Positions 1 to 64,000 of a stretch of DNA of 64,000 nt are shown here, piece after piece. The stretch comes from an uncultured delta proteobacterium (GTDB lineage: Bacteria > Desulfobacterota > Binatia > Binatales > Binataceae), in assembly GCA_963724765.1 (NCBI GenBank), contig CAVRVY010000002.1, positions 480,001 through 544,000 on the forward strand. The letters run 5' to 3'. How positions within the stretch are numbered: the first letter of the stretch is position 1; every line of letters begins with the position of its first letter. Under the pieces are notes generated by a model. That model worked only from the letters and a program-made list of their open reading frames with translations. It did not search any database and was not told the DNA's origin. The position numbers and the translations under genes are program-made.

Positions 1-706
1 TCAAAACCACCTGCTTCAGGTGCTCGCTAATCTCACCATGGATCCGCCGACGGGCGAGGAGCACGATGCGGTGCGAGACGAGAAGGCTCGGCTGCTGAAG
101 GCGGTTCGTCCGGCCGCGCCCGAGCACGTCGTACGCGGTCAATACCGCGGCTATCTCACAGTGCCGGGCGTTAATCCCGCCTCCACCGTCGAGACCTTCG
201 TCGCGGTCAAGCTGTATATCGATACCTGGCGATGGGCCGGCGTGCCAATCTACATTCGTGCCGGCAAGGAACTGCCAGTCACCGCAACTGAGGCGGTGGT
301 CGAGTTCCGGCGGCCGCCGCGCGAGACGTTTGGGGAAATCGTACCGTCGCTTTCCAGCCGCGTACGGATGCGGATAAGCCCGGACATAAACATCGGCATG
401 GGTTTGCGGGTGAAGGCGCCGGGCGAGAGCATGGTGGGTAACGACGTCGAGCTTATCCTCACCAGGCAAGCCGCCGTGGACATGCCGCCGTATCAACGCT
501 TGTTGGGCGACGCGATGCACGGCATCGGTGAACTCTTTGCGCGCGAGGACTTCGTTGAGGCCGAATGGCGCGTGGTCGACCCGTTCCTGGGCAACGTGAC
601 GCCGCTGTATCCCTACGAGCCGGGCAGTTGGGGCCCAGAAGAGGCCGCACAGCTAATCGGCTCCGACGGGCCATGGCTCAATCCAAAACCTGCCGAAGCA
701 AAGTGA
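1..706 (+). CDS. zwf: Glucose-6-phosphate 1-dehydrogenase, C-terminal part (gene begins before window)
   Basis: VRGQY, VETFVA, WRWAGVPIYIRAGK, PYQRLLGDAM and YEPGSWGP motifs of the G6PD C-domain. Confidence 0.92.
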   Translation, partial: QNHLLQVLANLTMDPPTGEEHDAVRDEKARLLKAVRPAAPEHVVRGQYRGYLTVPGVNPASTVETFVAVKLYIDTWRWAGVPIYIRAGKELPVTATEAVVEFRRPPRETFGEIVPSLSSRVRMRISPDINIGMGLRVKAPGESMVGNDVELILTRQAAVDMPPYQRLLGDAMHGIGELFAREDFVEAEWRVVDPFLGNVTPLYPYEPGSWGPEEAAQLIGSDGPWLNPKPAEAK

Positions 707-717
707 TGAAGCCTGGC

Positions 718-737
718 CAAGAGATTGCAAGAGATTG
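718..737 (+). repeat. Perfect 10-bp tandem duplication CAAGAGATTG x2
   Basis: Read directly; removing one copy puts ATG 706 in frame with the downstream ORF. Confidence 0.9.
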
Positions 738-2455
738 AAAGACAGCGGAAGGAGCCTCTGGAGGCTGGACTCACCCACGCGGATGACCGTGTTCGCCTGA
801 GTGAGTGGCTCCCGCCGCAATGGGGTGAGATGCCACGCATCCGCTTTTGGAAGCGGTGGTACAATGTGCTTTGGATCATCCCCCTGGGGATCGCCGGTTT
901 GGTTATCGGCGTCGCGCTCGCACAAGATCTGCGCCAAAACAATCTGGCCGTACAGCAATTCATCGCGCGCTATCCAGGCATCAGCGCCGCGCCCAGGTAC
1001 TACAACGGCTTTCCGGTGTGGTTGCGATGGCAGCATTTTTTCAACCTCTTTCTGATGTTTCTCATCATCCGGGCAGGCATCCAGATCCTCGCCGACCATC
1101 CCCGCCTATACTGGAATCGAGACTGCACGCCGGGCACCGAATGGTTCCGTTTTCAGCACGAAGTTCCCAAAGATCGGATCTGGACCTCCAAGGACGACTC
1201 GATAGCCCTGCCGGGATGGTTCGGCATTCCGGGCATCCGCCATTCCATCGGACTCGCCCGCTGGTGGCACTTTTCCTGCGACCTGTTATGGGTGCTTAAT
1301 GGCGCGGTCTTCTATGTGCTGCTGTTCACGACTTATCAGTGGCAGCGTATCGTGCCGCAGACATGGACGGTCTTTCCCAACGCGCTCTCGACCGCGATTC
1401 AATACGCTTCGCTGAACTTTCCCGCGGACCAAGGCTGGATTCGCTACAACGGCGCACAGCTACTGTCTTACTTCATCACCGTGTTCATCGCCGCCCCGTT
1501 GGCGATCGTCACCGGCCTGATGATGGCGCCGGCGGTCGCCAATCGGCTCGGCTGGTTTGGCCGGATTTTCCACCGGCAGGTCGCGCGCTCGATCCATTTT
1601 CTGGTGCTGTGCTGGTTCGTGTTCTTCATCTTCATCCACGTGTCGATGATCTTCGTGACCGGTCTGCGTCAGAATCTGAATCACATGTTCGCCGGTGTGA
1701 ACGGCAATCGTCCGGAAGGGTTCATTATTTTCTGCCTCGCGATGCTGGTGGTGATGGTGGTGTGGTTTGTGGCTTCGCCCTTGACGCTCAGGCATACCCG
1801 CCTGATCCAGAAAACCGGCGAGTTCATGGTCGGCTGGCTCAAGGGAATCGCCGAATGGTGGGATCCGAACAATCAATATACCGGGAAGGACATATCGCCT
1901 CGCTTCTGGCCCAACGGCACCATGCTGAATTCTGAGGAGTTCAACGCACTGGTCAGGAATGGGTTTGCCAATTACAGCTTGCGGATCGATGGGCTGGTCG
2001 AGAATCCGCAGGTGTTCTCCTTCGCGGAGCTCAAAGCGATGCCCAAGCAGGAACAAATCACCGAACACTTTTGCATCCAGGGCTGGTCAGGGGTCGCGAA
2101 ATGGGGCGGGATTCCCATGCGCCATATCCTCGAAATCGTGAAGCCCATGCCCGACGCCCGCTACGCCGTCTTCTATTCATTCTCCGAAGGTCGCGCCGGC
2201 GGCCGCTATTATGACGCGCACAAGATCGAGAACATGCGGCACCACCTGACGATCCTGGCTTACGAGATGAACGGAGCCCCGGTCAGCGTGCTCCACGGAG
2301 CGCCGCTGCGGCTGCGCTGTGAGAACGAGCTGGGTTTCAAGATGGTCAAGTGGATCGAAGCCATCGAATTCGTAAACGACTTCGCCCACCTCGGTGCCGG
2401 CCAGGGTGGCTACAGCGAGGACCACGAATTCTATGGTTACCGGATGCCCATCTGA
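725..2455 (+). CDS. Cytochrome b-like membrane domain fused to a sulfite oxidase/MsrP-family molybdopterin domain
   Basis: TM helices with His (WQHFFN, RWWHF, RSIHF, FIHV); Moco Cys in HFCIQGWS; HGAPLRLR..GFKMVKWI. Confidence 0.85.
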   Translation: MQEIERQRKEPLEAGLTHADDRVRLSEWLPPQWGEMPRIRFWKRWYNVLWIIPLGIAGLVIGVALAQDLRQNNLAVQQFIARYPGISAAPRYYNGFPVWLRWQHFFNLFLMFLIIRAGIQILADHPRLYWNRDCTPGTEWFRFQHEVPKDRIWTSKDDSIALPGWFGIPGIRHSIGLARWWHFSCDLLWVLNGAVFYVLLFTTYQWQRIVPQTWTVFPNALSTAIQYASLNFPADQGWIRYNGAQLLSYFITVFIAAPLAIVTGLMMAPAVANRLGWFGRIFHRQVARSIHFLVLCWFVFFIFIHVSMIFVTGLRQNLNHMFAGVNGNRPEGFIIFCLAMLVVMVVWFVASPLTLRHTRLIQKTGEFMVGWLKGIAEWWDPNNQYTGKDISPRFWPNGTMLNSEEFNALVRNGFANYSLRIDGLVENPQVFSFAELKAMPKQEQITEHFCIQGWSGVAKWGGIPMRHILEIVKPMPDARYAVFYSFSEGRAGGRYYDAHKIENMRHHLTILAYEMNGAPVSVLHGAPLRLRCENELGFKMVKWIEAIEFVNDFAHLGAGQGGYSEDHEFYGYRMPI

Positions 2456-2745
2456 CGCTGATTTCCCAGGGCGGGGAGATAAACGAGATAAAGAAGTTGG
2501 GGCCTGGTTCCCTCACGCAATCTTAGTCGCTGGACTGGCCATTGCGCTCTACCTCGAGCGTCGTCCTCGCGAGGACCAGGCGCGCGGCGCTTCGTGCGCG
2601 AGACCAGCTACCGCGATATAGAACGGCCGCTCTCGGCGCCACTCCAAACACCGTGAAGCGAAGCCCGGGCTGGAACGGTGCGTGTTCATTCCGCCTGGTC
2701 CTGGTGCGAGCTTGAGTCGCGATCCAAACATGGAGATTCCGGTCG

Positions 2746-3042
2746 TTAACCGCTGGTTTCGGGAACGATGTCGACGAGTTCATCGAAGAAGTGTTCCGAC
2801 TCCGGCTTCGGTCCCGCTAAATCCAGACTCGGCATAGTTCGCTGCGCCATCTCCCATATTTCTTTGCTTGGCCAGCGTGTCATTCCAAAAAAATGTTGGG
2901 AATTTTCCGAGCTCCGCAGAAGAATACTTCCCATCGCACCTTCGCAGCTCGCCTGAATCTTCAGGGTACCTTCCTCCCACGTTCGAATGAATTCCGCTTC
3001 GTCTCCCTCTTTCACGGTCCAGCGATACATGACTCGGATCAT
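2746..3042 (-). CDS. ABM (antibiotic biosynthesis monooxygenase)-family small protein
   Basis: YRWTVKEGDEAEFIRTW pattern; GGAGG RBS before ATG 3042. Confidence 0.7.
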   Translation of the reverse strand: MIRVMYRWTVKEGDEAEFIRTWEEGTLKIQASCEGAMGSILLRSSENSQHFFGMTRWPSKEIWEMAQRTMPSLDLAGPKPESEHFFDELVDIVPETSG

Positions 3043-3486
3043 TAAGAGAACCTCCGCCGAGCGTATTCTACGAATCATCGCGTTTTCCTCGACTCCCTAA
3101 CAGTCTCCTCCCGGACAAAAGAGTTCCCGTTCGGCGCGCTTAGTTCTCTATGGAACCAACTCGCATCGCGGGCATTCTGGTACGGACATCGAGATAGAGC
3201 GAGGATTCGACAGATAGAACGCCGATCCATAGCTGTGAACTATCGGCGCAATAGAAACAAAGTATTGGCGGTAAGTGGAACGCGAGCATAACGATTAGAG
3301 GCAAGAGCTACGAGGCGGCTGATGCTGTGGCCGAGTCTACGCACGCGAACTCCTCTCAGTGCTTCGGGTTCGCGGCTTTCTTCTTTGCCGCCGATTTCGG
3401 TTTTCGCAATGTTACGTTTAGGCAAAAAAGCACCACTCCCCGCTGCCCAGCGCAAAGCGTCAAAAACGAGAGCCTGAGGGGCTTGT

Positions 3487-4713
3487 ATGAGACCACCTGA
3501 TTTCCGTTCCATCCGGAAAGAAATTCGCCACCCACTTCGCATTGCGCAGGTGGCTCCCCTTTATGAAAGCGTTCCCCCAAAACTCTACGGAGGGACTGAG
3601 CGCGTCGTCGCTTACCTGACCGAAGAGCTTGTACGCCGCGGTCACGAGGTGACGCTGTTCGCGTCAGGTGATTCCACGGCAAAGTCGAAGATCCAAGCGA
3701 CATATCCTGCCGCGCTCAGAACGGCCGGCCTCGCTCACATGGGATCGAGCCTGCAGTTGGCTGCACTCAGTGAGGTTTTCGATCGTTCCGATCGCTTCGA
3801 CATCATCCACTGTCACGTCGATTACTGGAGCTTTCCATTCGGACGGTTGATAGCAACTCCCACCGTCACCACGCTCCACGGGCGGTTAGATATCGAAGAG
3901 CTGTTCGGAGTATATCGTTACTATTCAGACGCTCCGGTTGTATCCATCAGCGACGCGCAACGCGCTCCCCTGCCGGAACTGAACTGGATCGACACCGTTT
4001 ATCATGGCCTGCCGAAGGAACAGTTGCGGTTTAATCCGGGACCCGGCAAGTACCTGGCGTTTCTGGGGCGGATCGCACCCGAAAAGCGGCCAGACCTTGC
4101 GATCGAGATAGCCCGCCGGGCCGGGGTTCCGCTTAAGATCGCTGCCAAGGTTGACGTTGTCGACCGGGACTATTTCGAGTCCCACATCCGTCCCCTCATT
4201 GATTCGCGCAACGTTGAATTCATCGGTGAGATAGGCGAACGTGAAAAAAGTGAATTCTTGGGCGATGCGCTGGCGCTCCTGTTTCCGATTGATTGGCCCG
4301 AGCCTTTCGGGCTCGTGATGAGCGAAGCGCTAGCGTGCGGCACCCCGGTGATCGCACGCCCGTGCGGCTCCGTCCCCGAGATCCTGGACCATGGTGAGAC
4401 CGGTTTTGTAGCATCTTCGTTGGACGACCTGGTCCACGCTGTACGCAAAGTTAGTGGTATCGCGCGGCGCAAATGCCGCGAAGTGTTCGAAGCGCGCTTC
4501 ACGGCTGACGCGATGGCGGCCAATTATGAGCGGATTTACTATCAGCTGATCAGCGCTGGCCGAGCACGGTCGTCACGAAATGGCGCGGGGCCGGCACGTA
4601 ACCTGATGGAGGCGGCGGGGGGCCATGAAGAGGATCTGTCCCAGGACAGGTTGCTCGTCGAGCCGGGGCTCGCGTCTCTGCCCCCGGATACTAAGCCTGG
4701 GTTTGGACTCTGA
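3487..4713 (+). CDS. Glycosyltransferase family 4
   Basis: VPPKLYGGTERV, FLGRIAPEK, WPEPFGLVMSEALACGTPV. Confidence 0.93.
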   Translation: MRPPDFRSIRKEIRHPLRIAQVAPLYESVPPKLYGGTERVVAYLTEELVRRGHEVTLFASGDSTAKSKIQATYPAALRTAGLAHMGSSLQLAALSEVFDRSDRFDIIHCHVDYWSFPFGRLIATPTVTTLHGRLDIEELFGVYRYYSDAPVVSISDAQRAPLPELNWIDTVYHGLPKEQLRFNPGPGKYLAFLGRIAPEKRPDLAIEIARRAGVPLKIAAKVDVVDRDYFESHIRPLIDSRNVEFIGEIGEREKSEFLGDALALLFPIDWPEPFGLVMSEALACGTPVIARPCGSVPEILDHGETGFVASSLDDLVHAVRKVSGIARRKCREVFEARFTADAMAANYERIYYQLISAGRARSSRNGAGPARNLMEAAGGHEEDLSQDRLLVEPGLASLPPDTKPGFGL

Positions 4714-4740
4714 CGTTCTGGCGCGCGCGAGGACCTGACA

Positions 4741-6270
4741 ATGGCAGAAGAAAAAGACCTGACGGGCCCTGACCTCAATCGAGGTATCTCTCTCACTGAG
4801 CTCACCGACGGCAGCATGCTGCAGGGTTACGCAAAAGAGGAGCCGATTCTCGTGGCTCGACGCGGCGACGACTACTTCGCTATAGGCGCAATCTGTACAC
4901 ACTATGGCGCTCCGCTGGTCACGGGCCTCATCGTCGACGACACCGTGCGTTGCCCATGGCACCACGCCTGTTTCAGTCTTCGCACGGGAGCGGCGGTGCG
5001 CTCGCCGGCGCTTGACCCGGTGACCTGCTGGAAGGTTGAGACGCGCGACGGCAAGCTCTTCGTGCGCGACAAGGCGCCCGAAAAGAAACCGCGGAGGGCC
5101 GGCTCTGCGAAAATGCCGGAGAAAGTTGTGGTCGTAGGCGGCGGCGCGGCAGGGAACGCCGCGGCCGAAATGTTACGGCGTGAAGGATATCGCGGCGACC
5201 TGACCCTGCTCAGCGCGGATGACAGCGTTCCTTACGATCGTCCAACTCTGTCGAAGGACTTTCTTAACGGAAGCGTGGGCGAGAAAATGATTCCGCTCCG
5301 CTCCAGGGATTTTTACAAACAGCACGAGATCGAACTGGTGTTGAAGACCCGGGTCGAGGCGATCGATCCGCGGAACAAATCTGTTCAACTCGCCGATGGC
5401 AAGCGGCGCAAGTTTGATGCGCTTCTCCTTGCGACCGGGGCCGAGCCAGTGAAGCTTAAGGTTCCCGGCGCGGACCTCGCGCAGGTTTGTTATCTGCGCT
5501 CGCGCAGTGATTGCCGGGCGATCCTGGCCAAGGCGAGTAAAGCTAAACGCGTCGTCCTCATAGGCGCGAGCTTCATCGCGATGGAGGTCGCGGCTTCTCT
5601 AATTCAGCGAAAGCTCGAGGTTCACGTCGTCGCGCCTGAAGAGTTTCCGATGGCAACGGTGCTAGGGCCGCAGGTAGGCGAATACCTGCGCCGCCTGCAC
5701 GAACGCAACGGCGTGGTGTTCCATCTCCAACAGGGCGTTGTCTCGATCGACGAACGCAAAGTAACGCTCAAGGATGGCCACACCGTTAACGCCGACCTGG
5801 TCGTGATCGGGATCGGCGTCAAACCGCTGATCGATCTTGCCGAACGCGCCGGAATCAGGACGGATCGTGGCGTGTCGGTGAACGAGCACCTCGAAACCAG
5901 CATCCCAGGCATCTTCGCCGCGGGTGACATCGCGCGCTGGCCGGATCCGCTGACCGGGGACAATATTCGCGTCGAGCACTGGGTGGTGGCAGAACGACAG
6001 GGACAGACCGCGGCGCGGAATATACTCGGCCGGGGCGAGCGCTTCGATGCCGTGCCATTCTTCTGGACTAGCCAGTTCGATTTTACCCTCAATTACATCG
6101 GTCACGCCGAAAAGTGGGATAAGCTCGATTTGGATGGCAGTATCGAAGATCACGACTGCAAGCTCTCATTTCAGCGAGCCGGAAAGACATTGGCCGTGGC
6201 CACCATTGGACGTGACCGCGAGAGCCTCGAGAACGAAGTTGCAATGGAGCGATCCGGCCGACGCGTCTAA
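4741..6270 (+). CDS. Rieske [2Fe-2S]-FAD/NAD(P)H oxidoreductase fusion (AIF-like)
   Basis: CTHYG..CPWHHA Rieske motif; GGGAAG, LLATGA, IFAAGD, VPFFW. Confidence 0.92.
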   Translation: MAEEKDLTGPDLNRGISLTELTDGSMLQGYAKEEPILVARRGDDYFAIGAICTHYGAPLVTGLIVDDTVRCPWHHACFSLRTGAAVRSPALDPVTCWKVETRDGKLFVRDKAPEKKPRRAGSAKMPEKVVVVGGGAAGNAAAEMLRREGYRGDLTLLSADDSVPYDRPTLSKDFLNGSVGEKMIPLRSRDFYKQHEIELVLKTRVEAIDPRNKSVQLADGKRRKFDALLLATGAEPVKLKVPGADLAQVCYLRSRSDCRAILAKASKAKRVVLIGASFIAMEVAASLIQRKLEVHVVAPEEFPMATVLGPQVGEYLRRLHERNGVVFHLQQGVVSIDERKVTLKDGHTVNADLVVIGIGVKPLIDLAERAGIRTDRGVSVNEHLETSIPGIFAAGDIARWPDPLTGDNIRVEHWVVAERQGQTAARNILGRGERFDAVPFFWTSQFDFTLNYIGHAEKWDKLDLDGSIEDHDCKLSFQRAGKTLAVATIGRDRESLENEVAMERSGRRV

Positions 6271-6389
6271 ACTGAGTTGCAACGGGACGCATGACCAGCG
6301 AGAAAGCATTGGACCCCAAGGGCAGAGTTAGCGCCGATCACGGGCCGAGCCGAGGACCCGGATCGCGCTAAAGAGCGCGGAATCAGACT

Positions 6390-8537
6390 ATGGCGGTAGA
6401 AATCAATATCGGGCCTCCACTCCTGACCATCAATCACGGCAGCACTTTCATGGTGAGCGATCTCAATGGCGAGATCGCCGCCGATAGCGAACAGGGGGTG
6501 TTTGCAAGAGACACGCGTTTTGTCAGCTACTATGCGATCTTCGTCAACGGAGTGACGTGGACGCGGCTCACTTCCAGCACGGTAACCTATTACGGCGCGC
6601 GAATATACCTGAAGAACAAGGCGTTCCATACCCTGGATGGCGACGTGCCGGTTGGCACTTTGGCGCTGGTGATCAGTCGCTCTGCTTCCGAAGGCATCCA
6701 CGAGGACTTCGACTTGAGCAATCACGGGCTCACGCCGGTCCGCGTGACCCTCGAAGTGGTCCTGCGGTCCGATTTTGCGGACCTGTTCGAAGTGAAGTCT
6801 CATCAGTTCATGCGTCGCGGACGAATCGAAACGGAGTGGGACGCGAAACGCCACGAGTTGCGAACCCGTTATACCCACCGCGATTTCAAGCGTACCTTCA
6901 TTTACCGGGCGAAGTCCGAGCCTCCGCCGGTTTATGCCAACGGGCGGCTTAATTTCGAGATCGATCTCCAGCCAGGCGCCTCATGGCATGCCTGCTCTGA
7001 GTATTGGCTGGCCGAGGATGCTCAAATGCATGCCCCCGCTCGCGGCTGTCTCCTCGGCTCGGATCAGACCAGGTTTGATTCTCTTCATCAGGAGTCAATA
7101 CGCCAGGCGACCACGCTGACCTCGGCCAATGAGGACATTTACCGGCTCTATCAGCAATCGGTCGACGATATGTGTGCGCTAAGGCTTCATGACCAGGATC
7201 TGGCGCACGATGTCTGGGTGCCCGCGGCCGGAGTGCCCTGGTTCGTGACCCTCTTCGGCCGCGACAGCCTTATTGCCAGCCTGCAAAACATGATGGTGGA
7301 CCCGGCCTTCGCCCGCGGCGCGCTCAAGAAGCTGGCGGAATTCCAAGCCACCGAAAGCGATGATTACCGCGACGCGGATCCGGGCAAGATCCTGCACGAG
7401 ATCCGTTTTGGCGAACTCGCCCACTTCCATCGCATCCCGCACACGCCGTACTACGGCACGGCCGACGCGACCCCGCTTTATCTGATAGCGCTGCACGAGG
7501 CCTGGAAATGGACTGGCGACGACGCGTTGATCCGCGAGTATCGCGACGTGGCGGTGCGCTGCCTGGAATGGATCGATCGCTATGGCGACCTCGATGGCGA
7601 CGGGTTCCAGGAATACCAGACCCGCTCCTCGCAGGGCTGTGAGAACCAGAGTTGGAAGGATTCGGGTAGCGCAATCGTATATCCCGACGGCTCTCAGGTG
7701 AAAGCACCCAAGGCGTTGTGCGAACTGCAGGGCTACGTGTTCGACGCCTGGATGCGGATGGCAGAGCTGTTCGACCAACTCGGCGAGGCTCCGCGGGTGA
7801 GTGAGCTGCGCCGCAAGGCCGCGGAGCTCCGCCGCAAATTCGAGGAGCAGTTCTGGTGCGAGGACATCGGTTTCTATGCCTTCACACTGGACCCCGACAA
7901 GCACCCGGTGCGCACCATCGCCTCCAATCCGGGACATTTGTTGTGGAGCGGGATAGCCTCTCCTGAGCACGCTGCCCGAGTCGTCAAGCGGCTGATGGAA
8001 CCCGATATGTGGAGCGGCTGGGGTATCCGCACCCTTTCCGTACACAATCCCGCTTACAACCCTTTTTCCTACCAGCGTGGTGCGGTCTGGCCTCACGACA
8101 ACGGCATCATCGCCCTTGGTTTCAAACGCTATGGATTTGCCGCCGAGGCCGCTCGTATCGCCCGCGACATCTCCGGGGCAGCGGGCTATTTCGTGAGCTA
8201 CCAGCTGCCCGAGCTCTACGCGGGAATTAAACGCGAGGCGGGCACCTTCCCAGTGCAATATCCCGGCGCGAACGTTCCGCAAGCATGGGCCGCAGGAAGC
8301 GTCTTTCACCTGCTGCGGGCGATTCTCGGGCTGCATGCGGACGCGCCCAACGGCCGCCTGTACGTCAATCCCACGTTGCCAACATGGCTCCCGGAACTGA
8401 CGCTGCGCGGACTGACGGTGGGCAAGGCCAAAGTTGATCTGCGATTTTCGCTAGAAGGTGAGACCACGAAGTGGGAAGCCACCGTTAAGCAAGGCTCGCT
8501 TCAGGTCCAGAAGAAGCCCTGGGGACCCTGGCCATAG
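6390..8537 (+). CDS. Amylo-alpha-1,6-glucosidase / glycogen debranching enzyme
   Basis: AAGVPWFVTLFGRDS, PGKILHE, YYGTADATPL, NQSWKDS, VWPHDN, PQAWAAG. Confidence 0.92.
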   Translation: MAVEINIGPPLLTINHGSTFMVSDLNGEIAADSEQGVFARDTRFVSYYAIFVNGVTWTRLTSSTVTYYGARIYLKNKAFHTLDGDVPVGTLALVISRSASEGIHEDFDLSNHGLTPVRVTLEVVLRSDFADLFEVKSHQFMRRGRIETEWDAKRHELRTRYTHRDFKRTFIYRAKSEPPPVYANGRLNFEIDLQPGASWHACSEYWLAEDAQMHAPARGCLLGSDQTRFDSLHQESIRQATTLTSANEDIYRLYQQSVDDMCALRLHDQDLAHDVWVPAAGVPWFVTLFGRDSLIASLQNMMVDPAFARGALKKLAEFQATESDDYRDADPGKILHEIRFGELAHFHRIPHTPYYGTADATPLYLIALHEAWKWTGDDALIREYRDVAVRCLEWIDRYGDLDGDGFQEYQTRSSQGCENQSWKDSGSAIVYPDGSQVKAPKALCELQGYVFDAWMRMAELFDQLGEAPRVSELRRKAAELRRKFEEQFWCEDIGFYAFTLDPDKHPVRTIASNPGHLLWSGIASPEHAARVVKRLMEPDMWSGWGIRTLSVHNPAYNPFSYQRGAVWPHDNGIIALGFKRYGFAAEAARIARDISGAAGYFVSYQLPELYAGIKREAGTFPVQYPGANVPQAWAAGSVFHLLRAILGLHADAPNGRLYVNPTLPTWLPELTLRGLTVGKAKVDLRFSLEGETTKWEATVKQGSLQVQKKPWGPWP

Positions 8538-8659
8538 ATGAGCGGCATGAAAGCGATCGCATTCACTCCAGGCGAGGCAGGGCCGGACGCCTGATCGACG
8601 TTACGGAGTGGCAGAAATCACTCGCGAACCAGAAGCTGAAGATAAAAAGAAAGACCGCC

Positions 8660-9025
8660 ATGGTGCATATCAAACGCGCTTACGACCCTGCTTCGCGTGG
8701 TGACGGCACACGTATCCTGGTCGACCGTTTGTGGCCGCGAGGCCTGAAGAAAGAAGAAGTGGACGTGGCCAAGTGGATGAAGGAGCTTGGGCCGAGCACA
8801 GAATTGCGCAAATCTTTCGGCCACGATCCGGCGCATTGGAAGGAGTTTCGCCGGCGCTACAAGGCCGAATTGAGAAGACCCCAGGCGCGCGAGATGCTGA
8901 AAGAGATCTCCAAGGCGGCTGTCCACGGCACCGTGACCCTCGTCTACAGCGCAAAGGACGAGGAACACAATCAGGCGGTCGTCATAAAAGAAGTTTTAGG
9001 AGCGCATCGAGACGCTTCGGCCTGA
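8660..9025 (+). CDS. DUF488/YeaO-family protein
   Basis: KRAYDP..DGTRILVDRLWPRG, PSTELRK, HNQAVV. Confidence 0.9.
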   Translation: MVHIKRAYDPASRGDGTRILVDRLWPRGLKKEEVDVAKWMKELGPSTELRKSFGHDPAHWKEFRRRYKAELRRPQAREMLKEISKAAVHGTVTLVYSAKDEEHNQAVVIKEVLGAHRDASA

Positions 9026-9124
9026 AAATCTCTTACAGTTTGAACCATCGATCGCGAAAGGCGCGTGCTGACCCAACGTACTCAGACGCGCAGCGCCTCG
9101 CGATGCCGGCCAATTAGTTGTCCG

Positions 9125-9739
9125 CTACTGCGGGGGCGGGAGACATGGCAGCTTGTGCACAGCGGAGTAACGATACACACGGCCGTTCCATTGGAAGCTC
9201 CCAAACTCCGGGCCAAACGCCATATTAAGCGCGTTAAGTTGATCCTGCTCCGTCGCCCCGCGCGCGTCGGCCGGTGCGTAGGCGACGTAGGTCACCGAAT
9301 CAGGCGTCAGTGCACGCTGCAGCGGCGGCTGAAAATCCATTTTGATGAAATTCCCCGCCTGTAGCCACCCGGCGGCATCCGCATGCCGGTTCGGCATCGG
9401 AACCCATTGCGGATCGACATCCGTGCCGCCGAGGCCTAGAGAGCGATAGCGGGTGGTGCCGGCTTTATCGGTGCGGAGCTCGACCAGCGAGGGAACATTA
9501 GAGCTAAACTCAGAGGCGAGATCATCACAGACCTCTGTTTCCCGCCGGGTCTGTTGATCTTCGCCGTTGAAAATGAGCGAAAGAAAACCACATCCCGAGG
9601 TCGTGAGCGCGAGGCCTCCGCACATAAGCGCGAGCTGCATCAATGCGGAACGGCGCGATATGCTGGCGACGCGAAGTCCGTGTAAAAATCGCACGCGCCG
9701 TGTCAGGCGCGGGCGTGGAACCTCAGTTTCTCCCCGCAT
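9125..9739 (-). CDS. Hypothetical exported/lipoprotein (start uncertain)
   Basis: 204-aa ORF with a hydrophobic segment ending TTSGC; no family recognised. Confidence 0.5.
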   Translation of the reverse strand: MRGETEVPRPRLTRRVRFLHGLRVASISRRSALMQLALMCGGLALTTSGCGFLSLIFNGEDQQTRRETEVCDDLASEFSSNVPSLVELRTDKAGTTRYRSLGLGGTDVDPQWVPMPNRHADAAGWLQAGNFIKMDFQPPLQRALTPDSVTYVAYAPADARGATEQDQLNALNMAFGPEFGSFQWNGRVYRYSAVHKLPCLPPPQ

Positions 9740-10370
9740 CGCGCGATCACTCTAGCTGGAATTTCCAACCCGGGCGAGGCACAGGCATCCTGACGAAATC
9801 TCCTCGGATCACCGGTTCGAGGCGGATCGCGCGATCGCCTTATATTTCCGTTTCCGCGAACGGGCGATGGACCAGGTGTTGCTCGCGGCTCGACTCGTTC
9901 AAGGCGCGCGCCGTCGCCGCCGAGTGAGCTCTGCTTGAACTCTTAGCGAACCGTCGGTCGCCTTCGAGCGTTCGAGATTAGAGCACGGTCGAGGCCCCAT
10001 TCGCGTGTACGTGCAACGGCCATCAAACAAGGGAACAGTTGGTTATCGGAAGAACAAGTAATGCTAGTTTTCGGGCCGAGCCGAACGCCTAATCTGTTAA
10101 GATGCGGGTGCGAAGCGCTCGCACCAGCACTCGGAATTTCTAGTTCAAGTGGTGTTGGAAGCTCATCCTGTTCGTGGTCCACGACTTGATGCTCCGCTAG
10201 CTCTCGCATCCGCAGGGCCGGTAAGAAAGATGTCAGCGAAGATTGCGATCAACGCCTTTGGCCGCCGCACAGGCGCACTCCTTTCGCGCTGCGCTATCTA
10301 TATCGCCGGACGGGCCCGGCGATGCCGCTTACAATTGAGTTTACCCGGGATCGCCCGACCATCTGAGACG

Positions 10371-11669
10371 ATGAGCAGCACTAGACCAATCGTAGAATCT
10401 GAGCTGGAAACGCTTCAGCACCAATCATTCAGTTATTTCCTGCATGAGACGAATCCAGAGAACGGGCTGGTGATCGACAAAACCGCACCGCAGTGGCCCG
10501 CCAGCATTGCCGCTACCGGCTTCGCGCTAGCGGCTTATCCGGTGGCTGTTGAGCGCGGATTCATGCCGCGTGCCGCGGCGGTAAAACGAACTCTGACCAC
10601 GTTGCGTTTTTTCCGGAACAGCCCGCAAGGTCCCGAACCCGATGCCACTGGCTACCGGGGCTTTTACTATCATTTTCTCGACATGCGGACCGGCGGGCGC
10701 GCCTGGCAATGTGAACTCTCAACGATAGATAGCGCTTTTCTGCTGGCAGGTGCGTTGACGGCGGGAGTTTATTTCGATGCGGACACTTCCGACGAGAATG
10801 AAATTCGCATGCTCGCCGACACGCTCTATCGCCGCGCGGATTGGCAATGGGCGCAAAACCGCGGCTCAACGGTTACGCACGGCTGGAAGCCCGAGAGCGG
10901 GTTTCTCAAATACCGTTGGGAAGGCTACGACGAGGCGATGCTACTGTATACCCTCGGGCTGGGCTCGCCCACTCATCCGCTGCCCGAGAGCTGCTACGCC
11001 GCATGGATTTCGACCTACCGGTGGGAACGCTATTACGGATACGAATATCTTTACGCCGGGCCATTGTTCACGCACCAGCTCTCGCATGTCTGGATTGATC
11101 TTCGCGGCGTTCAGGACGCGTTCATGCGCGCCAGGGGCATCGACTATTTCGAGAACAGCCGTCGCGCGACTTATGTGCAACAAAAGTACGCTATCGACAA
11201 CCCACTCAACTTCGCCAGCTATGGCCGCCACTGCTGGGGTATTACAGCGAGCGACGGCCCGGGCCCCCACACGATCAAAGTGCACGGCATCGAGCGCCAA
11301 TTCTTCGGTTACCTGGGACGAGGTGCGCCATATGGGCCCGACGACGGCACCATCGCGCCGTGGGCGGCGGTGACATCGCTGCCGTTCGCGCCCGAAATTG
11401 TGCTGCCCGCGATCGACTACTATATCAACGAGGTTAAATTAGCCGCGCACAATCCCTACGGCTTCAAGGCTACTTTCAACCCGACCTATCCAGTCGAATC
11501 CAGCAATCCTTGCGGCTGGGTATCACCATGGCATTGCGGGCTCAATCAAGGGCCGATTGTCTTGATGATCGAAAACTATCGGACAGGGTTGTTATGGCAA
11601 TTGATGCGAGACTGCCCCTACATCGCCAAGGGCTTGCAGCGAGCGGGATTCAGCGGCAGTTGGTTATGA
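10371..11669 (+). CDS. Glucoamylase-like/DUF3131 (GH144-like beta-1,2-glucanase) protein
   Basis: SIAATGF, GFYYHFLD, ELSTIDSA, GWKPE, GPLFTHQLSH, WGITASDGP. Confidence 0.82.
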   Translation: MSSTRPIVESELETLQHQSFSYFLHETNPENGLVIDKTAPQWPASIAATGFALAAYPVAVERGFMPRAAAVKRTLTTLRFFRNSPQGPEPDATGYRGFYYHFLDMRTGGRAWQCELSTIDSAFLLAGALTAGVYFDADTSDENEIRMLADTLYRRADWQWAQNRGSTVTHGWKPESGFLKYRWEGYDEAMLLYTLGLGSPTHPLPESCYAAWISTYRWERYYGYEYLYAGPLFTHQLSHVWIDLRGVQDAFMRARGIDYFENSRRATYVQQKYAIDNPLNFASYGRHCWGITASDGPGPHTIKVHGIERQFFGYLGRGAPYGPDDGTIAPWAAVTSLPFAPEIVLPAIDYYINEVKLAAHNPYGFKATFNPTYPVESSNPCGWVSPWHCGLNQGPIVLMIENYRTGLLWQLMRDCPYIAKGLQRAGFSGSWL

Positions 11670-11750
11670 ACGCTGTACGACGAGGAACTCATGATCGTCT
11701 GAATGGTTTGCCGCGTTCCTGGCCTTGGCTGAAAAGAGGAGAACTGAGCC

Positions 11751-14181
11751 ATGGAGACGACAACTCTTTCCCCGGAATTGTTAAACAAGATAAATGCCTA
11801 TTGGCGCGCCGCCAACTATCTATCGGTCGGCCAGATATATCTCTACGACAATCCGCTGCTGAAGGAGCCGCTGGAACTATCGCACGTGAAGCCGCTGGTG
11901 GTCGGACACTGGGGCACGACGCCGGGCCAGAACTTCATCTATGTGCATTTGAACCGTGTCATCAAGAAGTATGACCTGGACATGTTCTATATTGCCGGCC
12001 CTGGTCACGGTGGTCCGGCACTAGTGGGCAATACCTATCTCGAAGGCACTTATAGTGAGGTTTATCCGGAGATCAGCCAAGACGAAGCCGGGCTGAAAAA
12101 GCTATTCAAGCAGTTCTCGTTTCCGGGTGGGATTTCCAGCCATGTGGCCCCATCGACGCCGGGATCAATTCACGAAGGTGGCGAGTTGGGCTATTCGCTA
12201 AGTCACGCCTTCGGGGCCGCATTCGACAATCCCGATCTGATCGTCGCCTGCATCATCGGTGACGGTGAGGCGGAAACGGGGCCCCTGGCGACAGCATGGC
12301 AATCCAACAAGTTTCTGGACCCAATTTCCGACGGAGCCGTGCTGCCGATCCTGCATCTCAATGGCTACAAGATCAGCAACCCGACGATCCTGGCCCGCAT
12401 CGAGCATGAGGAGTTGGAGCAATTTCTACGAGGCTGCGGCTGGACCCCCCACTTTGTAGAAGGTGATGAGCCGGAGAAGATGCATCAACTCATGGCCGGT
12501 ACTTTAGAAGAGGTCATCGACGACATTCGACAAATCCAGAGCAATGCGCGGAACAAGAACGACACCAGTCGGCCGCGCTGGCCGATGATCGTCCTCAGGT
12601 CACCCAAGGGCTGGACGGGTCCGAAAGTCGTCGATGGCCTGCAAATCGAGGGCACCTTCCGTGCGCACCAGGTGCCGCTGCTGGTGGATTCGGAGCATCC
12701 CGACCACGTCAAGCAGCTTGAAAGCTGGATGAAGAGCTACAAGGCGGCAGAGCTGTTCGATGAGAATGGCCGACTCATCTCGGAGCTGGCCGAGCTAGCG
12801 CCCAAGGGCGACCGGCGGATGGGCGCCAATCCGCACACTAACGGCGGCATTCTGCTGCGCGATCTGCGGATGCCGGACTTCCATGACCACGCCGTAAATG
12901 TGCCTTCGCCTGGCGCCGTTGACGGCCAGGACACGCTCGTACTGGGCAAGTTCCTGCGTGATGTGGCCAAGCTGAATCAGGATCAGCGTAATTTCCGGGT
13001 GTTCGGTCCCGATGAGACGCTCTCGAATCTTCTGGGCGCGATTTTTGAAGTTACCGACCGTCAGTGGGACGCTCGCGAAGTAAAAAATGACGAATTCCTC
13101 GCGCCTGCCGGACGCGTACTGGATTCGATGCTCAGTGAACATCAGTGCGAAGGTTGGTTGGAAGGATACCTACTGACAGGACGACATGGGCTTTTCAACT
13201 GTTACGAGGCTTTCATCCACATCATCGATTCGATGTTCAACCAGCACGCCAAATGGCTGAAGGTGACGTTGGAACTGCCCTGGCGCCGGAAGATCGCGTT
13301 CGTTGAACTACCTCCTCGCCTCCCACGTCTGGCAGCAGGATCACAACGGCTTCACTCATCAGGATCCGGGCTTTCTCGACCACGTCATCAACAAGAAGGC
13401 CGATATCGTGCGCGTGTACCTACCGCCCGATGCCAACTGCCTGCTGTCCGTCTTTGATCACTGCCTGCGCAGCCGGCACTACGTCAACGTGGTGGTTGCA
13501 GGCAAACACGCACTGCCCCAATGGCTGACTATGGAAGCTGCGGTCGTGCATTGCACGGAAGGAATTGGCATCTGGCAATGGGCCAGCAACGATCAGGGCA
13601 GCGAGCCGGACGTGGTGATGGCCTGTTGCGGAGACACGCCTACGCTGGAGATCCTGGCGGCCGTTTCCATCCTTCGTAAACATTTGCCCGATCTGAAAAT
13701 CCGGGTGATCAATGTCGTCGATTTGATGAAGTTGCAGTCCGAGAGCGAGCACCCGCACGGGCTAAGCGAAACGGATTACGATGCGCTCTTCACCAAAGAT
13801 AAGCACATCATCTTCGGCTTCCATGGATACCCATGGCTCGTCCATCGGCTGACCTATCGCCGCACCAACCTCAATCTGCACGTCCGCGGCTACAAGGAGG
13901 AGGGCACGATCACGACCGCTTTCGATATGCGAGTCCAGAACGATTTGGACCGGTTTCATCTGGTCCAGGATGTGATCGATCGTCTGCCGCAGTTGGGTGC
14001 CCAAGGAAATTATCTGAAGCAACAGATGAAGGACAAGCTCATCGAGCACAAGCATTACATTGATAAACACGGCCAGGATTTGCCGGAAATCCGGAACTGG
14101 AAGTGGCAGGAGCCGAGCAGTAACAACGCCGAACCGAGACCATTGCGGATGGAATCGGGAAGGCTCGGATCTCATGAGTAG
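11751..14181 (+). CDS. xfp: Xylulose-5-P/fructose-6-P phosphoketolase with one extra base near 13300 (probable sequencing indel)
   Basis: [26 protein letters not shown]; deleting one T in AAGATCGCGTTCGTTGAAC restores [21 protein letters not shown]. Confidence 0.93.
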
Positions 14182-14398
14182 GACAAAGCACCGTCACCAC
14201 CGTCATAGTGCAGATAGTGACAGTGTTAATCATGGCTTCCATCGTCCTTACTGGAAACATGCGCATCATGATTGGCGTCTGGTGGTCGCCGTGTCCTTGA
14301 TGCTTATAGCCATACTTATTTATGTGATAAGCGATGACCTGGCGTGGCGCCCTCGCGGGCAACCGCACCAGCCGCTTTCAGGCGCCGTCAAAAATTAG
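14174..14398 (+). CDS. Small His-rich single-TM protein (74 aa)
   Basis: ATG overlaps xfp end; [23 protein letters not shown] then a hydrophobic helix; a diverged second copy near 17401 supports a real gene. Confidence 0.7.
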
Positions 14399-14527
14399 CA
14401 GAAATCCCTGCCGTCCGTGATCACCAAAAAATCGTCAAAATGAATACTTAATTGCTTATCGATATCAGCATCACAACAAGCATCTCGTTACTCACGAAAC
14501 CTGCAAAGGAAATCGGCAGGAGTTGAA

Positions 14528-17329
14528 ATGGCTATCCAGAAGGATTCCGGAGAAGATGCGAAGACCATAGACGATTCAAATGACTCCGCGCCAGAAGGGC
14601 CCGAGGCAAGTGCGGCTAAGTCCAAGGGCTCGAAGGTTGGCGTGGATGAGATTCGCAAGCGCGCCTACGAAGTCTTCCAGGCGCGCCATGGTGGACTCGG
14701 CAGTGCGGTCGAAGACTGGCAAAAGGCCGAGGCCTCAGCTTCTGCAGACGCGCCCAAGCCGGATGGGGCCAAGCCCGCAGCGCCAACGGCAGATGCGTCC
14801 AAAGGTGTGCAGATACCAGCTGATACCGGGACGATCCAGGAGGCGCTCCGCAAGTTCCATTCGAGTATCGAAGATGGACTGACCCAGGAGGAGGCGGCAA
14901 GCCGGCTCAAGAAGGACGGTCTGAACGCCATCGAAGAAAAGCGCATCAGTCCCCTCAAGCGGTTCCTGACGTTCCTTTGGGGACCTATCGCTTGGATGAT
15001 CGAAATTGCCGCAATACTTTCCGCAGTGGTTCGGCATTGGGAAGATTTCATCATCATCTTTTTCATGTTGGCGCTGAATGCGGTCGTCGGCTTCTGGGAG
15101 GAATTCAAGGCCGACAATGAGATCGAAGCGCTGAAAAAGAATCTCGCACTGCATACACGGGTGCTGCGCGACGGCAAGTGGAGTGACGTCGAGGCCAAGA
15201 CCTTGGTGAGCGGGGATATTGTCATGGTCAAACTCGGCAATGTCATCCCCGCCGACCTGAAGCTGGTCGATGGCGATTACCTCAGCATCGATCAAGCGGC
15301 GCTCACGGGAGAGTCGCTGCCGGTCGACAAGAAGAAAAATGACGTGGCGTATTCGGGATCGATCGTGCGAATGGGCCAGATGAACGGGCTCGTCGTCGCA
15401 ACCGGGATGAACACGCTTTTCGGTCGAACCGCACGACTGGTCGAAACGGTAGAGGCCGTCTCCCACTTTCAGAGGGCGGTGCTCAAGATCGGCAACTTCC
15501 TCATTCTGATCACGCTCGGTCTGGTCGCATTGATCCTGACCTGCGCGCTATATCGCGGCGACCCGCTGGTCGAAACCCTGCTGTTTGCGCTGATTCTTAC
15601 CGTCGCTGCGATACCAGTTGCCTTGCCCGCCGTACTGTCCGTCACGATGGCCGTCGGCGCATCCGTGCTCGCTCGAATGAAGGCTATTGTCTCCCGCCTC
15701 GTCGCGATCGAAGAGATGGCCGGCATGGACATTCTCTGCTCGGACAAGACCGGTACGCTCACTAAGAGCGAACTCAAGTTGAGCAAACCAGTGGTCTTCA
15801 AGGCGGACAGCGAGCAGGACCTGATTCTGGGCGCGGCGTTGGCCTCGCGAACTGAGGGTGGAGATAGCATCGACGAGGCCGTCCTCAAAGCTCTCAGCGA
15901 TCACGCGGCGCTAAAGGCCTATCAAATCACTCATTTCACACCCTTCGATCCGGTCAGCAAGCGAACCGAGGCCGCGGTCAAACACGACAACGCCACTTTC
16001 AAAATTTCGAAGGGCGCCCCGCAGGTGATTCTGGATCTGGTCCACCCCGAGGAGGACGCGCGCAAAAAAGCGGAAGGAGAGGTTAACGAACTTGCTGCCA
16101 AAGGCTACCGCACCCTAGGCGTCGCGCGCACCGATACGCAGGGGCAGTGGGAATTCCTTGGACTGTTGTCGCTGTCCGATCCTCCGCGTGACGATTCAGC
16201 CTCGACAATCGCAACCGCACGAAAGATGGGACTCCAGGTTCGGATGGTAACCGGCGATAATCTTGCGATTGCCCGCGAAGTATCGCTCGAACTTAAGCTG
16301 GGACCGAAAATTGCGGTGGCCAGCGCTCTCTTTCCCGACGGCAAGGCCGACGACAGTAACAAGATAGACGCGGCCGACGGCTACGCAGAGGTTTTTCCCG
16401 AGCATAAGTTCAAAATCGTCAAAATCCTCCAGAGGCGTGGACATATCGTTGGAATGACCGGGGACGGCGTCAACGACGCTCCCGCGCTCAAACAGGCTGA
16501 TTGTGGAATCGCGGTGAGCGGCGCCACCGACGCCGCTCGTGCCGCGGCAGATCTGGTGCTCACGGCGACGGGTCTCTCCGTAATCACCGCCGCAATTGCA
16601 GAAGCACGCAAGATCTTCGAGCGCATGAACAGCTACGCGATCTATCGGATTTCCGAAACCATCCGCGTGCTGCTCTTTATGACGCTGGCGATCGTAGTGT
16701 TCAACTTCTACCCGGTAACCGCGGTCATGATCGTGCTCATCGCGGTCCTAAACGACTTCCCGATCATGATGATCGCCTACGACAACACCATCGTAGCTCC
16801 ACGCCCGGTGCGCTGGGACATGGAACGCGTACTTACGGTCAGTTCGGTTCTCGGCGTGATGGGTGTTATCTCCGCATTCGGCCTTTTCTGGATCGCGGAG
16901 AAATACCTTCAACTGCCCCGGCCAATCGTTCAGAGTCTCATGTTCCTGAAGCTCCTGGTAGCAGGGCACCTTACCATCTACATCACGCGAAGCGTGGGAA
17001 CGTTTTGGCAGCGCCCGTGGCCCAATTGGCGCCTGGTCGTTGCCTGCGAAACAACCCAGGTCATCGGAACACTGGCCGCCGTCTACGGATGGGGCATGAC
17101 GCCGCTGGGATGGAAATATGCTCTGGCAGTGTGGGGCTATGCGCTCGTATGGTTCTTCATCAACGACTTGGTGAAGGTTGAGGTATACCGCCTGATGCAT
17201 CTGGGGACTGCAAGCCATCAGCGCCATCTGGCGAGAATTAACGCCAGCCTTCATCCGGCCCCAGTCGTCAAGCCTGAAGATCCTCACCGACAACGGCACG
17301 CGCATTCTCAAGTTCTATCTCCACATTAG
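14528..17329 (+). CDS. P3A-type proton-efflux P-type ATPase with an N-terminal DUF2934-like domain
   Basis: WGPIAWMIE, TGES, IPVALP, DKTGTLT, TGDGVNDAPALK, LNDFP; N-term EIRKRAYEVFQAR..DWQKAE. Confidence 0.92.
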   Translation: MAIQKDSGEDAKTIDDSNDSAPEGPEASAAKSKGSKVGVDEIRKRAYEVFQARHGGLGSAVEDWQKAEASASADAPKPDGAKPAAPTADASKGVQIPADTGTIQEALRKFHSSIEDGLTQEEAASRLKKDGLNAIEEKRISPLKRFLTFLWGPIAWMIEIAAILSAVVRHWEDFIIIFFMLALNAVVGFWEEFKADNEIEALKKNLALHTRVLRDGKWSDVEAKTLVSGDIVMVKLGNVIPADLKLVDGDYLSIDQAALTGESLPVDKKKNDVAYSGSIVRMGQMNGLVVATGMNTLFGRTARLVETVEAVSHFQRAVLKIGNFLILITLGLVALILTCALYRGDPLVETLLFALILTVAAIPVALPAVLSVTMAVGASVLARMKAIVSRLVAIEEMAGMDILCSDKTGTLTKSELKLSKPVVFKADSEQDLILGAALASRTEGGDSIDEAVLKALSDHAALKAYQITHFTPFDPVSKRTEAAVKHDNATFKISKGAPQVILDLVHPEEDARKKAEGEVNELAAKGYRTLGVARTDTQGQWEFLGLLSLSDPPRDDSASTIATARKMGLQVRMVTGDNLAIAREVSLELKLGPKIAVASALFPDGKADDSNKIDAADGYAEVFPEHKFKIVKILQRRGHIVGMTGDGVNDAPALKQADCGIAVSGATDAARAAADLVLTATGLSVITAAIAEARKIFERMNSYAIYRISETIRVLLFMTLAIVVFNFYPVTAVMIVLIAVLNDFPIMMIAYDNTIVAPRPVRWDMERVLTVSSVLGVMGVISAFGLFWIAEKYLQLPRPIVQSLMFLKLLVAGHLTIYITRSVGTFWQRPWPNWRLVVACETTQVIGTLAAVYGWGMTPLGWKYALAVWGYALVWFFINDLVKVEVYRLMHLGTASHQRHLARINASLHPAPVVKPEDPHRQRHAHSQVLSPH

Positions 17330-17400
17330 TCCAGAGGAGCAGCTCGAGCGCTTCGAGCAGCGCTTCGATGATCCGATGCGGCAATGGAACAAAAAGCTAC

Positions 17401-17575
17401 GGTATTCATCATGGCTTCCATCGTCCTTACTAGAAGCATGCGCATCATGATTGCGTTTGGTGGTCGCCGTGAGCTTGACGCTTGTGGCCCTGTTTACTTA
17501 TGTGATGAGCGACGACCTGGCGTGATGGTCTCGCAGCCAACCGCAGCGCCGCTTTCAGGCGCCGTCGAAAAATAA
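17401..17575 (+). pseudogene. Degenerate copy of the His-rich TM peptide gene (14229-14398)
   Basis: Aligns by eye; TGG>TAG, a 1-bp deletion in GATTG(G)CGT and TGG>TGA. Confidence 0.85.
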
Positions 17576-17635
17576 CAGAGCTCCGGAGACTTTCATCATC
17601 AGAGAGTCATCTCAAGTGAGTACTGAGCGAAACCG

Positions 17636-18232
17636 ATGAGCGGGAAACCAAAACCTAATATCGTCTCCTATCTGGGATTCGCCGCATGGCTTGTCTATGG
17701 CCTCTTGGGCGCGCGGGAGTTCTGGAGAACGGCAGCATGCGCAGGGTTGGTGATCATGCTGGCGATTGTCGCAAACGAGATTCGTACCCGGAGCGTCAAG
17801 ATAATCGATTGCACCTCGCTCGCCTTTTTCATCCTTGTGATTTTCGAGCTCGCCACCATTGGTGAAGGGTATTTCATTCGCTACCAGACCATCTTCGGAT
17901 GGGGCTTATTCGCGGTAGCCGCATGGGTAACGATGATTGTCGGCGTTCCCTTCAGGCTTCAGTACGCTCGAGAGAGAGCGCCGCATGAGCTGTGGGACAA
18001 GCCATTGTTTCGCCGCGTTCAATTCCGCCTCAGTGTGGCATGGGCGATCATCTTCACACTCGATACCATTTTGGCAGCTATCGCACTCGGCGTTGGCCAC
18101 CGATTGCTGCTGATCGCGGTCATACCGGGTGCGAGCATGTTTGTCGGCTTCGCGCTGACTGTGCTCTATCCAGCGTACTACCAACGCGAGTTCGCCACGC
18201 AAATGGTGCACGGGTCCGCCTCCGCTTCGTGA
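17636..18232 (+). CDS. Hypothetical multi-pass membrane protein
   Basis: About 6 hydrophobic segments; PFxLQYARE..W motif. Confidence 0.75.
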   Translation: MSGKPKPNIVSYLGFAAWLVYGLLGAREFWRTAACAGLVIMLAIVANEIRTRSVKIIDCTSLAFFILVIFELATIGEGYFIRYQTIFGWGLFAVAAWVTMIVGVPFRLQYARERAPHELWDKPLFRRVQFRLSVAWAIIFTLDTILAAIALGVGHRLLLIAVIPGASMFVGFALTVLYPAYYQREFATQMVHGSASAS

Positions 18233-18333
18233 AGGAACAGAGGTGACCACTTACGCCTAACACCAATGGATCACTGAGCGGCCTTACGAGCGAAGAGGCC
18301 GCTACGCGGCTCAAGAAGTTCGGCCCCAACGCG

Positions 18334-20574
18334 ATGCCCGATACGACGGCGCATCCGTTGCGTTCGGCGTTGAGCAAATTCTGGACGCCAGTTCCATGGA
18401 TGCTCGAGGCTGCGATCGTGCTCGAGGTGGTGCTCGGCAAGTACGTCGAGGCCGCGGTCATCGCGGCCCTGCTGGTGTTCAACGCCGCGCTCGGGTTTTT
18501 CCAGGAGTCGCGGGCCCAGGCAACTCTGGCCGCGCTGAAGTCGCGGCTGGCGCTGAACGCGTCGGTCCGGCGCGGCGGTGTTTGGACGACCGTGCCCGCT
18601 GTCGTATTGGTGCCGGGCGATATCGTGAAGCTGTCTTTGGGTGCTGTGGTGGCTGCCGACGTGCGCCTGCTCGAAGGGTCAGTTTTGCTTGACCAGTCCA
18701 TGCTTACCGGCGAATCCATCCCTATCGACGCTGGTCCGGGCGTGCCGACCTATGCCGGCGCGCTGGTGCGTCGCGGCGAGGCGGTTGGGGAGGTCACGGC
18801 GACCGGAACACACACGAAGTTTGGACGCACCGCGGAGCTGGTCCGCACCGCTCATGTCACCAGTTCCGAGCAGAAGGCGGTTCTCCGTGTGGTGCGCAAT
18901 CTTGCCTTGTTCAACAGCATCGTCATTGTCCTGCTGGTGGTATACGCCTACAGGCTCGCGATGCCGCTGGCTGAAATCATACCCCTGGTGCTGACCGCGA
19001 TCCTCGCGTCGATCCCGGTGGCGCTGCCTGCCACCTTTACCGTTGCCGCAGCGCTGGGCGCACGCGCACTGGCGCGCCTGGGCGTGCTTCCGACGCGGCT
19101 CTCGGCCGTTGACGAAGCGGCAACGATCGACGTCTTGTGCGCCGATAAGACCGGCACGCTGACACGCAACGAATTGACGGTGACGGCAGTCCGTCCTGCG
19201 CCGGGCTTCGACGAAACCGGATTGCTGGAACTAGCGGCGGTAGCGAGTGCGGACGGCGGGCAGGATCCGGTCGATGCAGCCATTCGCACTGCAGCTTCGG
19301 GCAAGAGCGCCAAGCTGCCGAAATTGATTAAGTTCATTCCCTTCGATCCCGCAAAGAAGACCTCCGAGGCGACTGCCGTGGATCCAAGCGGGGGCGGCAC
19401 CATACGGGTGGTGAAGGGAGCCTATGCCGCAGTGATCGGCCTTGCGCCATCATTGCCGGAGCTGTCGGGCACGGCAAAGGAACTGGAGGCGCAGGGCTTC
19501 AGGCTGCTCGCCGTCGCGACTGGTACCGCCGCGGCGATGCGCCTGGCGGGACTGATCGCGTTGAGCGATCCGCCACGCGCTGACTCGGCGGCGCTGGTCA
19601 CGGAGATGCGCACTTTGGGCGTGCGCACCGTGATGGTTACGGGAGACGCTCCCGCGACGGCCGCAATCGTAGCTCGTGCGGTGGGACTCGATGGAGTCGT
19701 TTGTCCACCTGGCCCAATTCCCGACGCTGTGACGCCTGAGAAATTTGCGGTCTTTGCCGGCGTCCTCCCCGAGGACAAGTATAAACTCGTGAAGGCCTTT
19801 CAGAAGGGCGGCCACAATGTTGCGATGTGCGGCGACGGCGCCAACGACGCGCCGGCCTTGCGCCAGGCGCAGATGGGAATCGCGGTATCGACAGCGACCG
19901 ATGTTGCCAAGTCGGCGGCCGGTATAGTCCTCACCACGCCGGGACTCGGCGGCATCGTGGCCTCGATCAAGGAAGGCCGCATGACCTTTCAGCGCATCCT
20001 GACCTACACGCTGAGCTCGGTTACCAAGAAGATCGTACAGGTGCTCTTCCTGGCGGTTGGTCTGGTGATGACTGGACACGCGATCCTGACCCCGATGCTA
20101 ATGGTCATCATTATGCTGACCGGCGACTTCCTGGGCATGTCGTTGACGACCGACAATGTGAGTCCCTCGCCGGTGCCCGATGCCTGGCGAATCGGCAACT
20201 TGACGCTGGTGGGGATCTTTATGGGAGTTTGCGAGTTGGCCTATTGCACCGCCATTTTGGCCATCGGCAAATTCCGGCTGGGGCTTGGAATCGAGGCGCT
20301 GCAAACGATGGCCTTTCTCGCCGTTGTGTTCGGCAATGAGGCGTCGCTCTATGCCATCCGCGGACGCCGACGGCTGTGGTCCACGCCAAGCCGCTGGCTT
20401 GTTCTGTCGTCGGTAGGGGATCTCCTGATCGCCTCGATATTGGCCGCCTGCGGGATCGTAATGACGGCTCTGCCCGTCATTATTGTGGCCGGCATACTGG
20501 CCGCGGCAGTTGTCTTGGCATTCGTCGCGGATATCGCGAAATTCCCGGTCTTGAAGCGCCTTAGGATCGCCTAG
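18334..20574 (+). CDS. Second P3A-like P-type ATPase; homology extends upstream to about 18275
   Basis: VPWMLE, TGES, IPVALP, DKTGTLT, GDGANDAPAL; in-frame upstream GLTSEEAATRLKKFGPN. Confidence 0.9.
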   Translation: MPDTTAHPLRSALSKFWTPVPWMLEAAIVLEVVLGKYVEAAVIAALLVFNAALGFFQESRAQATLAALKSRLALNASVRRGGVWTTVPAVVLVPGDIVKLSLGAVVAADVRLLEGSVLLDQSMLTGESIPIDAGPGVPTYAGALVRRGEAVGEVTATGTHTKFGRTAELVRTAHVTSSEQKAVLRVVRNLALFNSIVIVLLVVYAYRLAMPLAEIIPLVLTAILASIPVALPATFTVAAALGARALARLGVLPTRLSAVDEAATIDVLCADKTGTLTRNELTVTAVRPAPGFDETGLLELAAVASADGGQDPVDAAIRTAASGKSAKLPKLIKFIPFDPAKKTSEATAVDPSGGGTIRVVKGAYAAVIGLAPSLPELSGTAKELEAQGFRLLAVATGTAAAMRLAGLIALSDPPRADSAALVTEMRTLGVRTVMVTGDAPATAAIVARAVGLDGVVCPPGPIPDAVTPEKFAVFAGVLPEDKYKLVKAFQKGGHNVAMCGDGANDAPALRQAQMGIAVSTATDVAKSAAGIVLTTPGLGGIVASIKEGRMTFQRILTYTLSSVTKKIVQVLFLAVGLVMTGHAILTPMLMVIIMLTGDFLGMSLTTDNVSPSPVPDAWRIGNLTLVGIFMGVCELAYCTAILAIGKFRLGLGIEALQTMAFLAVVFGNEASLYAIRGRRRLWSTPSRWLVLSSVGDLLIASILAACGIVMTALPVIIVAGILAAAVVLAFVADIAKFPVLKRLRIA

Positions 20575-20648
20575 AGGCGTGACTGAGCATCGGCAGTACC
20601 TAAAAAAAATAGTGCGTCGCTAGCCAAGTCTTAGGAGAACCCGCGACG

Positions 20649-21524
20649 GTGAACTACCGCAAGAGATTCGTCGTCGAGCCCGGCGCCAAGGTCCGGCTCG
20701 GCAAAATTGACCCGGAATTCAAAGACAAGCACGAAACGAAGGACAGCGCGACGCTGGAGATCCAGAAGCATGTCGAGCGCATGGCCAAGGCGCAGTATCT
20801 GCTGTACGCCGACGGCAAGCGGTCACTGCTGGTCGTCCTGCAGGCGCTAGACGCCGGTGGCAAGGACGGCGTGGTGCGCCACGTGTTCAGCGCCATGAAC
20901 CCGCAGGGGACGTCGGTCTTTGGCTTCAAGCAACCGAGTGAGTTAGAAGCCGCACATGATTTCCTCTGGCGCGCCCACCTGCACACGCCTGGCAAAGGGG
21001 AAGTTGTGATCTTCAACCGGTCGCATTATGAGGACGTACTCATCGTGCGCGTGCACAAGTTGGTAACGGAGGCGGTTTGGTCGAAGCGTTATGAGTTGAT
21101 CAATGACTTCGAGAAGCTCCTCAGCGAGAACGGCACGCGCATTCTCAAGTTCTATCTCCACATTAGCCCAGAGGAGCAGCTGGATCGCTTCGAGCAACGG
21201 CTCGATGACCCGCTGCGGCAGTGGAAAATCAGCGAGGCCGACTACTCGGAGCGCAAGTTGTGGCCGGATTATATCGAGGCGTACGAGGACGCCATGGAAA
21301 GGACGAGCACTAAGCACGCCCTATGGTACGTGATCCCGTCCAACCACAAGTGGTTCCGCGATCTGGCCATCTCCGAGATTCTCGCCGACACGTTAGAGGA
21401 CATGGAGCTGAAGCTGCCGCCAACGCGGGTGGACATTGCGGATATCCGACGCAAGTATCACACCGCGCAGGCGCAGCAGGCGCGGCGAGGCCACAAGCCG
21501 CCGAAGCAGTCGCGCAAGAAGTAA
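20649..21524 (+). CDS. ppk2: Polyphosphate kinase 2 family protein
   Basis: QALDAGGKDG, HDFLWR, FNRSHYEDVL, WYVIPSNHKWFR. Confidence 0.93.
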   Translation: MNYRKRFVVEPGAKVRLGKIDPEFKDKHETKDSATLEIQKHVERMAKAQYLLYADGKRSLLVVLQALDAGGKDGVVRHVFSAMNPQGTSVFGFKQPSELEAAHDFLWRAHLHTPGKGEVVIFNRSHYEDVLIVRVHKLVTEAVWSKRYELINDFEKLLSENGTRILKFYLHISPEEQLDRFEQRLDDPLRQWKISEADYSERKLWPDYIEAYEDAMERTSTKHALWYVIPSNHKWFRDLAISEILADTLEDMELKLPPTRVDIADIRRKYHTAQAQQARRGHKPPKQSRKK

Positions 21525-21607
21525 GCACGCCTCTATGAGCTAGTGGACGTGACACACGGAAAGCTGCAACATAGCGAGCGCTGCCCATTGCTCTTTGCCG
21601 GCAAAAC

Positions 21608-21684
21608 TGGCGCCCCCTGCGGGATTCGAACCCACGGCCCCAGGATTAGGAATCCTGTGCTCTATCCATCTGAGCTAAGGGGGC
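21608..21684 (-). tRNA. tRNA-Arg(CCT)
   Basis: GCCCCCT/AGGGGGC acceptor stem, TAGCTCAG..GGATAGAGC D arm, CAGGA-TTCCTAA-TCCTG anticodon arm, GTTCGAATC, encoded CCA. Confidence 0.97.
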
Positions 21685-21697
21685 GCGCCAATATTTC

Positions 21698-22960
21698 TTA
21701 TGTTTTCAAGGCATTTAGCGGCTTTATCGATTTGAGCCGACCCGCCTGACGTGATTTAGTGCCCACTTTTTGCCCACTTTTTTCGGGATTCGGGAGGAAC
21801 CCCTGCGCGAAGCGGTCGGCCGCGCCCGTATCGGAATCCTTGAACCAGTGTGAATAGACCTTCAGCGTTACTGCCGGGTTCGAATGACCAAGGCGATGCT
21901 GCACCTCGGTGATCGGTGCGCCAGACGCTATCAGCCCGCTCGCATACGAGTGCCGCAACGTCTTGATGTTGGCGTCCCTGAGCCCCGCGCGCCGCAGCGC
22001 GGGATATAAACCCTGGCGCAAGACATTCGAGCGATGCAGGGGTTGACCATCGAGGCGACAAAACACCAGATCGTGTTCCGACCTCGGGCTCTGCAGCTTC
22101 CAAACCTTCAAGGCGGCAATCAGCCCCGCCGGCAGAGGCATCGTGCGATATCCTGAGCGCGTTTTGGGTTCGTAGAACTTCGGGCGCACACGGCCCTCTT
22201 CATCGGTCTTGCGTGCCCACGACAGCGAACGCCTCACAAAAAGCCGACCGTCGTCGAGTTGGATATCGGTCCACTTCAGCGCGTAAGCCTCCTCGGGTCG
22301 CAGCCCTGTGGCCGCGACCGTCGCGAACAACGTACGGTGAAGGCCCGGCTCGGCATGATCGAGCAATCTTCTGATCTCCTCGGCGGTCAGTACCTCGTCT
22401 GGTCTCACGGCCCGCAATCCTTGACCGCTCTCCGGACGGTCCGCGTCCGTAGTTACTTCTGCAACCTCCCTACGTGGCCTCTCCGCGATTGCTGCCGGGT
22501 TCGTTGCGGTGTAGCCGCGCCGGATCGCAAGCTTAAACACCGCGGCACATGTCGTCAGAACCGCGCTCACGGTCTTGGCGCCTAGTTTCGTGCACAGCTC
22601 GTCGCGGACGCTCTCGATCAGCGCAACGTCGATCCGATCGAGCCGTAGGTTGTCGAGCTTCGCCAGGTGGCGCAGGTGAACACGCCAGCCTCCAAGCGTC
22701 GCGGGATGGCGATTCGATTTCTCGCGCATCCACTCTTCGCCGACCTTCGCAAAAGTTGGAATCCTCGCGGGATCGACGTACTCGCCGCGGGCGGCCTTGA
22801 CGGCCGTGGTGGCGAGGTATTTTTCAGCGGCTTTCTTCGTCGGGAACTCAATCCGCTTCCGTGGTCCCGTCAGTCCTTGCGGCCGATAGTCGAGCCGCCA
22901 GGTGCAATCGCAATCGCCGCCCATGCATGCGGGCTTGTGATACCGCTTGATCAAAGCCAT
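21698..22960 (-). CDS. int: Tyrosine recombinase/integrase
   Basis: TGLRPEE (R), TLRHSYAS, LGHSN..TLKVYSH (H, Y); stop 14 bp from the tRNA. Confidence 0.95.
   Translation of the reverse strand: MALIKRYHKPACMGGDCDCTWRLDYRPQGLTGPRKRIEFPTKKAAEKYLATTAVKAARGEYVDPARIPTFAKVGEEWMREKSNRHPATLGGWRVHLRHLAKLDNLRLDRIDVALIESVRDELCTKLGAKTVSAVLTTCAAVFKLAIRRGYTATNPAAIAERPRREVAEVTTDADRPESGQGLRAVRPDEVLTAEEIRRLLDHAEPGLHRTLFATVAATGLRPEEAYALKWTDIQLDDGRLFVRRSLSWARKTDEEGRVRPKFYEPKTRSGYRTMPLPAGLIAALKVWKLQSPRSEHDLVFCRLDGQPLHRSNVLRQGLYPALRRAGLRDANIKTLRHSYASGLIASGAPITEVQHRLGHSNPAVTLKVYSHWFKDSDTGAADRFAQGFLPNPEKSGQKVGTKSRQAGRLKSIKPLNALKT
21760..21781. repeat. Tandem TGCCCACTTTT x2, probable integrase arm-type sites
   Basis: 11-bp direct repeat about 75 bp from the tRNA boundary. 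Confidence 0.65.
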
Positions 22961-22969
22961 GGCGTTACT

Positions 22970-23161
22970 TCACCTCTTCCCAGTCCGCGACCGTTTCTCG
23001 GCGGCAATTTTTTGCAGGAGTCTGGCGGTGGGTTCGGAGATCGCCATTTCGCCGCGCTCCCAGCGGGCCACGGTGTTCGAGGTTACTCCTATGGCCTCGG
23101 CCAAGGCCACCTGAGTCCAGCCGAGTTTTTCTCTGAGCACACGAATTTCCACACCGCTCAT
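22970..23161 (-). CDS. Small XRE-family HTH regulator
   Basis: LREKLGWTQVALAEAIGVTSNTVARWERG. Confidence 0.88.
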   Translation of the reverse strand: MSGVEIRVLREKLGWTQVALAEAIGVTSNTVARWERGEMAISEPTARLLQKIAAEKRSRTGKR

Positions 23162-23197
23162 CACTATACGCAACGTATAGCAAGGCCGGTGGAAAAG

Positions 23198-23602
23198 TCA
23201 AGCGGCTTGGCTGGCGCGCGCGGTCAGAAAGCGTTGCACTTCTTCAATTTTAAAACGGACATAGTGACCGAGTTTGATAGAAGGCAGATTGCCCATCCGG
23301 GCCTGTTCCCTGACCCACGATTGCGGGACTCCAAAGAGCTTGGCGAGATCAGGGGCGCTCAGAAGGGCGCTGCCAAGGCTCTTGCTGTCGCTGTAGGCGA
23401 TGCGCTCGCTCAGCATCAGGGCGAGCAGCGCACCTTCGAGGGTCTTGAGCGCTGCGACGCGCCCGGCAAGCTGGGTCAAGAGCTGGGGCACGGACTCGAG
23501 AACAATTCCCCTTGTCAGCGAGGGATCGGCCAGAAGCTCCTCGATAGTTACGGGCGATAGCGATGCCCGCGGCGTGGGACGATGCGGTGCTTGATACGAC
23601 AT
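23198..23602 (-). CDS. Excisionase-like protein (C-terminal HTH_17-type domain)
   Basis: LLSAPDLAKLFGVPQSWVREQARMGNLPSIKLGHYVRF; GGAG RBS before ATG 23602. Confidence 0.8.
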   Translation of the reverse strand: MSYQAPHRPTPRASLSPVTIEELLADPSLTRGIVLESVPQLLTQLAGRVAALKTLEGALLALMLSERIAYSDSKSLGSALLSAPDLAKLFGVPQSWVREQARMGNLPSIKLGHYVRFKIEEVQRFLTARASQAA

Positions 23603-23663
23603 GAATACTCCGACAGCACAAGCGTTCCACACCTCCACAACAGACTCATCCACTGAATCATTG

Positions 23664-23679
23664 AGCAACCGCGATGCCG
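23664..23679 (-). promoter_or_regulatory. Sigma54 -24/-12 promoter upstream of xis-HTH-int
   Basis: Minus strand CGGCATCGCGGTTGCT = GG-N10-GC with TTGCT, about 60 bp before the xis ATG. Confidence 0.65.
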
Positions 23680-23783
23680 TTCTTCGACGCGCCCTGCGAG
23701 ACACGGAGTTAGGCTCACGCGGTTTTGATTCGCCTCTTGCGCGAGAGGATTTGGCGATCAGACGGCGGAAAGGCCGGTGTGCA

Positions 23784-23872
23784 TGTACAAGTTCTGCACA
23801 GGGAGCCGAAATCCCATGGAATTGGTTAAAGAATTCGCCTCCTCGGCCGATCCCGTATGCAAATCTTGCACA
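23784..23872. promoter_or_regulatory. Two related 17-bp imperfect palindromes, candidate bEBP enhancer sites
   Basis: TGTACAAGTTCTGCACA (23784-23800) and TATGCAAATCTTGCACA (23856-23872). Confidence 0.5.
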
Positions 23873-24159
23873 TTTTGATTCACCCGATCTCGTCCGCCCT
23901 CAGAGCGGTTTGGACAAGCGCCTAGCGCAGCTACACGAGGATCGGAACGCGACGTTGGTCAAGGCTGGACGTGGTACAGACTTGTTTCGCTCTCAATTGC
24001 ATGAAGTTTCATCAATTTCATTCGTCTAACTTTAATAAGCCGTCAGATGAGAGAAACAAATTGTCATGACCTTATCAAGTTATCAATAGATTCACTAGTG
24101 CGATCATGGCCGTCGTGCGGGAGGGGTGATGGAGAGTCAGAAAGGTTCGCGAGCGAACC

Positions 24160-25134
24160 ATGCTAGTAGGCCGGTCGCCAGCGGCACGTCGGCTTATCAG
24201 CCTGATCGAACAAGTCGCCGCTACGACTGCTCCTGTCCTCATCACGGGTGAGACCGGTACCGGCAAGGAACTTGCCGCGAAATCCATCCACACGCGTTCC
24301 GCGCGCCGTGTCCGGCCATTTGTTGCGATCAATTGCGCCGCTGTACCGGAGAGCCTGGTCGAAAGCGAATTATTCGGGCATGAGCGTGGCTCGTTCACCG
24401 GGGCTCATCAGCAACAAGCAGGGTGTTTCGAGCGCGCAAATGGCGGCACGCTGCTGCTCGACGAGATAACGGAGATGCGGCCTGAGATGCAGGCCAAGCT
24501 GCTCCGGGTGTTGGAAGAGAAGGAGATCAGGCGTCTGGGCGGGGGCCGGGAGATTCCAGTCGATGTGCGGGTCCTGGCGGCGTCCAACCGTCAGCCTCAG
24601 CGCGCCATCCGCGAGGGCCGGCTTCGCCAAGACTTGTACTTCCGGCTGTGCGTGGTTTCGATCGAGCTTCCGCCGCTGCGCGAACGGATTGAGGATGTGC
24701 CGTTATTGGCTGCGGAGTTCCTCCGACAGTTCAATCGGGAACACCGCAAGGCGGTTCAGGGAATAGATGAGGATTGCTTCGTCTCGCTCAAGGCCTACTC
24801 GTGGCCGGGCAATATTCGTGAGTTGCGCAACGCTATCGAGCGCGCGGTCATCTTGTGCCGCTCGTCGATGCTTTCCTCTGGTGATTTGCCGATTGATCTG
24901 GCCGACCAAGCTGCGATGGGGCGCGACCCGGATTTCACGATTCGGCTTGGCGCGTCGCTGAAAGAGGTCGAGGCCGAACTGATTTTCCGGACATTGGCAT
25001 CCGTCGGCGGAAACAAGACCCGCGCGGCCCGCATTCTCGGCGTCGCACGGCGTAGCCTTTACAACCTGCTCGAACGCCACGAAGGATACGCAGCGACCGG
25101 CGGTCCGAATGATAAGCGTACTCGCAATAGTTGA
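24160..25134 (+). CDS. Sigma54-dependent activator (AAA+ and Fis-HTH) with no sensory domain
   Basis: GETGTGKE, GSFTGA, LLLDEI, WPGNIREL, GNKTRAARILG. Confidence 0.92.
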   Translation: MLVGRSPAARRLISLIEQVAATTAPVLITGETGTGKELAAKSIHTRSARRVRPFVAINCAAVPESLVESELFGHERGSFTGAHQQQAGCFERANGGTLLLDEITEMRPEMQAKLLRVLEEKEIRRLGGGREIPVDVRVLAASNRQPQRAIREGRLRQDLYFRLCVVSIELPPLRERIEDVPLLAAEFLRQFNREHRKAVQGIDEDCFVSLKAYSWPGNIRELRNAIERAVILCRSSMLSSGDLPIDLADQAAMGRDPDFTIRLGASLKEVEAELIFRTLASVGGNKTRAARILGVARRSLYNLLERHEGYAATGGPNDKRTRNS

Positions 25135-25805
25135 AATAGCGTTCGAATCGACGACCTGCTGATTACGAAACTCTTCTCTACCGCGAAGATGGTGACAGAA
25201 GGTGACGCAGCGATTTTCGCGTGACCAAGAAATGCCTGTCAGACAGGGACATTCAGTGACAACCGCTGATTTTGAATCATCATCGAGGCCCAGGAAGCGC
25301 GCCATATCGGATTTTCCGCCAATGCAGGCATCGCCAGTGCCGTATCATGACCAGTCCTCAGGTCCTCGCGCAGCGTTCTCGCCAGATACTTGAGAATGTC
25401 CAGAAATCCGCGAGCCGCCGCAGTAAGCACCGCTTCGGTGACGACGCGTAGTGGCGCGGCGAAGGTCCGCCGCAGTCGCCCGGTATCGCAGTCAAGAACC
25501 TCTTTAACTCGCGCGAGCTTTCTGGATCGGACCGCGCGGATGAACCTGCCGACCGCCGCTTTCGACAGATCGGGCGCCAGAGGGCCACCATTCTATCGCG
25601 GTCCGCGCGTTGTTCACCAAGTAAAAAGATGATCGGGGCAAGCATAACCATGCCCCACTCGCTTCATCGTGCGCCGCGACAGCCCGTTCGGCTGAAGATC
25701 CTCGGCGCTTCGTGGCGGCGAGGCGATTTTGTCCTTGAACCATCCGAGAACCTTGCCCATGTGTAGCCTATAAGTTACAATCAACGAGGTTCGCAGGTAT
25801 CAATA

Positions 25806-26399
25806 ATGGCTATCATCAAGATCAATCCAATCAGGATCGAGGGGCGATGGCGCTCCGGCATCGCGCTGGATCTGCACACAACGAGCAGCACGCCGATCGG
25901 ACCTAACGAATTTGGACATATGCAGTTTGACACGGTGCGGCCAGCGATCGCTGAACTGCTTTATCGATTGAAAAACCGGGCCGACCGCGAGGCGGCGGTG
26001 CCAATAATTGAGACGGCGGCGAGCTTCTTGTCGGACCAGCGCGACAAATTCGACGCCATCGTGCCAGTGCCTCCGTCACACCACCGAACCGTACAGCCGG
26101 TTATCATTCTCGCTGATGGAATCGGAAAAGCGCTGAGCGTTCCAGTTCTCTCGTGCATTAGGACGACTCGACCGACATCGCAGTTGAAGGACATCACTGA
26201 ACCTGAGGAGCGGAAGAAGCATGTCGAAGGGCTCTATGAAGTGGACGTAGAGCAAACGCGCGGACTAAAGCTCCTTCTTTTCGATGACCTTTTCCGTTCT
26301 GGAACGACCATGAATGCGATCACGGATATACTGCTCAATCCGGGCAAAGCGAGGGTCGTCCGTGCCCTGACCATCACCAAGACACGGAGCAAGCAATGA
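25806..26399 (+). CDS. ComF-like phosphoribosyltransferase
   Basis: LLYRLKN, IVPVPPS, LLFDDLFRSGTT PRPP-binding loop. Confidence 0.85.
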   Translation: MAIIKINPIRIEGRWRSGIALDLHTTSSTPIGPNEFGHMQFDTVRPAIAELLYRLKNRADREAAVPIIETAASFLSDQRDKFDAIVPVPPSHHRTVQPVIILADGIGKALSVPVLSCIRTTRPTSQLKDITEPEERKKHVEGLYEVDVEQTRGLKLLLFDDLFRSGTTMNAITDILLNPGKARVVRALTITKTRSKQ

Positions 26400-27337
26400 A
26401 CACGATTTTTATTGGTGGCTCGCGGCACGTCTCTCGTTTGCCGGCAGAGGTGAAAAGACGTCTGGACAATGTAGTTACCAGCGGTCACCAAGTCATTGTC
26501 GGTGACGCAAACGGGGCCGACAAAGCCGTGCAAAAGCATCTTCTGGATAAGCGTTACGATAAGGTCGTCGTCTTCTGCACGGGCGATACCCCAAGAAACA
26601 ATTTAGGAACCTGGCGCACGCATCATGTTGATATACCCAAAAATACTAAGGGATTTCATTTCTACGCGGCTAAGGACCGCGAGATGGCGCGTGAAGCTGA
26701 TTTTGGATTGATGATCTGGGATGGCAAAAGCCCCGGCACGGTTCTTAACGTGATGCGCCTCGCAATCGCCGGAAAGATTGCCGTTCTTTTCAACGTGCCT
26801 GAGAAAAACGTCGTCAACATCAAGACATTGGACAGTTGGAAGAACTTCATCTCCCATTGTAGCCGAGATGTCCAAATGGAGATAAAGCAGCGGGCCACTC
26901 CTGAGGAATGGCGGCTCGCCGAATCCAATAATCAAGCGAGCTTTTTGCCGTCGCTTGATGAGGCGGGCGCTGCACTTAAGAGCGCGCCCCAGCGAGAGTC
27001 CTCCTCGGAACCCCTGAACTCAAGTGCGTTGGAGGAGGTTGTCAAAGTACTGAACCGTGCGTTAGCTCACGGTGATGCAACCGCGATAATGAACCAACTT
27101 GGCATCATTGCGCGCGAACGTGGGATGAGTCACGTCGCGCGCGAAACTGGTCTTGCGCGTGAAAGCCTTTATCGGTCTCTCGACGCAAAAGGGAATCCCG
27201 AATTCGGCACGGTCTTAAAAGTGCTCGCATCCATAGGCCTGCGGCTTGAGGCTAAATCGGAAAGCCTTCCGACCGCACCCGACCAAGACCAGTCGTCCCT
27301 TGGAATGCCCGGAAGAGGAAAGCCGGGAATTGCATGA
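26396..27337 (+). CDS. SLOG/DprA-like domain fused to an addiction-module antidote HTH
   Basis: IFIGGSR..VGDANGAD..KDREMA..IWDGKSPGT; C-term GMSHVARETGLARESLYRSL..GNPEFGT; ATGA overlap with the PRTase. Confidence 0.8.
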   Translation: MNTIFIGGSRHVSRLPAEVKRRLDNVVTSGHQVIVGDANGADKAVQKHLLDKRYDKVVVFCTGDTPRNNLGTWRTHHVDIPKNTKGFHFYAAKDREMAREADFGLMIWDGKSPGTVLNVMRLAIAGKIAVLFNVPEKNVVNIKTLDSWKNFISHCSRDVQMEIKQRATPEEWRLAESNNQASFLPSLDEAGAALKSAPQRESSSEPLNSSALEEVVKVLNRALAHGDATAIMNQLGIIARERGMSHVARETGLARESLYRSLDAKGNPEFGTVLKVLASIGLRLEAKSESLPTAPDQDQSSLGMPGRGKPGIA

Positions 27338-27436
27338 CGGATTGGGGACAATAAAAGGCCGATCTGTTCTGATCTTGCAGGGAGACCGGTTCATATCGGC
27401 GCTAACCTACTCACAACCGCGAGTCCGATCGAGAAA

Positions 27437-28789
27437 ATGGAAACCGCGCAAACCAACACACCTGACTCTCACGACGTGACGTTGCGGTCTTTATTGAAGC
27501 TACGGAATGGTTCGAAGAATATTCTGCAGAATCGCGAGAATTCGCAGCTGGAATTCAAGGAAACGTTCAATCTTGGCAGCCTTGCGAAATATGGCCGTAC
27601 GATGGCGGCTTTCGCCAACAACAGGGGTGGCTACATCGTCTTCGGCGTTGAGCCCTCTCCCCATCGCCTGAAAGGTGTGAACAAAACCAAGTTCGAGGAG
27701 TGTGACCCCGCGCAAGTAACGCAGTTCCTGAACGCTCACTTCGGCCCCGAGATCATCTGGGAAATGGAAACCGTCGAATTCTTCGGGACATCGCTCGGCT
27801 ACATTTACATTTCTGAGGCAGATGAAAAGCCGGTCGTCGCCATATCAAACGCGGCAGATATCAGAAGCGGAGAAGTTTATTTTCGGTACAAAGGTCAGAC
27901 TTCGACCATTCGATACCCAGAGCTCAGAGCAATTATTGACGCTCGAATTACGCGTGAGCGACAGGCGTGGCTTCAGCACCTCCGTACGATTGAGCGGGTT
28001 GGTCCCCGAAATGTCGGCATCCTCGACACCATCCATGGAAAGCTTTATGGGGCCGGGACTCCGTTTTTGATAGATGAGAAGCTGCTACGGCAGCTTAAAT
28101 TCATTCGGCGTGGTCAGTTTTCCGACGGCGAGGGGGCGCCGGCCCTGCGCGTGCTTGGAGATGTGCAATCGATCAAGGGTATCGAGAAAGAAAAGCCCGT
28201 GCCGACCGGTATCCACGCTGACGATTTGATAACGGCATTTTTGGCGCAACGGCCTTTGGACGAATCGGAGGCTCGAAGCTATCTGAGGGAGGCCACGTAT
28301 CAGAACACGCCGTACCTGCCGATCCATTACCTCGTCAATCTTTCCGGGTTGTCTCAATCGGAGGCCCAGGGCCTTATCAAGACAAGCCAGTCGTCGCTGA
28401 CGGGCCAAAAGAAAAATCTCACTGAAAGAATTGCGCGAGATCAGGCCGTGAAGCTAATGGGTACCGTACAATCCGCTCCCAATATCTTGACCTCCACGGA
28501 ATTTGAAAGGTCATTCGAGCAAGCTAAGACCGTCAAAGAACGGCGTTCTCTTCTTGTTGCGACAATGCTGCGAAGCCCGAGGTTGTTGCAAGAATTTGTA
28601 CCCAGCCTGCCGCTCGGGCTGTTATCCGAAGCCGTAACCCACCTCAATACGTCGGATCTTCGAAAGCTTAAGGGAGACCTCCTCGAACTTCTCCTGAGCG
28701 CTTTCGCGAACCGCTTTCAGGACGCGTCGAGTTCGGAAAGATCAGCTTTCAGGAAGGCCGTGGCCTTCTGCGACGAAAAGCTGAATTGA
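27437..28789 (+). CDS. AlbA_2/Schlafen-domain protein with unknown C-terminus
   Basis: RENSQLEFKE..MAAFANNRGGYIVFGV. Confidence 0.85.
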   Translation: METAQTNTPDSHDVTLRSLLKLRNGSKNILQNRENSQLEFKETFNLGSLAKYGRTMAAFANNRGGYIVFGVEPSPHRLKGVNKTKFEECDPAQVTQFLNAHFGPEIIWEMETVEFFGTSLGYIYISEADEKPVVAISNAADIRSGEVYFRYKGQTSTIRYPELRAIIDARITRERQAWLQHLRTIERVGPRNVGILDTIHGKLYGAGTPFLIDEKLLRQLKFIRRGQFSDGEGAPALRVLGDVQSIKGIEKEKPVPTGIHADDLITAFLAQRPLDESEARSYLREATYQNTPYLPIHYLVNLSGLSQSEAQGLIKTSQSSLTGQKKNLTERIARDQAVKLMGTVQSAPNILTSTEFERSFEQAKTVKERRSLLVATMLRSPRLLQEFVPSLPLGLLSEAVTHLNTSDLRKLKGDLLELLLSAFANRFQDASSSERSAFRKAVAFCDEKLN

Positions 28790-29009
28790 TGCCGTTCGGT
28801 CGCGTTTACCGATGTTGCCGCGATATGCTGCAACGCTTGGGAAATGGCGCCCGAGCGGGATTCGGAAAAGAGATCATCTAAAATGCGGTAAAATGCGGCT
28901 CGCACGGTTTCTGCTGCCGCAGGATTCCGTTGAAGAACTTTTGCCCGCGTCGGTTCGGCGAGAGGCGCGGCGCCCGAACGTATTGCGCGAGCGCCGCGCG
29001 GCTTCATTC

Positions 29010-29891
29010 CTAAGAGAGCCGACCGAGGATGTAATCGGCGGCGCGCTGCGCATGGGCGGCAGCATGGATCATAAGCTTGCGGTCAGCACGAAGCCGGTTT
29101 AACCAGCCAGAGACGTATGCGGCTTGGTTCTGGATGACCGCGTTTGAGATTCCGGCTTCGGCACAGAGGAATGCGGCTCCCAATTCCGCGCACAGTTCTT
29201 CTTTCGAGTAGACGGCGGAACCGAACGGGGCGGCTTCGCAAACCCCTTCTCGCGCAAGGCGTTTCTCACTTCCAGAACTATGGACGCTCTCATGCATCGC
29301 AGTGGCGTAAAATTCCTCGGCGCTGGTGAAAAGTTCACGCGGCGGCAGGGTGATGCGATCGGTAATCGGACTATAGAAAGCTTTGGAGCCTGCGTACTGA
29401 ATCTCGGGCGGGTTGGGCATGCCGGCGATGATCCGCTCGGCCGCTTCGATCGGATCGTGCTTGTGCGTCTCGACCTTCGGCAGCTTGTCGAGCACTGCCT
29501 GCGGCAGTTCGCATTGTTCGAGGTTGAACAGGCGATAATATCTGAGCAGGAACCGGCGGCGCGTCTTCCCGCCGGTCTCCTCGTTGTCGAGGTCTTCCGT
29601 GCTCTGCTTGGCATCGTCAACCTTCCAGAACACGACAACCGTGCTCTCCTCGCCTTTGCGGATGTGTCCGCCAAGTTCGTTCGCCTGGCGCATCGTCAGC
29701 CAATACGGTGAAACGTATTTGGATGCCGAGAGCAGAAAGTGGTTGATGCCGCGATATGGCTTCTTGCTCACAAGGTTGCGCGGTAGTCCGGTTGAGGTCC
29801 ACGGCCTGCGCCACGGTACCACGCCGCTTTCAAGCAGATTGATGATCTTTTCGGTCACGATTGCGTAGATGTCCATTTCCGTAGTCTCCAA
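29010..29891 (-). CDS. ardC: Antirestriction protein ArdC
   Basis: VPWRRPW, YRGIN, W.T.RQA..LGG.IRKGE, HESVHS, YSKEELCAELGA. Confidence 0.93.
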   Translation of the reverse strand: METTEMDIYAIVTEKIINLLESGVVPWRRPWTSTGLPRNLVSKKPYRGINHFLLSASKYVSPYWLTMRQANELGGHIRKGEESTVVVFWKVDDAKQSTEDLDNEETGGKTRRRFLLRYYRLFNLEQCELPQAVLDKLPKVETHKHDPIEAAERIIAGMPNPPEIQYAGSKAFYSPITDRITLPPRELFTSAEEFYATAMHESVHSSGSEKRLAREGVCEAAPFGSAVYSKEELCAELGAAFLCAEAGISNAVIQNQAAYVSGWLNRLRADRKLMIHAAAHAQRAADYILGRLS

Positions 29892-29950
29892 TTGTGATTT
29901 GGATGGTTGCGGGAGAACCGCTTGCGCGGCTCTCCCGTGGTGGGTTGGAA

Positions 29951-30346
29951 CTAAAAGGGGATGTCGTCGGAAGCTTCAGCCTTGGACGTGTTCCCGTTCG
30001 AGCCGTTGCCGAGCAGGCGGAGTTGTCGCGCGACGATTTCGGTCCGGTAGCGCTTGCCGCTGCCGTCCTTGGCTTCGTACTGGCGGGTAGTGAGCCGACC
30101 TTCGACGTAAACTTGCCGGCCTTTGCCCAGGAACCGCTCGCAGGTGTCGGCCAGCCGTCCGAACGCGACGATCCGGTGCCAATCGGTGCGCTCCTGCTTC
30201 GCGCCGTTGCGGTCCGTAAACCGCTCTGTGGTGGCCAACGAGAAATTCGCCACGTTCTGCCCGGACGGCAGGGCACGAACCTCGGGGTTAGCTCCCAGAT
30301 TGCCGATCACGATCACCTTGTTGATTGCCATAGCCATAACCTCCAT
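29951..30346 (-). CDS. ssb: Single-stranded DNA-binding protein
   Basis: NKVIVIGNLG..WHRIV..KGRQVYVEGRL; C-terminal DDIPF. Confidence 0.96.
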   Translation of the reverse strand: MEVMAMAINKVIVIGNLGANPEVRALPSGQNVANFSLATTERFTDRNGAKQERTDWHRIVAFGRLADTCERFLGKGRQVYVEGRLTTRQYEAKDGSGKRYRTEIVARQLRLLGNGSNGNTSKAEASDDIPF

Positions 30347-31019
30347 TGGTTTTGTTGCGCCCGCTTCCCGTCATCGGGCAGGGCGTGCTGCGCTTTGTTT
30401 TCATCACCGCGCAATTTTTTTCCGCGCGGCCCTCTCCAACTGGACAGGAGGGCCGTGCGCAGATTTCCAGATGCGCGAGCGGAGCGGGCGGCAGGACGTG
30501 ACAGAGCGAAGCGGCCCGAAGGGCTGGCGCGTCGTGCTTGTATGGTGTCCACTGCCGATGCTGCTGCTCGCTCATAGTGAAAGAGGAACTGAACATTTTT
30601 TCCCTCGACCTTGTATGTGTTGAAGAACCAACTTTTCCCCTCGCGCCCTCACTTGATAATGGGTGCGAGGGAAAAGTTGATTGGGGACGTGGGGGTGGAT
30701 GTGCGGCTAAAAAATCTGAGATGCGCTGCCGCGACGATCTGCGGAGGCGGGCCAGGATTCTTTTCCTGGCCAACGACGCCGATCGTGGCGAGCCAACCAA
30801 TGAATGAGATCGGCTAAGATGCGAAAAAAGTTTCCCGAAGAGGTGTCGCCGCCGGCCGTGCTGAAGGGTAATTCCTTGTGCGCTAGATTGGCGCCCTCGT
30901 CCGGGGCTCAGGGCTCGAACGGTATCCAGAGGCGCAAGCGGCGTCCTCGAATGGACAAGCAAGAGCGTGAGTTCCGGCTCCGAGGCTCGGGGAACCAAGT
31001 CGTGGAAGGAGGAAGGTTG

Positions 31020-32217
31020 ATGAGGTTTGCGGGAATCGACGTCGGAGCGGAGCGTCACATGGTGGCAATGGTGGATACGGAGGGCAAGGTGCTATGTCGT
31101 TCCAGCCCTTTTGGCGAGGACGCGTCGGGCTATGCGCATCTGTTCGAGCTGCTCGGCCCACCCGAGGGTTGTCTGCTCGCCTTGGAAGCCACTGGACACT
31201 ACTGGCGGAATCTATTCGTCGCTTTGTTAGCAAAGGGCTACGCAGTCGCGGTGTTGAATCCATTGCGTACGCGGCGCTTTGCCGAGGAGGAGCTGCAGCG
31301 GACCAAGACCGACGCGATCGATGCGTTGGGAATCGCGCGGTTTGCTGCCCAGAAGCGACCGCCAGCGACGCAACTGCCTGACGTCGCGACGGAAGAGCTG
31401 CGTGAATTGGCGCGGCTGCGCGAGCGGCTCCAGGAGGACTTTGCGAGCCGTCTGAGGCAGTTACATCGAGCGGTTGACCTTGGCTTTCCCGAGTTCACGC
31501 GGTATGTGCGCACGCTCGAGAGCCAGCTCGCCGCTACCATTCTGTCGCGCTACCCAACTGCGGCGTCGTTTCGTGGGACGTCGCGTAAAGAAGCTCGCTC
31601 GGATCGTTTACGACGGTTCGCACAAGATCGGTGAAGAACTCGCTCGCGCTCTGATCGAGGCAGCCGCAAAGTCAGTCGGGAGTTATCACTCCGAGCCCTA
31701 CCGATTGCGGATCAAATACCTCTGCGAGGATCTTGATGTGCTGCGCCGCCGGCTGAAGGATCTCGCGCGCGACATTGAAAGCAAGATCGACGATCACGAG
31801 GTAGGCAAACTCCTAACGACGATCGATGGGATCGGACCATTAACCGCCGCCTGTCTGATTGCAGAACTCGGAGATCCGGCACGCTTTCGCAGTGCCGGCG
31901 CGATCGCGAGCTATGTTGGCGTTGCGCCACGACTGCGGCAATCAGGGAAAAAGCGCTTCTTTTCCGGCAGCCCCACTATTCCGTTCGGGAATGCTCGTCT
32001 GCGCAAGGCGCTCTGGATGGTGGTTCTCAACGCCGTGCGATGCAATCCGTGGCTGCGCCAGTATTACGAGCGCCTTCGGGCTGCGGGCAAACCGGGCAAG
32101 GTCGCCGTAATCGCAGCGATGCGAAAGCTGCTCGCAGCGGTATGGAGCGTGGCTATTCACCGCCGACCCTTCGTTCCGCACCTATCTCCACCCGCAACCG
32201 CCAGCGTCGTGACGTAA
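31020..32217 (+). mobile_element. IS110-family DEDD recombinase, +1 frameshift near 31584
   Basis: GIDVG, LEATGHYW, KTDAIDA, TIDGIG, RQSG (catalytic Ser), GNARLR, MRKLL. Confidence 0.92.
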
Positions 32218-32497
32218 GCGTGTGACTGCATCCGGCCGGTGACACTGCGGGCGCGGCACATGAGTGGCACCTTCTATCAGGGAAGGTGCCAAAACGACAC
32301 AATCTTATGTGGACATCGACGCGTGTGCCGGTTCCCTGGCGTCAGCGACCTTCTGCACAGCCGGCGGTCGGTCTCGCAACTAACAGCGAACCCTAGTTCA
32401 CTGCAGGGCGAATCGTGCGCTCCGCAGGAAGCGGAGCGGCCTGCCGCGTTCGAACCCCGACGAACCTTCACACTCCGCGTCTGCGGACTGAGGCAAA

Positions 32498-32725
32498 TGG
32501 CGTGGGCGCTTCCGCCGCAGGAGTTGAGGCGCTTTCGGAATTCCTGACCGGCCTATCCGCAACGCCTGGCATGGCCTTCCTGTTGGTCCTACATCGAGAC
32601 CCAACCCATCCGAGCCTGCTCATCGATATTCTGTCGAAAACGACCGGCGTACCAGTGCTTGAAGCACAAGACGGCATGGCATTGGAGATGGACCATGTTT
32701 ACGTCGTTCCCGCCATCTGCACCGT
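32498..32725 (+). pseudogene. CheB methylesterase-domain fragment
   Basis: GVGASAAGVEAL..GMAFLLVLH.DP..S.L..IL..DHVYVVP; no start, truncated. Confidence 0.8.
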
Positions 32726-32971
32726 CGCGGCGATAGGTTGAAGATGCTCCAGGTGCGCCGCGTGTCAGACAGTCGCGTTGCTGATGTCGGTGATGTCCTG
32801 GATCGCCAGGAGGAGAGCGGATTCGCTTCGAGCAATCGGGAGCAGGCTTTTAGCTCATCGAAGATACTGACCCTTATAGCCGGCATCTTCCTCTTCTGGA
32901 TCGGCGAACCCAGATCCCGAGGTGATAGATTTGGACCGGGCCGGTCGCTGGGTTGCTTCGCGCACGTGCCG

Positions 32972-33290
32972 CTACAGTCCCATCGTCGTGAAAGCCGCCT
33001 TGACCCGCTCGCGCATCCGCGCGTAGTTGCGCTCGAGCTTGGGCTTGCGCCGCGGCCCGGGCCGCTCGCGCAATTCCGCTTCCAGATCTTCGAGCTTGGC
33101 GCGCAGGTCCTTGAGCTTTTTCGTGGAGTCGTTCAGCTTTTTGAGCAGCTTCTCGTTGGCCTCGGGACCACGTTCTTCATCGGGATCCGCAGGCTCTTCG
33201 CTTTCCTCGAAGATATCGCACAGATCGGCCTCGCCAGCCTCGATTCGGTCGCCAAGGTCGATAAGAAAATCCAGCGTAACCGGCGACTTC
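32972..33290 (-). pseudogene. Internal fragment resembling the RpoD (sigma70) non-conserved region
   Basis: Manual translation SPVTLDFLIDLGDRIEAGEADLCDIFEESEE..EKLLKKL..KLERNYARMRERV; no start, internal TAG. Confidence 0.55.
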
Positions 33291-33440
33291 TCGCAATGGC
33301 CGCCGTCGGCGGAGTTTACTTGGCATTGCCCAGAGAACTCGTCATCGGCCCGACATGGCTGCTGCCGAGCGTCATCGCTGTCTTACTCGCCCCGACCATC
33401 GTGACTCATCGCATGGGGCGGCATTCGTTCAATCACGTGT
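33290..33440 (+). pseudogene. Fragment of a membrane protein gene
   Basis: LAMAAVGGVYLALPRELVIGPTWLLPSVIAVLLAP, abutting the rpoD-like piece. Confidence 0.5.
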
Positions 33441-33683
33441 TGATCCCCATCGCGAAGCAGCTTTCCATTTGGAGCGGATCGGGAGATCCACAAACCGCCG
33501 TGGCAGTTTGGAAAGCGTGATCTGACGCTGCCCGATCCCGGACTCAAGGTGTCGTCTGCCGGACGTACCGGGTGAGGTGAAATCTGCCTGGTCTATTCTT
33601 GTGCATGGCGCTTGTCGTGTCGGTCGCGATGGTCGCGGTTTTGGGGCTGCTGGCAGGTGTGCTAAGCAATCCAATCAGGAGAC

Positions 33684-35408
33684 GTGGATCGTTTGGTCCC
33701 TCGAACCGGGCCAGCCAGGGAGACCGGAGCGGAGGACGCTACGGCACAAAAAATTGAGGAGCCGTTGCAACGGAGCTTTACGTCTCGACCGATGGAACAC
33801 GAGGCGGATTTTACTGGAGATCGAGCCGGTAGTCGTTATCAGCTCCTTCTTCAGGTTCTTGAGCTGGCGGAGGCGCCATTCAGCGTCAGCGCAATGCTGG
33901 GGGCGCTGGCGAGCGTTATTGAATCGGTAGTCCCGGTGGACGCGATTCCCGTCGTAACGGTGGATGAGCAGGTCCTGCGTTTCTACGCGGCTTACTTCAA
34001 CGGGGTGCCGCGCAAGGATGGCGATTCGCTCGCGGATTATGCGATGCGAGCTCTGCGCCGGTGTCCTGTCGGGCGGGCGGAAGCGCGTGTGCTGGAGACC
34101 TTCCCAATCCGTGGTTCAGCAACTGAGCACGTGGGCCGCACCCGCGGTGTGCTGGTGCGCCATGGTTTGGATCGCGAGCCGCTCTTCCTAGGTGACCGGC
34201 GGCTGCGGTGGTACGGGATGAACTCTTACGTCCGGGTTCCTCTGTTTGCCAAGGAACGGCTGCTTGGCTCGATCGCATTCTGTCGAACAGACGCCCGCCC
34301 TGGCTTCACCAACAACGAGGTTCAGATTCTGACTGAAGTCTCACGGCCCGCAGCGATCGCGCTTTCTCGTTTTCTGGCTTACGAGGAGATCGAGCGCTTG
34401 CGGCACAGCAGTTTCCCCTGGGTTACAGGTGAGGATCACCCAGCCACTGACGAGATAATAGGTACCTCGGAAACGCTTCGGCGGGTGATTGAGCGGGTGA
34501 GCAAGGTGGCGCGGACCGATGCCCCGGTTTTGATTTCAGGTGAGACCGGCACCGGCAAGGAATTGCTCGCGAATATGCTGCATCAGCTGTCTGGGCGGCG
34601 CGGCCGATTGGTCAAGGTGAATTGTGCAGCCTTGCCCGAAACCCTGATGGCCGCCGAGTTATTCGGCCACGAGCGAGGCGCATTCACCGGTGCCTGGCAA
34701 CGCCGCGAAGGCCATTTTGAGACCGCGGCTGGCGGCTCGATTTTACTTGACGAGGTCGGCGAACTACCGCCGCCTGCGCAGGCGGCCCTGCTGCGGGTGC
34801 TGCAGGACGGAGAATTCCAGCGAATCGGTGGCAGCCGGACTCTCCGGACGAATGCGCGAGTGATCGCTGCGACAAACCGCAGCCTAGTCGAGGCGGTTCG
34901 TCAAGGCCGTTTCCGTGAGGACCTCTTCTATCGACTCAATGTAGTGCCTATCAGGGTGCCGCCTTTGCGCGAGCGCACCGAAGACATTGTCGAATTGGCG
35001 AACCGCTTCGCAGCGCGTTACTCGCAGGCTATGGGCCGCACACCAGGCGTCTTCGAGCGCGAAACACTCGATGCGTTGCTGTCGTATGCGTGGCCAGGAA
35101 ACGTTCGCGAGTTACAAAATGTGATAAGGCGAGGAGTAGTCCTTTCCAATGGTCCAGCGATCGACCTGGACGACGAATTCCTAGGACAAGTGCATGGAGT
35201 GGAAAACCCGGCCACAGTGATCGGAGCCAAGGTAAGTGGGTGTGAGCGGGAACTGATTGAACAGGCTCTCAAAAAAGCAGCAGGAAAAGTCGCTGGTCCG
35301 AAAGGGGCCGCTGCACGGCTGCGCATAGCGCCTTCCACGCTTGAGTATAAGATAAGAAAGTACCATATCGATAAGCTCCATTTTCGTGCCGACGCGGCAG
35401 GCGACTGA
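33684..35408 (+). CDS. GAF-domain sigma54-dependent activator (start uncertain)
   Basis: GAF-like SYVRVPL..LGSI; GETGTGKE, GAFTGA, WPGNVREL, C-terminal HTH. Confidence 0.9.
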   Translation: MDRLVPRTGPARETGAEDATAQKIEEPLQRSFTSRPMEHEADFTGDRAGSRYQLLLQVLELAEAPFSVSAMLGALASVIESVVPVDAIPVVTVDEQVLRFYAAYFNGVPRKDGDSLADYAMRALRRCPVGRAEARVLETFPIRGSATEHVGRTRGVLVRHGLDREPLFLGDRRLRWYGMNSYVRVPLFAKERLLGSIAFCRTDARPGFTNNEVQILTEVSRPAAIALSRFLAYEEIERLRHSSFPWVTGEDHPATDEIIGTSETLRRVIERVSKVARTDAPVLISGETGTGKELLANMLHQLSGRRGRLVKVNCAALPETLMAAELFGHERGAFTGAWQRREGHFETAAGGSILLDEVGELPPPAQAALLRVLQDGEFQRIGGSRTLRTNARVIAATNRSLVEAVRQGRFREDLFYRLNVVPIRVPPLRERTEDIVELANRFAARYSQAMGRTPGVFERETLDALLSYAWPGNVRELQNVIRRGVVLSNGPAIDLDDEFLGQVHGVENPATVIGAKVSGCERELIEQALKKAAGKVAGPKGAAARLRIAPSTLEYKIRKYHIDKLHFRADAAGD

Positions 35409-35459
35409 CGCGATTCAAAACTCGGAATTCTGTGAGTTCGTTGACAAACTCCTGAGATC

Positions 35460-35545
35460 TTGCGAATACCTTCGCAAAATCTTCCAGGAGGCGCGCATGT
35501 CAGACGGAGTATCATGCCGCAAACTGGCATGGCGCGATTCTTGAT
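35460..35545 (+). promoter_or_regulatory. Palindrome plus sigma54-like promoter of the dioxygenase operon
   Basis: TTGCGAA-N4-TTCGCAA (35460-35477); TGGCGCGATTCTTGAT (35530-35545, -12 GA variant). Confidence 0.55.
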
Positions 35546-35599
35546 TCATAGAGACACTGGTGGTCGCCGGCATTCAGGTCAAGCCAATGGTCGTATGCG

Positions 35600-36865
35600 A
35601 TGATGGATCCAGAAAAATTGATAAACTTAGAGCGCAAGACCGTCAGCCCGCGGGTTTTTTCCGATCCTGAAGTCCATCAGGCGGAGCAGGAACGGGTCTT
35701 CACGCGATGCTGGCTGTACGTCGGACATGATAGCCAGGTGCCGAACCCGGGCGACTTTGTCAGCGGCTTTATGGGAGAAGAGCCGGTGATTGTATGTCGC
35801 GGGCCCGACCGGCAAATACGCGTGTTCCTCAATACGTGCCGGCATCGCGGGATGCTGGTGTGCCGGGTGGAAGAGGGCAACGCGAAATTTTTTCGATGCC
35901 CCTACCACGGATGGACCTACGATCTTGAGGGAAACCTGACCGGCGTTCCGGACTACCGTAAGGCTTATCACGGCGACCTCAAGCGTGAGGAATGGCCATT
36001 GCTGCAGGCGCCCAAGGTCAGTTCCTATCATGGGCTGATCTTTGCCTGCCTAGATGAGCATGCAGTCAGCCTGGAAGAGTACCTTGGAGATTTCCGGTGG
36101 TACCTGGATCTGCAGTTCAACCGTACCGAGAGCGGGATGATGACGCTGCCGGGTACGCACAAATGGACGCTCAAGGCGAACTGGAAGTTTGCCGCCGAGC
36201 AATTTGGCGGCGACAACTACCACGCGATGTGGGCCCATGAGAGCGGCGTCAGAATTTCCCTCGCGCAGCAGTTTGGCGGCGAGCATCCGTGGACCAACGA
36301 CTGGGAAGCGAAGACCAAGGAAGGTCATGGCTGGATAAATTTTGCTTTCGCGGATCCGCCGGGAATCGCGGAAGTCGTCGGCCCCTACACGGCGTGGCTG
36401 CGCGAACAGGCGCGCAATCGCCTGACGCCCACTCAGATCGAGCAAATCGGATGCGTACACGTGGGAACCGTGTTTCCGAATTTCTCGATACTCTCGTTCC
36501 TGGGATTTCTGTCCGTGCGCGTCTGGAATCCGCGCGGGCCGACGCAGCTCGATGCGTGGTCATGGGGAATGGTCGAACGTGATGCGCCGGCGGAAATAGT
36601 AAAGCTCGCGCGCGACATCCAGATACGTACTTTTTCGCCGGCGGGAATCTTCGAGCAGGACGACGGCGAGATGTGGTCATACTGCACCGAAGCGTCGGGC
36701 GGTGCGTACCGCCGCCGATTTCCATTGAACTATCAGATGGGAGCGGGGCATGAGCGGGCCGACGCCGATCGTCCAGGCCTGATCCATCCACCCCCGACTG
36801 AGATCGGCGTGTTCGGTTTTTGGGAACGCTGGCGCCGGCAAATGGCCAACGAAGGAACGCGATAG
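35600..36865 (+). CDS. Aromatic ring-hydroxylating dioxygenase alpha subunit
   Basis: CRHRG..CPYHGW Rieske; NWK..AEQF..DNYH..H; EQDDGE. Confidence 0.95.
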   Translation: MMDPEKLINLERKTVSPRVFSDPEVHQAEQERVFTRCWLYVGHDSQVPNPGDFVSGFMGEEPVIVCRGPDRQIRVFLNTCRHRGMLVCRVEEGNAKFFRCPYHGWTYDLEGNLTGVPDYRKAYHGDLKREEWPLLQAPKVSSYHGLIFACLDEHAVSLEEYLGDFRWYLDLQFNRTESGMMTLPGTHKWTLKANWKFAAEQFGGDNYHAMWAHESGVRISLAQQFGGEHPWTNDWEAKTKEGHGWINFAFADPPGIAEVVGPYTAWLREQARNRLTPTQIEQIGCVHVGTVFPNFSILSFLGFLSVRVWNPRGPTQLDAWSWGMVERDAPAEIVKLARDIQIRTFSPAGIFEQDDGEMWSYCTEASGGAYRRRFPLNYQMGAGHERADADRPGLIHPPPTEIGVFGFWERWRRQMANEGTR

Positions 36866-36867
36866 TC

Positions 36868-37365
36868 ATGGATCGCGTCGGTTTGCGACAGCAGCTCGAA
36901 GAGCTGCTCTATCGAGAGGCCTGGTTGCTGGATCAGGATCGGCTCGAAGAGTGGCTGGATCTGCTCAGTGAAAACATTCACTACTGGGCGCCCGTGCGGG
37001 CCGACATGAATCGAGGCAAAGAGGACTTCAGTCCGCCGCTCAGATTGGCATTCTTCGATGACAACAAGGACGGGCTCAGACTGCGCGTCGCCCGGATTCG
37101 CACCGGCGCTGCGCATGCCGACGAGCCGCCCTCACGCGTGCGTCACCTGATAACTAACGTTCAGGTAGTGGAAACGCCGGACGCGGAAACGGCGAAAGTC
37201 GCCTCAAATTTCCTGGTATTCAAAAGCCGCCGCAACCGCGAAGAGAACCTGTTCGTCGGATGCCGGGAGGATACCTGGCGGCTCCACGGTGGCGCATGGA
37301 AGCTCGATGAACGAATGATCCTGCTCGATCACAACGTGATCGAGAACATCACGGTGCTCTTCTGA
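36868..37365 (+). CDS. Ring-hydroxylating dioxygenase beta subunit
   Basis: LYREAWLLD..EWL..YWAP; PPSRVRHLITNV; GCRED. Confidence 0.93.
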   Translation: MDRVGLRQQLEELLYREAWLLDQDRLEEWLDLLSENIHYWAPVRADMNRGKEDFSPPLRLAFFDDNKDGLRLRVARIRTGAAHADEPPSRVRHLITNVQVVETPDAETAKVASNFLVFKSRRNREENLFVGCREDTWRLHGGAWKLDERMILLDHNVIENITVLF

Positions 37366-37394
37366 GCGGTCTGCCCCCACTGGATATTGAAACG

Positions 37395-38192
37395 ATGGAC
37401 CCGAGCGCAGCACAACTATTCGACCTGGGTTCTAAGGTTGCCCTGGTTACGGGTGGCGCCAAGGGAATCGGACGCGGCATCGCCGAGGTACTGGCGGCGG
37501 CGGGCGCCGCAGTCGCAGTCGCGGACATCGACATTGAGGGCGCGAACTCCGTGGCGCAGGCGCTGCAGAACCGGGGCCTCGGCGCGATCGCAATCCAGAC
37601 CGACGTGGCCCAGGAGGAATCGGTAAAGGCCCTGGTGCAAGGGGTGTATGATCACTTCAAGCGCCTGGACATCCTGGTTAACAACGCCGGCATTTTCCCG
37701 ATGAAGCGGTTGCGCGAACTCGACGCGGCGACCTGGGACCGCACGAACGGAGTCAATCTTCGCGGGGCCTATCTCTGCACGCGGCACGCCGCCGAACGAA
37801 TCATCGCGGGAAACGCGGGCGGGCGGATCATCAACATCTCAACTATCAATACTGCGCGCACGTATCTGGGTATGGCGCACTATGACGCCAGCAAATACGG
37901 ACTCAACGCGTTGACTAAAGCGAGCGCTCTCGAGTACGCGCCGTTTGGAATCACCGTCAATGCGATCGCGCCGGGCGCGGTGAAAACTCCCGGCTCGCTC
38001 AAGGTGCGGAGCGAACTGGGAGGCGGATCCGTCGAGGCCGCGGATGCGGAGTTCGCAAAGCGCATCCCTCTAGGGCGCTGGGCCGAACCCGAAGATATCG
38101 GTCGAGCCGTGTTGTGCTTGGCCGGGCGAGCGGCAGATTATATTACCGGGCAGATTATCTATGCGGACGGAGGCTTGATGCTCGGGTTTTGA
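37395..38192 (+). CDS. SDR dehydrogenase (probable dihydrodiol dehydrogenase)
   Basis: TGGAKGIG, NNAG, YDASK. Confidence 0.88.
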   Translation: MDPSAAQLFDLGSKVALVTGGAKGIGRGIAEVLAAAGAAVAVADIDIEGANSVAQALQNRGLGAIAIQTDVAQEESVKALVQGVYDHFKRLDILVNNAGIFPMKRLRELDAATWDRTNGVNLRGAYLCTRHAAERIIAGNAGGRIINISTINTARTYLGMAHYDASKYGLNALTKASALEYAPFGITVNAIAPGAVKTPGSLKVRSELGGGSVEAADAEFAKRIPLGRWAEPEDIGRAVLCLAGRAADYITGQIIYADGGLMLGF

Positions 38193-38228
38193 GCAAACCC
38201 GAGCTTTGCACGACAGCGGAAGGTCATC

Positions 38229-39119
38229 ATGACAAGTGTTTCACAACTCGGGTACCTGGGACTTAAGGTCTCGAATCTCGATGCATGGGAAAACTTCGCC
38301 ACGCAAATTCTGGGAATCGAGAGCGTGGGTCGGAACGAGAACAGCGGCTTGATGTTCCGGATCGATGAATATCAGTACCGCTTCGTGCTCGAGCAAGGCG
38401 CCAAGGACGACCTCGACCTGATCGGATGGCAAGTCGACGACGAGCACGCACTGAGTGCCGTGGCGGATCAGCTAACGGCGGCCGGAGTCGAGGTGCAGCG
38501 CGGTTCGGCAGCGGAGGCGGAAACGCGCCGGGTCGTGGAGCTAATCAAGTTCAAGGATCCGAGCGGGATTTCGTCCGAAGCCTTCTACGGTGCGCTGACC
38601 CGGATCGATATACCATTCAGGCCGGCGCGGCCGATCGCCGGCTTTGTCGCCTCCGGGATGGGCCTTGGGCACATCACGATGGGTGTCGACGATATGCAGC
38701 AGAGTCTCGCGTTCTATCGCGACGTTCTGGGCATGCGGCTGAGCGATTGGGTGCAGCCGCAGCCCGAGCGCGACGTCAGATCGCGCTTCAACATCGCCTT
38801 CCTGCACTGTAACCCGCGCCATCACTCGCTCGCGTTCTGGCAGGCGCGGATGCCCAAGCGGCTCCATCATTTCATGCTCCAGCTCGAGTCGCTGGATGAC
38901 GTGGGTACGACCTACGATCTCTGCCAGCAGCGAGGAGTGCCGCTCGAACTCACGCTCGGCCGCCATACCAACGACCGGATGTTGTCCTTCTACGTGCGGA
39001 CTCCCTCGGGCTTCAGCGTCGAGTATGGATGGGGCGCGCGAACGGTCGACGATCGCGACTGGCAGGTGCAACTGCATCGTACCGGCAGCATCTGGGGACA
39101 TCATAAAGCGGGCGCCTGA
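38229..39119 (+). CDS. Type I extradiol dioxygenase (BphC/HsaC-like)
   Basis: LGYLGL, GLGH, FLHCNPRHHS, LHHFM, GRHTND..SFY..PSGFSVEYG. Confidence 0.93.
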   Translation: MTSVSQLGYLGLKVSNLDAWENFATQILGIESVGRNENSGLMFRIDEYQYRFVLEQGAKDDLDLIGWQVDDEHALSAVADQLTAAGVEVQRGSAAEAETRRVVELIKFKDPSGISSEAFYGALTRIDIPFRPARPIAGFVASGMGLGHITMGVDDMQQSLAFYRDVLGMRLSDWVQPQPERDVRSRFNIAFLHCNPRHHSLAFWQARMPKRLHHFMLQLESLDDVGTTYDLCQQRGVPLELTLGRHTNDRMLSFYVRTPSGFSVEYGWGARTVDDRDWQVQLHRTGSIWGHHKAGA

Positions 39120-39137
39120 GCCGACGGAGAAAAGTAC

Positions 39138-40154
39138 GTGGCAAACTATAGGAAGAAAGAGGCGCGCGATTGGGCGTGGGCCAACATGCGCGGAGTGGCT
39201 AACGTGGTGAATCCCACGTTTACCGAGGATCTGTCCGGGCTCAACGAAAAGGCTATTCGCTACGATGTTCGCAAGGAGATCGAATACGGGTTCTGGGGTG
39301 CGTTGCTGATTGCTGAAACTGCGACCACTCCTGAAGAATATGTACGCTTTACGCAGTGGGCGGCGGACGAGGCGCGCGGCAAGCTGCATCTGATATTTCA
39401 CGCATCCTTCAACACCTTGGCGCAGAACGTTTCGGTCGCGCGCGCTGCGCACGAGGCCGGCGCGGACCTGGTGCTTCTTGCTTATCCGGCCAACTTTTAC
39501 GCGCGCAGCAACCAGGACATTTATGACTACACCAAAGCTTTCTGCGACCAGGTCGACATGGGAGTGATCCTCTTCCCGGTGCCGCTGTGGGGCTTCGAGC
39601 GAATTCATCCTGCCGGAATGGAAATTGACCTGATCCGCAGATTGGTCGACGACGTGCCCAATATCGTTGCAATCAAGGCGGAAGGCGGGATGCCGACGAT
39701 CGGCGGATTCGTCGAAGTGTACAAGACGGTCGGCAAACGGGTAATTGTGACTTCGCCGTTGGAATGGGACGGCATCCCACTGGCGTCGCTGGTACCGATC
39801 CAGTTCATGGGCACCAGTAACTACGAATTCTATGGTCCCACCATACCCAAAATGTTCGCCCTGATGCAGGAGGGCGAGTTCACCGAGGCGATGAAGCTAT
39901 TCTGGAAAATCCATCCGGCACGTCTGGCGAATCTCCAGGCTATGTCGCTGCTGGCGGGCTCCAACTTTCTCCATCGGATGCTCTGGAAATATCAGGGCTG
40001 GCTGCAGGGCTTCAATGGCGGACCGCTGCGGCAGCCCACGATGCGCCTTGTGGACCGCCAGTTGCGACCGTTGCGCAACGCGCTCGAGCAATGCGGCCTC
40101 AATCCATGGCCCGAGCCGGACGGCGATTTCTTTGTAGGCCGCAACCCGGCCTGA
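39138..40154 (+). CDS. DHDPS/NAL-family aldolase (possible hydratase-aldolase)
   Basis: TIM-barrel pattern with Schiff-base Lys in PNIVAIKAE; AHEAGADLVLL. Confidence 0.82.
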   Translation: MANYRKKEARDWAWANMRGVANVVNPTFTEDLSGLNEKAIRYDVRKEIEYGFWGALLIAETATTPEEYVRFTQWAADEARGKLHLIFHASFNTLAQNVSVARAAHEAGADLVLLAYPANFYARSNQDIYDYTKAFCDQVDMGVILFPVPLWGFERIHPAGMEIDLIRRLVDDVPNIVAIKAEGGMPTIGGFVEVYKTVGKRVIVTSPLEWDGIPLASLVPIQFMGTSNYEFYGPTIPKMFALMQEGEFTEAMKLFWKIHPARLANLQAMSLLAGSNFLHRMLWKYQGWLQGFNGGPLRQPTMRLVDRQLRPLRNALEQCGLNPWPEPDGDFFVGRNPA

Positions 40155-40166
40155 AGCCGTCCCCCG

Positions 40167-41156
40167 ATGCTCCTTTTGAACGCGAGCGAGGTCGAACGCC
40201 TGGCCGACATGACGAGGCTTGTGGCGGCCGTGGAAGCCGGGGTGCGCGAGCAGGCTACTGGACAGGTGGTGCTGCCACCGCGTCTCAACCTTCCGAACGG
40301 GCGCGGCTTCTTCCGGATTATGCCCACCGTTATGAACGGCAGCGGCATCATGGGATTCAAGGCCTTTCATGGATCGGTGCAGGACGGCGTCCGTTATTTT
40401 ATCGCTATCTACGAGCAGGCCAGCGGAGTTCTGTTGGCAATGATGGACGCCCACTATCTGACGGCCGCTCGGACGGGCGCCACGACTGGTGTCGCAACCA
40501 GATTCATGGCCTGCCGCAGCGCGCGCCGGGTTGCAGTGATTGGTTCGGGGCTCGAGGCCCGAACGAATCTCCTCGGTGTCTGCGCGGTGCGCGACGTCGA
40601 GCGCGTCACCGTTTTTAGTCCAAATCGTGAGCGCCGAGCAGCCTTCGCCGAGCGCATGAGCCGGGAGCTAAAAATCGAGGTCAGAGCCTGCGACACCCCC
40701 GAAAGCTGCGTGGAGGGAGCCGACATCGTGGTGGTCGCCACCAATACCACGGGCAAGGGCGATGGGATCGCTTATCGCGGCGCGTGGGCTCGCGCTGGGG
40801 TGCACATCAACGCAATTGGTTCGACGATGCCCAAGTTGCGCGAAATTGATCCGGAGAGCTTTGCCCGCGCAGAACGAGTAGTAATCGACTGCCAGACAAG
40901 ACAAATCGAAGAAGAATCGGGTGACGTCATCGACGCGCTCGCCCACGACACCTACGACCGCAGCAAAGTTATCGAACTGCAGGAAGTCGTCGCCGGGCGC
41001 GCACCTGGCCGCGAGGCGGACGAGCAAATCACGCTGTTCAAGTCCGTCGGCACGGCGGTTCAGGACGTAGCTAGCGGGTACGCCGTTTATCAGGAGGCGC
41101 GCCGTCTCGGCGTCGGCTCCGACGTGCCTGATTTTCTCGAATTGAAGATTTTTTAG
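40167..41156 (+). CDS. Ornithine cyclodeaminase/mu-crystallin family protein
   Basis: LTAARTGA, IGSGLEA, GVHINAIGS, ITLFKSVGTAVQDV. Confidence 0.92.
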   Translation: MLLLNASEVERLADMTRLVAAVEAGVREQATGQVVLPPRLNLPNGRGFFRIMPTVMNGSGIMGFKAFHGSVQDGVRYFIAIYEQASGVLLAMMDAHYLTAARTGATTGVATRFMACRSARRVAVIGSGLEARTNLLGVCAVRDVERVTVFSPNRERRAAFAERMSRELKIEVRACDTPESCVEGADIVVVATNTTGKGDGIAYRGAWARAGVHINAIGSTMPKLREIDPESFARAERVVIDCQTRQIEEESGDVIDALAHDTYDRSKVIELQEVVAGRAPGREADEQITLFKSVGTAVQDVASGYAVYQEARRLGVGSDVPDFLELKIF

Positions 41157-41205
41157 CGGTGGAATCATTTTCCATCGCCCGATCGCCCGGTAGCGGGGTC
41201 GAGTT

Positions 41206-41300
41206 ATGGGTGTGAGAACCGGCAAGCAGTACGTCGAAGGACTTCGGGCGATGCCACTAAATTACGGCGGCTCGACGGTTGCCAGTATGATGACGGCGAA
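41206..41300 (+). pseudogene. N-terminal stub of an HpaB-like flavin hydroxylase
   Basis: MGVRTGKQYVEGLR then frame decay. Confidence 0.55.
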
Positions 41301-41469
41301 TCGCTTCTTGATACGGGCAAACGTCGGCAAGCGGAGGCGGATCGACGATTTCGACCGGCGTTCGAGACAATGAAACGAGTCGGCACGAGCAACCCCACGC
41401 GCAAGTCGATCACCGAACTAGCCCAGTTTCGCAGCGCGGCGGTTGTCAAGACTTTGCGTCGATCTCTCG

Positions 41470-41860
41470 GCCTTGAAAGGACTCACCGGACTTAGCCCGA
41501 AGCAGTTCGATGGACTGGTAGGGCAGCTCAGGGTCCGTAGTTTTTCGCAAGCGCGCGATCATTTACAGCGCAAAGCAAGAAAGTGACACGATCCATATCA
41601 TACTCTCGGGCATCGCCCGGCTCACCTCCGTCAATCGCAAGAACGAACGTGTTCTGCTCGAGGTGCTCGGCCCTGGCGACGTGGTATGCATGCCTCCACT
41701 GCTGCCCGACGTGCGCCACAGTCTGGAATGCGAAGCTTTCACCGATTGCGAAATCGGCGTGCTCAGCGCAGACGCTATGGTCGAAACCGTCGGTCTTGAG
41801 TACGACAAATTCCTCCTCGCGCTGAAGCTCACGATGGGCCGCTGGTGGGCGCTGCTGTCA
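41470..41860 (+). pseudogene. Crp/Fnr-type cNMP-binding regulator fragment
   Basis: GIARLTSVNRKNERVLLEVLGPGDVV..CEAFTDCEIG; disrupted upstream, no HTH. Confidence 0.6.
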
Positions 41861-42376
41861 AACCATTCTGACGCGGAGGGAAACAACCAAGCTGAAGACC
41901 ATCGAGCTGCGACGCCGGCTGCATCACCAGGCTGCAGCCTGAACTTCGACTCTGATGGGCCTGATCCTCTCTTAAATCCATTGCTAACTTGTCCAAAAGG
42001 TTCTGACGACATACAGCTTGACGGACCCCACGGGTATCTAGCGCAGCGAACGCCACCACCTAAAGCGGCGCGAAGCGGAGACCGCATGGGCGGAGGGGTA
42101 AGGGGACGGGCCGCGACGCGGAGTTTACGGAGCGCTCGTGGGGCGGCTCACAGCGCAGCGCCGCGCGGCATGTTGCCGTGGACCGGAGGGGTATGATCAC
42201 GGTGGGACGGAAGGGCTTCTGGTAGCCGATGAATAAGCGGCAGATGGTCTTCTGGCGCTTGGGGATTGGTGTGAGGCCGGGTTTGGAGAAGCGCGATCAG
42301 GTCGTAGTGCTCTTCAGGGCGAATGGCGAAGCGCGCGACGGGCGTGGAAGCACAGCGACGAGATTCGCTTAAGTCG

Positions 42377-43141
42377 ATGAAACTGCAGATTCTGTCAGAT
42401 CTTCATTTGGAAATGGTCACGCCGCCGTATTCATGGCGCATTCCGGAGAGCGTTGCGGAGGTCGTGGTTCTCGCCGGCGATATCGGCGTAGGGGTCATCG
42501 GGGGTGAAGTGGGCGGTACGAGAGGCTGAGCGTCTCCGGAAGCGTGCTGTTTATGTGCCGGGCGAACCACGAGTATTACGGAGAGCGGCTGAACGTGCTG
42601 GAGAAGATGAGGGCGGTGGCGCGCGGCTCCCGGGTTTCTGTTCTGGATTTGGACGAAGTGATGCTGGAGGGAGTGCGGTTTCTGGGCGCCACGCTATGGA
42701 CCGACTATCTGGCTTTTGGGCGCGAGCATCGTCGGGACGCGATGGATAAGGCGGCCCGGTTCCTGAACGATCATCGATTGATCAATCGTCCGGACGGCTT
42801 TACGCCGGGGGATGCGCTTGAGCGTCACGAACGCGGACGAGCGTGGCTGGAGGCAAAGCTCGCCACCAACTGGGATGGTCCGACCGTCGTGGTTACTCAC
42901 CACGCTCCGTCTCTCCTGGGCACGGACGGGAGATTCCGGAACGATTATCTGACCGGCGGCTTTCGTTTCCGACCTGAAGGAGATCATCGGGAAATATTCG
43001 CCGACCACCTGGATACATGGCCACACGCATCACTGCGTTCAGTACATCGTCGGGAAGACTCGGCTGGTCGCAAATCAGATGGGCTATCCGCACGAGCCCG
43101 CGACGGGACAATTCGATCCGGGTTTGGTGGTCGATATCTAG
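42377..43141 (+). CDS. Calcineurin-like metallophosphoesterase (about 3 frameshifts)
   Basis: SDLHLE, LAGDI, GNHE across a shift, GATLWTD, THHAP, WIHGHTH, NQMGY. Confidence 0.85.
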
Positions 43142-43159
43142 TTGCCGGGACCGGTGTAG

Positions 43160-43450
43160 CCGCCGGTGCAAGACTGACCCAGGGTCACCGTGAGCGGTTC
43201 ATCGAATCGATCATCTCGACCTGCTACGTCGCGATGATGAGTTGTGGGCCGTCGTTCTTGGCGCTGTTCGCGCGCGGCGATGCCGGCTGTACAAGCAGGA
43301 CCTCGTCGGGCGCGGGAATCAGCAGCTGTTTGGGCGAAAGCGAATCGGCTTTGGTGGGATTTATCCAATCATCGGGGGCGGGGTCGTCGAGAACGACGGG
43401 CATGCGGTTATGAATGGGCCGCATCAGCGCGTTGGGCTCGCACGTAGTGA
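43160..43450 (-). pseudogene. 3' remnant of a second SRAP gene (diverged direct repeat of 44259-44550)
   Basis: CEPNALMRPIHNRMPVVL..ANSAKNDGPQLI; shared GACCCAGGGTCACCGTGAGCGGTTC. Confidence 0.85.
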
Positions 43451-43458
43451 CCTAGCGC

Positions 43459-43767
43459 TCATGCCGCGGCGGTCAGCGGTCGCGCACGTTCGATCCGCTT
43501 GCGTTCGCGGGGCGAATGCATCGCTTCCCACAGATCGCTGCGCCGCTGCACGTTCAGCCAGAAATCCGGGCTGTTGCCGAACACGCGGGCGAGAATGAGG
43601 GCTGTCGCCGCCGTCACATTGCGACGATTGTTGCATAGTTCATTGACATGCTTGCGTTGCACGCCCATCGCTTCAGCCAGCGCGCCTTGCGTCAGGCCCA
43701 TCGGCTCCATGAACTCTTCAATCAGAATTTCGCCAACGCTCGCTGGCTTGCGCTTCGTCGTCAGCAT
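43459..43767 (-). CDS. higA: HigA antitoxin
   Basis: GEILIEEFMEP.GLTQ..LA..F..SPDFWLNVQ. Confidence 0.92.
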   Translation of the reverse strand: MLTTKRKPASVGEILIEEFMEPMGLTQGALAEAMGVQRKHVNELCNNRRNVTAATALILARVFGNSPDFWLNVQRRSDLWEAMHSPRERKRIERARPLTAAA

Positions 43768-43775
43768 GGCTCACC

Positions 43776-44072
43776 TCACAGATAACTATGGTCGTCCAGA
43801 TAGACGCCTGTCGCTTCACCTCGGCCGCCATCCCACTGGAAGATGAGCCGCCATTGTTTGTTGACGCGGATCGAATGGAAACCTTCCAAATTGCCGTGCA
43901 GCTTTTCAAAATGGTTGCTGGGCGGCACTCGTAAATCCTGAACCGTCGTCGCATCGTCGATCATCTGGATTTTGCGGAACAAACGGCTTTCCAGATCGGA
44001 TGGGATTTTCTTTGATCGAACGTCCTCGACAAAGAATTCGCGCAGCCAGTCATCCCGAAAGCTCACGATCAT
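43776..44072 (-). CDS. higB: HigB/RelE toxin
   Basis: MIVSFRD..DLRVPPSNHFEKL.G..HSIRVNKQWRLIF. Confidence 0.92.
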   Translation of the reverse strand: MIVSFRDDWLREFFVEDVRSKKIPSDLESRLFRKIQMIDDATTVQDLRVPPSNHFEKLHGNLEGFHSIRVNKQWRLIFQWDGGRGEATGVYLDDHSYL

Positions 44073-44283
44073 TCCGTGACTCCATTATGAACCAATGTAC
44101 CACTCTATGGGATCACCCGCAAGCTCGATGCCCGATCTGCCGGAAGCACTGCACAACCGTTCACGTCGGCCGCCCATCTATCGGACGGGGCATCAACGCT
44201 CTCGATCAGCCTGACCTGCTTGAGCAGCCCCTGCCGGGCTGGCGACAGCCGCTTGTAACCGCCGTCGCAAAACTGACCCAGGG

Positions 44284-44994
44284 TCACCGTGAGCGGTTCA
44301 ACGAACCCATCATTTCCACCTGCTCAGTCGCGACGAGCAGTTCTGGACCTTCGTTCTTAACGCTGTTGGCGAGGGGAGATGCGGGTTGCGCGAGCAGGAG
44401 ATCGTCAGGCGCGGGAATCAGCAGCCGTTTGGGCGAAAGCGGGTCGGATTCGGTAGAATTCATCCAATCATCAGCGGCACGGCCGTCGAGAATGACGGGC
44501 ATTCGGTTATGAATGGGCCGCATCAGCGCATTTGGCTCGCAGGTGATGATTGTGAAGGTCGTCTCGGGCCGCTCCTTTTCGGGAAACCAGTCTTCATATA
44601 AGCCGGCGAAAAGGATCAGCTTGCCATCGGCGCGATGAATCCACATGGGCCGCCGCGCACTTTTCGGGCCGGTCCATTCGTAAAATCCGTCCGCCGGCAC
44701 GACGCATCGCCGCTTCTTGAAGGCGTCGCGGAACGACGGGCGCTCCTCGACGGTCTCGCCCTTGGCGTTGATGCATTGGGTGGCACGCGAGGTGTCCTTC
44801 GCCCAGCGATTAACTAGGCTCCAGCGCGCGGGGACGATCTTTCGGGTTTCGTACTCAGTTATGAGGATGAAGAGGCGCTGCATCGGCGCAGCGTTGTAGC
44901 GGGGCGTATAATCGGGCAACTGCTCGGGTGGAACACCCAACTCGGCAGCAAGCGAGTTGCGATCGCCGCGCGTCAGCGTGTATCGACCACACAT
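44284..44994 (-). CDS. SOS response-associated peptidase (SRAP/YedK/HMCES family)
   Basis: N-terminal MCGRY, INAKGET, RRC..PADGFYEW, IHNRMPV. Confidence 0.95.
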   Translation of the reverse strand: MCGRYTLTRGDRNSLAAELGVPPEQLPDYTPRYNAAPMQRLFILITEYETRKIVPARWSLVNRWAKDTSRATQCINAKGETVEERPSFRDAFKKRRCVVPADGFYEWTGPKSARRPMWIHRADGKLILFAGLYEDWFPEKERPETTFTIITCEPNALMRPIHNRMPVILDGRAADDWMNSTESDPLSPKRLLIPAPDDLLLAQPASPLANSVKNEGPELLVATEQVEMMGSLNRSR

Positions 44995-45749
44995 GGCGGG
45001 GAATTTTAACTCAGCCGGCGATTGCCGTACAGCAAGCGACGCAATTTGCTCGTGCTGGCCTGCTCCCCAATTTCCCCGCAGTCATAGGTAGAGTCGGTTG
45101 AAGTAATGCCCCTGGCGGGGCGATGGAACAAGGGGCAGTCCGCGGAGCCCCCCGAGGCCGGGAAGAGCCTCGACGAACCCTCTACCGACCCTCGGTCATA
45201 ATGGGCCGACGGACGTTTTGATGTTGTCCGGAACTTGGTCGTTTTCAGGACATTCAGCAGATAGTATATCGTCGTATAGATTGGAAACCTTTAGTGGAGC
45301 GCCACCGCCGGGCCCAGATTTTATGCGCTGCCGGCTCTGTTCTATGATTTAGACGGTCTTGCCTACCGGGGCTTTTTCGAGTTGCCTGCGTTCGTCTTCG
45401 AGCTTGTTTTTGCGCTTTTTCAGGTCGGAAGCGTATGACTTGAGATTTTCGAGGTCGCTCGCGACCTCATCGTGAGCAGGAAGTACACTCCCTGCCGCTA
45501 AGGGCTTGTCGTGGCCTGAGTACTCCGATGCCCGCTTCATCCCAAAAAAGACGCGGCGATAGTCTTCGTCCTCGACGCGCACGCCCTTTAATGATTGGGT
45601 CGCCACGTCACGCTGAAAACGCCCTACAACATCGTTCAGGAGGAGTTCTTCAACGAGGCGCTCCCAAGTCTCACGCAAGTCGCTGTAGAAATCCTTGACC
45701 TTCTCACGGTAAGCGTCCCTCGAGGATTCAGGGATTTTGCGGAGAGCCG

Positions 45750-46856
45750 CTAGTGTTGTGTCCCATTAATAAGTTTACAGATGCGCTGGAGTTTGTTGAA
45801 TATCGAGTCGGCGGTGGCAGTCCAGACGAAGGGCCGCTTGTGGGCATTGTAATGAGCCACGTAGGCGTCGATCTTCCCCACCAGTTCCCGGACGTTGCGG
45901 AACGAGCCGCGGCGAATCGCTTGCTGGGTGATAAGCGCGAACCAGCGCTCGATCTGGTTGAGCCAGCTTGAGTAGGTGGGCGTGAAGTGAAGGTGAAAGC
46001 GCGGATGGCTGGCGAGCCACGCTCTGACTTTGGGATGCTTGTGAGTCGCGTAGTTGTCGGCGATCAGGTGCAGTTCAAGATCGGCCGGCATATTAGCATC
46101 GAGATGTTTCAAAAAGCTCAGGAATTCCTGGTGGCGATGGCGCGGCTTGCACTGGGAGATGACCCCGCCGTCGACGATGTCCAGTGCCGCGAAGAGCGTG
46201 GTAGTGCCGTGACGATAGTAATCGTGAGTCACTCCCTCGACATAACCGAGCCCCATTGGCAGCACTGGTTGGGTGCGCTCCAAGGCCTGCACCTGGCTCT
46301 TCTCATCCACGCACAATACCAGCGCGTTGTCCGGCGGATTAAGATAAAGCCCAACGATGTCGCGGACCTTTTCGACGAAGAACGGGTCGGTGGACAGCTT
46401 AAAGCTCTTGCTCCGATGTGGTTGCAGGCCGAACAGCGCGAAGTAGCGCGCGACCGTGCTCTTGGAGATGCCAGTATGCGCCGCCACGCTGCGCACGCTC
46501 CAGTGGGTGGCGACGGCGGGCTTGCTGTGCAGTACCTTGCGCAGCAAGCCCGCTACCTGTTCGTCGCTATGGCTGCGCGGTCGGCCCGGACGAAGTTCCG
46601 CGTGCAGCCCGGCGATGCCGCGTTGCTGATAACGCTGGCGCCACAGACTGACCACCGGAGCACTAACCCCGCAGCGCCTGGCGACCTCTCTGTTGGCGGC
46701 GCCAGCGGCCGACAGCAGCACGATCTGTGCGCGCCGCACCAACGAATGCGGCAGGCTGCGCGAACGCACGATCGAGCGCAGTTGCGACCGCTCCGACTGA
46801 GTAATCATCAAGGCTGCATTCGGCCTGCCCATCCCATTCAACCTCCACCGGACCAT
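45750..46856 (-). CDS. IS630 transposase
   Basis: CVDEK, DYYRHGT, DNYATHK, PTYSSWLNQIERWF. Confidence 0.95.
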   Translation of the reverse strand: MVRWRLNGMGRPNAALMITQSERSQLRSIVRSRSLPHSLVRRAQIVLLSAAGAANREVARRCGVSAPVVSLWRQRYQQRGIAGLHAELRPGRPRSHSDEQVAGLLRKVLHSKPAVATHWSVRSVAAHTGISKSTVARYFALFGLQPHRSKSFKLSTDPFFVEKVRDIVGLYLNPPDNALVLCVDEKSQVQALERTQPVLPMGLGYVEGVTHDYYRHGTTTLFAALDIVDGGVISQCKPRHRHQEFLSFLKHLDANMPADLELHLIADNYATHKHPKVRAWLASHPRFHLHFTPTYSSWLNQIERWFALITQQAIRRGSFRNVRELVGKIDAYVAHYNAHKRPFVWTATADSIFNKLQRICKLINGTQH

Positions 46857-46902
46857 AGCAGATGGGCCTCACTCCTGTAAAGTTATTTGTGGGACACAAT
46901 AC
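45753..46902 (-). mobile_element. IS630-family insertion sequence, 1150 bp, TA target duplication
   Basis: TIRs GTGTTGTGTCCCATTAATAAGTTTACAG / GTATTGTGTCCCACAAATAACTTTACAG; TA at 45751-52 and 46903-04. Confidence 0.93.
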
Positions 46903-49431
46903 TAGTTTGCGTTCGAGGTCGCCCAAGCGGGCCGTCACTTTTTTGGCCTGCCACGGTTCTTCGTTGCCGAAAACGGTTCCAAAGCCTAGCTCTGGCGTGC
47001 GCCGAATCCAGTGGCAAACGATCGGTACGGTTTGCTCTGCGGCCGCAAGGCGCAGCTCGTGGTAAAAAACCAAGTCATGGGTAAACACTATGACCTGGCG
47101 CCCGTTTCGAGCTTCGACGACGAGGCGGCGTGCGACGCGGCGTGTGCGCTGGCAATCAAGCGATGAAACGGGGTCGTCGATGATGATTCCGCTGTGGTCG
47201 GCGATGCCATCTACCTCGGCGAGAAAACAGCCGATCGCGAGCGCACGGAACTCGCCGTCGCTGAGAATTTCCTTGTTACGAACCTTAACGGCTGCCTCAA
47301 GTCCTACACCGATGTAGCTCGCACCGTGGTCGCTCCGGTCGTGAATCTTGAAAGGAAGGTAACCCAATTCCAAGTGTTGGATTTCCCTCGAAAGTCTGTT
47401 TTCGAAGCCCGTCGTGAGGTGTTGCTTCCGCAACTCCGTATTCTTCCGGGAGATTGCGGTGGTATCGCAAGCGCTCCTACAGGCTACGACACGACTCAGT
47501 AGATCCAGGTCCTCTCGACGCTTGAGCAGTGCGGGCAAGCTGACGGAAAGTGTTTTTCGTGCACGATTATTCTTTACCTTCGCTTCGAGTTGTTTGCGAG
47601 CCTCTGGACTTTTCATCGCATCGTGGCTCGCTGCCTTAACCTCCAAGCGAGCGCGGGCGGCGTCGAGTTCAGGGGCCGGGCCTTGTGGGAGGTCGGGGAC
47701 TTGTTCCCACTCGCCACTGGTGAATGCGGTTAGAATGTTTTTCTTACTGAGAGTCAAGGCATCGAGATAGGCGAGTACTTGCTCCATGAGAGCGTTCGCC
47801 TCAGGGTCCTCACTTATCAGGGACTCCATCATGGCCTGAACATCGGCGCGCGGACGAAGCAGAAGCCGCTCGACATTACTCTTTGCATCCTCGCGAGTTC
47901 GTTCCTCGTGCGCTGCGTGAGCCTCCGCGGCGCCCTGCACATATTTGTCGAAGCTTTTGAACCGAGTAATCGCGTCTGGATCAAGAATTTGCTGGCAGAG
48001 GACGCAACGTGCTCCATCACGCGTAACAGGAAATAAATCGTTCGGATACGCGACCGCGCTGTATTCCTTGGCGTACCGGAAGAGAAGCCTCCAAGCGTTT
48101 GATCCGAATCCCAAGAGGACGTCGCCGGCTGTTGCCTGTGCTGCCGCGAGCCTTGCCGCTTCCCTTGCGGCCTTTGCTGCTTCGCAGGCGCGGCGGTAGC
48201 CTTCCGCAGCTTGTCGGTCCAGCCTTGAGGTTGCTGCCTGAAGGGCTTGCTCGATTGTGCTGATGGTCTGAACGAGAGTCCGACACTTCCGCGCCAGCAC
48301 TTCTGGGTCCTCAATCAGTCGGCGTTCATCTTCCTGGACTGCGAGTTCGTCCTTCTGTGACCAAGCACACGCAGCTTCTATGATTTCCTTCGTCGGAATA
48401 TCTTGCGGGAGAGCGCCCTTGGCTAGCCGCGAGATGAGGGTTGACGCCCCGGTGTCTGCCGGAACAGATGGCAGAGGAGTGGCAATGCGTTTCTCAATCT
48501 CGGTTCGCTCGCCATCTAAAACATCAGAGAGTTTTTCGCAAAGCCCACCCAGTCTGGTCATAACGTCCAGACCTGCTGGGAGAAACTCAATCCTGTTCTG
48601 TTGGTCGGCGTAGAGGGATACGGTCTTCGCATCGAATACGGAGATGCGCGATAGTGCCTCGGGTGGCTCACCAGCCCCGTCTTTCCACCGGACCTCTGTG
48701 GGTTCGGTCGTGCCGACCGTGAATCGCACTGTTGCCTCAGGGCGCGTACCGACACTGGAAGGGTCGAAGGCGTTGCCGCGAATATCTTCCTCTCCACCTT
48801 CGCGGACATGACATAGCTTTTTCAGAATGCGGCAGTAGCCGCTCTTTCCACTTCCGTTGTCGCCGTAGATTACTGTAAGGCCGCTGATGCCGAAATTGAG
48901 AACCTGTCCGGTCGCTAAACGATTCGTGTTTACCAAGTGCCCGAGGGAATTGAGAATGACTGGTGGTGCGTCGGATGGCTGCTGAGGAATGTGAGAAGCG
49001 GAGAACGGAATCGGTGTGGGTGCGGCTCCCTGATGGAGCCCATACTGTGCCTTCAGCATGGCCAAGGCACTCCGGAGATCGGAATCGGTGAACTCGGCCT
49101 GTGCGAAGAGCCTTCGGATGACGTCTTGTTGCCACCCGGCCCTGGTTTGCGAGAAGGCTAGTATGTCATCGGCAATGGACATTGATTTTCCCAACGTAGC
49201 CAAATGTCAAGCGCAGGGATAGCTTATAGTCACACTAAAGCATGGTCATTAGAGAATTGGTCGCACTCGGCTTGAGTTCGCCTGCGGCACGCGCGGCCCC
49301 GCCGCGCCCACATGCGCGGCCCGCATGCCGATTTGCCAGTCTGCCGTGTGGAGGAACTTCATGTGTCGGCTCCTGAAAGCTCACCTGCTGCTATGAGGCG
49401 CTGCGTAATCGCGGTCAGGTATAGCGGTTGG

Positions 49432-52125
49432 TCAAATTGTCTGTTTGTATTCCCTGAAGCCATCAATCAATTGTTGAAATGAGGTTGGCTTGTACTTCTT
49501 GAAACTCTCTTCGTCCACGTAAACAAAGTCGTATTTCACGTCCGGCCTGCACCCGATTGATGTCTTCGCACCATTGCCGCAGCCGTTCCATCTTCAGCGG
49601 CACATCCAGGTCTTCCTGCCCTTTGGTTTCGACAATAAAAATCCGCTGGTCGGACAGCTTGACCAGAAAATCCGGGTAGTAGTTGGAAATGTCGCCGTCC
49701 GCATTCACGTAGTCCAGCTTGAAATTCACCGCCAGATAATTCTTGGCGTAGGAAATCACGTCGTCGCAGTCGTCCAAGAAAGCGGGCGAACAGCAGCTCA
49801 AGTTCGCTGTCGCCGATGATGCGGTTGAAGACGCTCTTCTTCGGGACGAGGTAGCCCTGGTCCTTTGCCACAAAGGGCCGCGTTTGCCGCAGCTTGATTG
49901 TGTCGCGGATTTCGGCGTCGCCCTTGTCCTGCACGGTCAGAGCATTGATCGCCTTCTTGAACGTCTCGATCAGGGTTTTGGTGGCGGCCAGTTCCGAGAG
50001 GTTGCGCAGCGTGTTCGGGTCTTCCAGCTCCACCGGACGGTCAAACAATTCGGTCTGCACAAAGGCTTTGACCTTGCCGTACAGCACGTCGTAGCCGCTG
50101 ACCAGCCGCAAATCCTTCATGATGGTTTGCGCGAAATAGCCGATCACGCTGCGGTAGTCGGCAACGCCTGCCGTATCGAGGATGGTGGTATGCGTCACCT
50201 CGCCGGTGGTGATGTCCTTGAAGACGATCTCCCGCTGTTGTTCCTCGCTGAACTGCAGGTAGGCCACGCGCTGATGCGCCAGCGCGCCGACATCCAGATC
50301 GCTCAGGTTCTTGTATTCGCGATAGATGCGGGGCGTCAGCACGGGGATTTCAATATCCAGCGCGTCGATGTCTTTCTTCTCGTTTTCCTTGTCGATCTCC
50401 ACCACCAGCGGGGTTTTTGGCTGGGTGCCTTCGCCCATCGGCTTGCGCTCCAGCACCACGCCTTCGGCCTGGATGGATTCCACGAAATCCATGAAAGCAT
50501 CCGTGCCAACGACGCTGACGTATTCTTCCACGCCGCCGGGATACATCTTGCGCAAGCCGCGCCCGAGCGTTTGCTCGGGCAGGATGTTGCTCTTGGCGGA
50601 ATAGGCGCGCAGCCCCACAATGGTGGTGACGTTGCGCACGTCCCAGCCCTCTTTGAGCACCATCACGGAGATGATGGCTTTGTAGGGGCTGTCCAGCCCG
50701 TCGATCGCGTTGGCTTGCTCGCGCAGCTAGTCCAGTTCCTCTTTGCTCTTGCCCGACGTCGATTCGGAAATCTCGCCGTTGTTCTTGGTGTGAATCACCA
50801 GCACCGCGTCTTTCAGATCGGGATAGTGGCCTTCCAGATACGCGGCCACGTCGTCGCAGTTGCGGGTGTCGTCGGTCATCACGAACAGGATGGCTTTCTT
50901 GCCCATCTTTTCGTGCTCGGCATACGCCTTGCGCCATTCGATCACGCCCAGATGAATGTAGTCGGCGTATTTCTCGGTGAACTTGGCGCTCTTGCGCTCC
51001 ACCAGTTTGGCGCGGCTGGGAGCATCGGGCAGGACGGGATGCTTCACCACGTTTTGCGAGATGGCTTCCACCAGCGGGTAATCGGCGACTGTCTGCACGA
51101 AAATCGCGCCGTTGTTGTGCCTGGGCGTGGCGGTCACGTCCACTTGCAGCGAGAGCGCGGACCCCTTTTGCTTCAGCCGGTTGTGAATATCCTCGATCGA
51201 TTTGAACCACGCCATGCGCGGGTCGTGAATGTGGTGCGCTTCGTCGTTCAACACCACCAGTTCGTCAATGTCCCGCACGATCATGCCCAGGTCCACTTTG
51301 GAGTCGGTGGTCGCGCCGCTCGGCCGCTTGCCCAGGAAATAGTCCATCGTGTCTTCGTCATCGGGCGAAGCGGGAATGTCGTCGCCGGCATAGACGCGAT
51401 GGATGTTGGTCAGGAAGATGTTGCCGGTGGGGCGGGTGATGCGCACCTCGTCCTGCACGTGCAGGGTCAATTGAAAATCGTCGCGCCAGTTGCGCCCATC
51501 GAAGCCGTCGTCGGGCAAGACCGGGTCGTCTTTCAAGAAGATGCGCAGGCCCTGAAAATCCTTGTAGATGCGGTCCAGCACGATGATGTTGGGGGCGATC
51601 ACCAGAAAATTGCGCGCCAGTCCTGATTCCGGCTCGTACAGTTTGTGGAAAAAGCTCCACGCCAGCACCAGGCTCAGCACCTTGGTCTTGCCGGTGCCGG
51701 TCGCCATTTTCACCACGAACCGCCGCCAGGTCTCGTCAAACATCCCGGCCGACACCGCACCGGAACTGTCGAAGCGCATCAGGTCGTACTTGTCCTTCAC
51801 GCCCACCACGTCGTACAGATAGATGATGGTTTCCAGCGCCTCGCGCTGGGCAAAGTAATATTGAAACTCGGCCATCGTGCCGTCAGCCTTGCGGCATCAG
51901 GTGCGGCGTATTGAACCACCAGTTGAGCAGGCTCTTGCTGGTGTCCGTCGCTCCCGCATAGCCGCTGTCCCGCCATTCCTTCACTTTCTTGCGCAGTTGC
52001 GACACCAGCGGCGGCATCAGCTTTTCCGAGCTGGACTCCCGCAGTGCTTCATCCGCCGGAAACCAGCGGATAGCCGGGTCGAGGATGGCGTAGGGCGATT
52101 CGGGAAAGTTGGGATGCAGCGCCAT
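49432..52125 (-). CDS. res: Type III restriction enzyme Res subunit (split by about 3 frameshifts and one TAG at 50727)
   Basis: MATGTGKT, NDEAHH, TATP, LKEGWDV, EQTLGRGLR, YYPDF..VETKG nuclease. Confidence 0.88.
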
Positions 52126-54380
52126 TATTTCTTCGCTCCCACGGTGACTTCGACGATCGTCATCGTGTCGTTGCCGAAGATGTCCACCACCTTCACCGCG
52201 ATCTTGCGCCGCCCCGGCGGGCATTCCTGAAAGACGCTGGTCAGTTCCAGCGCACGGTCTTTCTTGGTGCGGAAGGATTGCCACTCGTTCTCAAAGATGT
52301 AATCCCCGGTCCACCGCTCTTCCCACGTCGCCGGTCGTCTTCGTTTCTTCGACGCGGACGATCTCGCGCTTGCTCTCAAAGTCGAAATCCACCGCCCAGT
52401 AATCGATCCAGTCGGTCCATTTCTTGGTGAGCCGCTCGCGCTTCACGATGCCCTTCGCGTCCTTGCTCACCTTAACGATCTGCCCCTTCTCCACGACGAT
52501 CTTGCTGGCTTTGTCTTTGAGCGTCGCTTCGGCGTTGGCGATGGAATCCTGCGAGTAAAAGACCGAGAAGTCGGTCAGCTCCACCGCCACGCTGTTCTTC
52601 TTGACGTGCGGCTTAACCTCGATGGCCGCAACGTCGTGAAAGACCACCTGATTCTTTTCCACCGCCCGCTTGTCGAACACCTCGGCTGGGATGTACTTGG
52701 GGGCAATGTCGATGCCTTTGGCGCGGGCTTCGTCCAGCACGTTGGGAAACAGGCCCATCTCGAACTCAAAGCCGAGAATGTCCACGCGGGTGATGTGCTT
52801 CTTGCGGCATTCCAGGATGATCTCTTCCACAAACAGGCGCGTCACCGGCAAGTTGACCGGGCCTACAGCCACCAGCCGCCCGGCCTTCTTGCCGTGGAAG
52901 GTGGCAAAGCCGTCGGTCTTTTCGGCGCGGTAGGCGCGCAGGATCAGATCGACGAAGGCGGCTTCCTTTTGTTCCAACTGCTTTTGCTGTTCCGCCTCGC
53001 GCAGGTTGGGATTCACGCCGACGTAGTGCTGGCGTTCGTACTTGCCCAGGTTGAGGATTTCAAAGGCGCGGTAGTCTTTGCCTTCGGCCTTTAACTCCCG
53101 CTGTACGCCGATCAGTCGTTTGCGCGTGGTGTGGATGGCGAACTTGCCTAAGTCGGTGGCGATCCACTTGCGGCCCAGCTTCTCCGCCACGGCGGCGGTA
53201 GTGCCGGAGCCGCAGAAGAAATCGGCGACGATGTCGTTTTCATTAGAGGAGGCAATGATGATGCGCTCAAGCAGGGCTCAGGCTTCTGCGTGTCGTACCC
53301 CGTGCTTTCAGCGGCTTGACTATTCACCGGAGGGATATCAACCCATACAGACTGCAGCGGCGTTCCCAAGGACTCGTCGAGGTATCGCTTGTATCTCGTC
53401 ATTCCGGATGACGTGTAGACCAGTCGGCCTTGCTTTTCCAACTCCGCCATCTTTTCCTTTGTCCATCTCCACACGCGCGTATGCCCGTGCCATTCAAATT
53501 TTAGGTTGGGACGATTCGGGTTTTGATTGAGGCAGTTGTCCAAAGTGTATCGTCTGCCCGTTTCTGGTTCGATTGCGTTGTAATGTGACTCGATCAACCC
53601 TTCTTTCACTCGCGTGTATTGCTGGTTCCAAACGGGATCGCCCATCCTTTTGTAATACAAGATGTAGTCATGGGTGGCGGGGTATAAATTCCCGTGACTC
53701 CTCGCTGCCACTCGTTGCCATACGATTTCTCTCAGGAAGTTTTCCGTCCCAAATACTTCATCAAGCACAGCACGAACGAGGTGATTGACTTGCGATCCCA
53801 TATGCACATAGATGCTCCCATCCTCTGCCAGCAGATCGCGCATCAGTACCAGCCGCTCGTAAATCATGGCGATGAAGGAATCGGCGCCCTTGCCCCAGGT
53901 GTCGCGGTAGGCGATTTCTTCCAGAATGTTGGGCTTCTTGGTGAAGGTGTCGTCGCCGATCTCGATGTCCATCGAGAAATCCGCGCCGACGTCAAAGGGC
54001 GGGTCAATGTAGATCAGCTTGAGGCCGCCCTGCTTTTCGATCTCCTCGCGCAGCGGGCCGTTCTTCAGCGATGAGAGGATCAGCTTGTTGTCGCCCCAGA
54101 TGAGCTTGTTGGTCCAGCCCTTGAGCTGGCGGCCGCGCGCGTCAAAAAGGCCCGGTTGCAATGCTCGATCGGCTGGCTTCTCCGCACGCGGCTCGTCCAC
54201 CTGCTCGATCACCTGAAAGGGCAGGACGATATTGCAGACCTCGCTGGTCTTGCCGTTCCAGACCAGTTCCACCTCGCGCTTGTCCTCGAACAGCAGAAAG
54301 CGATACTTGTCCGGCAGCGGCTTGTCGGCCTCGATATAGCGGATGATTTCCTGCTGTTCCTGTTCGGTCAGTCGCGGCAT
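52125..54380 (-). CDS. mod: Type III DNA methyltransferase Mod subunit (frameshifts near 53280 and 52325)
   Basis: [31 protein letters not shown]; TAATG overlap with res. Confidence 0.9.
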
Positions 54381-54500
54381 GAAAATTCTCTTCTTCTCTT
54401 TGCGTTGGCTGTGGTCTGGGTTTTCATGTTCCCATAAGAAGCAATTCCGAATTTCAAGATCGCAATGGAGATGGGGTTTGCGGTCCCGAGGGTTGTCTGT

Positions 54501-54833
54501 TCATGGGGACAGGCACCAGGGCGTAGTTACGAAGTGTGATGGTTGGTCCGTCCCGGAGCGCCGCGCGGCCGCGCTCTTGGCGTCCTCGAGCGATTGTGCG
54601 TCAAGTATCTCGCTGATCAGCGCCTCGCCCACCTCGCGCGCATGGTTCTGCCCGTCCCATTCGAGCACCGGCGAGAGCGACGAATCGTAACGATAAGTGA
54701 CCGGCGGGTTGCGCTTTTTGAATTGCGCCTGCGTGCCGACCTCGGGGCGCAGCGGACTTTCCGCCTCGGGATGCCGATACGTCGCCGCCTCGCGCGCCCC
54801 CTTCGACTTGTTATTAGACTTTCGATTTGCCAC
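54501..54833 (-). pseudogene. N-terminal stub of a different Mod-type methyltransferase
   Basis: YRHPEA..RPEVGTQAQF..YRYDSSLSPVLEWDGQN; truncated near 54550. Confidence 0.65.
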
Positions 54834-55503
54834 GCGCCTTCCTCTGCTTCTTCTGGTCAGTCTTCCACACGAGATAGTGATCCAGGTACTTGACCTTGAG
54901 ACAGAGCTTGCGTGATGCGGCGGCTTCCTCGTACAACTTCAAAAAGCGCATTGCATACCAAACATACTCTTGATCCGCGTGTGTCGGCTTCTCAAAGACC
55001 TCAAGCGCGGCCTCCCAACGAACCAAACTCCTCAGGCTCGAATCCGCATAGCTGTCGTAAATCGGAACAGCCGGAAAGTGAAAGTGCAAATATTTTGAAA
55101 CGAACGCTCGTGGTACACGCCCCTTTCTCGTGATCGGACGCAGTAACTGAATGATCTCTCCGTGCACTTCAGCAATTGACCGTAGCTTCCCCGCGTCGAT
55201 TGGCTCTGAGACGCAGGAAAGTGCCTCGAACAGTCTGTCCACAGTTTCGGAATTGTCGATCAATTTCTCTGCTACCTGTGAGATTGAGCTACCTTGCCCG
55301 CCTTTGCTCTTCACCTGCCGTTCGATTCCGGTTTGGTATGTCCGCCCGATAATGAAAATCTTGGCGAATACCTCGGCTGAAGATGCATGGCCCGGGTGTT
55401 CGGTACAGAGCCGATATAGCGCGACGTCAAGAGTGCTCCACTCTTTTTCGTATTCCTCGATCGCCTTGTCGTACTCGTGCTTCAAGATCCTTGGAATTGC
55501 CAT
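54814..55503 (-). CDS. Hypothetical protein with an HhH-GPD glycosylase-like motif
   Basis: AKIFIIGRTY..RAFVSKYLHFHFPAVPIYDS. Confidence 0.6.
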   Translation of the reverse strand: MAIPRILKHEYDKAIEEYEKEWSTLDVALYRLCTEHPGHASSAEVFAKIFIIGRTYQTGIERQVKSKGGQGSSISQVAEKLIDNSETVDRLFEALSCVSEPIDAGKLRSIAEVHGEIIQLLRPITRKGRVPRAFVSKYLHFHFPAVPIYDSYADSSLRSLVRWEAALEVFEKPTHADQEYVWYAMRFLKLYEEAAASRKLCLKVKYLDHYLVWKTDQKKQRKARGKSKV

Positions 55504-55591
55504 TCGGTAACCTACGAGGAATCACGAACAGGTTTGAACTGGTGGCATCATGCCGCCCCATCCCCAAGAGCCCGTCGAGAGAGAGTGTTGG

Positions 55592-55999
55592 TCATTTGCG
55601 TGCCGGGTTCGGAGTGAGAAAATGCCTTCCGTTGAGAAGCTTCGGCGGAACTCGAATGAAGCCAAGTTTGCCCTTGAACGGAATCGGCTTCGCGAGGACT
55701 CGCGGGTTCCTCAGTCGCCAATGCCACTGGCCCCGAATTGCCCACTTACTCTTCGAGTTTCGGACGCAATCAAAAATCTCGACCGAGCCGACGATAACGC
55801 CAGTTGGCAACTCGTCCGGATCAAGCCCGAGCTTCCTGGCTTCGTCGCGTTCAACCGTGAGTGACGCCTGAATCAGAATGCGTCCGCGATAATCCGTTCT
55901 CAGCGGCTTATTCTCAACGTCCTTGCCGAGATGCAGAATCGCATATGCCCAAGGCTGCCGGACGGAGATCGCGCGCTGCTCATCTGTTGTACGTGACAA
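55592..55999 (-). CDS. ASCH (PUA-like) domain protein
   Basis: AISVRQPWAYAI..GKDVENK..YRGRILIQA..G.IVGSV..W.L.NP..KGKLG. Confidence 0.9.
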   Translation of the reverse strand: MSRTTDEQRAISVRQPWAYAILHLGKDVENKPLRTDYRGRILIQASLTVERDEARKLGLDPDELPTGVIVGSVEIFDCVRNSKSKWAIRGQWHWRLRNPRVLAKPIPFKGKLGFIRVPPKLLNGRHFLTPNPARK

Positions 56000-56285
56000 T
56001 CCGAATCTCCCCCTCTAGGCGGCAAAACCGTGCTTCAGGGAGAAATCGCGCCCTAAGGCGCGATAGCGCCCTGATTAGTTATGAGAAGCAGAATAGCACC
56101 ATCACGAGTCGCGCGAAAATCGAAGTGCAACAATACCTTGTGGGGGTGCAGCAAGCCCTGAAGCCGTCTAGAGCGATGCTCCAGCGGGGGATCTTCGGCG
56201 TAACGGCTTTCGGCCGCGCGGAAAAGAGGAAAGCAGCCGCCCGACAGATTTGCCCGAAGGCCTTGAAACCCAGCCCTAGAGTCGC

Positions 56286-57782
56286 ATGCTGTCTGTAGGC
56301 TGCGAGCTGACGCGGGTCGCAGCGAGGGAGGCGCAAACTGTGGTTGATGGTGGGTCATCCGATCGAGAGCGGAGTTTGGTAGGCCTCTTCCTGGAGTTCG
56401 CTGAAAAGTTACTTGCTCCTGCGCGGTCGTTGGTCGATGGCGAGGGCATGCCGAAGCGCATCGAGCATCCATTCTTGTTTCGCGCTCCCGAGTTCTCCGG
56501 GCCCGCGGCCTCGGGTTCGACCATAAGCTTCAGCGGGGTTGAGAAGCCCGATTTCCGGGGCCTGCTGCTGGTGAATCGGGAGCGATGGGCCAAGGCGGAA
56601 GCGGAACGCTGCGCGCGAGAGCATTTTGCGCATGGTGTGCGCAGAGGCCGTCGAGTGCTCGACGAAAACTGGCAGCCGATTGCTGCCCCTACGTTCGGTC
56701 ATCTCGGGAACCAGCTCGGGAGCCGACTCACCTACGAGGTGTACTACGCCTTGGCCGATTTGTGCGACCGGGTTCAGACTCTTGACCCGACCAGCGAGCA
56801 GCTGCAAGAGGCATACGAGCGTCTGACGGAAGAGTGGACTTGCCCGACGGTGATGTGGCGTTTGGCGGCGCCGCTATTAAATTTCAAGACCGAAAATTGT
56901 CCCATGCAAATCGGTCAGAGCCTCGAACTCTCGGCGCTCAGCCCTGAAGATAAAACGAGCCTCTGGAACCAGAACGCTGGGTTTGGTCCTTTTGGCGAGC
57001 CGCAGGTGATGGACCGAGGCGATCTGGCGCGCGCGCACTTCGTTCTTCGGGGCTCGTCCACTACCGGGCGCGATGAATGTGGGTTCGGGCCCGAGGTCGG
57101 GAACGAGATCTTACGGTTTTTGACAGCGCTCCGGCTGCTCAAATCGGGTGATGTCGGCGCTCCGGGAATTCTCGGTGTGAGCAACGGGCTCTTTGAGAAG
57201 TCTGCCTCTCAATACATCTTCGACGGACGAGCGCAAAACTCGAGTCGCATGTACGAGTTAGGTGCGGCCGATTGGGATGGCGTCATGAAAGTCTACGACG
57301 CCCTTGGAGCGATCGAAGACAAGATGCAAATTTCGTTGAGCCGATTTAACCAGGCTTATGGCCGGCAATCCGGGGAAGACACCATTATCGATCTGACGAT
57401 CGCGCTGGAAAGTTGTCTTTTGCCGAACACAAGAAAGAAAAAGGCTCCGCTGTCGAAGCGAGGGGCGGCGCTGCTCATCAACCGGAGGAATCCGGTGGAA
57501 ACGCAAGCCCTACTGAAGACGGTCTATGAAATCCGTAGCGAAATCGCCCACAACGGGAAGCCGCTCTCTGACGAAGGAGTGCGCAGGAAAGTCGAGCGGC
57601 TCGGTCCGGTTATCACGAAGGACTTTCTGCACGCCTGCGAGAATGTTGCGCGCGACGTTCTGAGGGAATCCGCCCTGCGCCTCGCCGCAGGTGGTTCACT
57701 TGCCGAACTATGCCAAGAGCTTGATCGGCAAATATTGTTGGGACTAGCGTCGTCCAGTCGCGCATCTTCGGCGCAGAAGTGA
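56286..57782 (+). CDS. Apea-like HEPN domain protein (start may be ATG near 56448)
   Basis: C-terminal DLTIALESCL..YEIRSEIAHNG (RxxxxH). Confidence 0.75.
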   Translation: MLSVGCELTRVAAREAQTVVDGGSSDRERSLVGLFLEFAEKLLAPARSLVDGEGMPKRIEHPFLFRAPEFSGPAASGSTISFSGVEKPDFRGLLLVNRERWAKAEAERCAREHFAHGVRRGRRVLDENWQPIAAPTFGHLGNQLGSRLTYEVYYALADLCDRVQTLDPTSEQLQEAYERLTEEWTCPTVMWRLAAPLLNFKTENCPMQIGQSLELSALSPEDKTSLWNQNAGFGPFGEPQVMDRGDLARAHFVLRGSSTTGRDECGFGPEVGNEILRFLTALRLLKSGDVGAPGILGVSNGLFEKSASQYIFDGRAQNSSRMYELGAADWDGVMKVYDALGAIEDKMQISLSRFNQAYGRQSGEDTIIDLTIALESCLLPNTRKKKAPLSKRGAALLINRRNPVETQALLKTVYEIRSEIAHNGKPLSDEGVRRKVERLGPVITKDFLHACENVARDVLRESALRLAAGGSLAELCQELDRQILLGLASSSRASSAQK

Positions 57783-57858
57783 GTGTCAGGGAACGAGGGT
57801 GTCCACGATGTCGGAATACGTGTCGTCGATTCTTTGCCGTTGCAAAGTCGAGGTCGGC

Positions 57859-58677
57859 TTAGGGATTACCGTTTGGGTTTACGGGCGCTGCTAGCGGCAC
57901 GATCCGCCACTCGATGCCCGCCTCGCGCAGTTCCGGGAACCGAGCTCCTGGAATGTCCGGGCAAGCGAGCAGCCGTCGTATACGGGTGGGTTCGATGTGG
58001 TTCATCTCTGCGAAGAGGCGCCGATGTCGCCCGAGTTTTCCGATCCCTTCGTCCAACTCAGACGCCTTAACCTTCACTTCGACGATAAGGTAACGCGTTT
58101 CGCGATCGCGAAAGAGCAGGTCGAGGAAACCCGATTCACCTGATGCACCCGAAACCGGATGTTCCGCACCGAGGGATGTGAGTCCCGGTTCGAGCACGTC
58201 GGGGTTGGCGATCAGATGCTCGACGATACGGTCGTGATCTCGTTCACGGCCTTTGCGTCGGCCGCCCACAGTCCAAGGCTCGCCAGCGAGAAGGTGCTCA
58301 AGAAAGTCCTCGGGCGGTACGTAGCCGCCTTCCAGCATGCACGGGAACGCTTGGCAGAGCTCGCCGCCTGCGTATACGAGCAGGAATTGTAGCGGGAACC
58401 ATTCATAGGGATATTTCCTGCTCCCGAACCGCACTTTGATCTTGCGCCGCATCGCGAGTTCGCGAAGCTGACGGAGAAGCTCCTTCCCTTCCGCTTCTTT
58501 CTCGAAAGCCTCGTGCTGCTCGCGGACTTCGAAGCTGTCAATCATCGCGCGGGTTTTCGCCTGGGCGAGCTGATCCAGTATGCGAGCGTGGATTCGTCTG
58601 ATAGCGTCATCGGCGAGTACCGCGGGTTTATAGCCGTAAACGATTCGAAGCGCGGACAAGTTGGCAGGTTCGCCCAT
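57859..58677 (-). CDS. PD-(D/E)xK NucS-like endonuclease with a novel N-terminus
   Basis: NPDVLEPGL..E..GFLDLLFRD..YLIVEVK. Confidence 0.75.
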   Translation of the reverse strand: MGEPANLSALRIVYGYKPAVLADDAIRRIHARILDQLAQAKTRAMIDSFEVREQHEAFEKEAEGKELLRQLRELAMRRKIKVRFGSRKYPYEWFPLQFLLVYAGGELCQAFPCMLEGGYVPPEDFLEHLLAGEPWTVGGRRKGRERDHDRIVEHLIANPDVLEPGLTSLGAEHPVSGASGESGFLDLLFRDRETRYLIVEVKVKASELDEGIGKLGRHRRLFAEMNHIEPTRIRRLLACPDIPGARFPELREAGIEWRIVPLAAPVNPNGNP

Positions 58678-58681
58678 CTCG

Positions 58682-59188
58682 CTATCTCGCGCCGGCCACG
58701 AACCTGAATCCCCAGTCGGGCCCTATTTCGAGCATTTCATTGAGCGTCGCGCCGGCGGGAGCACCACGTACTGTGACCGCAAGCTGGACCGGCACTCTTT
58801 CCGGCGCGTCATGAGGATCTGAAATCAAGGAGGGATCGATGCGACCGTGACTATCGATGCCGAAGACGCATCGGCGCCCCGCGAGTTCAAACTGTACGTT
58901 GCGAGGCGAGACGATAAGGGTAACGGCTCTATCGTCTGGCAATGAAGGATCGTGAAGCTCTAAAAAATCCTGACTGCGTCCGCGATCGAATTCCCACAGG
59001 ACTCCGGTGCTTGCGCGCAGAGCGAGCAAAATAAACCCAGCCAAGCCTCTGCGCCTGCTATCTGCACTCCAGCCCCTCCCGTTTCTCCATCGTTGATCGT
59101 GCGAAAACAACTGGCCTAGCCGATATTCCAAGAGCTTGCGCTGAATTTCCTCAAGAGAAACCACCACCGCCGCCATCTTTGCCAACAC
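58682..59188 (-). CDS. Hypothetical protein, 4 bp upstream of the NucS-like gene
   Basis: 168-aa ORF, CAGGAG RBS-like sequence, tight coupling. Confidence 0.55.
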   Translation of the reverse strand: MLAKMAAVVVSLEEIQRKLLEYRLGQLFSHDQRWRNGRGWSADSRRRGLAGFILLALRASTGVLWEFDRGRSQDFLELHDPSLPDDRAVTLIVSPRNVQFELAGRRCVFGIDSHGRIDPSLISDPHDAPERVPVQLAVTVRGAPAGATLNEMLEIGPDWGFRFVAGAR

Positions 59189-59391
59189 CTCCTGAGATTG
59201 AATCCAACATACCAGAAGCGCACCTTGAATGCGTTTCTCTAGGAATGGAGTTTTGCACAGGCGGTCCGGCCACTGCCGCCGACCAAGAAAAGGGTTGGAG
59301 TTCGAATCAATGAGAGTATAAGCCTGACGGGTTTCGACAGTCTTCGCACGGGCGGACTGTTCTAGGGGTTCGCCATGGGCGCTCTATGAAC

Positions 59392-59949
59392 TCAATCCGA
59401 CCTAAAACCGATTCGGCGCCGGTTGGGATCTGGGGGTGTCATCAGATCGCGGATGGCGTCAAAGACGACCTTGAATTGCGCGTTGTACTTCTTTTCGAGG
59501 GCATCGAGTTTCCGGGCAAGGTCGGCGTGAGAGGCGAGCATTTGGCGCAGGCGGACGAAGGCACGCATGATCTCGACGTTGACCTGGATAGCGCGCTTGC
59601 TGTGAAGGACGCTTGAGAGCATCGCGACTCCTTGTTCGGTGAAGGCGTAGGGCGCGGCGCGCCTGAGGCCGCCCCAACTTGAAGTCACATTCTGTGATTT
59701 CAAGATGCCGAACTCCTCGTCGTTGAGCTGGAACATGAAGTCGGCGGGGAAGCGTTCGAGGTTCCGCTTGACGGCCTGAACTAGCGCGCGCGCCTCGACG
59801 CTGTAGAGCTGGGCAAGATCAGTGCTGAGCATGACTCTATGGCTGCGCAACAGAAAGATCCGTTGTTCGATCAGTTCGGCCACAGGAGCGGACGGCTCAG
59901 CAGGCGAAGGTTGACGCCTATTCGGATGACGGCGCTGGATGTTAGCCAT
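59392..59949 (-). CDS. ORF6N-domain DNA-binding protein
   Basis: RVML..DLA.LY.V..QAVKRN.ERFP.DFMFQL; [16 protein letters not shown]. Confidence 0.92.
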
Positions 59950-59974
59950 ACACTTTTCTGCCCGAACCGACTCA

Positions 59975-61195
59975 TTAGATCTTACTGGTCGCTTTGCCCA
60001 TCGTCGTTGTGCCGTTGCCGCTCCCATAGCGCGCTGTGCCTGGACTCATCGGCGTGGTGCTCGGAGCGCGCGCCGGCATGACCGACGTGCCGCGAACATC
60101 TTTAGGTGCGGGGACCCGTTGTCCGCTGTCAGGACCCAGATTGCTCAGTTGTTGAGTCTGTCGGCCGAAGTCCATCGCCTTGACCCAGCCGGCGCCTTCG
60201 CTGTTATTGCCCGCGCTGCCGTTGCCGAGTTGCGCGGCTTTGCTAAATCCGGTCTGGAGCGCGCTAGTAATCGGCCGAATGACTGTCTGAGCGATAAACG
60301 CAGCCTCGAAGGCATGGCTCAGAGCGAGGCCGACTGTGCCACCGGCAATGCTGGAGGCCATATGGGGAACGGCAATGCTCACAATCATGAAGACGATTGC
60401 AAAGGCGGTGTAGGTGAGCATCGCTGAGACCGGCAAGCTCCCGGAGCAAACTGTCGTTATGATTGAGCTTGGCGGGACGCCATAAGTGGTCCACCAAGGG
60501 AGCGTGCTCGGAACCGGCTTGCAGGCGGCAAGCAACGCAGCGCTCCACTGCGTGGCCATTTGAACACCAATTGCGAGTACAAGGTAGAAAAACAAGAGTC
60601 GAACCCCTACACGGAGGACGTAGCCGAAGTAACCCTCGGCGGCAGGGGCAGTGAAACGGTTCGCTCCGAGAGCAAGTAGGATCACACCTCCACCAACAAC
60701 GAGGTACGATTCGATCAAGGTGAGTAACAGCATCGACGCAGTGATGACAAAAGCAAGCAGAACAACGAAGGCCGATACGCTCTGCACTATCGCAAGTTCG
60801 ATGTTCGTGATCATACTGGCGTTGGCTGGCGCGTTGAAGATTGTGCTGGCCATGTTGCTCCCGAGCTGGAGTACGGTCTGCGGGCTGAGCGCTGGAAGCC
60901 CTGTGACGGCGGCGCCTATCGCAGAAAAGCTCTTAATCACGGCAGTCATCCAAGAGAAGGCGTTTACGATCATCAGATAGACAAACCCGCCGCTGAGCAT
61001 GTGCTTCAGAAGGCGGCCCAGAAAATGGGGAGCATCAAGCTGCCCTTCCGCGTTGAACTGAATCCACGTAACGAGGATGTCGATGAGCAGCAGGGCAACG
61101 AAGAGTTTGATGGCATACGGCTCGATCGCTGCGCTGTAGTTCGCCCCTGCGGTATAGAATTGGTTAGCAATATCGTTGAAATTTGAAGCGAGCAC
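59975..61195 (-). CDS. trbL: Conjugal transfer protein TrbL (VirB6)
   Basis: Polytopic; [24 protein letters not shown]; downstream of trbJ. Confidence 0.88.
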
Positions 61196-61225
61196 GGGAG
61201 TCTCTCCTTTAACGGATCCCGCCTC

Positions 61226-61414
61226 CTACGGCTGTTTCGGCGGTGGCGCATCATGGAAGATGTCGGGAATGCCGGACGGAGCAGGCGCCGCGAACATCGC
61301 GCGCGATGGTTCTCGCGTTTCGTGCTGTTCGTAAAGGTGCCAGGCACCATAGAGCACAGCGCAAACGCCGATGATCGCGAACGCTAGGACTAGCGGGTTT
61401 TTGATTAGCTTCAT
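61226..61414 (-). CDS. Small membrane protein in the trbK position (putative entry exclusion)
   Basis: 62 aa, N-terminal TM, GGAGG RBS, between trbJ and trbL; tail shared with TrbJ. Confidence 0.7.
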   Translation of the reverse strand: MKLIKNPLVLAFAIIGVCAVLYGAWHLYEQHETREPSRAMFAAPAPSGIPDIFHDAPPPKQP

Positions 61415-61439
61415 TGCTGCAACCCTCCATTCCTAGAGT

Positions 61440-62189
61440 TTAAGGCTGTGGAGGCGGGGGAGCATCGTGGAAGATGTCGGGAGTTCCCGGCGGAGGTGGT
61501 GCGGAAAATAGCGCTTGTGCCTCAAGATTGCTTTGGACCTGATTGTTGACCTGGTTCGCCGCTGCGACGTTTTGCGAATTCATCTCGGCCATTACGAGCT
61601 GGCGGAGCATTTGAACCTGCTGCACCTGCGCGAGCGCGATTTCGTTGCTGACCTGAACCGCCTGCAGATTGCCTATCGCCGTCTGGTTCTTAAGCTCAAG
61701 GTTCTGCAGCGTCGCCTGTTCGGCTTGGAAGTTCTGGGCCTGCGCCTGCGCTGAAGCGAGCGCACCGTTGAGCGTGTTCAGCGTGGTCTCGACCGTCGTC
61801 TGAGGACTCTGGACCCCCGCGGTCGAGGCAGCGTTGTAGCCCGGATAGAGCTGCTGGAACTGCTGCGTGAGGCCCTGAAAGGTATACGAGAGTCCTTCCT
61901 GCTCGATTGATCAGATCGCCGAGGTTCGTAAGCAGATTCTGGTTCGACTGCCAGACACCTGCGCCGCCGCCGGTCGTGTTCTTGATCGCGTACTGTAGTT
62001 GCTGAGCGAGGTTCGTGACGGTAGCGGTTTCCTGCTGAAGCTGCTGGAGCTGGCGCGCGAACATATTCGGGTCGAAGACAATCTGCGAGCCGCCGAACTG
62101 TGCGTGGGCAGGAATCGGACAGCAACCAGCGGGCAAACAACTGCAGCCAAGACGGCGGACAAAAATCGGCAGAATCTTTTCGATTTCAT
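61440..62189 (-). CDS. trbJ: Conjugal transfer protein TrbJ (VirB5-like), 2 frameshifts
   Basis: Signal peptide ..AHA-QF, IVFDP, FQQLYPGY, AIGNLQAVQ..QMLRQL. Confidence 0.82.
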
Positions 62190-64000
62190 TGATGTATCTC
62201 CCCTTGATGAACTTTTCCGTTGGTGTGGAACGGCGGGATGCCGTTCACACTCAGGATCGCGTCGGTCGGGCGTTTCGACATGACCGTGGAGTCTGTCGAG
62301 ATACTCGGCCCAGTCGTGCAATCCGCGCGCGCGAAGCCACTCGACGGTCCAGCGCTCTCCGTGCTGTTCGATCATCCGCCGCGCGGCGAGTATGTCGTCC
62401 TTCGATCCGGCGCCGATGAAGGCGAGCGCAGCGGGACCCAGCGAGAACTGGAACAGTCGGCGCCCCAGCGGTGAAACATAGTAGTAGTGCCGCTTTGGCG
62501 TGGCGTCAGCGATGATTTCGATCTGCCGGTCGGAGAGTCCGAATCGCCGGTACATCTCCCGTGTCGCGCTGTTTTTCGCCTCGGGGTTGGGCAGATAGAG
62601 CTTGGTCGGACAGGACTCGAGAATTACATCGCGATGAGGCGAATTGGCGATTTCGCTCAAGCTCTGGGTGGCGAGCACGACTGCCGCATTCTTTTTGCGC
62701 AGCGTACGCAGCCACTCCTCGATCTTCGGCTCCGAAGACGCTGTTGGTGAGCATGATCCACGCTTCATCGAGGATGATGAGCGTGGGCCTGACCGTCGAG
62801 GCGCTGATCGATGCGGTGAAACAGATAGGTCGCGACGGGCACCACAACCTTCGGCCCCATTGCCATGAGCGTTTCGAGCTCGAAGGTGACGAATCGCCCT
62901 TCGAGCATCACGTCATGGTCCGCGTCGAGGAAACGCCCGAGCGGTCCTGCGAGCGAGAAGGCGGCCAGTCCGTCGCGCACCACGTTGTCCTGGACTTGAG
63001 TGACGAGGTTGCTGATGGTGCGCTGCTCCGCCGGACCCTCCGCTACCAGCGTGAGGCCGCGCCACAACGCCTTGCGCTGATTGGGGACGAGCCGCACGCC
63101 CTGAAGTTCGAGCCAGTCTTCGAGCAAGGCCCTGCAGCTTCATGCGGTCGGTCTCATCGTCGATGCGGGCGAGCGGGCAAAGGGCACCTCCTCCTCTCCG
63201 AGGTCGAGGTGCTGCCCGCCCAGAGCCTTGGTGAGAACATAGGCGGAGTAGCCCTTGTCGAAGAAAAAGATTTGCCCGTCAGGGACCGCACGGAAGTTCG
63301 CCGCGATCGCGCCGAGCGCGACGCTCTTGCCGCTGCCGGTCGGACCGTAGATGCCGGTGTGGCCGGTGTCGCCGACGTGAAGATTGAGACGGAACGGCGT
63401 GCTGCCCGTGGTCGCGCCGTAGCACAGCGCCGGCGTGTCCTTCGGGTAGTAGGGGCAGGGGTTGGTCGCGAGGCCCGCCCAGATGCTCGTTAGCGGCAGA
63501 ATGTCCGCAAGGTTCTGCGTGTTGACCAGCGGACGGCGCACGTCGTACCAGCCGTGTCCGGGAAGCGATCCGAGCCAAGCCTCTACGGCGTTGATGGTCT
63601 CGATCCGCGGATCGAAGCCCATGTTCTGGCAGACCTTGAAGACTAGCTGGGCGTTTTCGTCGGCGACGTCGGCCCGGTCCTCGGTGATGATCACCTTTGG
63701 CGTGACGTAGCAATATCGGACCGCGCCGCCCTCGGCCTCGGTGATCGCCTCGTCCGCGTCGGCCGCCATCCTGAGCGCGTGCTGGTTCTGGAAGGCCGCT
63801 CCCGCGCCGGAGCCGAAATGTTCGCTGATGACGCCCCGAAGTCCGAGCCGCTTCTGGAACCAGTTGCGCCGGTATACCGTGAGCTGGCTGATCGCCGTCC
63901 GCGGCCCTACGGGAATCCCGCGCGTCGAGTAGCGATAAGATATCGGTAACTCGCTCAAGAACGCGGCCATCTCCGCATAGGAGAATGGAGGGAAGCCGGC
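62186..64000 (-). CDS. trbE: Conjugal ATPase TrbE (VirB4), partial, several frameshifts
   Basis: TPFRLNLHVGDTGH..GPTGSGKS, FDKGYS, LDEAW, WLRTLRKKN..ATQS. Confidence 0.93.

Follow-up and report, generated by a model that had tools for sequence, protein, structure and literature searches.

An island integrated at a tRNA gene in the family Binataceae (Binatota) carries its own NtrC-type bEBP, which probably drives a sigma-54 promoter in front of the recombination operon of the same island. The window, as we call the whole 64-kb stretch of DNA that was analysed, holds the complete cassette, and homologous loci from Binataceae MAGs provide the comparison. The original prediction had proposed that sigma-54 gates the xis-HTH-int genes through an adjacent sensor-less bEBP; conservation of a -24/-12 box, of two palindromes, and of the bEBP in homologous loci supports that proposal, insofar as sequence can do so. 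The elements of the cassette and their positions in the window are as follows.

21608..21684, minus strand: tRNA-Arg(CCT), island boundary (ARAGORN; Rfam tRNA, 67.8 bits)
21698..22960, minus strand: tyrosine integrase, 420 aa, last gene of the predicted operon (Phage_integrase PF00589, E 1.9e-24, plus SAM-like domains)
22970..23173, minus strand: Xre-family HTH protein, 67 aa, middle gene (Pfam HTH_3, E 2e-13)
23198..23602, minus strand: excisionase-like (xis-like) protein, 134 aa, first gene; a long N-terminal helix, then a C-terminal HTH_17 winged helix (HTH_17, AF2 model)
23603..23653, minus strand: predicted 5' UTR of about 51 nt, with the RBS GGAG (from its position relative to the -12 GC)
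23679..23664, minus strand: sigma-54-type -24/-12 element CGGCAT-CGCGG-TTGCT, CGGCATCGCGGTTGCT (consensus match and conservation)
23748..23761, minus strand: conserved block CTGATCGCCAAATC between enhancer and promoter (mean conservation 0.81 among 23 representatives)
23777..23800, no strand assigned: proximal putative enhancer, palindrome TGTGCAGAACTTGTACA (23784-23800) with an adjacent extra half-site, TGCACAC (palindrome scan and conservation)
23856..23872, no strand assigned: distal putative enhancer, palindrome TGTGCAAGATTTGCATA (palindrome scan and conservation)
24060..24105, plus strand: putative bEBP promoter region, weak sigma-70-like hexamers TTATCA ... CACTAG (alignment with relatives)
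24160..25134, plus strand: sensor-less bEBP, 324 aa; AAA+ sigma-54 interaction domain, lid, and Fis-type HTH (Pfam and motifs)

Three genes are packed on the minus strand in the order xis-like, Xre, and tyrosine integrase, separated by gaps of 24 nt and 9 nt, and they would be transcribed together. All four ORFs, including that of the bEBP, are intact and of full length, and the recognition region of the Xre protein is identical across all 21 loci compared. Each element of the original description lies where it had been placed: the single minus-strand unit, a near-consensus box about 60 bp before the xis ATG (its 3' end is 62 nt away), two palindromes 105-190 bp upstream of this box, and a divergent bEBP with a GSFTGA loop and no receiver or GAF domain. 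The scan detected no further promoter before int, and an internal promoter driving this gene is possible.

Sigma-54 promoters are recognised by a GG and a GC exactly 10 nt apart within YTGGCACG-N4-TTGCW; they require rpoN, and their transcripts begin about 12 nt past the GC. The box in the window has this GG-N10-GC spacing and matches TGGCAC-N5-TTGCW at 9 of 11 specified positions, with GG and GC intact and two departures elsewhere. The position of its -12 GC suggests that transcription of the xis-like gene starts near 23653; such transcription would require rpoN. The predicted 5' UTR contains conserved sequence blocks, and no conserved RNA fold was predicted in it. Sigma-54 itself is presumably present in the host, given the many intact bEBPs of Binataceae and a second, GAF-type bEBP encoded in the window.

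Within the window, neither the box nor the palindromes exceed chance: the loose consensus (at 2 mismatches) has 28 matches against 30.7 expected, the strict form GGCAY-N5-TTGCT has 1 against 0.31 expected (at least one in 28 of 100 shuffles), and the palindrome count is 2 against 2.2 expected. Their significance therefore lies in position and in conservation across related loci. Both the window and 28 of 30 related loci from Binataceae MAGs have GGCAY-N5-TTGCT at a distance of 72-78 nt ahead of the xis ATG, and the spacer takes at least 10 different sequences among them; these counts include related sequences and are not independent events. Throughout the 811,622 nt of 60 loci, 30 of the 34 strict matches fall at this fixed position. 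Conservation among 23 representatives (below 90% identity, mean pairwise identity 58%) reaches 0.96 at the specified positions of the box, compared with 0.69 in its spacer and 0.66 over the entire region. One locus (L020) has TTGGT at -12, and the box is absent from L039 and other distant relatives. The original prediction named a lack of motif conservation among homologues as grounds for rejecting it, and the motif is conserved there.

The putative enhancers follow the same pattern. The proximal palindrome, with 2 mismatches to TGTGCAA-N3-TTGCACA, is centred about 114 bp upstream of the -24 GG; the distal one, with 1 mismatch, is centred about 186 bp upstream, 72 bp from the first. No other 17-bp match with 3 or fewer mismatches occurs in the 64 kb. 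Among the 60 loci, 49 of 51 matches with up to 2 mismatches occupy fixed sites upstream of xis, at 113-117 bp and 183-188 bp from the box. Mean conservation over the 23 representatives is 0.89 for the proximal enhancer, whose family consensus is TGTGCAAAGATTGCACA-TGCACAC, and 0.85 for the distal. The enhancer variants track the HTH subgroups of the bEBPs, and the variant in the window is common to its closest relatives (L001, L002, L005, and L030). Our guess for the intervening block CTGATCGCCAAATC is that it serves as a site for some binding protein. Most of the related loci share the correct GG/GC spacing, a conserved box with a free spacer, and putative enhancers within the roughly 80-200 bp upstream that is usual for sigma-54 promoters, with a bEBP gene adjacent.

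The bEBP consists of Sigma54_activat (PF00158, E 5.3e-69, matching from residue 2), AAA_lid_14, and a C-terminal HTH_8 (residues 267-302, E 1e-10). Ten codons before the ATG, an in-frame stop (TGA, 24127-24129) excludes an N-terminal extension and leaves no space for a sensor domain; relatives are of similar length (324-330 aa). The Walker A (GETGTGKE), Walker B (LLLDE), and sigma-54 contact loop (GSFTGA) motifs are intact. GAFTGA is the loop of most relatives, and GSFTGA is among the loop variants of active EBPs that are compatible with activation, according to the consulted parts of a regulon study (PMC4641369). The closest solved structures are ZraR (1ojl, E 3.7e-87) and NtrC1/NtrC4 (4l4u, 1ny5), and the nearest receiver-containing relatives are NtrC-type regulators of Binataceae with 58-60% identity. 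An assignment as PspF orthologue was rejected, with scores of 273 bits against a cut-off of 443.55 (TIGR02974) and 227 against 529 (NF008622). Removal of the receiver renders NtrC1 and DctD constitutively active. By analogy, the absence of a sensor and the likeness to the NtrC1/ZraR type, where the receiver inhibits, suggest that the bEBP is probably constitutive, that is, active whenever it is made. As to its synthesis, most relatives have TTGACA at the position aligned with the weak hexamers of the window (TTGACA-18-TATTTT in L009, 10/12), and the scan found no promoter before the window's own copy. Most relatives start with TTG, and no Shine-Dalgarno motif was seen before this codon. Not all related bEBPs are whole: those of L013, L021, and L025 are truncated or split, and those of L002, L024, and L030 align in two pieces.

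The xis-like protein matches HTH_17, described as "excisionase family," with 30.6 bits against a cut-off of 27, and may act as a recombination directionality factor. Its start was set at the ATG at 23602, in preference to a mechanically called GTG at 23704, on the basis of homologue lengths (nearly all of the 120 matches listed are 131-134 aa) and of a GGAG 7 nt before the ATG. The integrase aligns to PDB 3nkh with its R, K, H-R, H, and Y motifs visible, and its relatives are 45-79% identical. The tRNA-Arg(CCT) gene lies 13 nt past the integrase stop in the same orientation. Of the 34 related loci scanned, 31 have a tRNA gene after the integrase, in five integrase/tRNA combinations, which marks these loci as genuine integrative elements. 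The original designation as an ICE is not established by the window, where TrbL (132.4 bits against a cut-off of 128.85, with no other T4SS genes) and ArdC are the only conjugation-related products among 34 ORFs to the right of the cassette. No relaxase, coupling protein (T4CP), or VirB4 was found within the window, and the island appears to extend past its edge. No repeats of the tRNA or its flanks of at least 15 nt were found in the window, nor a second att copy in the 42 kb rightward. The cargo of related islands includes ArdC and SSB, and IS110 and CheB fragments are present in the window.

In 26 of 29 assessable loci, a bEBP homologue in divergent orientation begins no more than 1.2 kb upstream, and every locus whose relatives are of full length has the same order from the xis-like gene to the integrase. 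The identities of bEBP and xis co-vary (Spearman 0.51, Mantel p ~0.001), and no co-variation is seen between bEBP and int (0.02); integrases and tRNA targets are exchanged beneath a constant bEBP-promoter-xis cassette. That about 30 islands keep the cassette with five integrase/tRNA combinations indicates a selected design and not a one-off. Remnant cassettes occur elsewhere (for example, L003, L013, and L021). The hosts are uncultured Binatota MAGs, and the source is described as a soil bacterium.

We propose the following mechanism. An island-encoded NtrC-family bEBP that has lost both receiver and linker would bind, as dimers, the two 17-bp palindromes upstream of the -24/-12 promoter. It would assemble into an ATPase ring and, through DNA looping, contact the closed complex that sigma-54 holoenzyme forms at CGGCAT-N5-TTGCT, leading to promoter opening. 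The resulting transcript would run from near 23653 through the xis-like, Xre, and integrase genes. Sigma-54 promoters have almost no activity without an activator, so the recombination genes would be silent unless active bEBP suffices. The decision to excise may then be taken at bEBP synthesis, via some antagonist, or via the availability of host sigma-54; the conserved cassette contains no PspA- or HrpV-like antagonist gene. The window copy may be weakly active, as its enhancers are 2 and 1 positions off consensus and its bEBP promoter hexamers are weaker than those of most relatives.

Three other readings deserve weight. The promoter and activator could be real and the output something other than excision, with the HTH_17 protein an AlpA- or BldC-like regulator and Int produced chiefly from a different promoter; in that case the sigma-54 switch would govern island gene expression and not recombination directionality. 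We regard this as unlikely, though several features of the xis-like protein point in its direction. The AF2 model (pLDDT 79.8) has an additional N-terminal helical domain of 80 residues, which makes the protein about twice the size of typical excisionases or directionality factors; the NCBIfam "excise" score is below the cut-off (TIGR01764, 26.5 versus 28.8 bits); the transcription factor BldC (6ama) is the best match by both structure and sequence; and the protein co-varies with the bEBP, not with the integrase. Yet the RdfS excisionase (8dgl) is also among the best domain structure matches, both of which are weak (E above 0.01), and the xis-like gene heads a tightly packed unit that ends in the integrase, in an order constant wherever the relatives are of full length, with no other promoter detected before int. 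It is improbable to a similar degree that the window holds a decaying remnant of a real cassette family that no longer fires. Decay would fit the departure of both enhancers from the family consensus, the degenerate -35-like hexamer of the bEBP promoter, the lack of a second att copy or tRNA repeat, the IS110 and CheB fragments, the solitary TrbL, and the remnants known at other loci. It is countered by the four intact ORFs and by the possible continuation of the island past the window; moreover, an enhancer variant shared with the closest relatives suggests a site specific to the subgroup and not decay.

Far less probable than either is that GGCAY-N5-TTGCT is the site of another protein or part of a sigma-70 promoter, and that the bEBP acts without sigma-54 in the manner of Caulobacter NtrC or TyrR. 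Such bEBP-like proteins exist, as stated in the accessible part of PMC10274813, and the box does depart from the consensus at two positions. However, these proteins are without a GAFTGA loop, which the window family retains. The conservation pattern is that of sigma-54, with two fixed blocks, a free 5-nt spacer, and exact spacing; the scan found no sigma-70-like promoter or hexamers before xis, and the enhancers lie at the distance of a looping activator. Sigma-54 control of the recombination operon is the reading we retain.

In the pspF-pspA layout, an activator gene diverges from its sigma-54 target, and the enhancers occupy the shared intergenic region. PspF of the Escherichia coli psp operon and HrpR/HrpS of Pseudomonas syringae likewise consist of AAA+ and HTH only, and the window bEBP likewise diverges from its predicted sigma-54 target with putative enhancers between them. 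By sequence, it is nearer to ZraR, NtrC1, and the response regulators of Binataceae than to PspF, and its target differs from those of PspF and HrpR/HrpS in being the recombination operon of a mobile island. Aquifex NtrC1 and Salmonella ZraR share its AAA+ and Fis-type HTH, and the window protein lacks their entire receiver and linker.

RteB of the Bacteroides element CTnDOT is a sigma-54-type regulator. This NtrC-type protein stands atop the excision cascade RteA/RteB to RteC to xis2c-xis2d-exc in the available text of PMC5812530, and a CTnDOT-like element is tracked by marker domains including the Pfam Response_reg, Sigma54_activat, and HTH_8 in that of PMC10865816. CTnDOT is thus a partial precedent for an element-encoded NtrC-type regulator upstream of excision genes. 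RteB, however, carries a receiver domain, is paired with a cognate kinase, and acts indirectly, on rteC, whereas the window bEBP is sensor-less and the -24/-12 box directly precedes xis-xre-int; the CTnDOT integrase lies outside the excision operon, and that of the window lies inside the unit. The portions of the literature consulted contain no statement that CTnDOT excision requires sigma-54. The modules of lambda, P4-type islands, and ICEMlSymR7A RdfS share a tyrosine integrase by a tRNA, preceded by a small winged-helix excisionase-family protein; the window differs in the added N-terminal helix of its xis-like protein and in an integrase on the 5' side of a complete tRNA. Characterised xis-int control comprises repressors, SOS, quorum sensing, RpoS, and FlhDC-like activators, with no sigma-54 case in the corresponding part of PMC5812530. 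Our literature search found no published sigma-54/bEBP control of this recombination-operon design.

More tentatively, and with the odds against it, we suggest that bEBP, enhancers, promoter, and xis-like gene form a portable, self-contained, near-zero-leak excision switch that passes between islands as a unit and joins different Xre-integrase-tRNA modules. Very low bEBP synthesis and concentration-dependent ring assembly would set its firing; excision would be a rare, all-or-none event confined to a subpopulation. Feedback on such a switch could come from the co-evolving xis-like protein with its added N-terminal helix; genomes with several islands and different enhancer/HTH subtypes could harbour orthogonal or cross-activating switches; and remnants that lack a bEBP of their own (L003, for instance) might be activated in trans.

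The activator, its 17-bp enhancers, and the promoter offer compact and probably orthogonal parts for genetic switches with a tight off state. It is by excision that islands and ICEs commit to transfer. Sigma-54 logic would bring to this step the absence of basal activity, an absolute need for an ATP-driven activator, and coupling to the competition among host sigma factors, and would account for an island that is silent yet fires decisively.

Judged by its sequence and its relatives, the cassette is real and conserved. It comprises the gene of a bacterial enhancer-binding protein (bEBP, a sigma-54 activator), two enhancer palindromes, a sigma-54-type -24/-12 element (the box), and genes for a xis-like protein, an Xre-type protein, and a tyrosine integrase (int):

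21608-21684, tRNA-Arg(CCT), 13 nt beyond the integrase stop
21698-22960, minus strand, tyrosine integrase, last gene of a three-gene unit
22970-23173, minus strand, Xre-type HTH protein of 67 aa, middle gene
23198-23602, minus strand, HTH_17 "excisionase family" (xis-like) protein of 134 aa, first gene
23679..23664, minus strand, putative -24/-12 box CGGCATCGCGGTTGCT, its 3' end 62 nt before the xis-like ATG
23784-23800 and 23856-23872, enhancer palindromes of the TGTGCAA-N3-TTGCACA type
24160-25134, divergent from the xis-like gene, bEBP of 324 aa (Sigma54_activat, E 5.3e-69, from residue 2, then AAA_lid_14 and HTH_8)

Gaps of 24 nt (xis-like to Xre) and 9 nt (Xre to int) separate the three genes. 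These features bear out the original description of a single minus-strand xis-HTH-int unit, with a box about 60 bp before the xis ATG, two related palindromes upstream of it, and a divergent bEBP that has a GSFTGA loop and neither receiver nor GAF domain. An in-frame TGA at 24127-24129, upstream of the bEBP start, rules out a hidden N-terminal domain. The xis-like open reading frame begins mechanically at GTG 23704; we assign the start to ATG 23602 because homologues are nearly all 131-134 aa (among 120 listed) and GGAG lies 7 nt 5' of this codon. The integrase shows the expected catalytic motifs.

Taken in the window alone, no motif is statistically remarkable. The loose consensus TGGCAC-N5-TTGCW, with 2 mismatches, has 28 matches against 30.7 expected, and such a scan is uninformative as evidence by itself. 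The strict form GGCAY-N5-TTGCT has 1 match (0.31 expected); the enhancer palindrome has just 2 (2.2 expected) when up to 3 mismatches are allowed. The argument must therefore come from how the features are arranged and how they compare between loci.

For this comparison, 22 homologues of the 134-aa xis-like protein were aligned, and the alignment was the query of a genome scan. The scan gave 60 loci (numbered L001 onward), almost all in Binataceae ("delta proteobacterium") MAGs; their gene content was read by tblastn with the window proteins. The order of divergent bEBP, xis-like, Xre, and int recurs throughout the full-length relatives. Thirty-two loci carry xis, Xre, and int; with L004, L015, and L028 set aside for their short upstream sequence, a bEBP homologue starts on the opposite strand no more than 1.2 kb upstream in 26 of 29 assessable loci. 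The exceptions are L013 (a bEBP fragment only), L029 (bEBP 4.3 kb distant), and L003 (no bEBP within 8 kb), a remnant in which metabolic genes adjoin the proximal enhancer on its upstream side. The homologues of L021 and L025 are truncated, and those of L002, L024, and L030 align as two pieces.

Conservation of the box in homologous int and bEBP loci had been named beforehand as a test, and the box is kept: the window and 28 of the 30 loci examined carry GGCAY-N5-TTGCT at a distance of 72-78 nt upstream of the xis ATG. The two loci without an intact box are L020, where TTGGT stands instead, and L039, a relative at 48% identity, where the box is missing. The 5-nt spacers between the fixed blocks comprise at least 10 different sequences. 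No box precedes the gene in the distant xis relatives (L032, L035-L039, L043-L045). Across the 811,622 nt of all 60 loci, fixed places upstream of xis account for 30 of 34 strict box matches and 49 of 51 palindrome matches (up to 2 mismatches), so the palindromes are likewise conserved. Measured from the GG, the enhancers are centred at 113-117 and 183-188 bp, with 70-72 bp between the two centres.

The 330 nt upstream were aligned with MAFFT, and the alignment was thinned to 23 representatives that share less than 90% identity (58% on average between pairs). The ten specified box positions are conserved at 0.96, the box spacer at 0.69, and all columns together at 0.66; the enhancers score 0.89 and 0.85. 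A -24/-12 element should show such a pattern, and a stretch conserved throughout should not. Across the family, the enhancer consensus forms a perfect 7-N3-7 inverted repeat, of which the window subgroup has its own variant; an additional half-site, TGCACAC, comes after the proximal copy. The aligned loci also share a conserved block, TGATCGCCAAA (23748-23761 in the window), placed between the proximal enhancer and the -24 element; in the L006 group it takes the form of a direct repeat, CGCCAAAT-GAT-CGCCAAAT. By eye, neither an IHF-like consensus in this block nor IHF- or LexA-like sites in the intergenic region of the aligned loci were seen; our guess is that the block may be a site for the operon's own HTH proteins, Xre or xis-like.

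The bEBP has intact Walker A, Walker B, and sigma-54 contact loop. Its relatives, of 324-330 aa and from Binataceae, mostly have GAFTGA in the loop; GSFTGA occurs in the window protein and its nearest relative, and is listed among variants that keep activation in a section of a regulon study (PMC4641369). No NCBIfam equivalog reaches its cut-off, the PspF models falling far below theirs. Among solved structures, ZraR and Aquifex NtrC1/NtrC4 come closest; the nearest longer relatives are Binataceae response regulators (58-60% identity), whose receiver and linker are absent from the bEBP. Removal of the receiver from NtrC1 or DctD leaves a constitutively active ATPase. Enhancer variants go with the HTH subgroup to which the neighbouring bEBP belongs, a match that fits cognate binding and that shared descent could also explain. 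Among 16 cassettes, bEBP identities co-vary with xis identities (Spearman 0.51, Mantel p about 0.001) and not with integrase identities (Spearman 0.02). The phage collection holds 67 records with bEBP matches, all below 60% identity, and none of the records listed resembles the cassette. The best of them either carry host gene annotations (response regulator, purine ligase) or are contigs with no annotation, and are probably host sequence misfiled as phage.

Control of the bEBP may lie with its own promoter and TTG start, with Xre, or with the xis-like protein. In most relatives, a sigma-70-like promoter containing TTGACA precedes the bEBP gene (TTGACA-18-TATTTT in L009), and the start codon is TTG, with no Shine-Dalgarno motif seen before it in the alignment; the window copy has an ATG start and weaker promoter hexamers. 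Two near-palindromes stand roughly 60-130 nt ahead of the bEBP start in L006, L007, L009, and loci like them: CTGTTAACAG and, some 32 bp away, CTGTTGACAG, which overlaps the TTGACA hexamer. The window subgroup has CTTTAATAAG and CCTTATCAAG in their place. CTGTTAACAG and CTGTTGACAG look like candidate operators for some repressor. Xre as that repressor is not supported, because its recognition region is identical in 21 of 21 loci compared while the bEBP promoter region differs between subgroups. In the loci that carry CTGTTAACAG and CTGTTGACAG, a further palindromic sequence, TTCGCGAGCGAA, lies just 5' of the bEBP start codon.

That the xis-like protein is an excisionase is plausible and unproven. 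Its AF2 model (pLDDT 79.8) has a disordered start, a long helix at residues 35-70, and a winged helix at 80-132, and a PDB fold search with it had no match as good as E 0.001. At the domain level, BldC and the RdfS excisionase match best, neither reaching E 0.001; a PDB profile search gave BldC as sole match (E 0.012). Residues 1-80 had no usable match in the ESM Atlas, and the protein had none in the plasmid collection. A complex prediction with the bEBP AAA+ domain (residues 1-255) scored 0.00 and gave no verdict.

We propose that the bEBP would bind the two palindromes and oligomerise, then contact the sigma-54 holoenzyme at the box by looping, and open the complex; a single transcript would run from about 23653 through xis-like, Xre, and int. 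This mechanism is supported by two negative results: the scan found no sigma-70-like promoter before the xis-like gene, and the xis leader shows no conserved RNA fold (0 predicted pairs in 13 sequences). Rfam gave nothing but the tRNA above threshold on 21400-25400.

A full-text search, judging most hits by their listing and with subscription journals and supplements outside its scope, found no description of a sigma-54 promoter or bEBP directly before xis/int. RteB of CTnDOT, which we take to be NtrC-type, is the nearest precedent and differs in acting indirectly and in having a receiver domain. Full-text search, with older CTnDOT papers outside its scope, found no paper treating RteB together with NtrC. 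Sections of a review describe ICE control by repressors, quorum sensing, RpoS, and other circuits, and have RteA/RteB acting on rteC, which activates the CTnDOT excision operon (PMC5812530). Marker domains of a CTnDOT-like element include Response_reg, Sigma54_activat, and HTH_8 in part of another study (PMC10865816), which fits this view of RteB. Caulobacter NtrC, in an excerpt of a third, binds within a mobile element and lacks GAFTGA (PMC10274813).

The tRNA has housekeeping genes on its left. On its right are genes of cargo and of mobile elements, including a SRAP gene and the following:

25806-28789, trio adjoining the bEBP: ComF-like PRTase, fusion of a HI1420-type antidote domain with an unassigned N-terminal domain, and Schlafen-AlbA_2 protein; possibly a defence or conflict system
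29010-29891, ArdC, 5 kb from the cassette
30804-32741, IS110-family transposase fragment (DEDD domain only) and 108-aa CheB methylesterase fragment
33684-35408, second bEBP, with GAF domain, then Rieske dioxygenase alpha and beta subunits and an SDR (cluster to 38192)
46663-49873, AAA_13/AAA_21 (AbiEii-like) ATPase of 846 aa beside a TnsA-like endonuclease N-terminal domain protein
53148-54380, DNA methylase, right of the AbiEii-like ATPase, with a fragment resembling a restriction endonuclease
59975-61195, P-type TrbL (132.4 against a 128.85-bit cut-off)

The stretch 33684-38192 is probably a sigma-54-controlled catabolic cargo cluster: TGGCGC-N5-TTGAT, -24/-12-like with the -12 GC not intact, stands at 35530-35545 just before the dioxygenase gene. 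The IS110 and CheB fragments suggest decay or rearrangement inside the island. TrbL is isolated among ORFs without family matches, and an ORF6N-domain gene overlaps its end. Of the ICE proposed originally, the integrative part holds, with int at a tRNA; no relaxase, coupling protein, VirB4, or T4SS gene besides TrbL was recognised in the window, nor a second att copy. The 25-nt tRNA end matches only itself there, and 12-mers from 21560-21720 do not recur beyond a 14-nt chance match. As far as the evidence goes, the element is an integrative island and may be an ICE.

Of 34 relatives scanned, 31 have a tRNA gene after the integrase, in five combinations, each with its own integrase subfamily: Arg-CCT (both orientations), Ser-TGA, Ser-GCT, and Leu-TAG. 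Islands usually lie on the 3' side of a tRNA; the window-type integrase is on the 5' side of a complete, co-oriented tRNA-Arg, as in six relatives (L006, L009, L016, L024, L033, L039). Some MAG contigs carry two cassettes (for example, L006 and L020), and L009 and L017 share one MAG. A cargo survey of the relatives compared 64 of 109 ORFs listed with Pfam, leaving out bEBP ORFs and small overlapping ORFs. Cargo beside the bEBP varies: ArdC with SSB, HipA, SIR2 with UvrD, an E1/E2/JAB/patatin protein, a STAND NTPase, IS elements, and metabolic genes. L005 carries the window's trio (2003-5069) at 93-96% amino acid identity, yet its integrase is 51% identical and sits at tRNA-Ser(GCT). Variable cargo, together with the same cargo on a different integrase and tRNA, makes the regulatory cassette the constant part of a family of exchanging islands. 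Most likely it is a sigma-54/bEBP switch by which tRNA-integrating islands of the Binataceae control their recombination genes.

Follow-up and report, generated by a model that had tools for sequence, protein, structure and literature searches.

A probable expanded IS110-family element enclosing a dioxygenase gene cluster in an integrative conjugative element of uncultured Binataceae-like bacteria

The window, a stretch of 64,000 nucleotides analysed here as a whole, very probably holds one expanded, cargo-bearing IS110-family element at 30539-42037, with CT cores at 30537-38 and 42038-39. With the same high confidence we assign it to an IS110 subgroup that has a predicted bridge RNA upstream of the recombinase gene (tnp). 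The element is 11.5 kb long and sits in an integrative conjugative element (ICE) of uncultured Binataceae-like bacteria, within the ardC-ssb region and ~190 bp upstream of ssb. It consists of a long left end (LE), a DEDD/Tnp20 recombinase gene, 9.8 kb of passenger genes and a 22-nt right end (RE), and the LE runs from a -10-like TATGGT at its tip through an extra structured domain to a two-loop bridge RNA (30840-30977) (Table 1). Because the RE is displaced ~9.8 kb past the 3' end of tnp, the sequence supports placing a putative sigma-54 activator and dioxygenase cluster inside the element. We regard the locus as a genuine cargo-bearing IS110; expanded IS110 of this type were first described in a 2026 preprint.

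Table 1. Features of the element and its flanks (window positions)
Feature	Position	Strand	Basis or detail
Left target half (LT)	30526..30536	+	ICE backbone upstream of ssb; CGTG just before core
Core dinucleotide CT, left junction	30537..30538	+	Directly before TGTAT
Left end (LE), 481 nt	30539..31019	+	Begins TGTATGG; -10-like TATGGT at 30541-30546
Window-specific insert within LE, ~36-40 nt	30607..30645	+	Missing from all other aligned rows
Extra conserved hairpin domain	30700..30775 (approximate)	+	Long-LE subgroup only
Bridge RNA target-binding loop	30840..30898	+	Consensus structure and covariation; outer stem; LTG 30852-30862; cap hairpin 30863-30877; RTG 30878-30886
Bridge RNA donor-binding loop	30901..30977	+	LDG 30918-30927; cap hairpin 30928-30949; RDG 30950-30960
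IS110-family recombinase gene (tnp)	31020..32217	+	Broken by one extra base near 31584
Passenger DNA, 9.8 kb	32218..42015	+	Pfam and NCBIfam
CheB fragment	32415-32738	+	Passenger DNA
GAF/sigma-54 activator	33684-35408	+	Passenger DNA
Ring-hydroxylating dioxygenase alpha	35600-36865	+	Passenger DNA
Ring-hydroxylating dioxygenase beta	36820-37365	+	Passenger DNA
SDR	37395-38192	+	Passenger DNA
Extradiol dioxygenase	38229-39119	+	Passenger DNA
DHDPS-family protein	39138-40154	+	Passenger DNA
Ornithine cyclodeaminase family protein	40167-41156	+	Passenger DNA
Rest of passenger DNA	41157-42015	+	Without family assignment
Right end (RE)	42016..42037	+	-35 TTGACG 42018-42023; left-donor terminus 42029-42037
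Core dinucleotide CT, right junction	42038..42039	+	RE motif and guide comparison
Right target half and conserved ICE backbone	42040..42165	+	42040-42045 pairs with RTG

Ends of the element and the interrupted target site

The element ends were derived from comparison with 66 related loci (L numbers below). For the left boundary we used a MAFFT alignment of the window with 19 close loci. Upstream of the position equivalent to 30537-39, unrelated sequence was found in L006, L007, L008, L009, L011, L015, and L022, and the ICE backbone of the window was found left of the element in L001, L003, L004, L005, and L010. Of the 32 relatives displayed, 25 have CT immediately 5' of the TGTAT that opens the left end, and so do the close loci. 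Five copies in a single MAG (L043-46 and L059) have flanks that differ right up to the CT/TGTAT boundary.

On the right, the window RE is homologous to the REs of L002, L003, L005, L006, L009, and L022, and the only match in the 64 kb to the family RE motif with one error or fewer is at 42029-42039. The left-donor terminus has one extra G compared to the relatives. The sequence after the core (42040-42165) is ~82-83% identical to the post-RE sequence of L002, L003, L005, and L009, and its homologue is inverted in L037 and L048; L006 parts from L005 immediately after the core plus 5 nt. The string GGGTATCTAG occurs at 42032-42041. An earlier preliminary description had put the right end at 42041, within 2 nt of our boundary although not exactly on it. 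The TTGACG that it reported is present as a -35 box in the RE, and its remark that no terminal motif follows the tnp stop also holds, as we found no RE motif just 3' of the window tnp.

Homologues of the target site that lack an insertion (L048 and L037) read 30526-30538 joined to 42040 onward. The two target halves adjoin in the reverse strand of L048 (8733-8870) and at the end of L037, where just 6 nt of the left side precede the contig end. These "empty sites" come from other MAGs, as homologous sequence without an interruption, and are not an empty allele of the window locus. In L002, L003, and L005 the same backbone site is occupied, with a 1.6-kb cargo.

Among the relatives, RE motifs lie upstream of the LE in L008 and L009, indicating tandem copies, and L010 has lost its RE.

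One possibility is that two unrelated events produced the arrangement in the window, namely an IS of ~1.7 kb lacking its RE and, 9.8 kb downstream, a solo RE relic of another copy, with plain ICE backbone in between. The window has no RE motif after tnp, and both RE loss and tandem copies do occur (L010; L008 and L009). However, the sequences that flank the LE on its left and the RE on its right are halves of one target (contiguous in L048, partly in L037), the identical pair of flanks brackets a shorter and different cargo in L002, L003, and L005, and both flanks match the element's own LTG and RTG. We consider two separate events unlikely.

The preliminary description delimited the element differently, from 30883/30887 to 42041, with matching CTAG ends and a palindromic empty site TGCG-CTAG-CGCA. 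These strings exist in the window, and BLAST alignments of many distant relatives begin at 30885, which is explained by the variable guide nucleotides just upstream. On the other hand, the sequence on both sides of 30883 aligns in all 19 close loci (CTAG in 17, CCAG in 2), and independent insertions diverge at 30537 rather than at 30883; the true start (30539) is ~350 nt away. In the target-binding loop, position 30883 is on the 3' side, where CTAG (30883-86) is not a boundary and forms the last four bases of the RTG. Before CTAG the uninterrupted homologues read CGTG (L037) and CTTG (L048), not TGCG, and neither the proposed joining of 30882 to 42042 nor the matching circle junction agrees with them. 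The close-locus alignment and the uninterrupted target homologues thus refute the CTAG delimitation, which retains practically no probability, and since 30887 is not the left end the proposed junction promoter TTGACG-N15-TAGATT does not exist.

The TGCG left of 30883 and the CGCA right of 42041 are indeed reverse complements, but they are not joined ends; the palindrome arises because the RTG is the reverse complement of the core and right flank (42038-42045). The window contains 57 CTAG sites, and two of the other 56 (23922 and 42038) extend at least 4 nt palindromically with the left flank of 30883, so CTAG pairing alone is not beyond chance. A further CTAG at 32393, 176 nt past the tnp stop, had been overlooked and is irrelevant. 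The outer flanks had been called GCGAAGCG/GCGGAGCG-rich, and by inspection this is true of 30460-30536 and 42040-42165.

A predicted bridge RNA and its guides

The bridge RNA consensus, built from 30 sequences, has 30 pairs with 97.8% of cells paired. Two-sided changes were seen at 16 pairs, compared to 4.6 +/- 1.4 in shuffles (0 of 500 reached 16) and 4-9 in slid controls; helices 4-6 of the donor-binding loop account for 12 such pairs out of 18. The window RNA by itself folded no better than its shuffles (z = -0.39), and an Rfam search gave no match. For the extra hairpin domain, RNAalifold on 15 sequences gave 27 pairs, 7 of them with compensatory changes. The window-specific LE insert opens with an RD-like CTTGTAT at 30610. 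A sigma-70-like promoter was sought in the integrated left end and none was found.

All four guides (LTG, RTG, LDG, and RDG) match the flanks and ends, and the guides covary with the flanks across the relatives. In the window, eight contiguous nucleotides of the RTG match the reverse complement of 42038-42045; the LTG has a 6-nt run against LT plus core, where the left flank reads CGTGCT with the core included. Reverse-complementing the CT+TGT at 30537-41 gives the ACAAG of the RDG. The right-end terminus recurs in the LDG, whose match is down to ~6 nt because of the extra G in the left-donor terminus.

RTG runs of at least 7 against the reverse complement of the core and right target half were found in 17 of 23 cognate pairs, compared to 6.4% of 454 non-cognate pairs; LTG runs of at least 5 against LT plus core were found in 22 of 34, compared to 9.0% of 992 (both counts omit eleven loci whose cap hairpin the script missed). 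Weak cognate RTG runs were obtained for L003 (4) and L017 (3). L016, with a different LTG and RTG, uses another CT of the same backbone, 13 nt farther upstream, and has a 10-nt match between its LTG and its own flank. L056 also has another RTG, with a 7-nt match to the flank of its displaced RE, and LDG and LD co-vary in the L043 group and in L021.

The target site of this ICE family has been struck repeatedly; the elements that use it include variants with adjacent CT cores and L037, a distant relative.

Recombinase gene and passenger DNA

The N-terminal part of tnp is in the frame of 31020 and the C-terminal part in the frame of 31474, a +1 frameshift; Pfam assigned the two parts to DEDD_Tnp_IS110 (2.3e-33) and Transposase_20 (3e-27). 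All 17 aligned tnp homologues are uninterrupted at this point, and the extra base is absent from the DNA of 6 of 6 relatives. The frameshift and the 1-nt insertion in the left-donor terminus, if not assembly errors, probably cripple the window copy in cis.

The passenger genes form a predicted aromatic-catabolic cluster, with ring-hydroxylating and extradiol dioxygenases, plus a sigma-54 activator. Nine cargo ORFs were scanned, of which seven could be assigned and two had no match; Pfam detected no transposase or integrase in any. The 66 loci and the plasmid collection yielded neither a second copy of the 11.5-kb unit nor a homologue of the cargo, apart from a 138-nt sigma-54 stretch in L041, the sole homology of the passenger DNA to the 66 loci. 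Of the earlier suggestion that one IS110 mobilises the whole dioxygenase operon, the enclosure of the operon is supported; mobilisation is, for this copy, only a possibility, as its tnp is frameshifted and no second copy of the unit was found in those collections.

In canonical relatives, a TTGAC..CACGGTATCT motif terminates the element just past tnp and the distance from LE to RE is 1422-1588 bp; in L018 and L022 the RE directly follows the tnp stop. The preliminary description had held that homologous copies ending just after tnp would contradict the cargo idea. Such copies exist, but they do not refute it because close relatives carry the same RE motif displaced by cargo. In these relatives the RE has been displaced from tnp repeatedly and by different cargos: a DUF1254/DUF1214 protein in L002, L003, L005, and L006, a response regulator and hybrid kinase in L009, globin and MOSC in L056, and a TonB-dependent receptor in L048. 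The long-LE subgroup seems especially cargo-prone. Between LE and RE, L005 and L006 are 98.3-99.7% identical while their flanks differ on both sides; this 3.3-kb cargo version has thus relocated as a whole unit between two genomic contexts.

It could be argued that the IS is a bystander and that the interval from tnp to RE is a variable ICE region filled by IS110-independent recombination, as the ICE has a tyrosine integrase (21701-22960) and an IS630-like transposase (45753-46856). This is very unlikely: at least five unrelated cargos occupy one and the same short slot, bounded by the tnp stop and the RE -35 box, and two of these cargos belong to elements (L006 and L056) that lie elsewhere than in the ardC-ssb context. 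Pfam also detected no other transposase or integrase in the scanned ORFs of the window cargo.

Known systems, proposed mechanism and origin of the cargo

In integron-like and transposon-like cargo platforms, a site-specific recombinase module stands beside a slot whose passenger genes differ among relatives. The window element resembles them in its recombinase module and variable passenger slot. It differs from them in having no attC sites or cassettes, in a slot bounded by the IS right end and in RNA-guided recognition.

The closest parallel is the expanded, cargo-bearing IS110 loci of Hu, Xie, Yang and Rubin (bioRxiv 10.64898/2026.08.14.744561, Aug 2026). As described there, those loci share with ours an IS110 recombinase and bridge RNA, DNA added downstream of the transposase module with the outer context fixed, tandem full modules, an LTG and RTG complementary to the flanks, and cargo without another transposase. 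Those authors emphasise cargo that is derived from plasmids or concerns antimicrobial resistance, in long-read data from isolates, whereas the window combines aromatic-catabolic cargo, an ICE host, uncultured Binataceae-like bacteria and a long-LE subgroup; the main text of that preprint contains no mention of dioxygenase, catabol-, degradation or "integrative and conjugative".

With IS621 and the canonical IS110 subgroup, as presented by Durrant et al. (2024, PMC11208160), the element shares a DEDD plus Tnp20 recombinase (a likeness of family domains only), a CT core, a bridge RNA in the left end with target-binding and donor-binding internal loops, and a -35 in the RE and -10 in the LE that meet across the circle junction. 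IS621-type elements are compact (Hu et al. 2026 give 1,279 bp for IS621), in contrast to the 481-nt LE and the 9.8 kb between tnp and RE here. Like ISPpu9/ISPpu10-type IS110 (cited in PMC11208160; bioRxiv 10.64898/2026.03.19.712850), the element shows sequence-specific insertion into conserved intergenic sequence; the target of that type is a repeated intergenic, chromosomal REP element, while the window target is an ICE sequence upstream of ssb that is rich in GCGNAGCG.

Following the IS110 steps of Durrant et al. (2024, PMC11208160), we infer that recombination between the two hybrid junctions, at the CT core, would release a circle. RE and LE would then abut to form a promoter, TTGACG-N18-TATGGT (N17 in relatives) with 30541-46 as the -10, that would drive the bridge RNA and tnp. 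The donor-binding loop would pair with the RE-CT-LE junction and the target-binding loop with the target ...CGTG / CT / AGCGCA..., and the recombinase would exchange strands at CT.

The cargo may have entered by growth in situ between tnp and RE, as in Hu et al. 2026, or the element may have arrived already loaded. Growth in situ alone, in which an old canonical insertion upstream of ssb descended with the ICE, acquired the 9.8 kb between tnp and RE afterwards and, once enlarged, never moved whole, has in our estimate slightly under an even chance. IS and backbone are similarly diverged from relatives (L001, 87% over 28968-32190; L003, 87%), as co-inheritance predicts, the one site holds different cargos in L002/L003/L005 and in L001, and the window tnp is frameshifted. 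Hu et al. 2026 also report growth downstream of the transposase module and whole-unit mobility that falls with size. On the other hand, the 3.3-kb version in L005 and L006 has moved as a unit, and the window is compatible with an earlier movement of the 11.5-kb unit.

The recombinase gene and its relatives

The recombinase gene (tnp) of this IS110-type element is split over two frames, a feature overlooked in the preliminary description. One part of the frameshifted gene matched PF01548 (DEDD, RuvC-like, N-terminal) at 2.3e-33 over profile positions 1-155 of 155, and the other matched PF02371 (Tnp20, C-terminal) at 3e-27 over positions 2-87 of 87. Together these are the DEDD and Tnp20 domains of an IS110-family (IS110 subgroup) recombinase. 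The NCBIfam model transpos_IS110 scored 119.9 bits (1.3e-34), under its 140-bit cutoff, because only the N-terminal part of tnp was scanned.

A protein search returned many intact homologues of 390-400 aa, with at most 95% identity over the N-terminal part, and 17 of them align unbroken at the point of the frame shift. We used the alignment of those homologues to scan genome contigs and obtained 66 related loci (designated by L numbers), the closest of which are in MAGs assigned to Binataceae or “delta proteobacterium”. In a DNA alignment the window has one additional base near 31584 that six of six relatives lack, and the terminus of its right end (RE) has an additional G. One possibility for these observations is real decay of the element. 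Assembly indels are a live alternative for both the frameshift and the extra G, since the phosphoketolase gene (XFP) of the window is likewise split: its two ORFs, 11751-13454 and 13303-14178, overlap but differ in frame, and the gene may be a pseudogene or reflect an indel of the assembly. Among the relatives, tnp of L002 has an additional base as well, 10 nt before that of the window, and L006 (5606-5607) has a 217-bp deletion within tnp compared to L005.

All BLAST alignments of the relatives to the window end near 32178, within the variable C-terminal tail of tnp. On the left, those of distant relatives begin at 30885 or ~30833, while close relatives align leftward as far as 30524-30536, or further still across ssb and ardC. 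A plasmid collection contained no close relative of the IS or of either flank and yielded no empty site.

Ends and size of the element

To locate the left end (LE), we aligned the 560 nt upstream of tnp from the window and the close loci. Seven loci (L006, L007, L008, L009, L011, L015, and L022) are unrelated to the window upstream of the equivalent of 30537-39, while the ssb-side backbone is common to the window, L001, L003, L004, L005, and L010. Across the family, LE starts with CT|TGTAT in 25 of the 32 loci displayed, and five copies within one MAG (L043-46 and L059) share this start in five different flanks. From the divergence point and the family-wide terminus we place the LE start at 30539, following the CT at 30537-38. 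A start at the CT at 30524-25, which would put GGCGCG..GTG inside the element, was rejected: L016, L006, L011, and L015 differ there, and the family terminus is CT|TGTAT.

In the preliminary description the element had instead run from a CTAG at 30883 to a second one ending at 42041. The strings themselves were confirmed: CTAG occupies 30883-86, TTGACG 42018-23 and GGGTATCTAG 42032-41, and the 4 nt before the first CTAG (TGCG) are reverse complementary to the 4 nt after the second (CGCA). However, conservation extends across 30883 in 19 of 19 loci of the 560-nt alignment, so this position is not a boundary. There are 57 CTAG sites in the window, and two of the 56 others have the same 4-nt extension; the pairing by itself is therefore not beyond chance. 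A further CTAG at 32393, 176 nt past the tnp stop, had been overlooked. It was rejected as a canonical right end, having no RE motif and no counterpart in the relatives by BLAST or in the family-wide motif scan.

Close relatives with an extended left end (the long-LE subgroup) have an additional conserved domain (~250-300 nt between the LE tip and the bridge RNA), which was noted at ~30700-30775 in the window and also occurs in L001-L022, L012, L036, and L056. Part of it is a predicted long hairpin, whose apical stem is GGCCAGG...CCTGGCC, and compensatory changes occur in 7 of 27 predicted pairs. An insert of ~36-40 nt at ~30607-30645 is found in the window only and duplicates part of a hairpin arm. 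This insert starts with an RD-like (right donor) CTTGTAT at 30610, the same 7 nt as the core plus LE start, and would fit the half-site pattern described by Hu et al. 2026 (bioRxiv 10.64898/2026.08.14.744561). In L002 (3119-4700), ~1.2 kb separates the ssb-side backbone from the conserved part of LE. Within this interval are another, truncated IS110-family ORF (3825-4616) and a duplicate of the segment that corresponds to window 30689-30766. The LE tip of L002 was not found.

The RE junction motif consists of a -35-like TTGAC, ~8 nt, CACGGTAT and then CT. In a family-wide scan it was found right after tnp in the distant canonical relatives, and the flank is different each time. In L022 the motif directly follows the tnp stop, and the homologue of window 42016-42165 lies ~45 nt past tnp; in L002, L003, L005, L009, and L010 BLAST placed that homologue 0.7-2.8 kb downstream of tnp. 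L006 and L005 diverge immediately past CT plus 5 nt. Allowing at most one error, the sole match to the motif in the whole 64-kb window is 42029-42039. Picks with at least two errors (window 40459, L004, L013, and L014) were discarded as spurious; their run of pairing with the right target guide is 2. Elements of the IS110 subgroup are characterized by a lack of terminal inverted repeats and of any target duplication other than the core. Among the 25 inverted repeats listed of 41 in the window, none pairs both ends of the element, and the repeats listed in a repeat search give no link between the two ends.

Canonical relatives measure 1422-1588 bp from LE to RE. The window copy is 11.5 kb and falls outside the compact size (~1.0-1.6 kb, short RE right after tnp) usually required of IS110 elements, a requirement that Hu et al. 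2026 consider too narrow.

Bridge RNA, guides and target site

An RNAalifold consensus of 30 sequences contains two stem/internal-loop/hairpin modules in LE upstream of tnp, with 97.8% of cells paired. Two-sided changes were observed in 16 of 30 pairs compared to 4.6 +/- 1.4 in shuffles (0 of 500 reached 16) and 4-9 pairs in slid controls. This predicted structure argues for a bridge RNA like that of the IS110 subgroup. Rfam gave no family at E <= 1 within 28000-45000, and folding the window RNA as a single sequence was uninformative (z = -0.39). A second bridge-RNA-like match at window 28843, obtained with loose anchors, was rejected as chance, with no homology; additional loose-anchor matches occur in L012, L032, L038, and L051.

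Mapping the consensus structure on the window located left and right target guides (LTG, RTG) and left and right donor guides (LDG, RDG), listed in the table. The rule for pairing of guides with target and donor is that of Durrant et al. 2024 (PMC11208160). In the window, LDG repeats the RE terminus and RDG is complementary to CT+TGT. RTG paired with the core and right target half in runs of at least 7 in 17 of 23 cognate combinations and 6.4% of 454 non-cognate ones (window run 8), and LTG paired with the left target half and core in runs of at least 5 in 22 of 34 cognate and 9.0% of 992 non-cognate combinations (window run 6); these statistics omit 11 loci in which the script found no cap hairpin and the RE picks with at least two errors. 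The RTG runs of L003 (4) and L017 (3) are weak. In the window, the guides are complementary to both flanks and both ends around a common core dinucleotide.

Positions of features in the window
Feature	Position	Strand	Basis or remark
tRNA-Arg	21608-21684		adjoins integrase
Tyrosine integrase	21701-22960		beside tRNA-Arg
ArdC	29013-29891	minus	Pfam
SSB	29954-30346	minus	NCBIfam
LTG	30852-62		consensus structure mapped on window
RTG	30878-86		consensus structure mapped on window; ends in the CTAG of the preliminary description
LDG	30918-27		consensus structure mapped on window
RDG	30950-60		consensus structure mapped on window
IS110-family recombinase	31020-32217		two frames; Pfam, NCBIfam
CheB fragment	32415-32738		Pfam/NCBIfam
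GAF/sigma-54 activator	33684-35408		Pfam/NCBIfam
Ring-hydroxylating dioxygenase alpha	35600-36865		nearest NCBIfam models HcaE/HcaF (alpha+beta), below cutoff
Ring-hydroxylating dioxygenase beta	36820-37365		nearest NCBIfam models HcaE/HcaF (alpha+beta), below cutoff
SDR	37395-38192		Pfam/NCBIfam
BphC-like extradiol dioxygenase	38229-39119		353 bits, cutoff 366
DHDPS-family protein	39138-40154		Pfam/NCBIfam
Ornithine cyclodeaminase family protein	40167-41156		Pfam/NCBIfam
TrbL/VirB6	59978-61195		right part of window
VirB4/TrbE	63143-63970		weak match, right window edge

Variation in the guides follows variation in the sites. By eye, an identical T-to-C change is present in LDG and the RE terminus in the L043 group, and L021 has matching changes at the same two places. 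L016 and L012 possess another LTG and an RTG ending in CCAG. L016 is inserted in the same backbone at a CT 13 nt upstream (window 30524-25), which is the core used by this variant; its LTG matches its own flank over 10 nt and the bases that follow fit its RTG. L056 has a further distinct RTG with a 7-nt match to the flank of its own displaced RE.

The palindromic empty site TGCG-CTAG-CGCA of the preliminary description arises because RTG and 42038-45 are reverse complementary along 8 nt. It is also contradicted by relatives. In L048 (8733-8870, reverse strand) nothing interrupts the backbone, and the left half runs through CT directly into the right half. The same join is seen over 6 nt at the very end of the L037 contig. 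These uninterrupted homologues (L037 only partly) are other loci and not an empty allele of the window locus. L002, L003, and L005 are inserted at the same site as the window with a 1.6-kb cargo, and together with the contiguous halves they argue against two unrelated events. In L037, a distant IS110 relative is inserted ~110 bp off the window's insertion point in the opposite orientation.

The element is a clean natural case: all four guide segments, both ends, and the target are legible in the sequence, and covariation provides a check on them. It also illustrates a risk of misreading, as a bridge RNA guide and its paired flank can mimic “matching ends” as well as a “palindromic empty site”.

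The backbone stretch 42040-42165 looks like an insertion hot spot in these comparisons. Its homologues in L037 (6380-6558) and L048 (8700-8960) are in reverse orientation; the former directly follows the RE of the distant IS110 relative, and the latter precedes an RE motif by ~45 nt and may be inside that element's cargo. In L010 (6780-6835), decay has removed RE, a portion of the DUF1214 cargo gene, and ~66 nt at the start of the right flank.

Cargo and the conjugative-element setting

No transposase or integrase was found by Pfam and NCBIfam in the nine cargo ORFs scanned, and the cargo agrees in this respect with the expanded IS110 elements of Hu et al. 2026. Its left edge (32200-33000) has no similarity to the backbone flanks (best E = 0.15), and neither a second copy of the element nor a cargo homologue was found in the 66 loci and the plasmid collection. 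Two sigma-54 activators are present in the window, one in the backbone (24160-25131, common to L010 and L041) and the GAF-containing one in the cargo, of which a 138-nt stretch matches the L041 backbone copy.

Other cargos occupy the same slot between tnp and RE in relatives: a DUF1254/DUF1214 protein in L002, L003, L005, and L006 (1.4-1.7 kb), a response regulator and hybrid kinase in L009 (2.7 kb), a globin and MOSC in L056 (1.6 kb), and a TonB-dependent receptor in L048 (2.7 kb). The long-LE subgroup with the extra domain is mostly cargo-bearing, its only minimal members being L017 and L022, while short-LE relatives are mostly canonical. No RE was found in the 1.8-4.4 kb covered for L001, L004, L007, L008, L011-L016, and L036. 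L005 and L006 are 98.3-99.7% identical from LE to RE with different flanks on both sides, indicating that a cargo version has been relocated as a whole. Contig CAWDXY010000004.1 carries L016, L008, and L009 in the same orientation within ~36 kb (~8 and 2.2 kb between them unseen), and RE motifs occur 11 nt upstream of the LEs of L008 and L009. This arrangement suggests three stacked elements of perhaps ~18.5, 12.7, and 4.4 kb. The flank past the putative RE of L008 fits L008's own RTG poorly.

The comparison establishes the ends, the guides, the covariation, and the recurrence of cargo between tnp and RE. As in other members of the family, the element would be excised as a circle, on which a predicted junction promoter (TTGACG at 42018-23, 18 nt across the RE-LE join, and TATGGT at 30541-46, by reading) would drive bridge RNA and tnp, and recombination would then take place at CT. 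The predicted spacing in relatives is 17 nt. A promoter scan of the integrated left end gave no sigma-70-like site, which is consistent, if weakly, with junction dependence.

The integrase beside tRNA-Arg, the type IV secretion genes, and ardC/ssb, which are genes of the leading-region type, are together those of an integrative and conjugative element (ICE). Given the tRNA-adjacent integrase and TrbL/VirB6 and VirB4/TrbE towards the right edge, the window covers the left boundary of an ICE integrated at tRNA-Arg and a large part of its length, with the right boundary outside.

This kind of element is already known, as Hu et al. 2026 report cargo-bearing IS110 loci of up to ~100 kb. They describe loci that stay at fixed sites and grow step by step on the downstream side of the transposase module, and also tandem modules and, at internal boundaries, half-site matches; the 9.8 kb of passenger DNA in the window may have entered by such growth. 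The terms dioxygenase, catabol-, degradation, and “integrative and conjugative” do not occur in their main text. What is new here is therefore in the details: the catabolic cargo, the ICE setting, the neighboring CT cores used by guide variants, and a long-LE subgroup that is prone to carry cargo. IS110 elements with cargo have until now been reported mainly for resistance and plasmid DNA, and this case extends them to a catabolic gene cluster and to a conjugative element of uncultured soil bacteria.

It could be speculated, though we consider it unlikely, that the IS110 module upstream of ssb is an RNA-guided cargo dock of this ICE family and not a mere insertion. In the long-LE subgroup the outer junctions would then stay unchanged, gene modules would be taken up and swapped in the slot between tnp and RE, and variants with guides to neighboring CT cores would stack as tandem arrays, for example L016, L008, and L009. 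Transfer between cells would be the part of the ICE and modular loading that of the IS110, which somewhat resembles an integron. If the long-LE subgroup is indeed specialized for cargo, bridge recombinases tolerating large donors could naturally be drawn from it.

Left of the ICE are housekeeping genes (G6PD, phosphoketolase, P-type ATPases, and PPK2). Right of the element, a 296-nt direct repeat with 83% identity (43155-43450 and 44254-44549) lies near an SRAP gene (44287-44994), and an IS630-like DDE_3 transposase gene follows further right (45753-46856).
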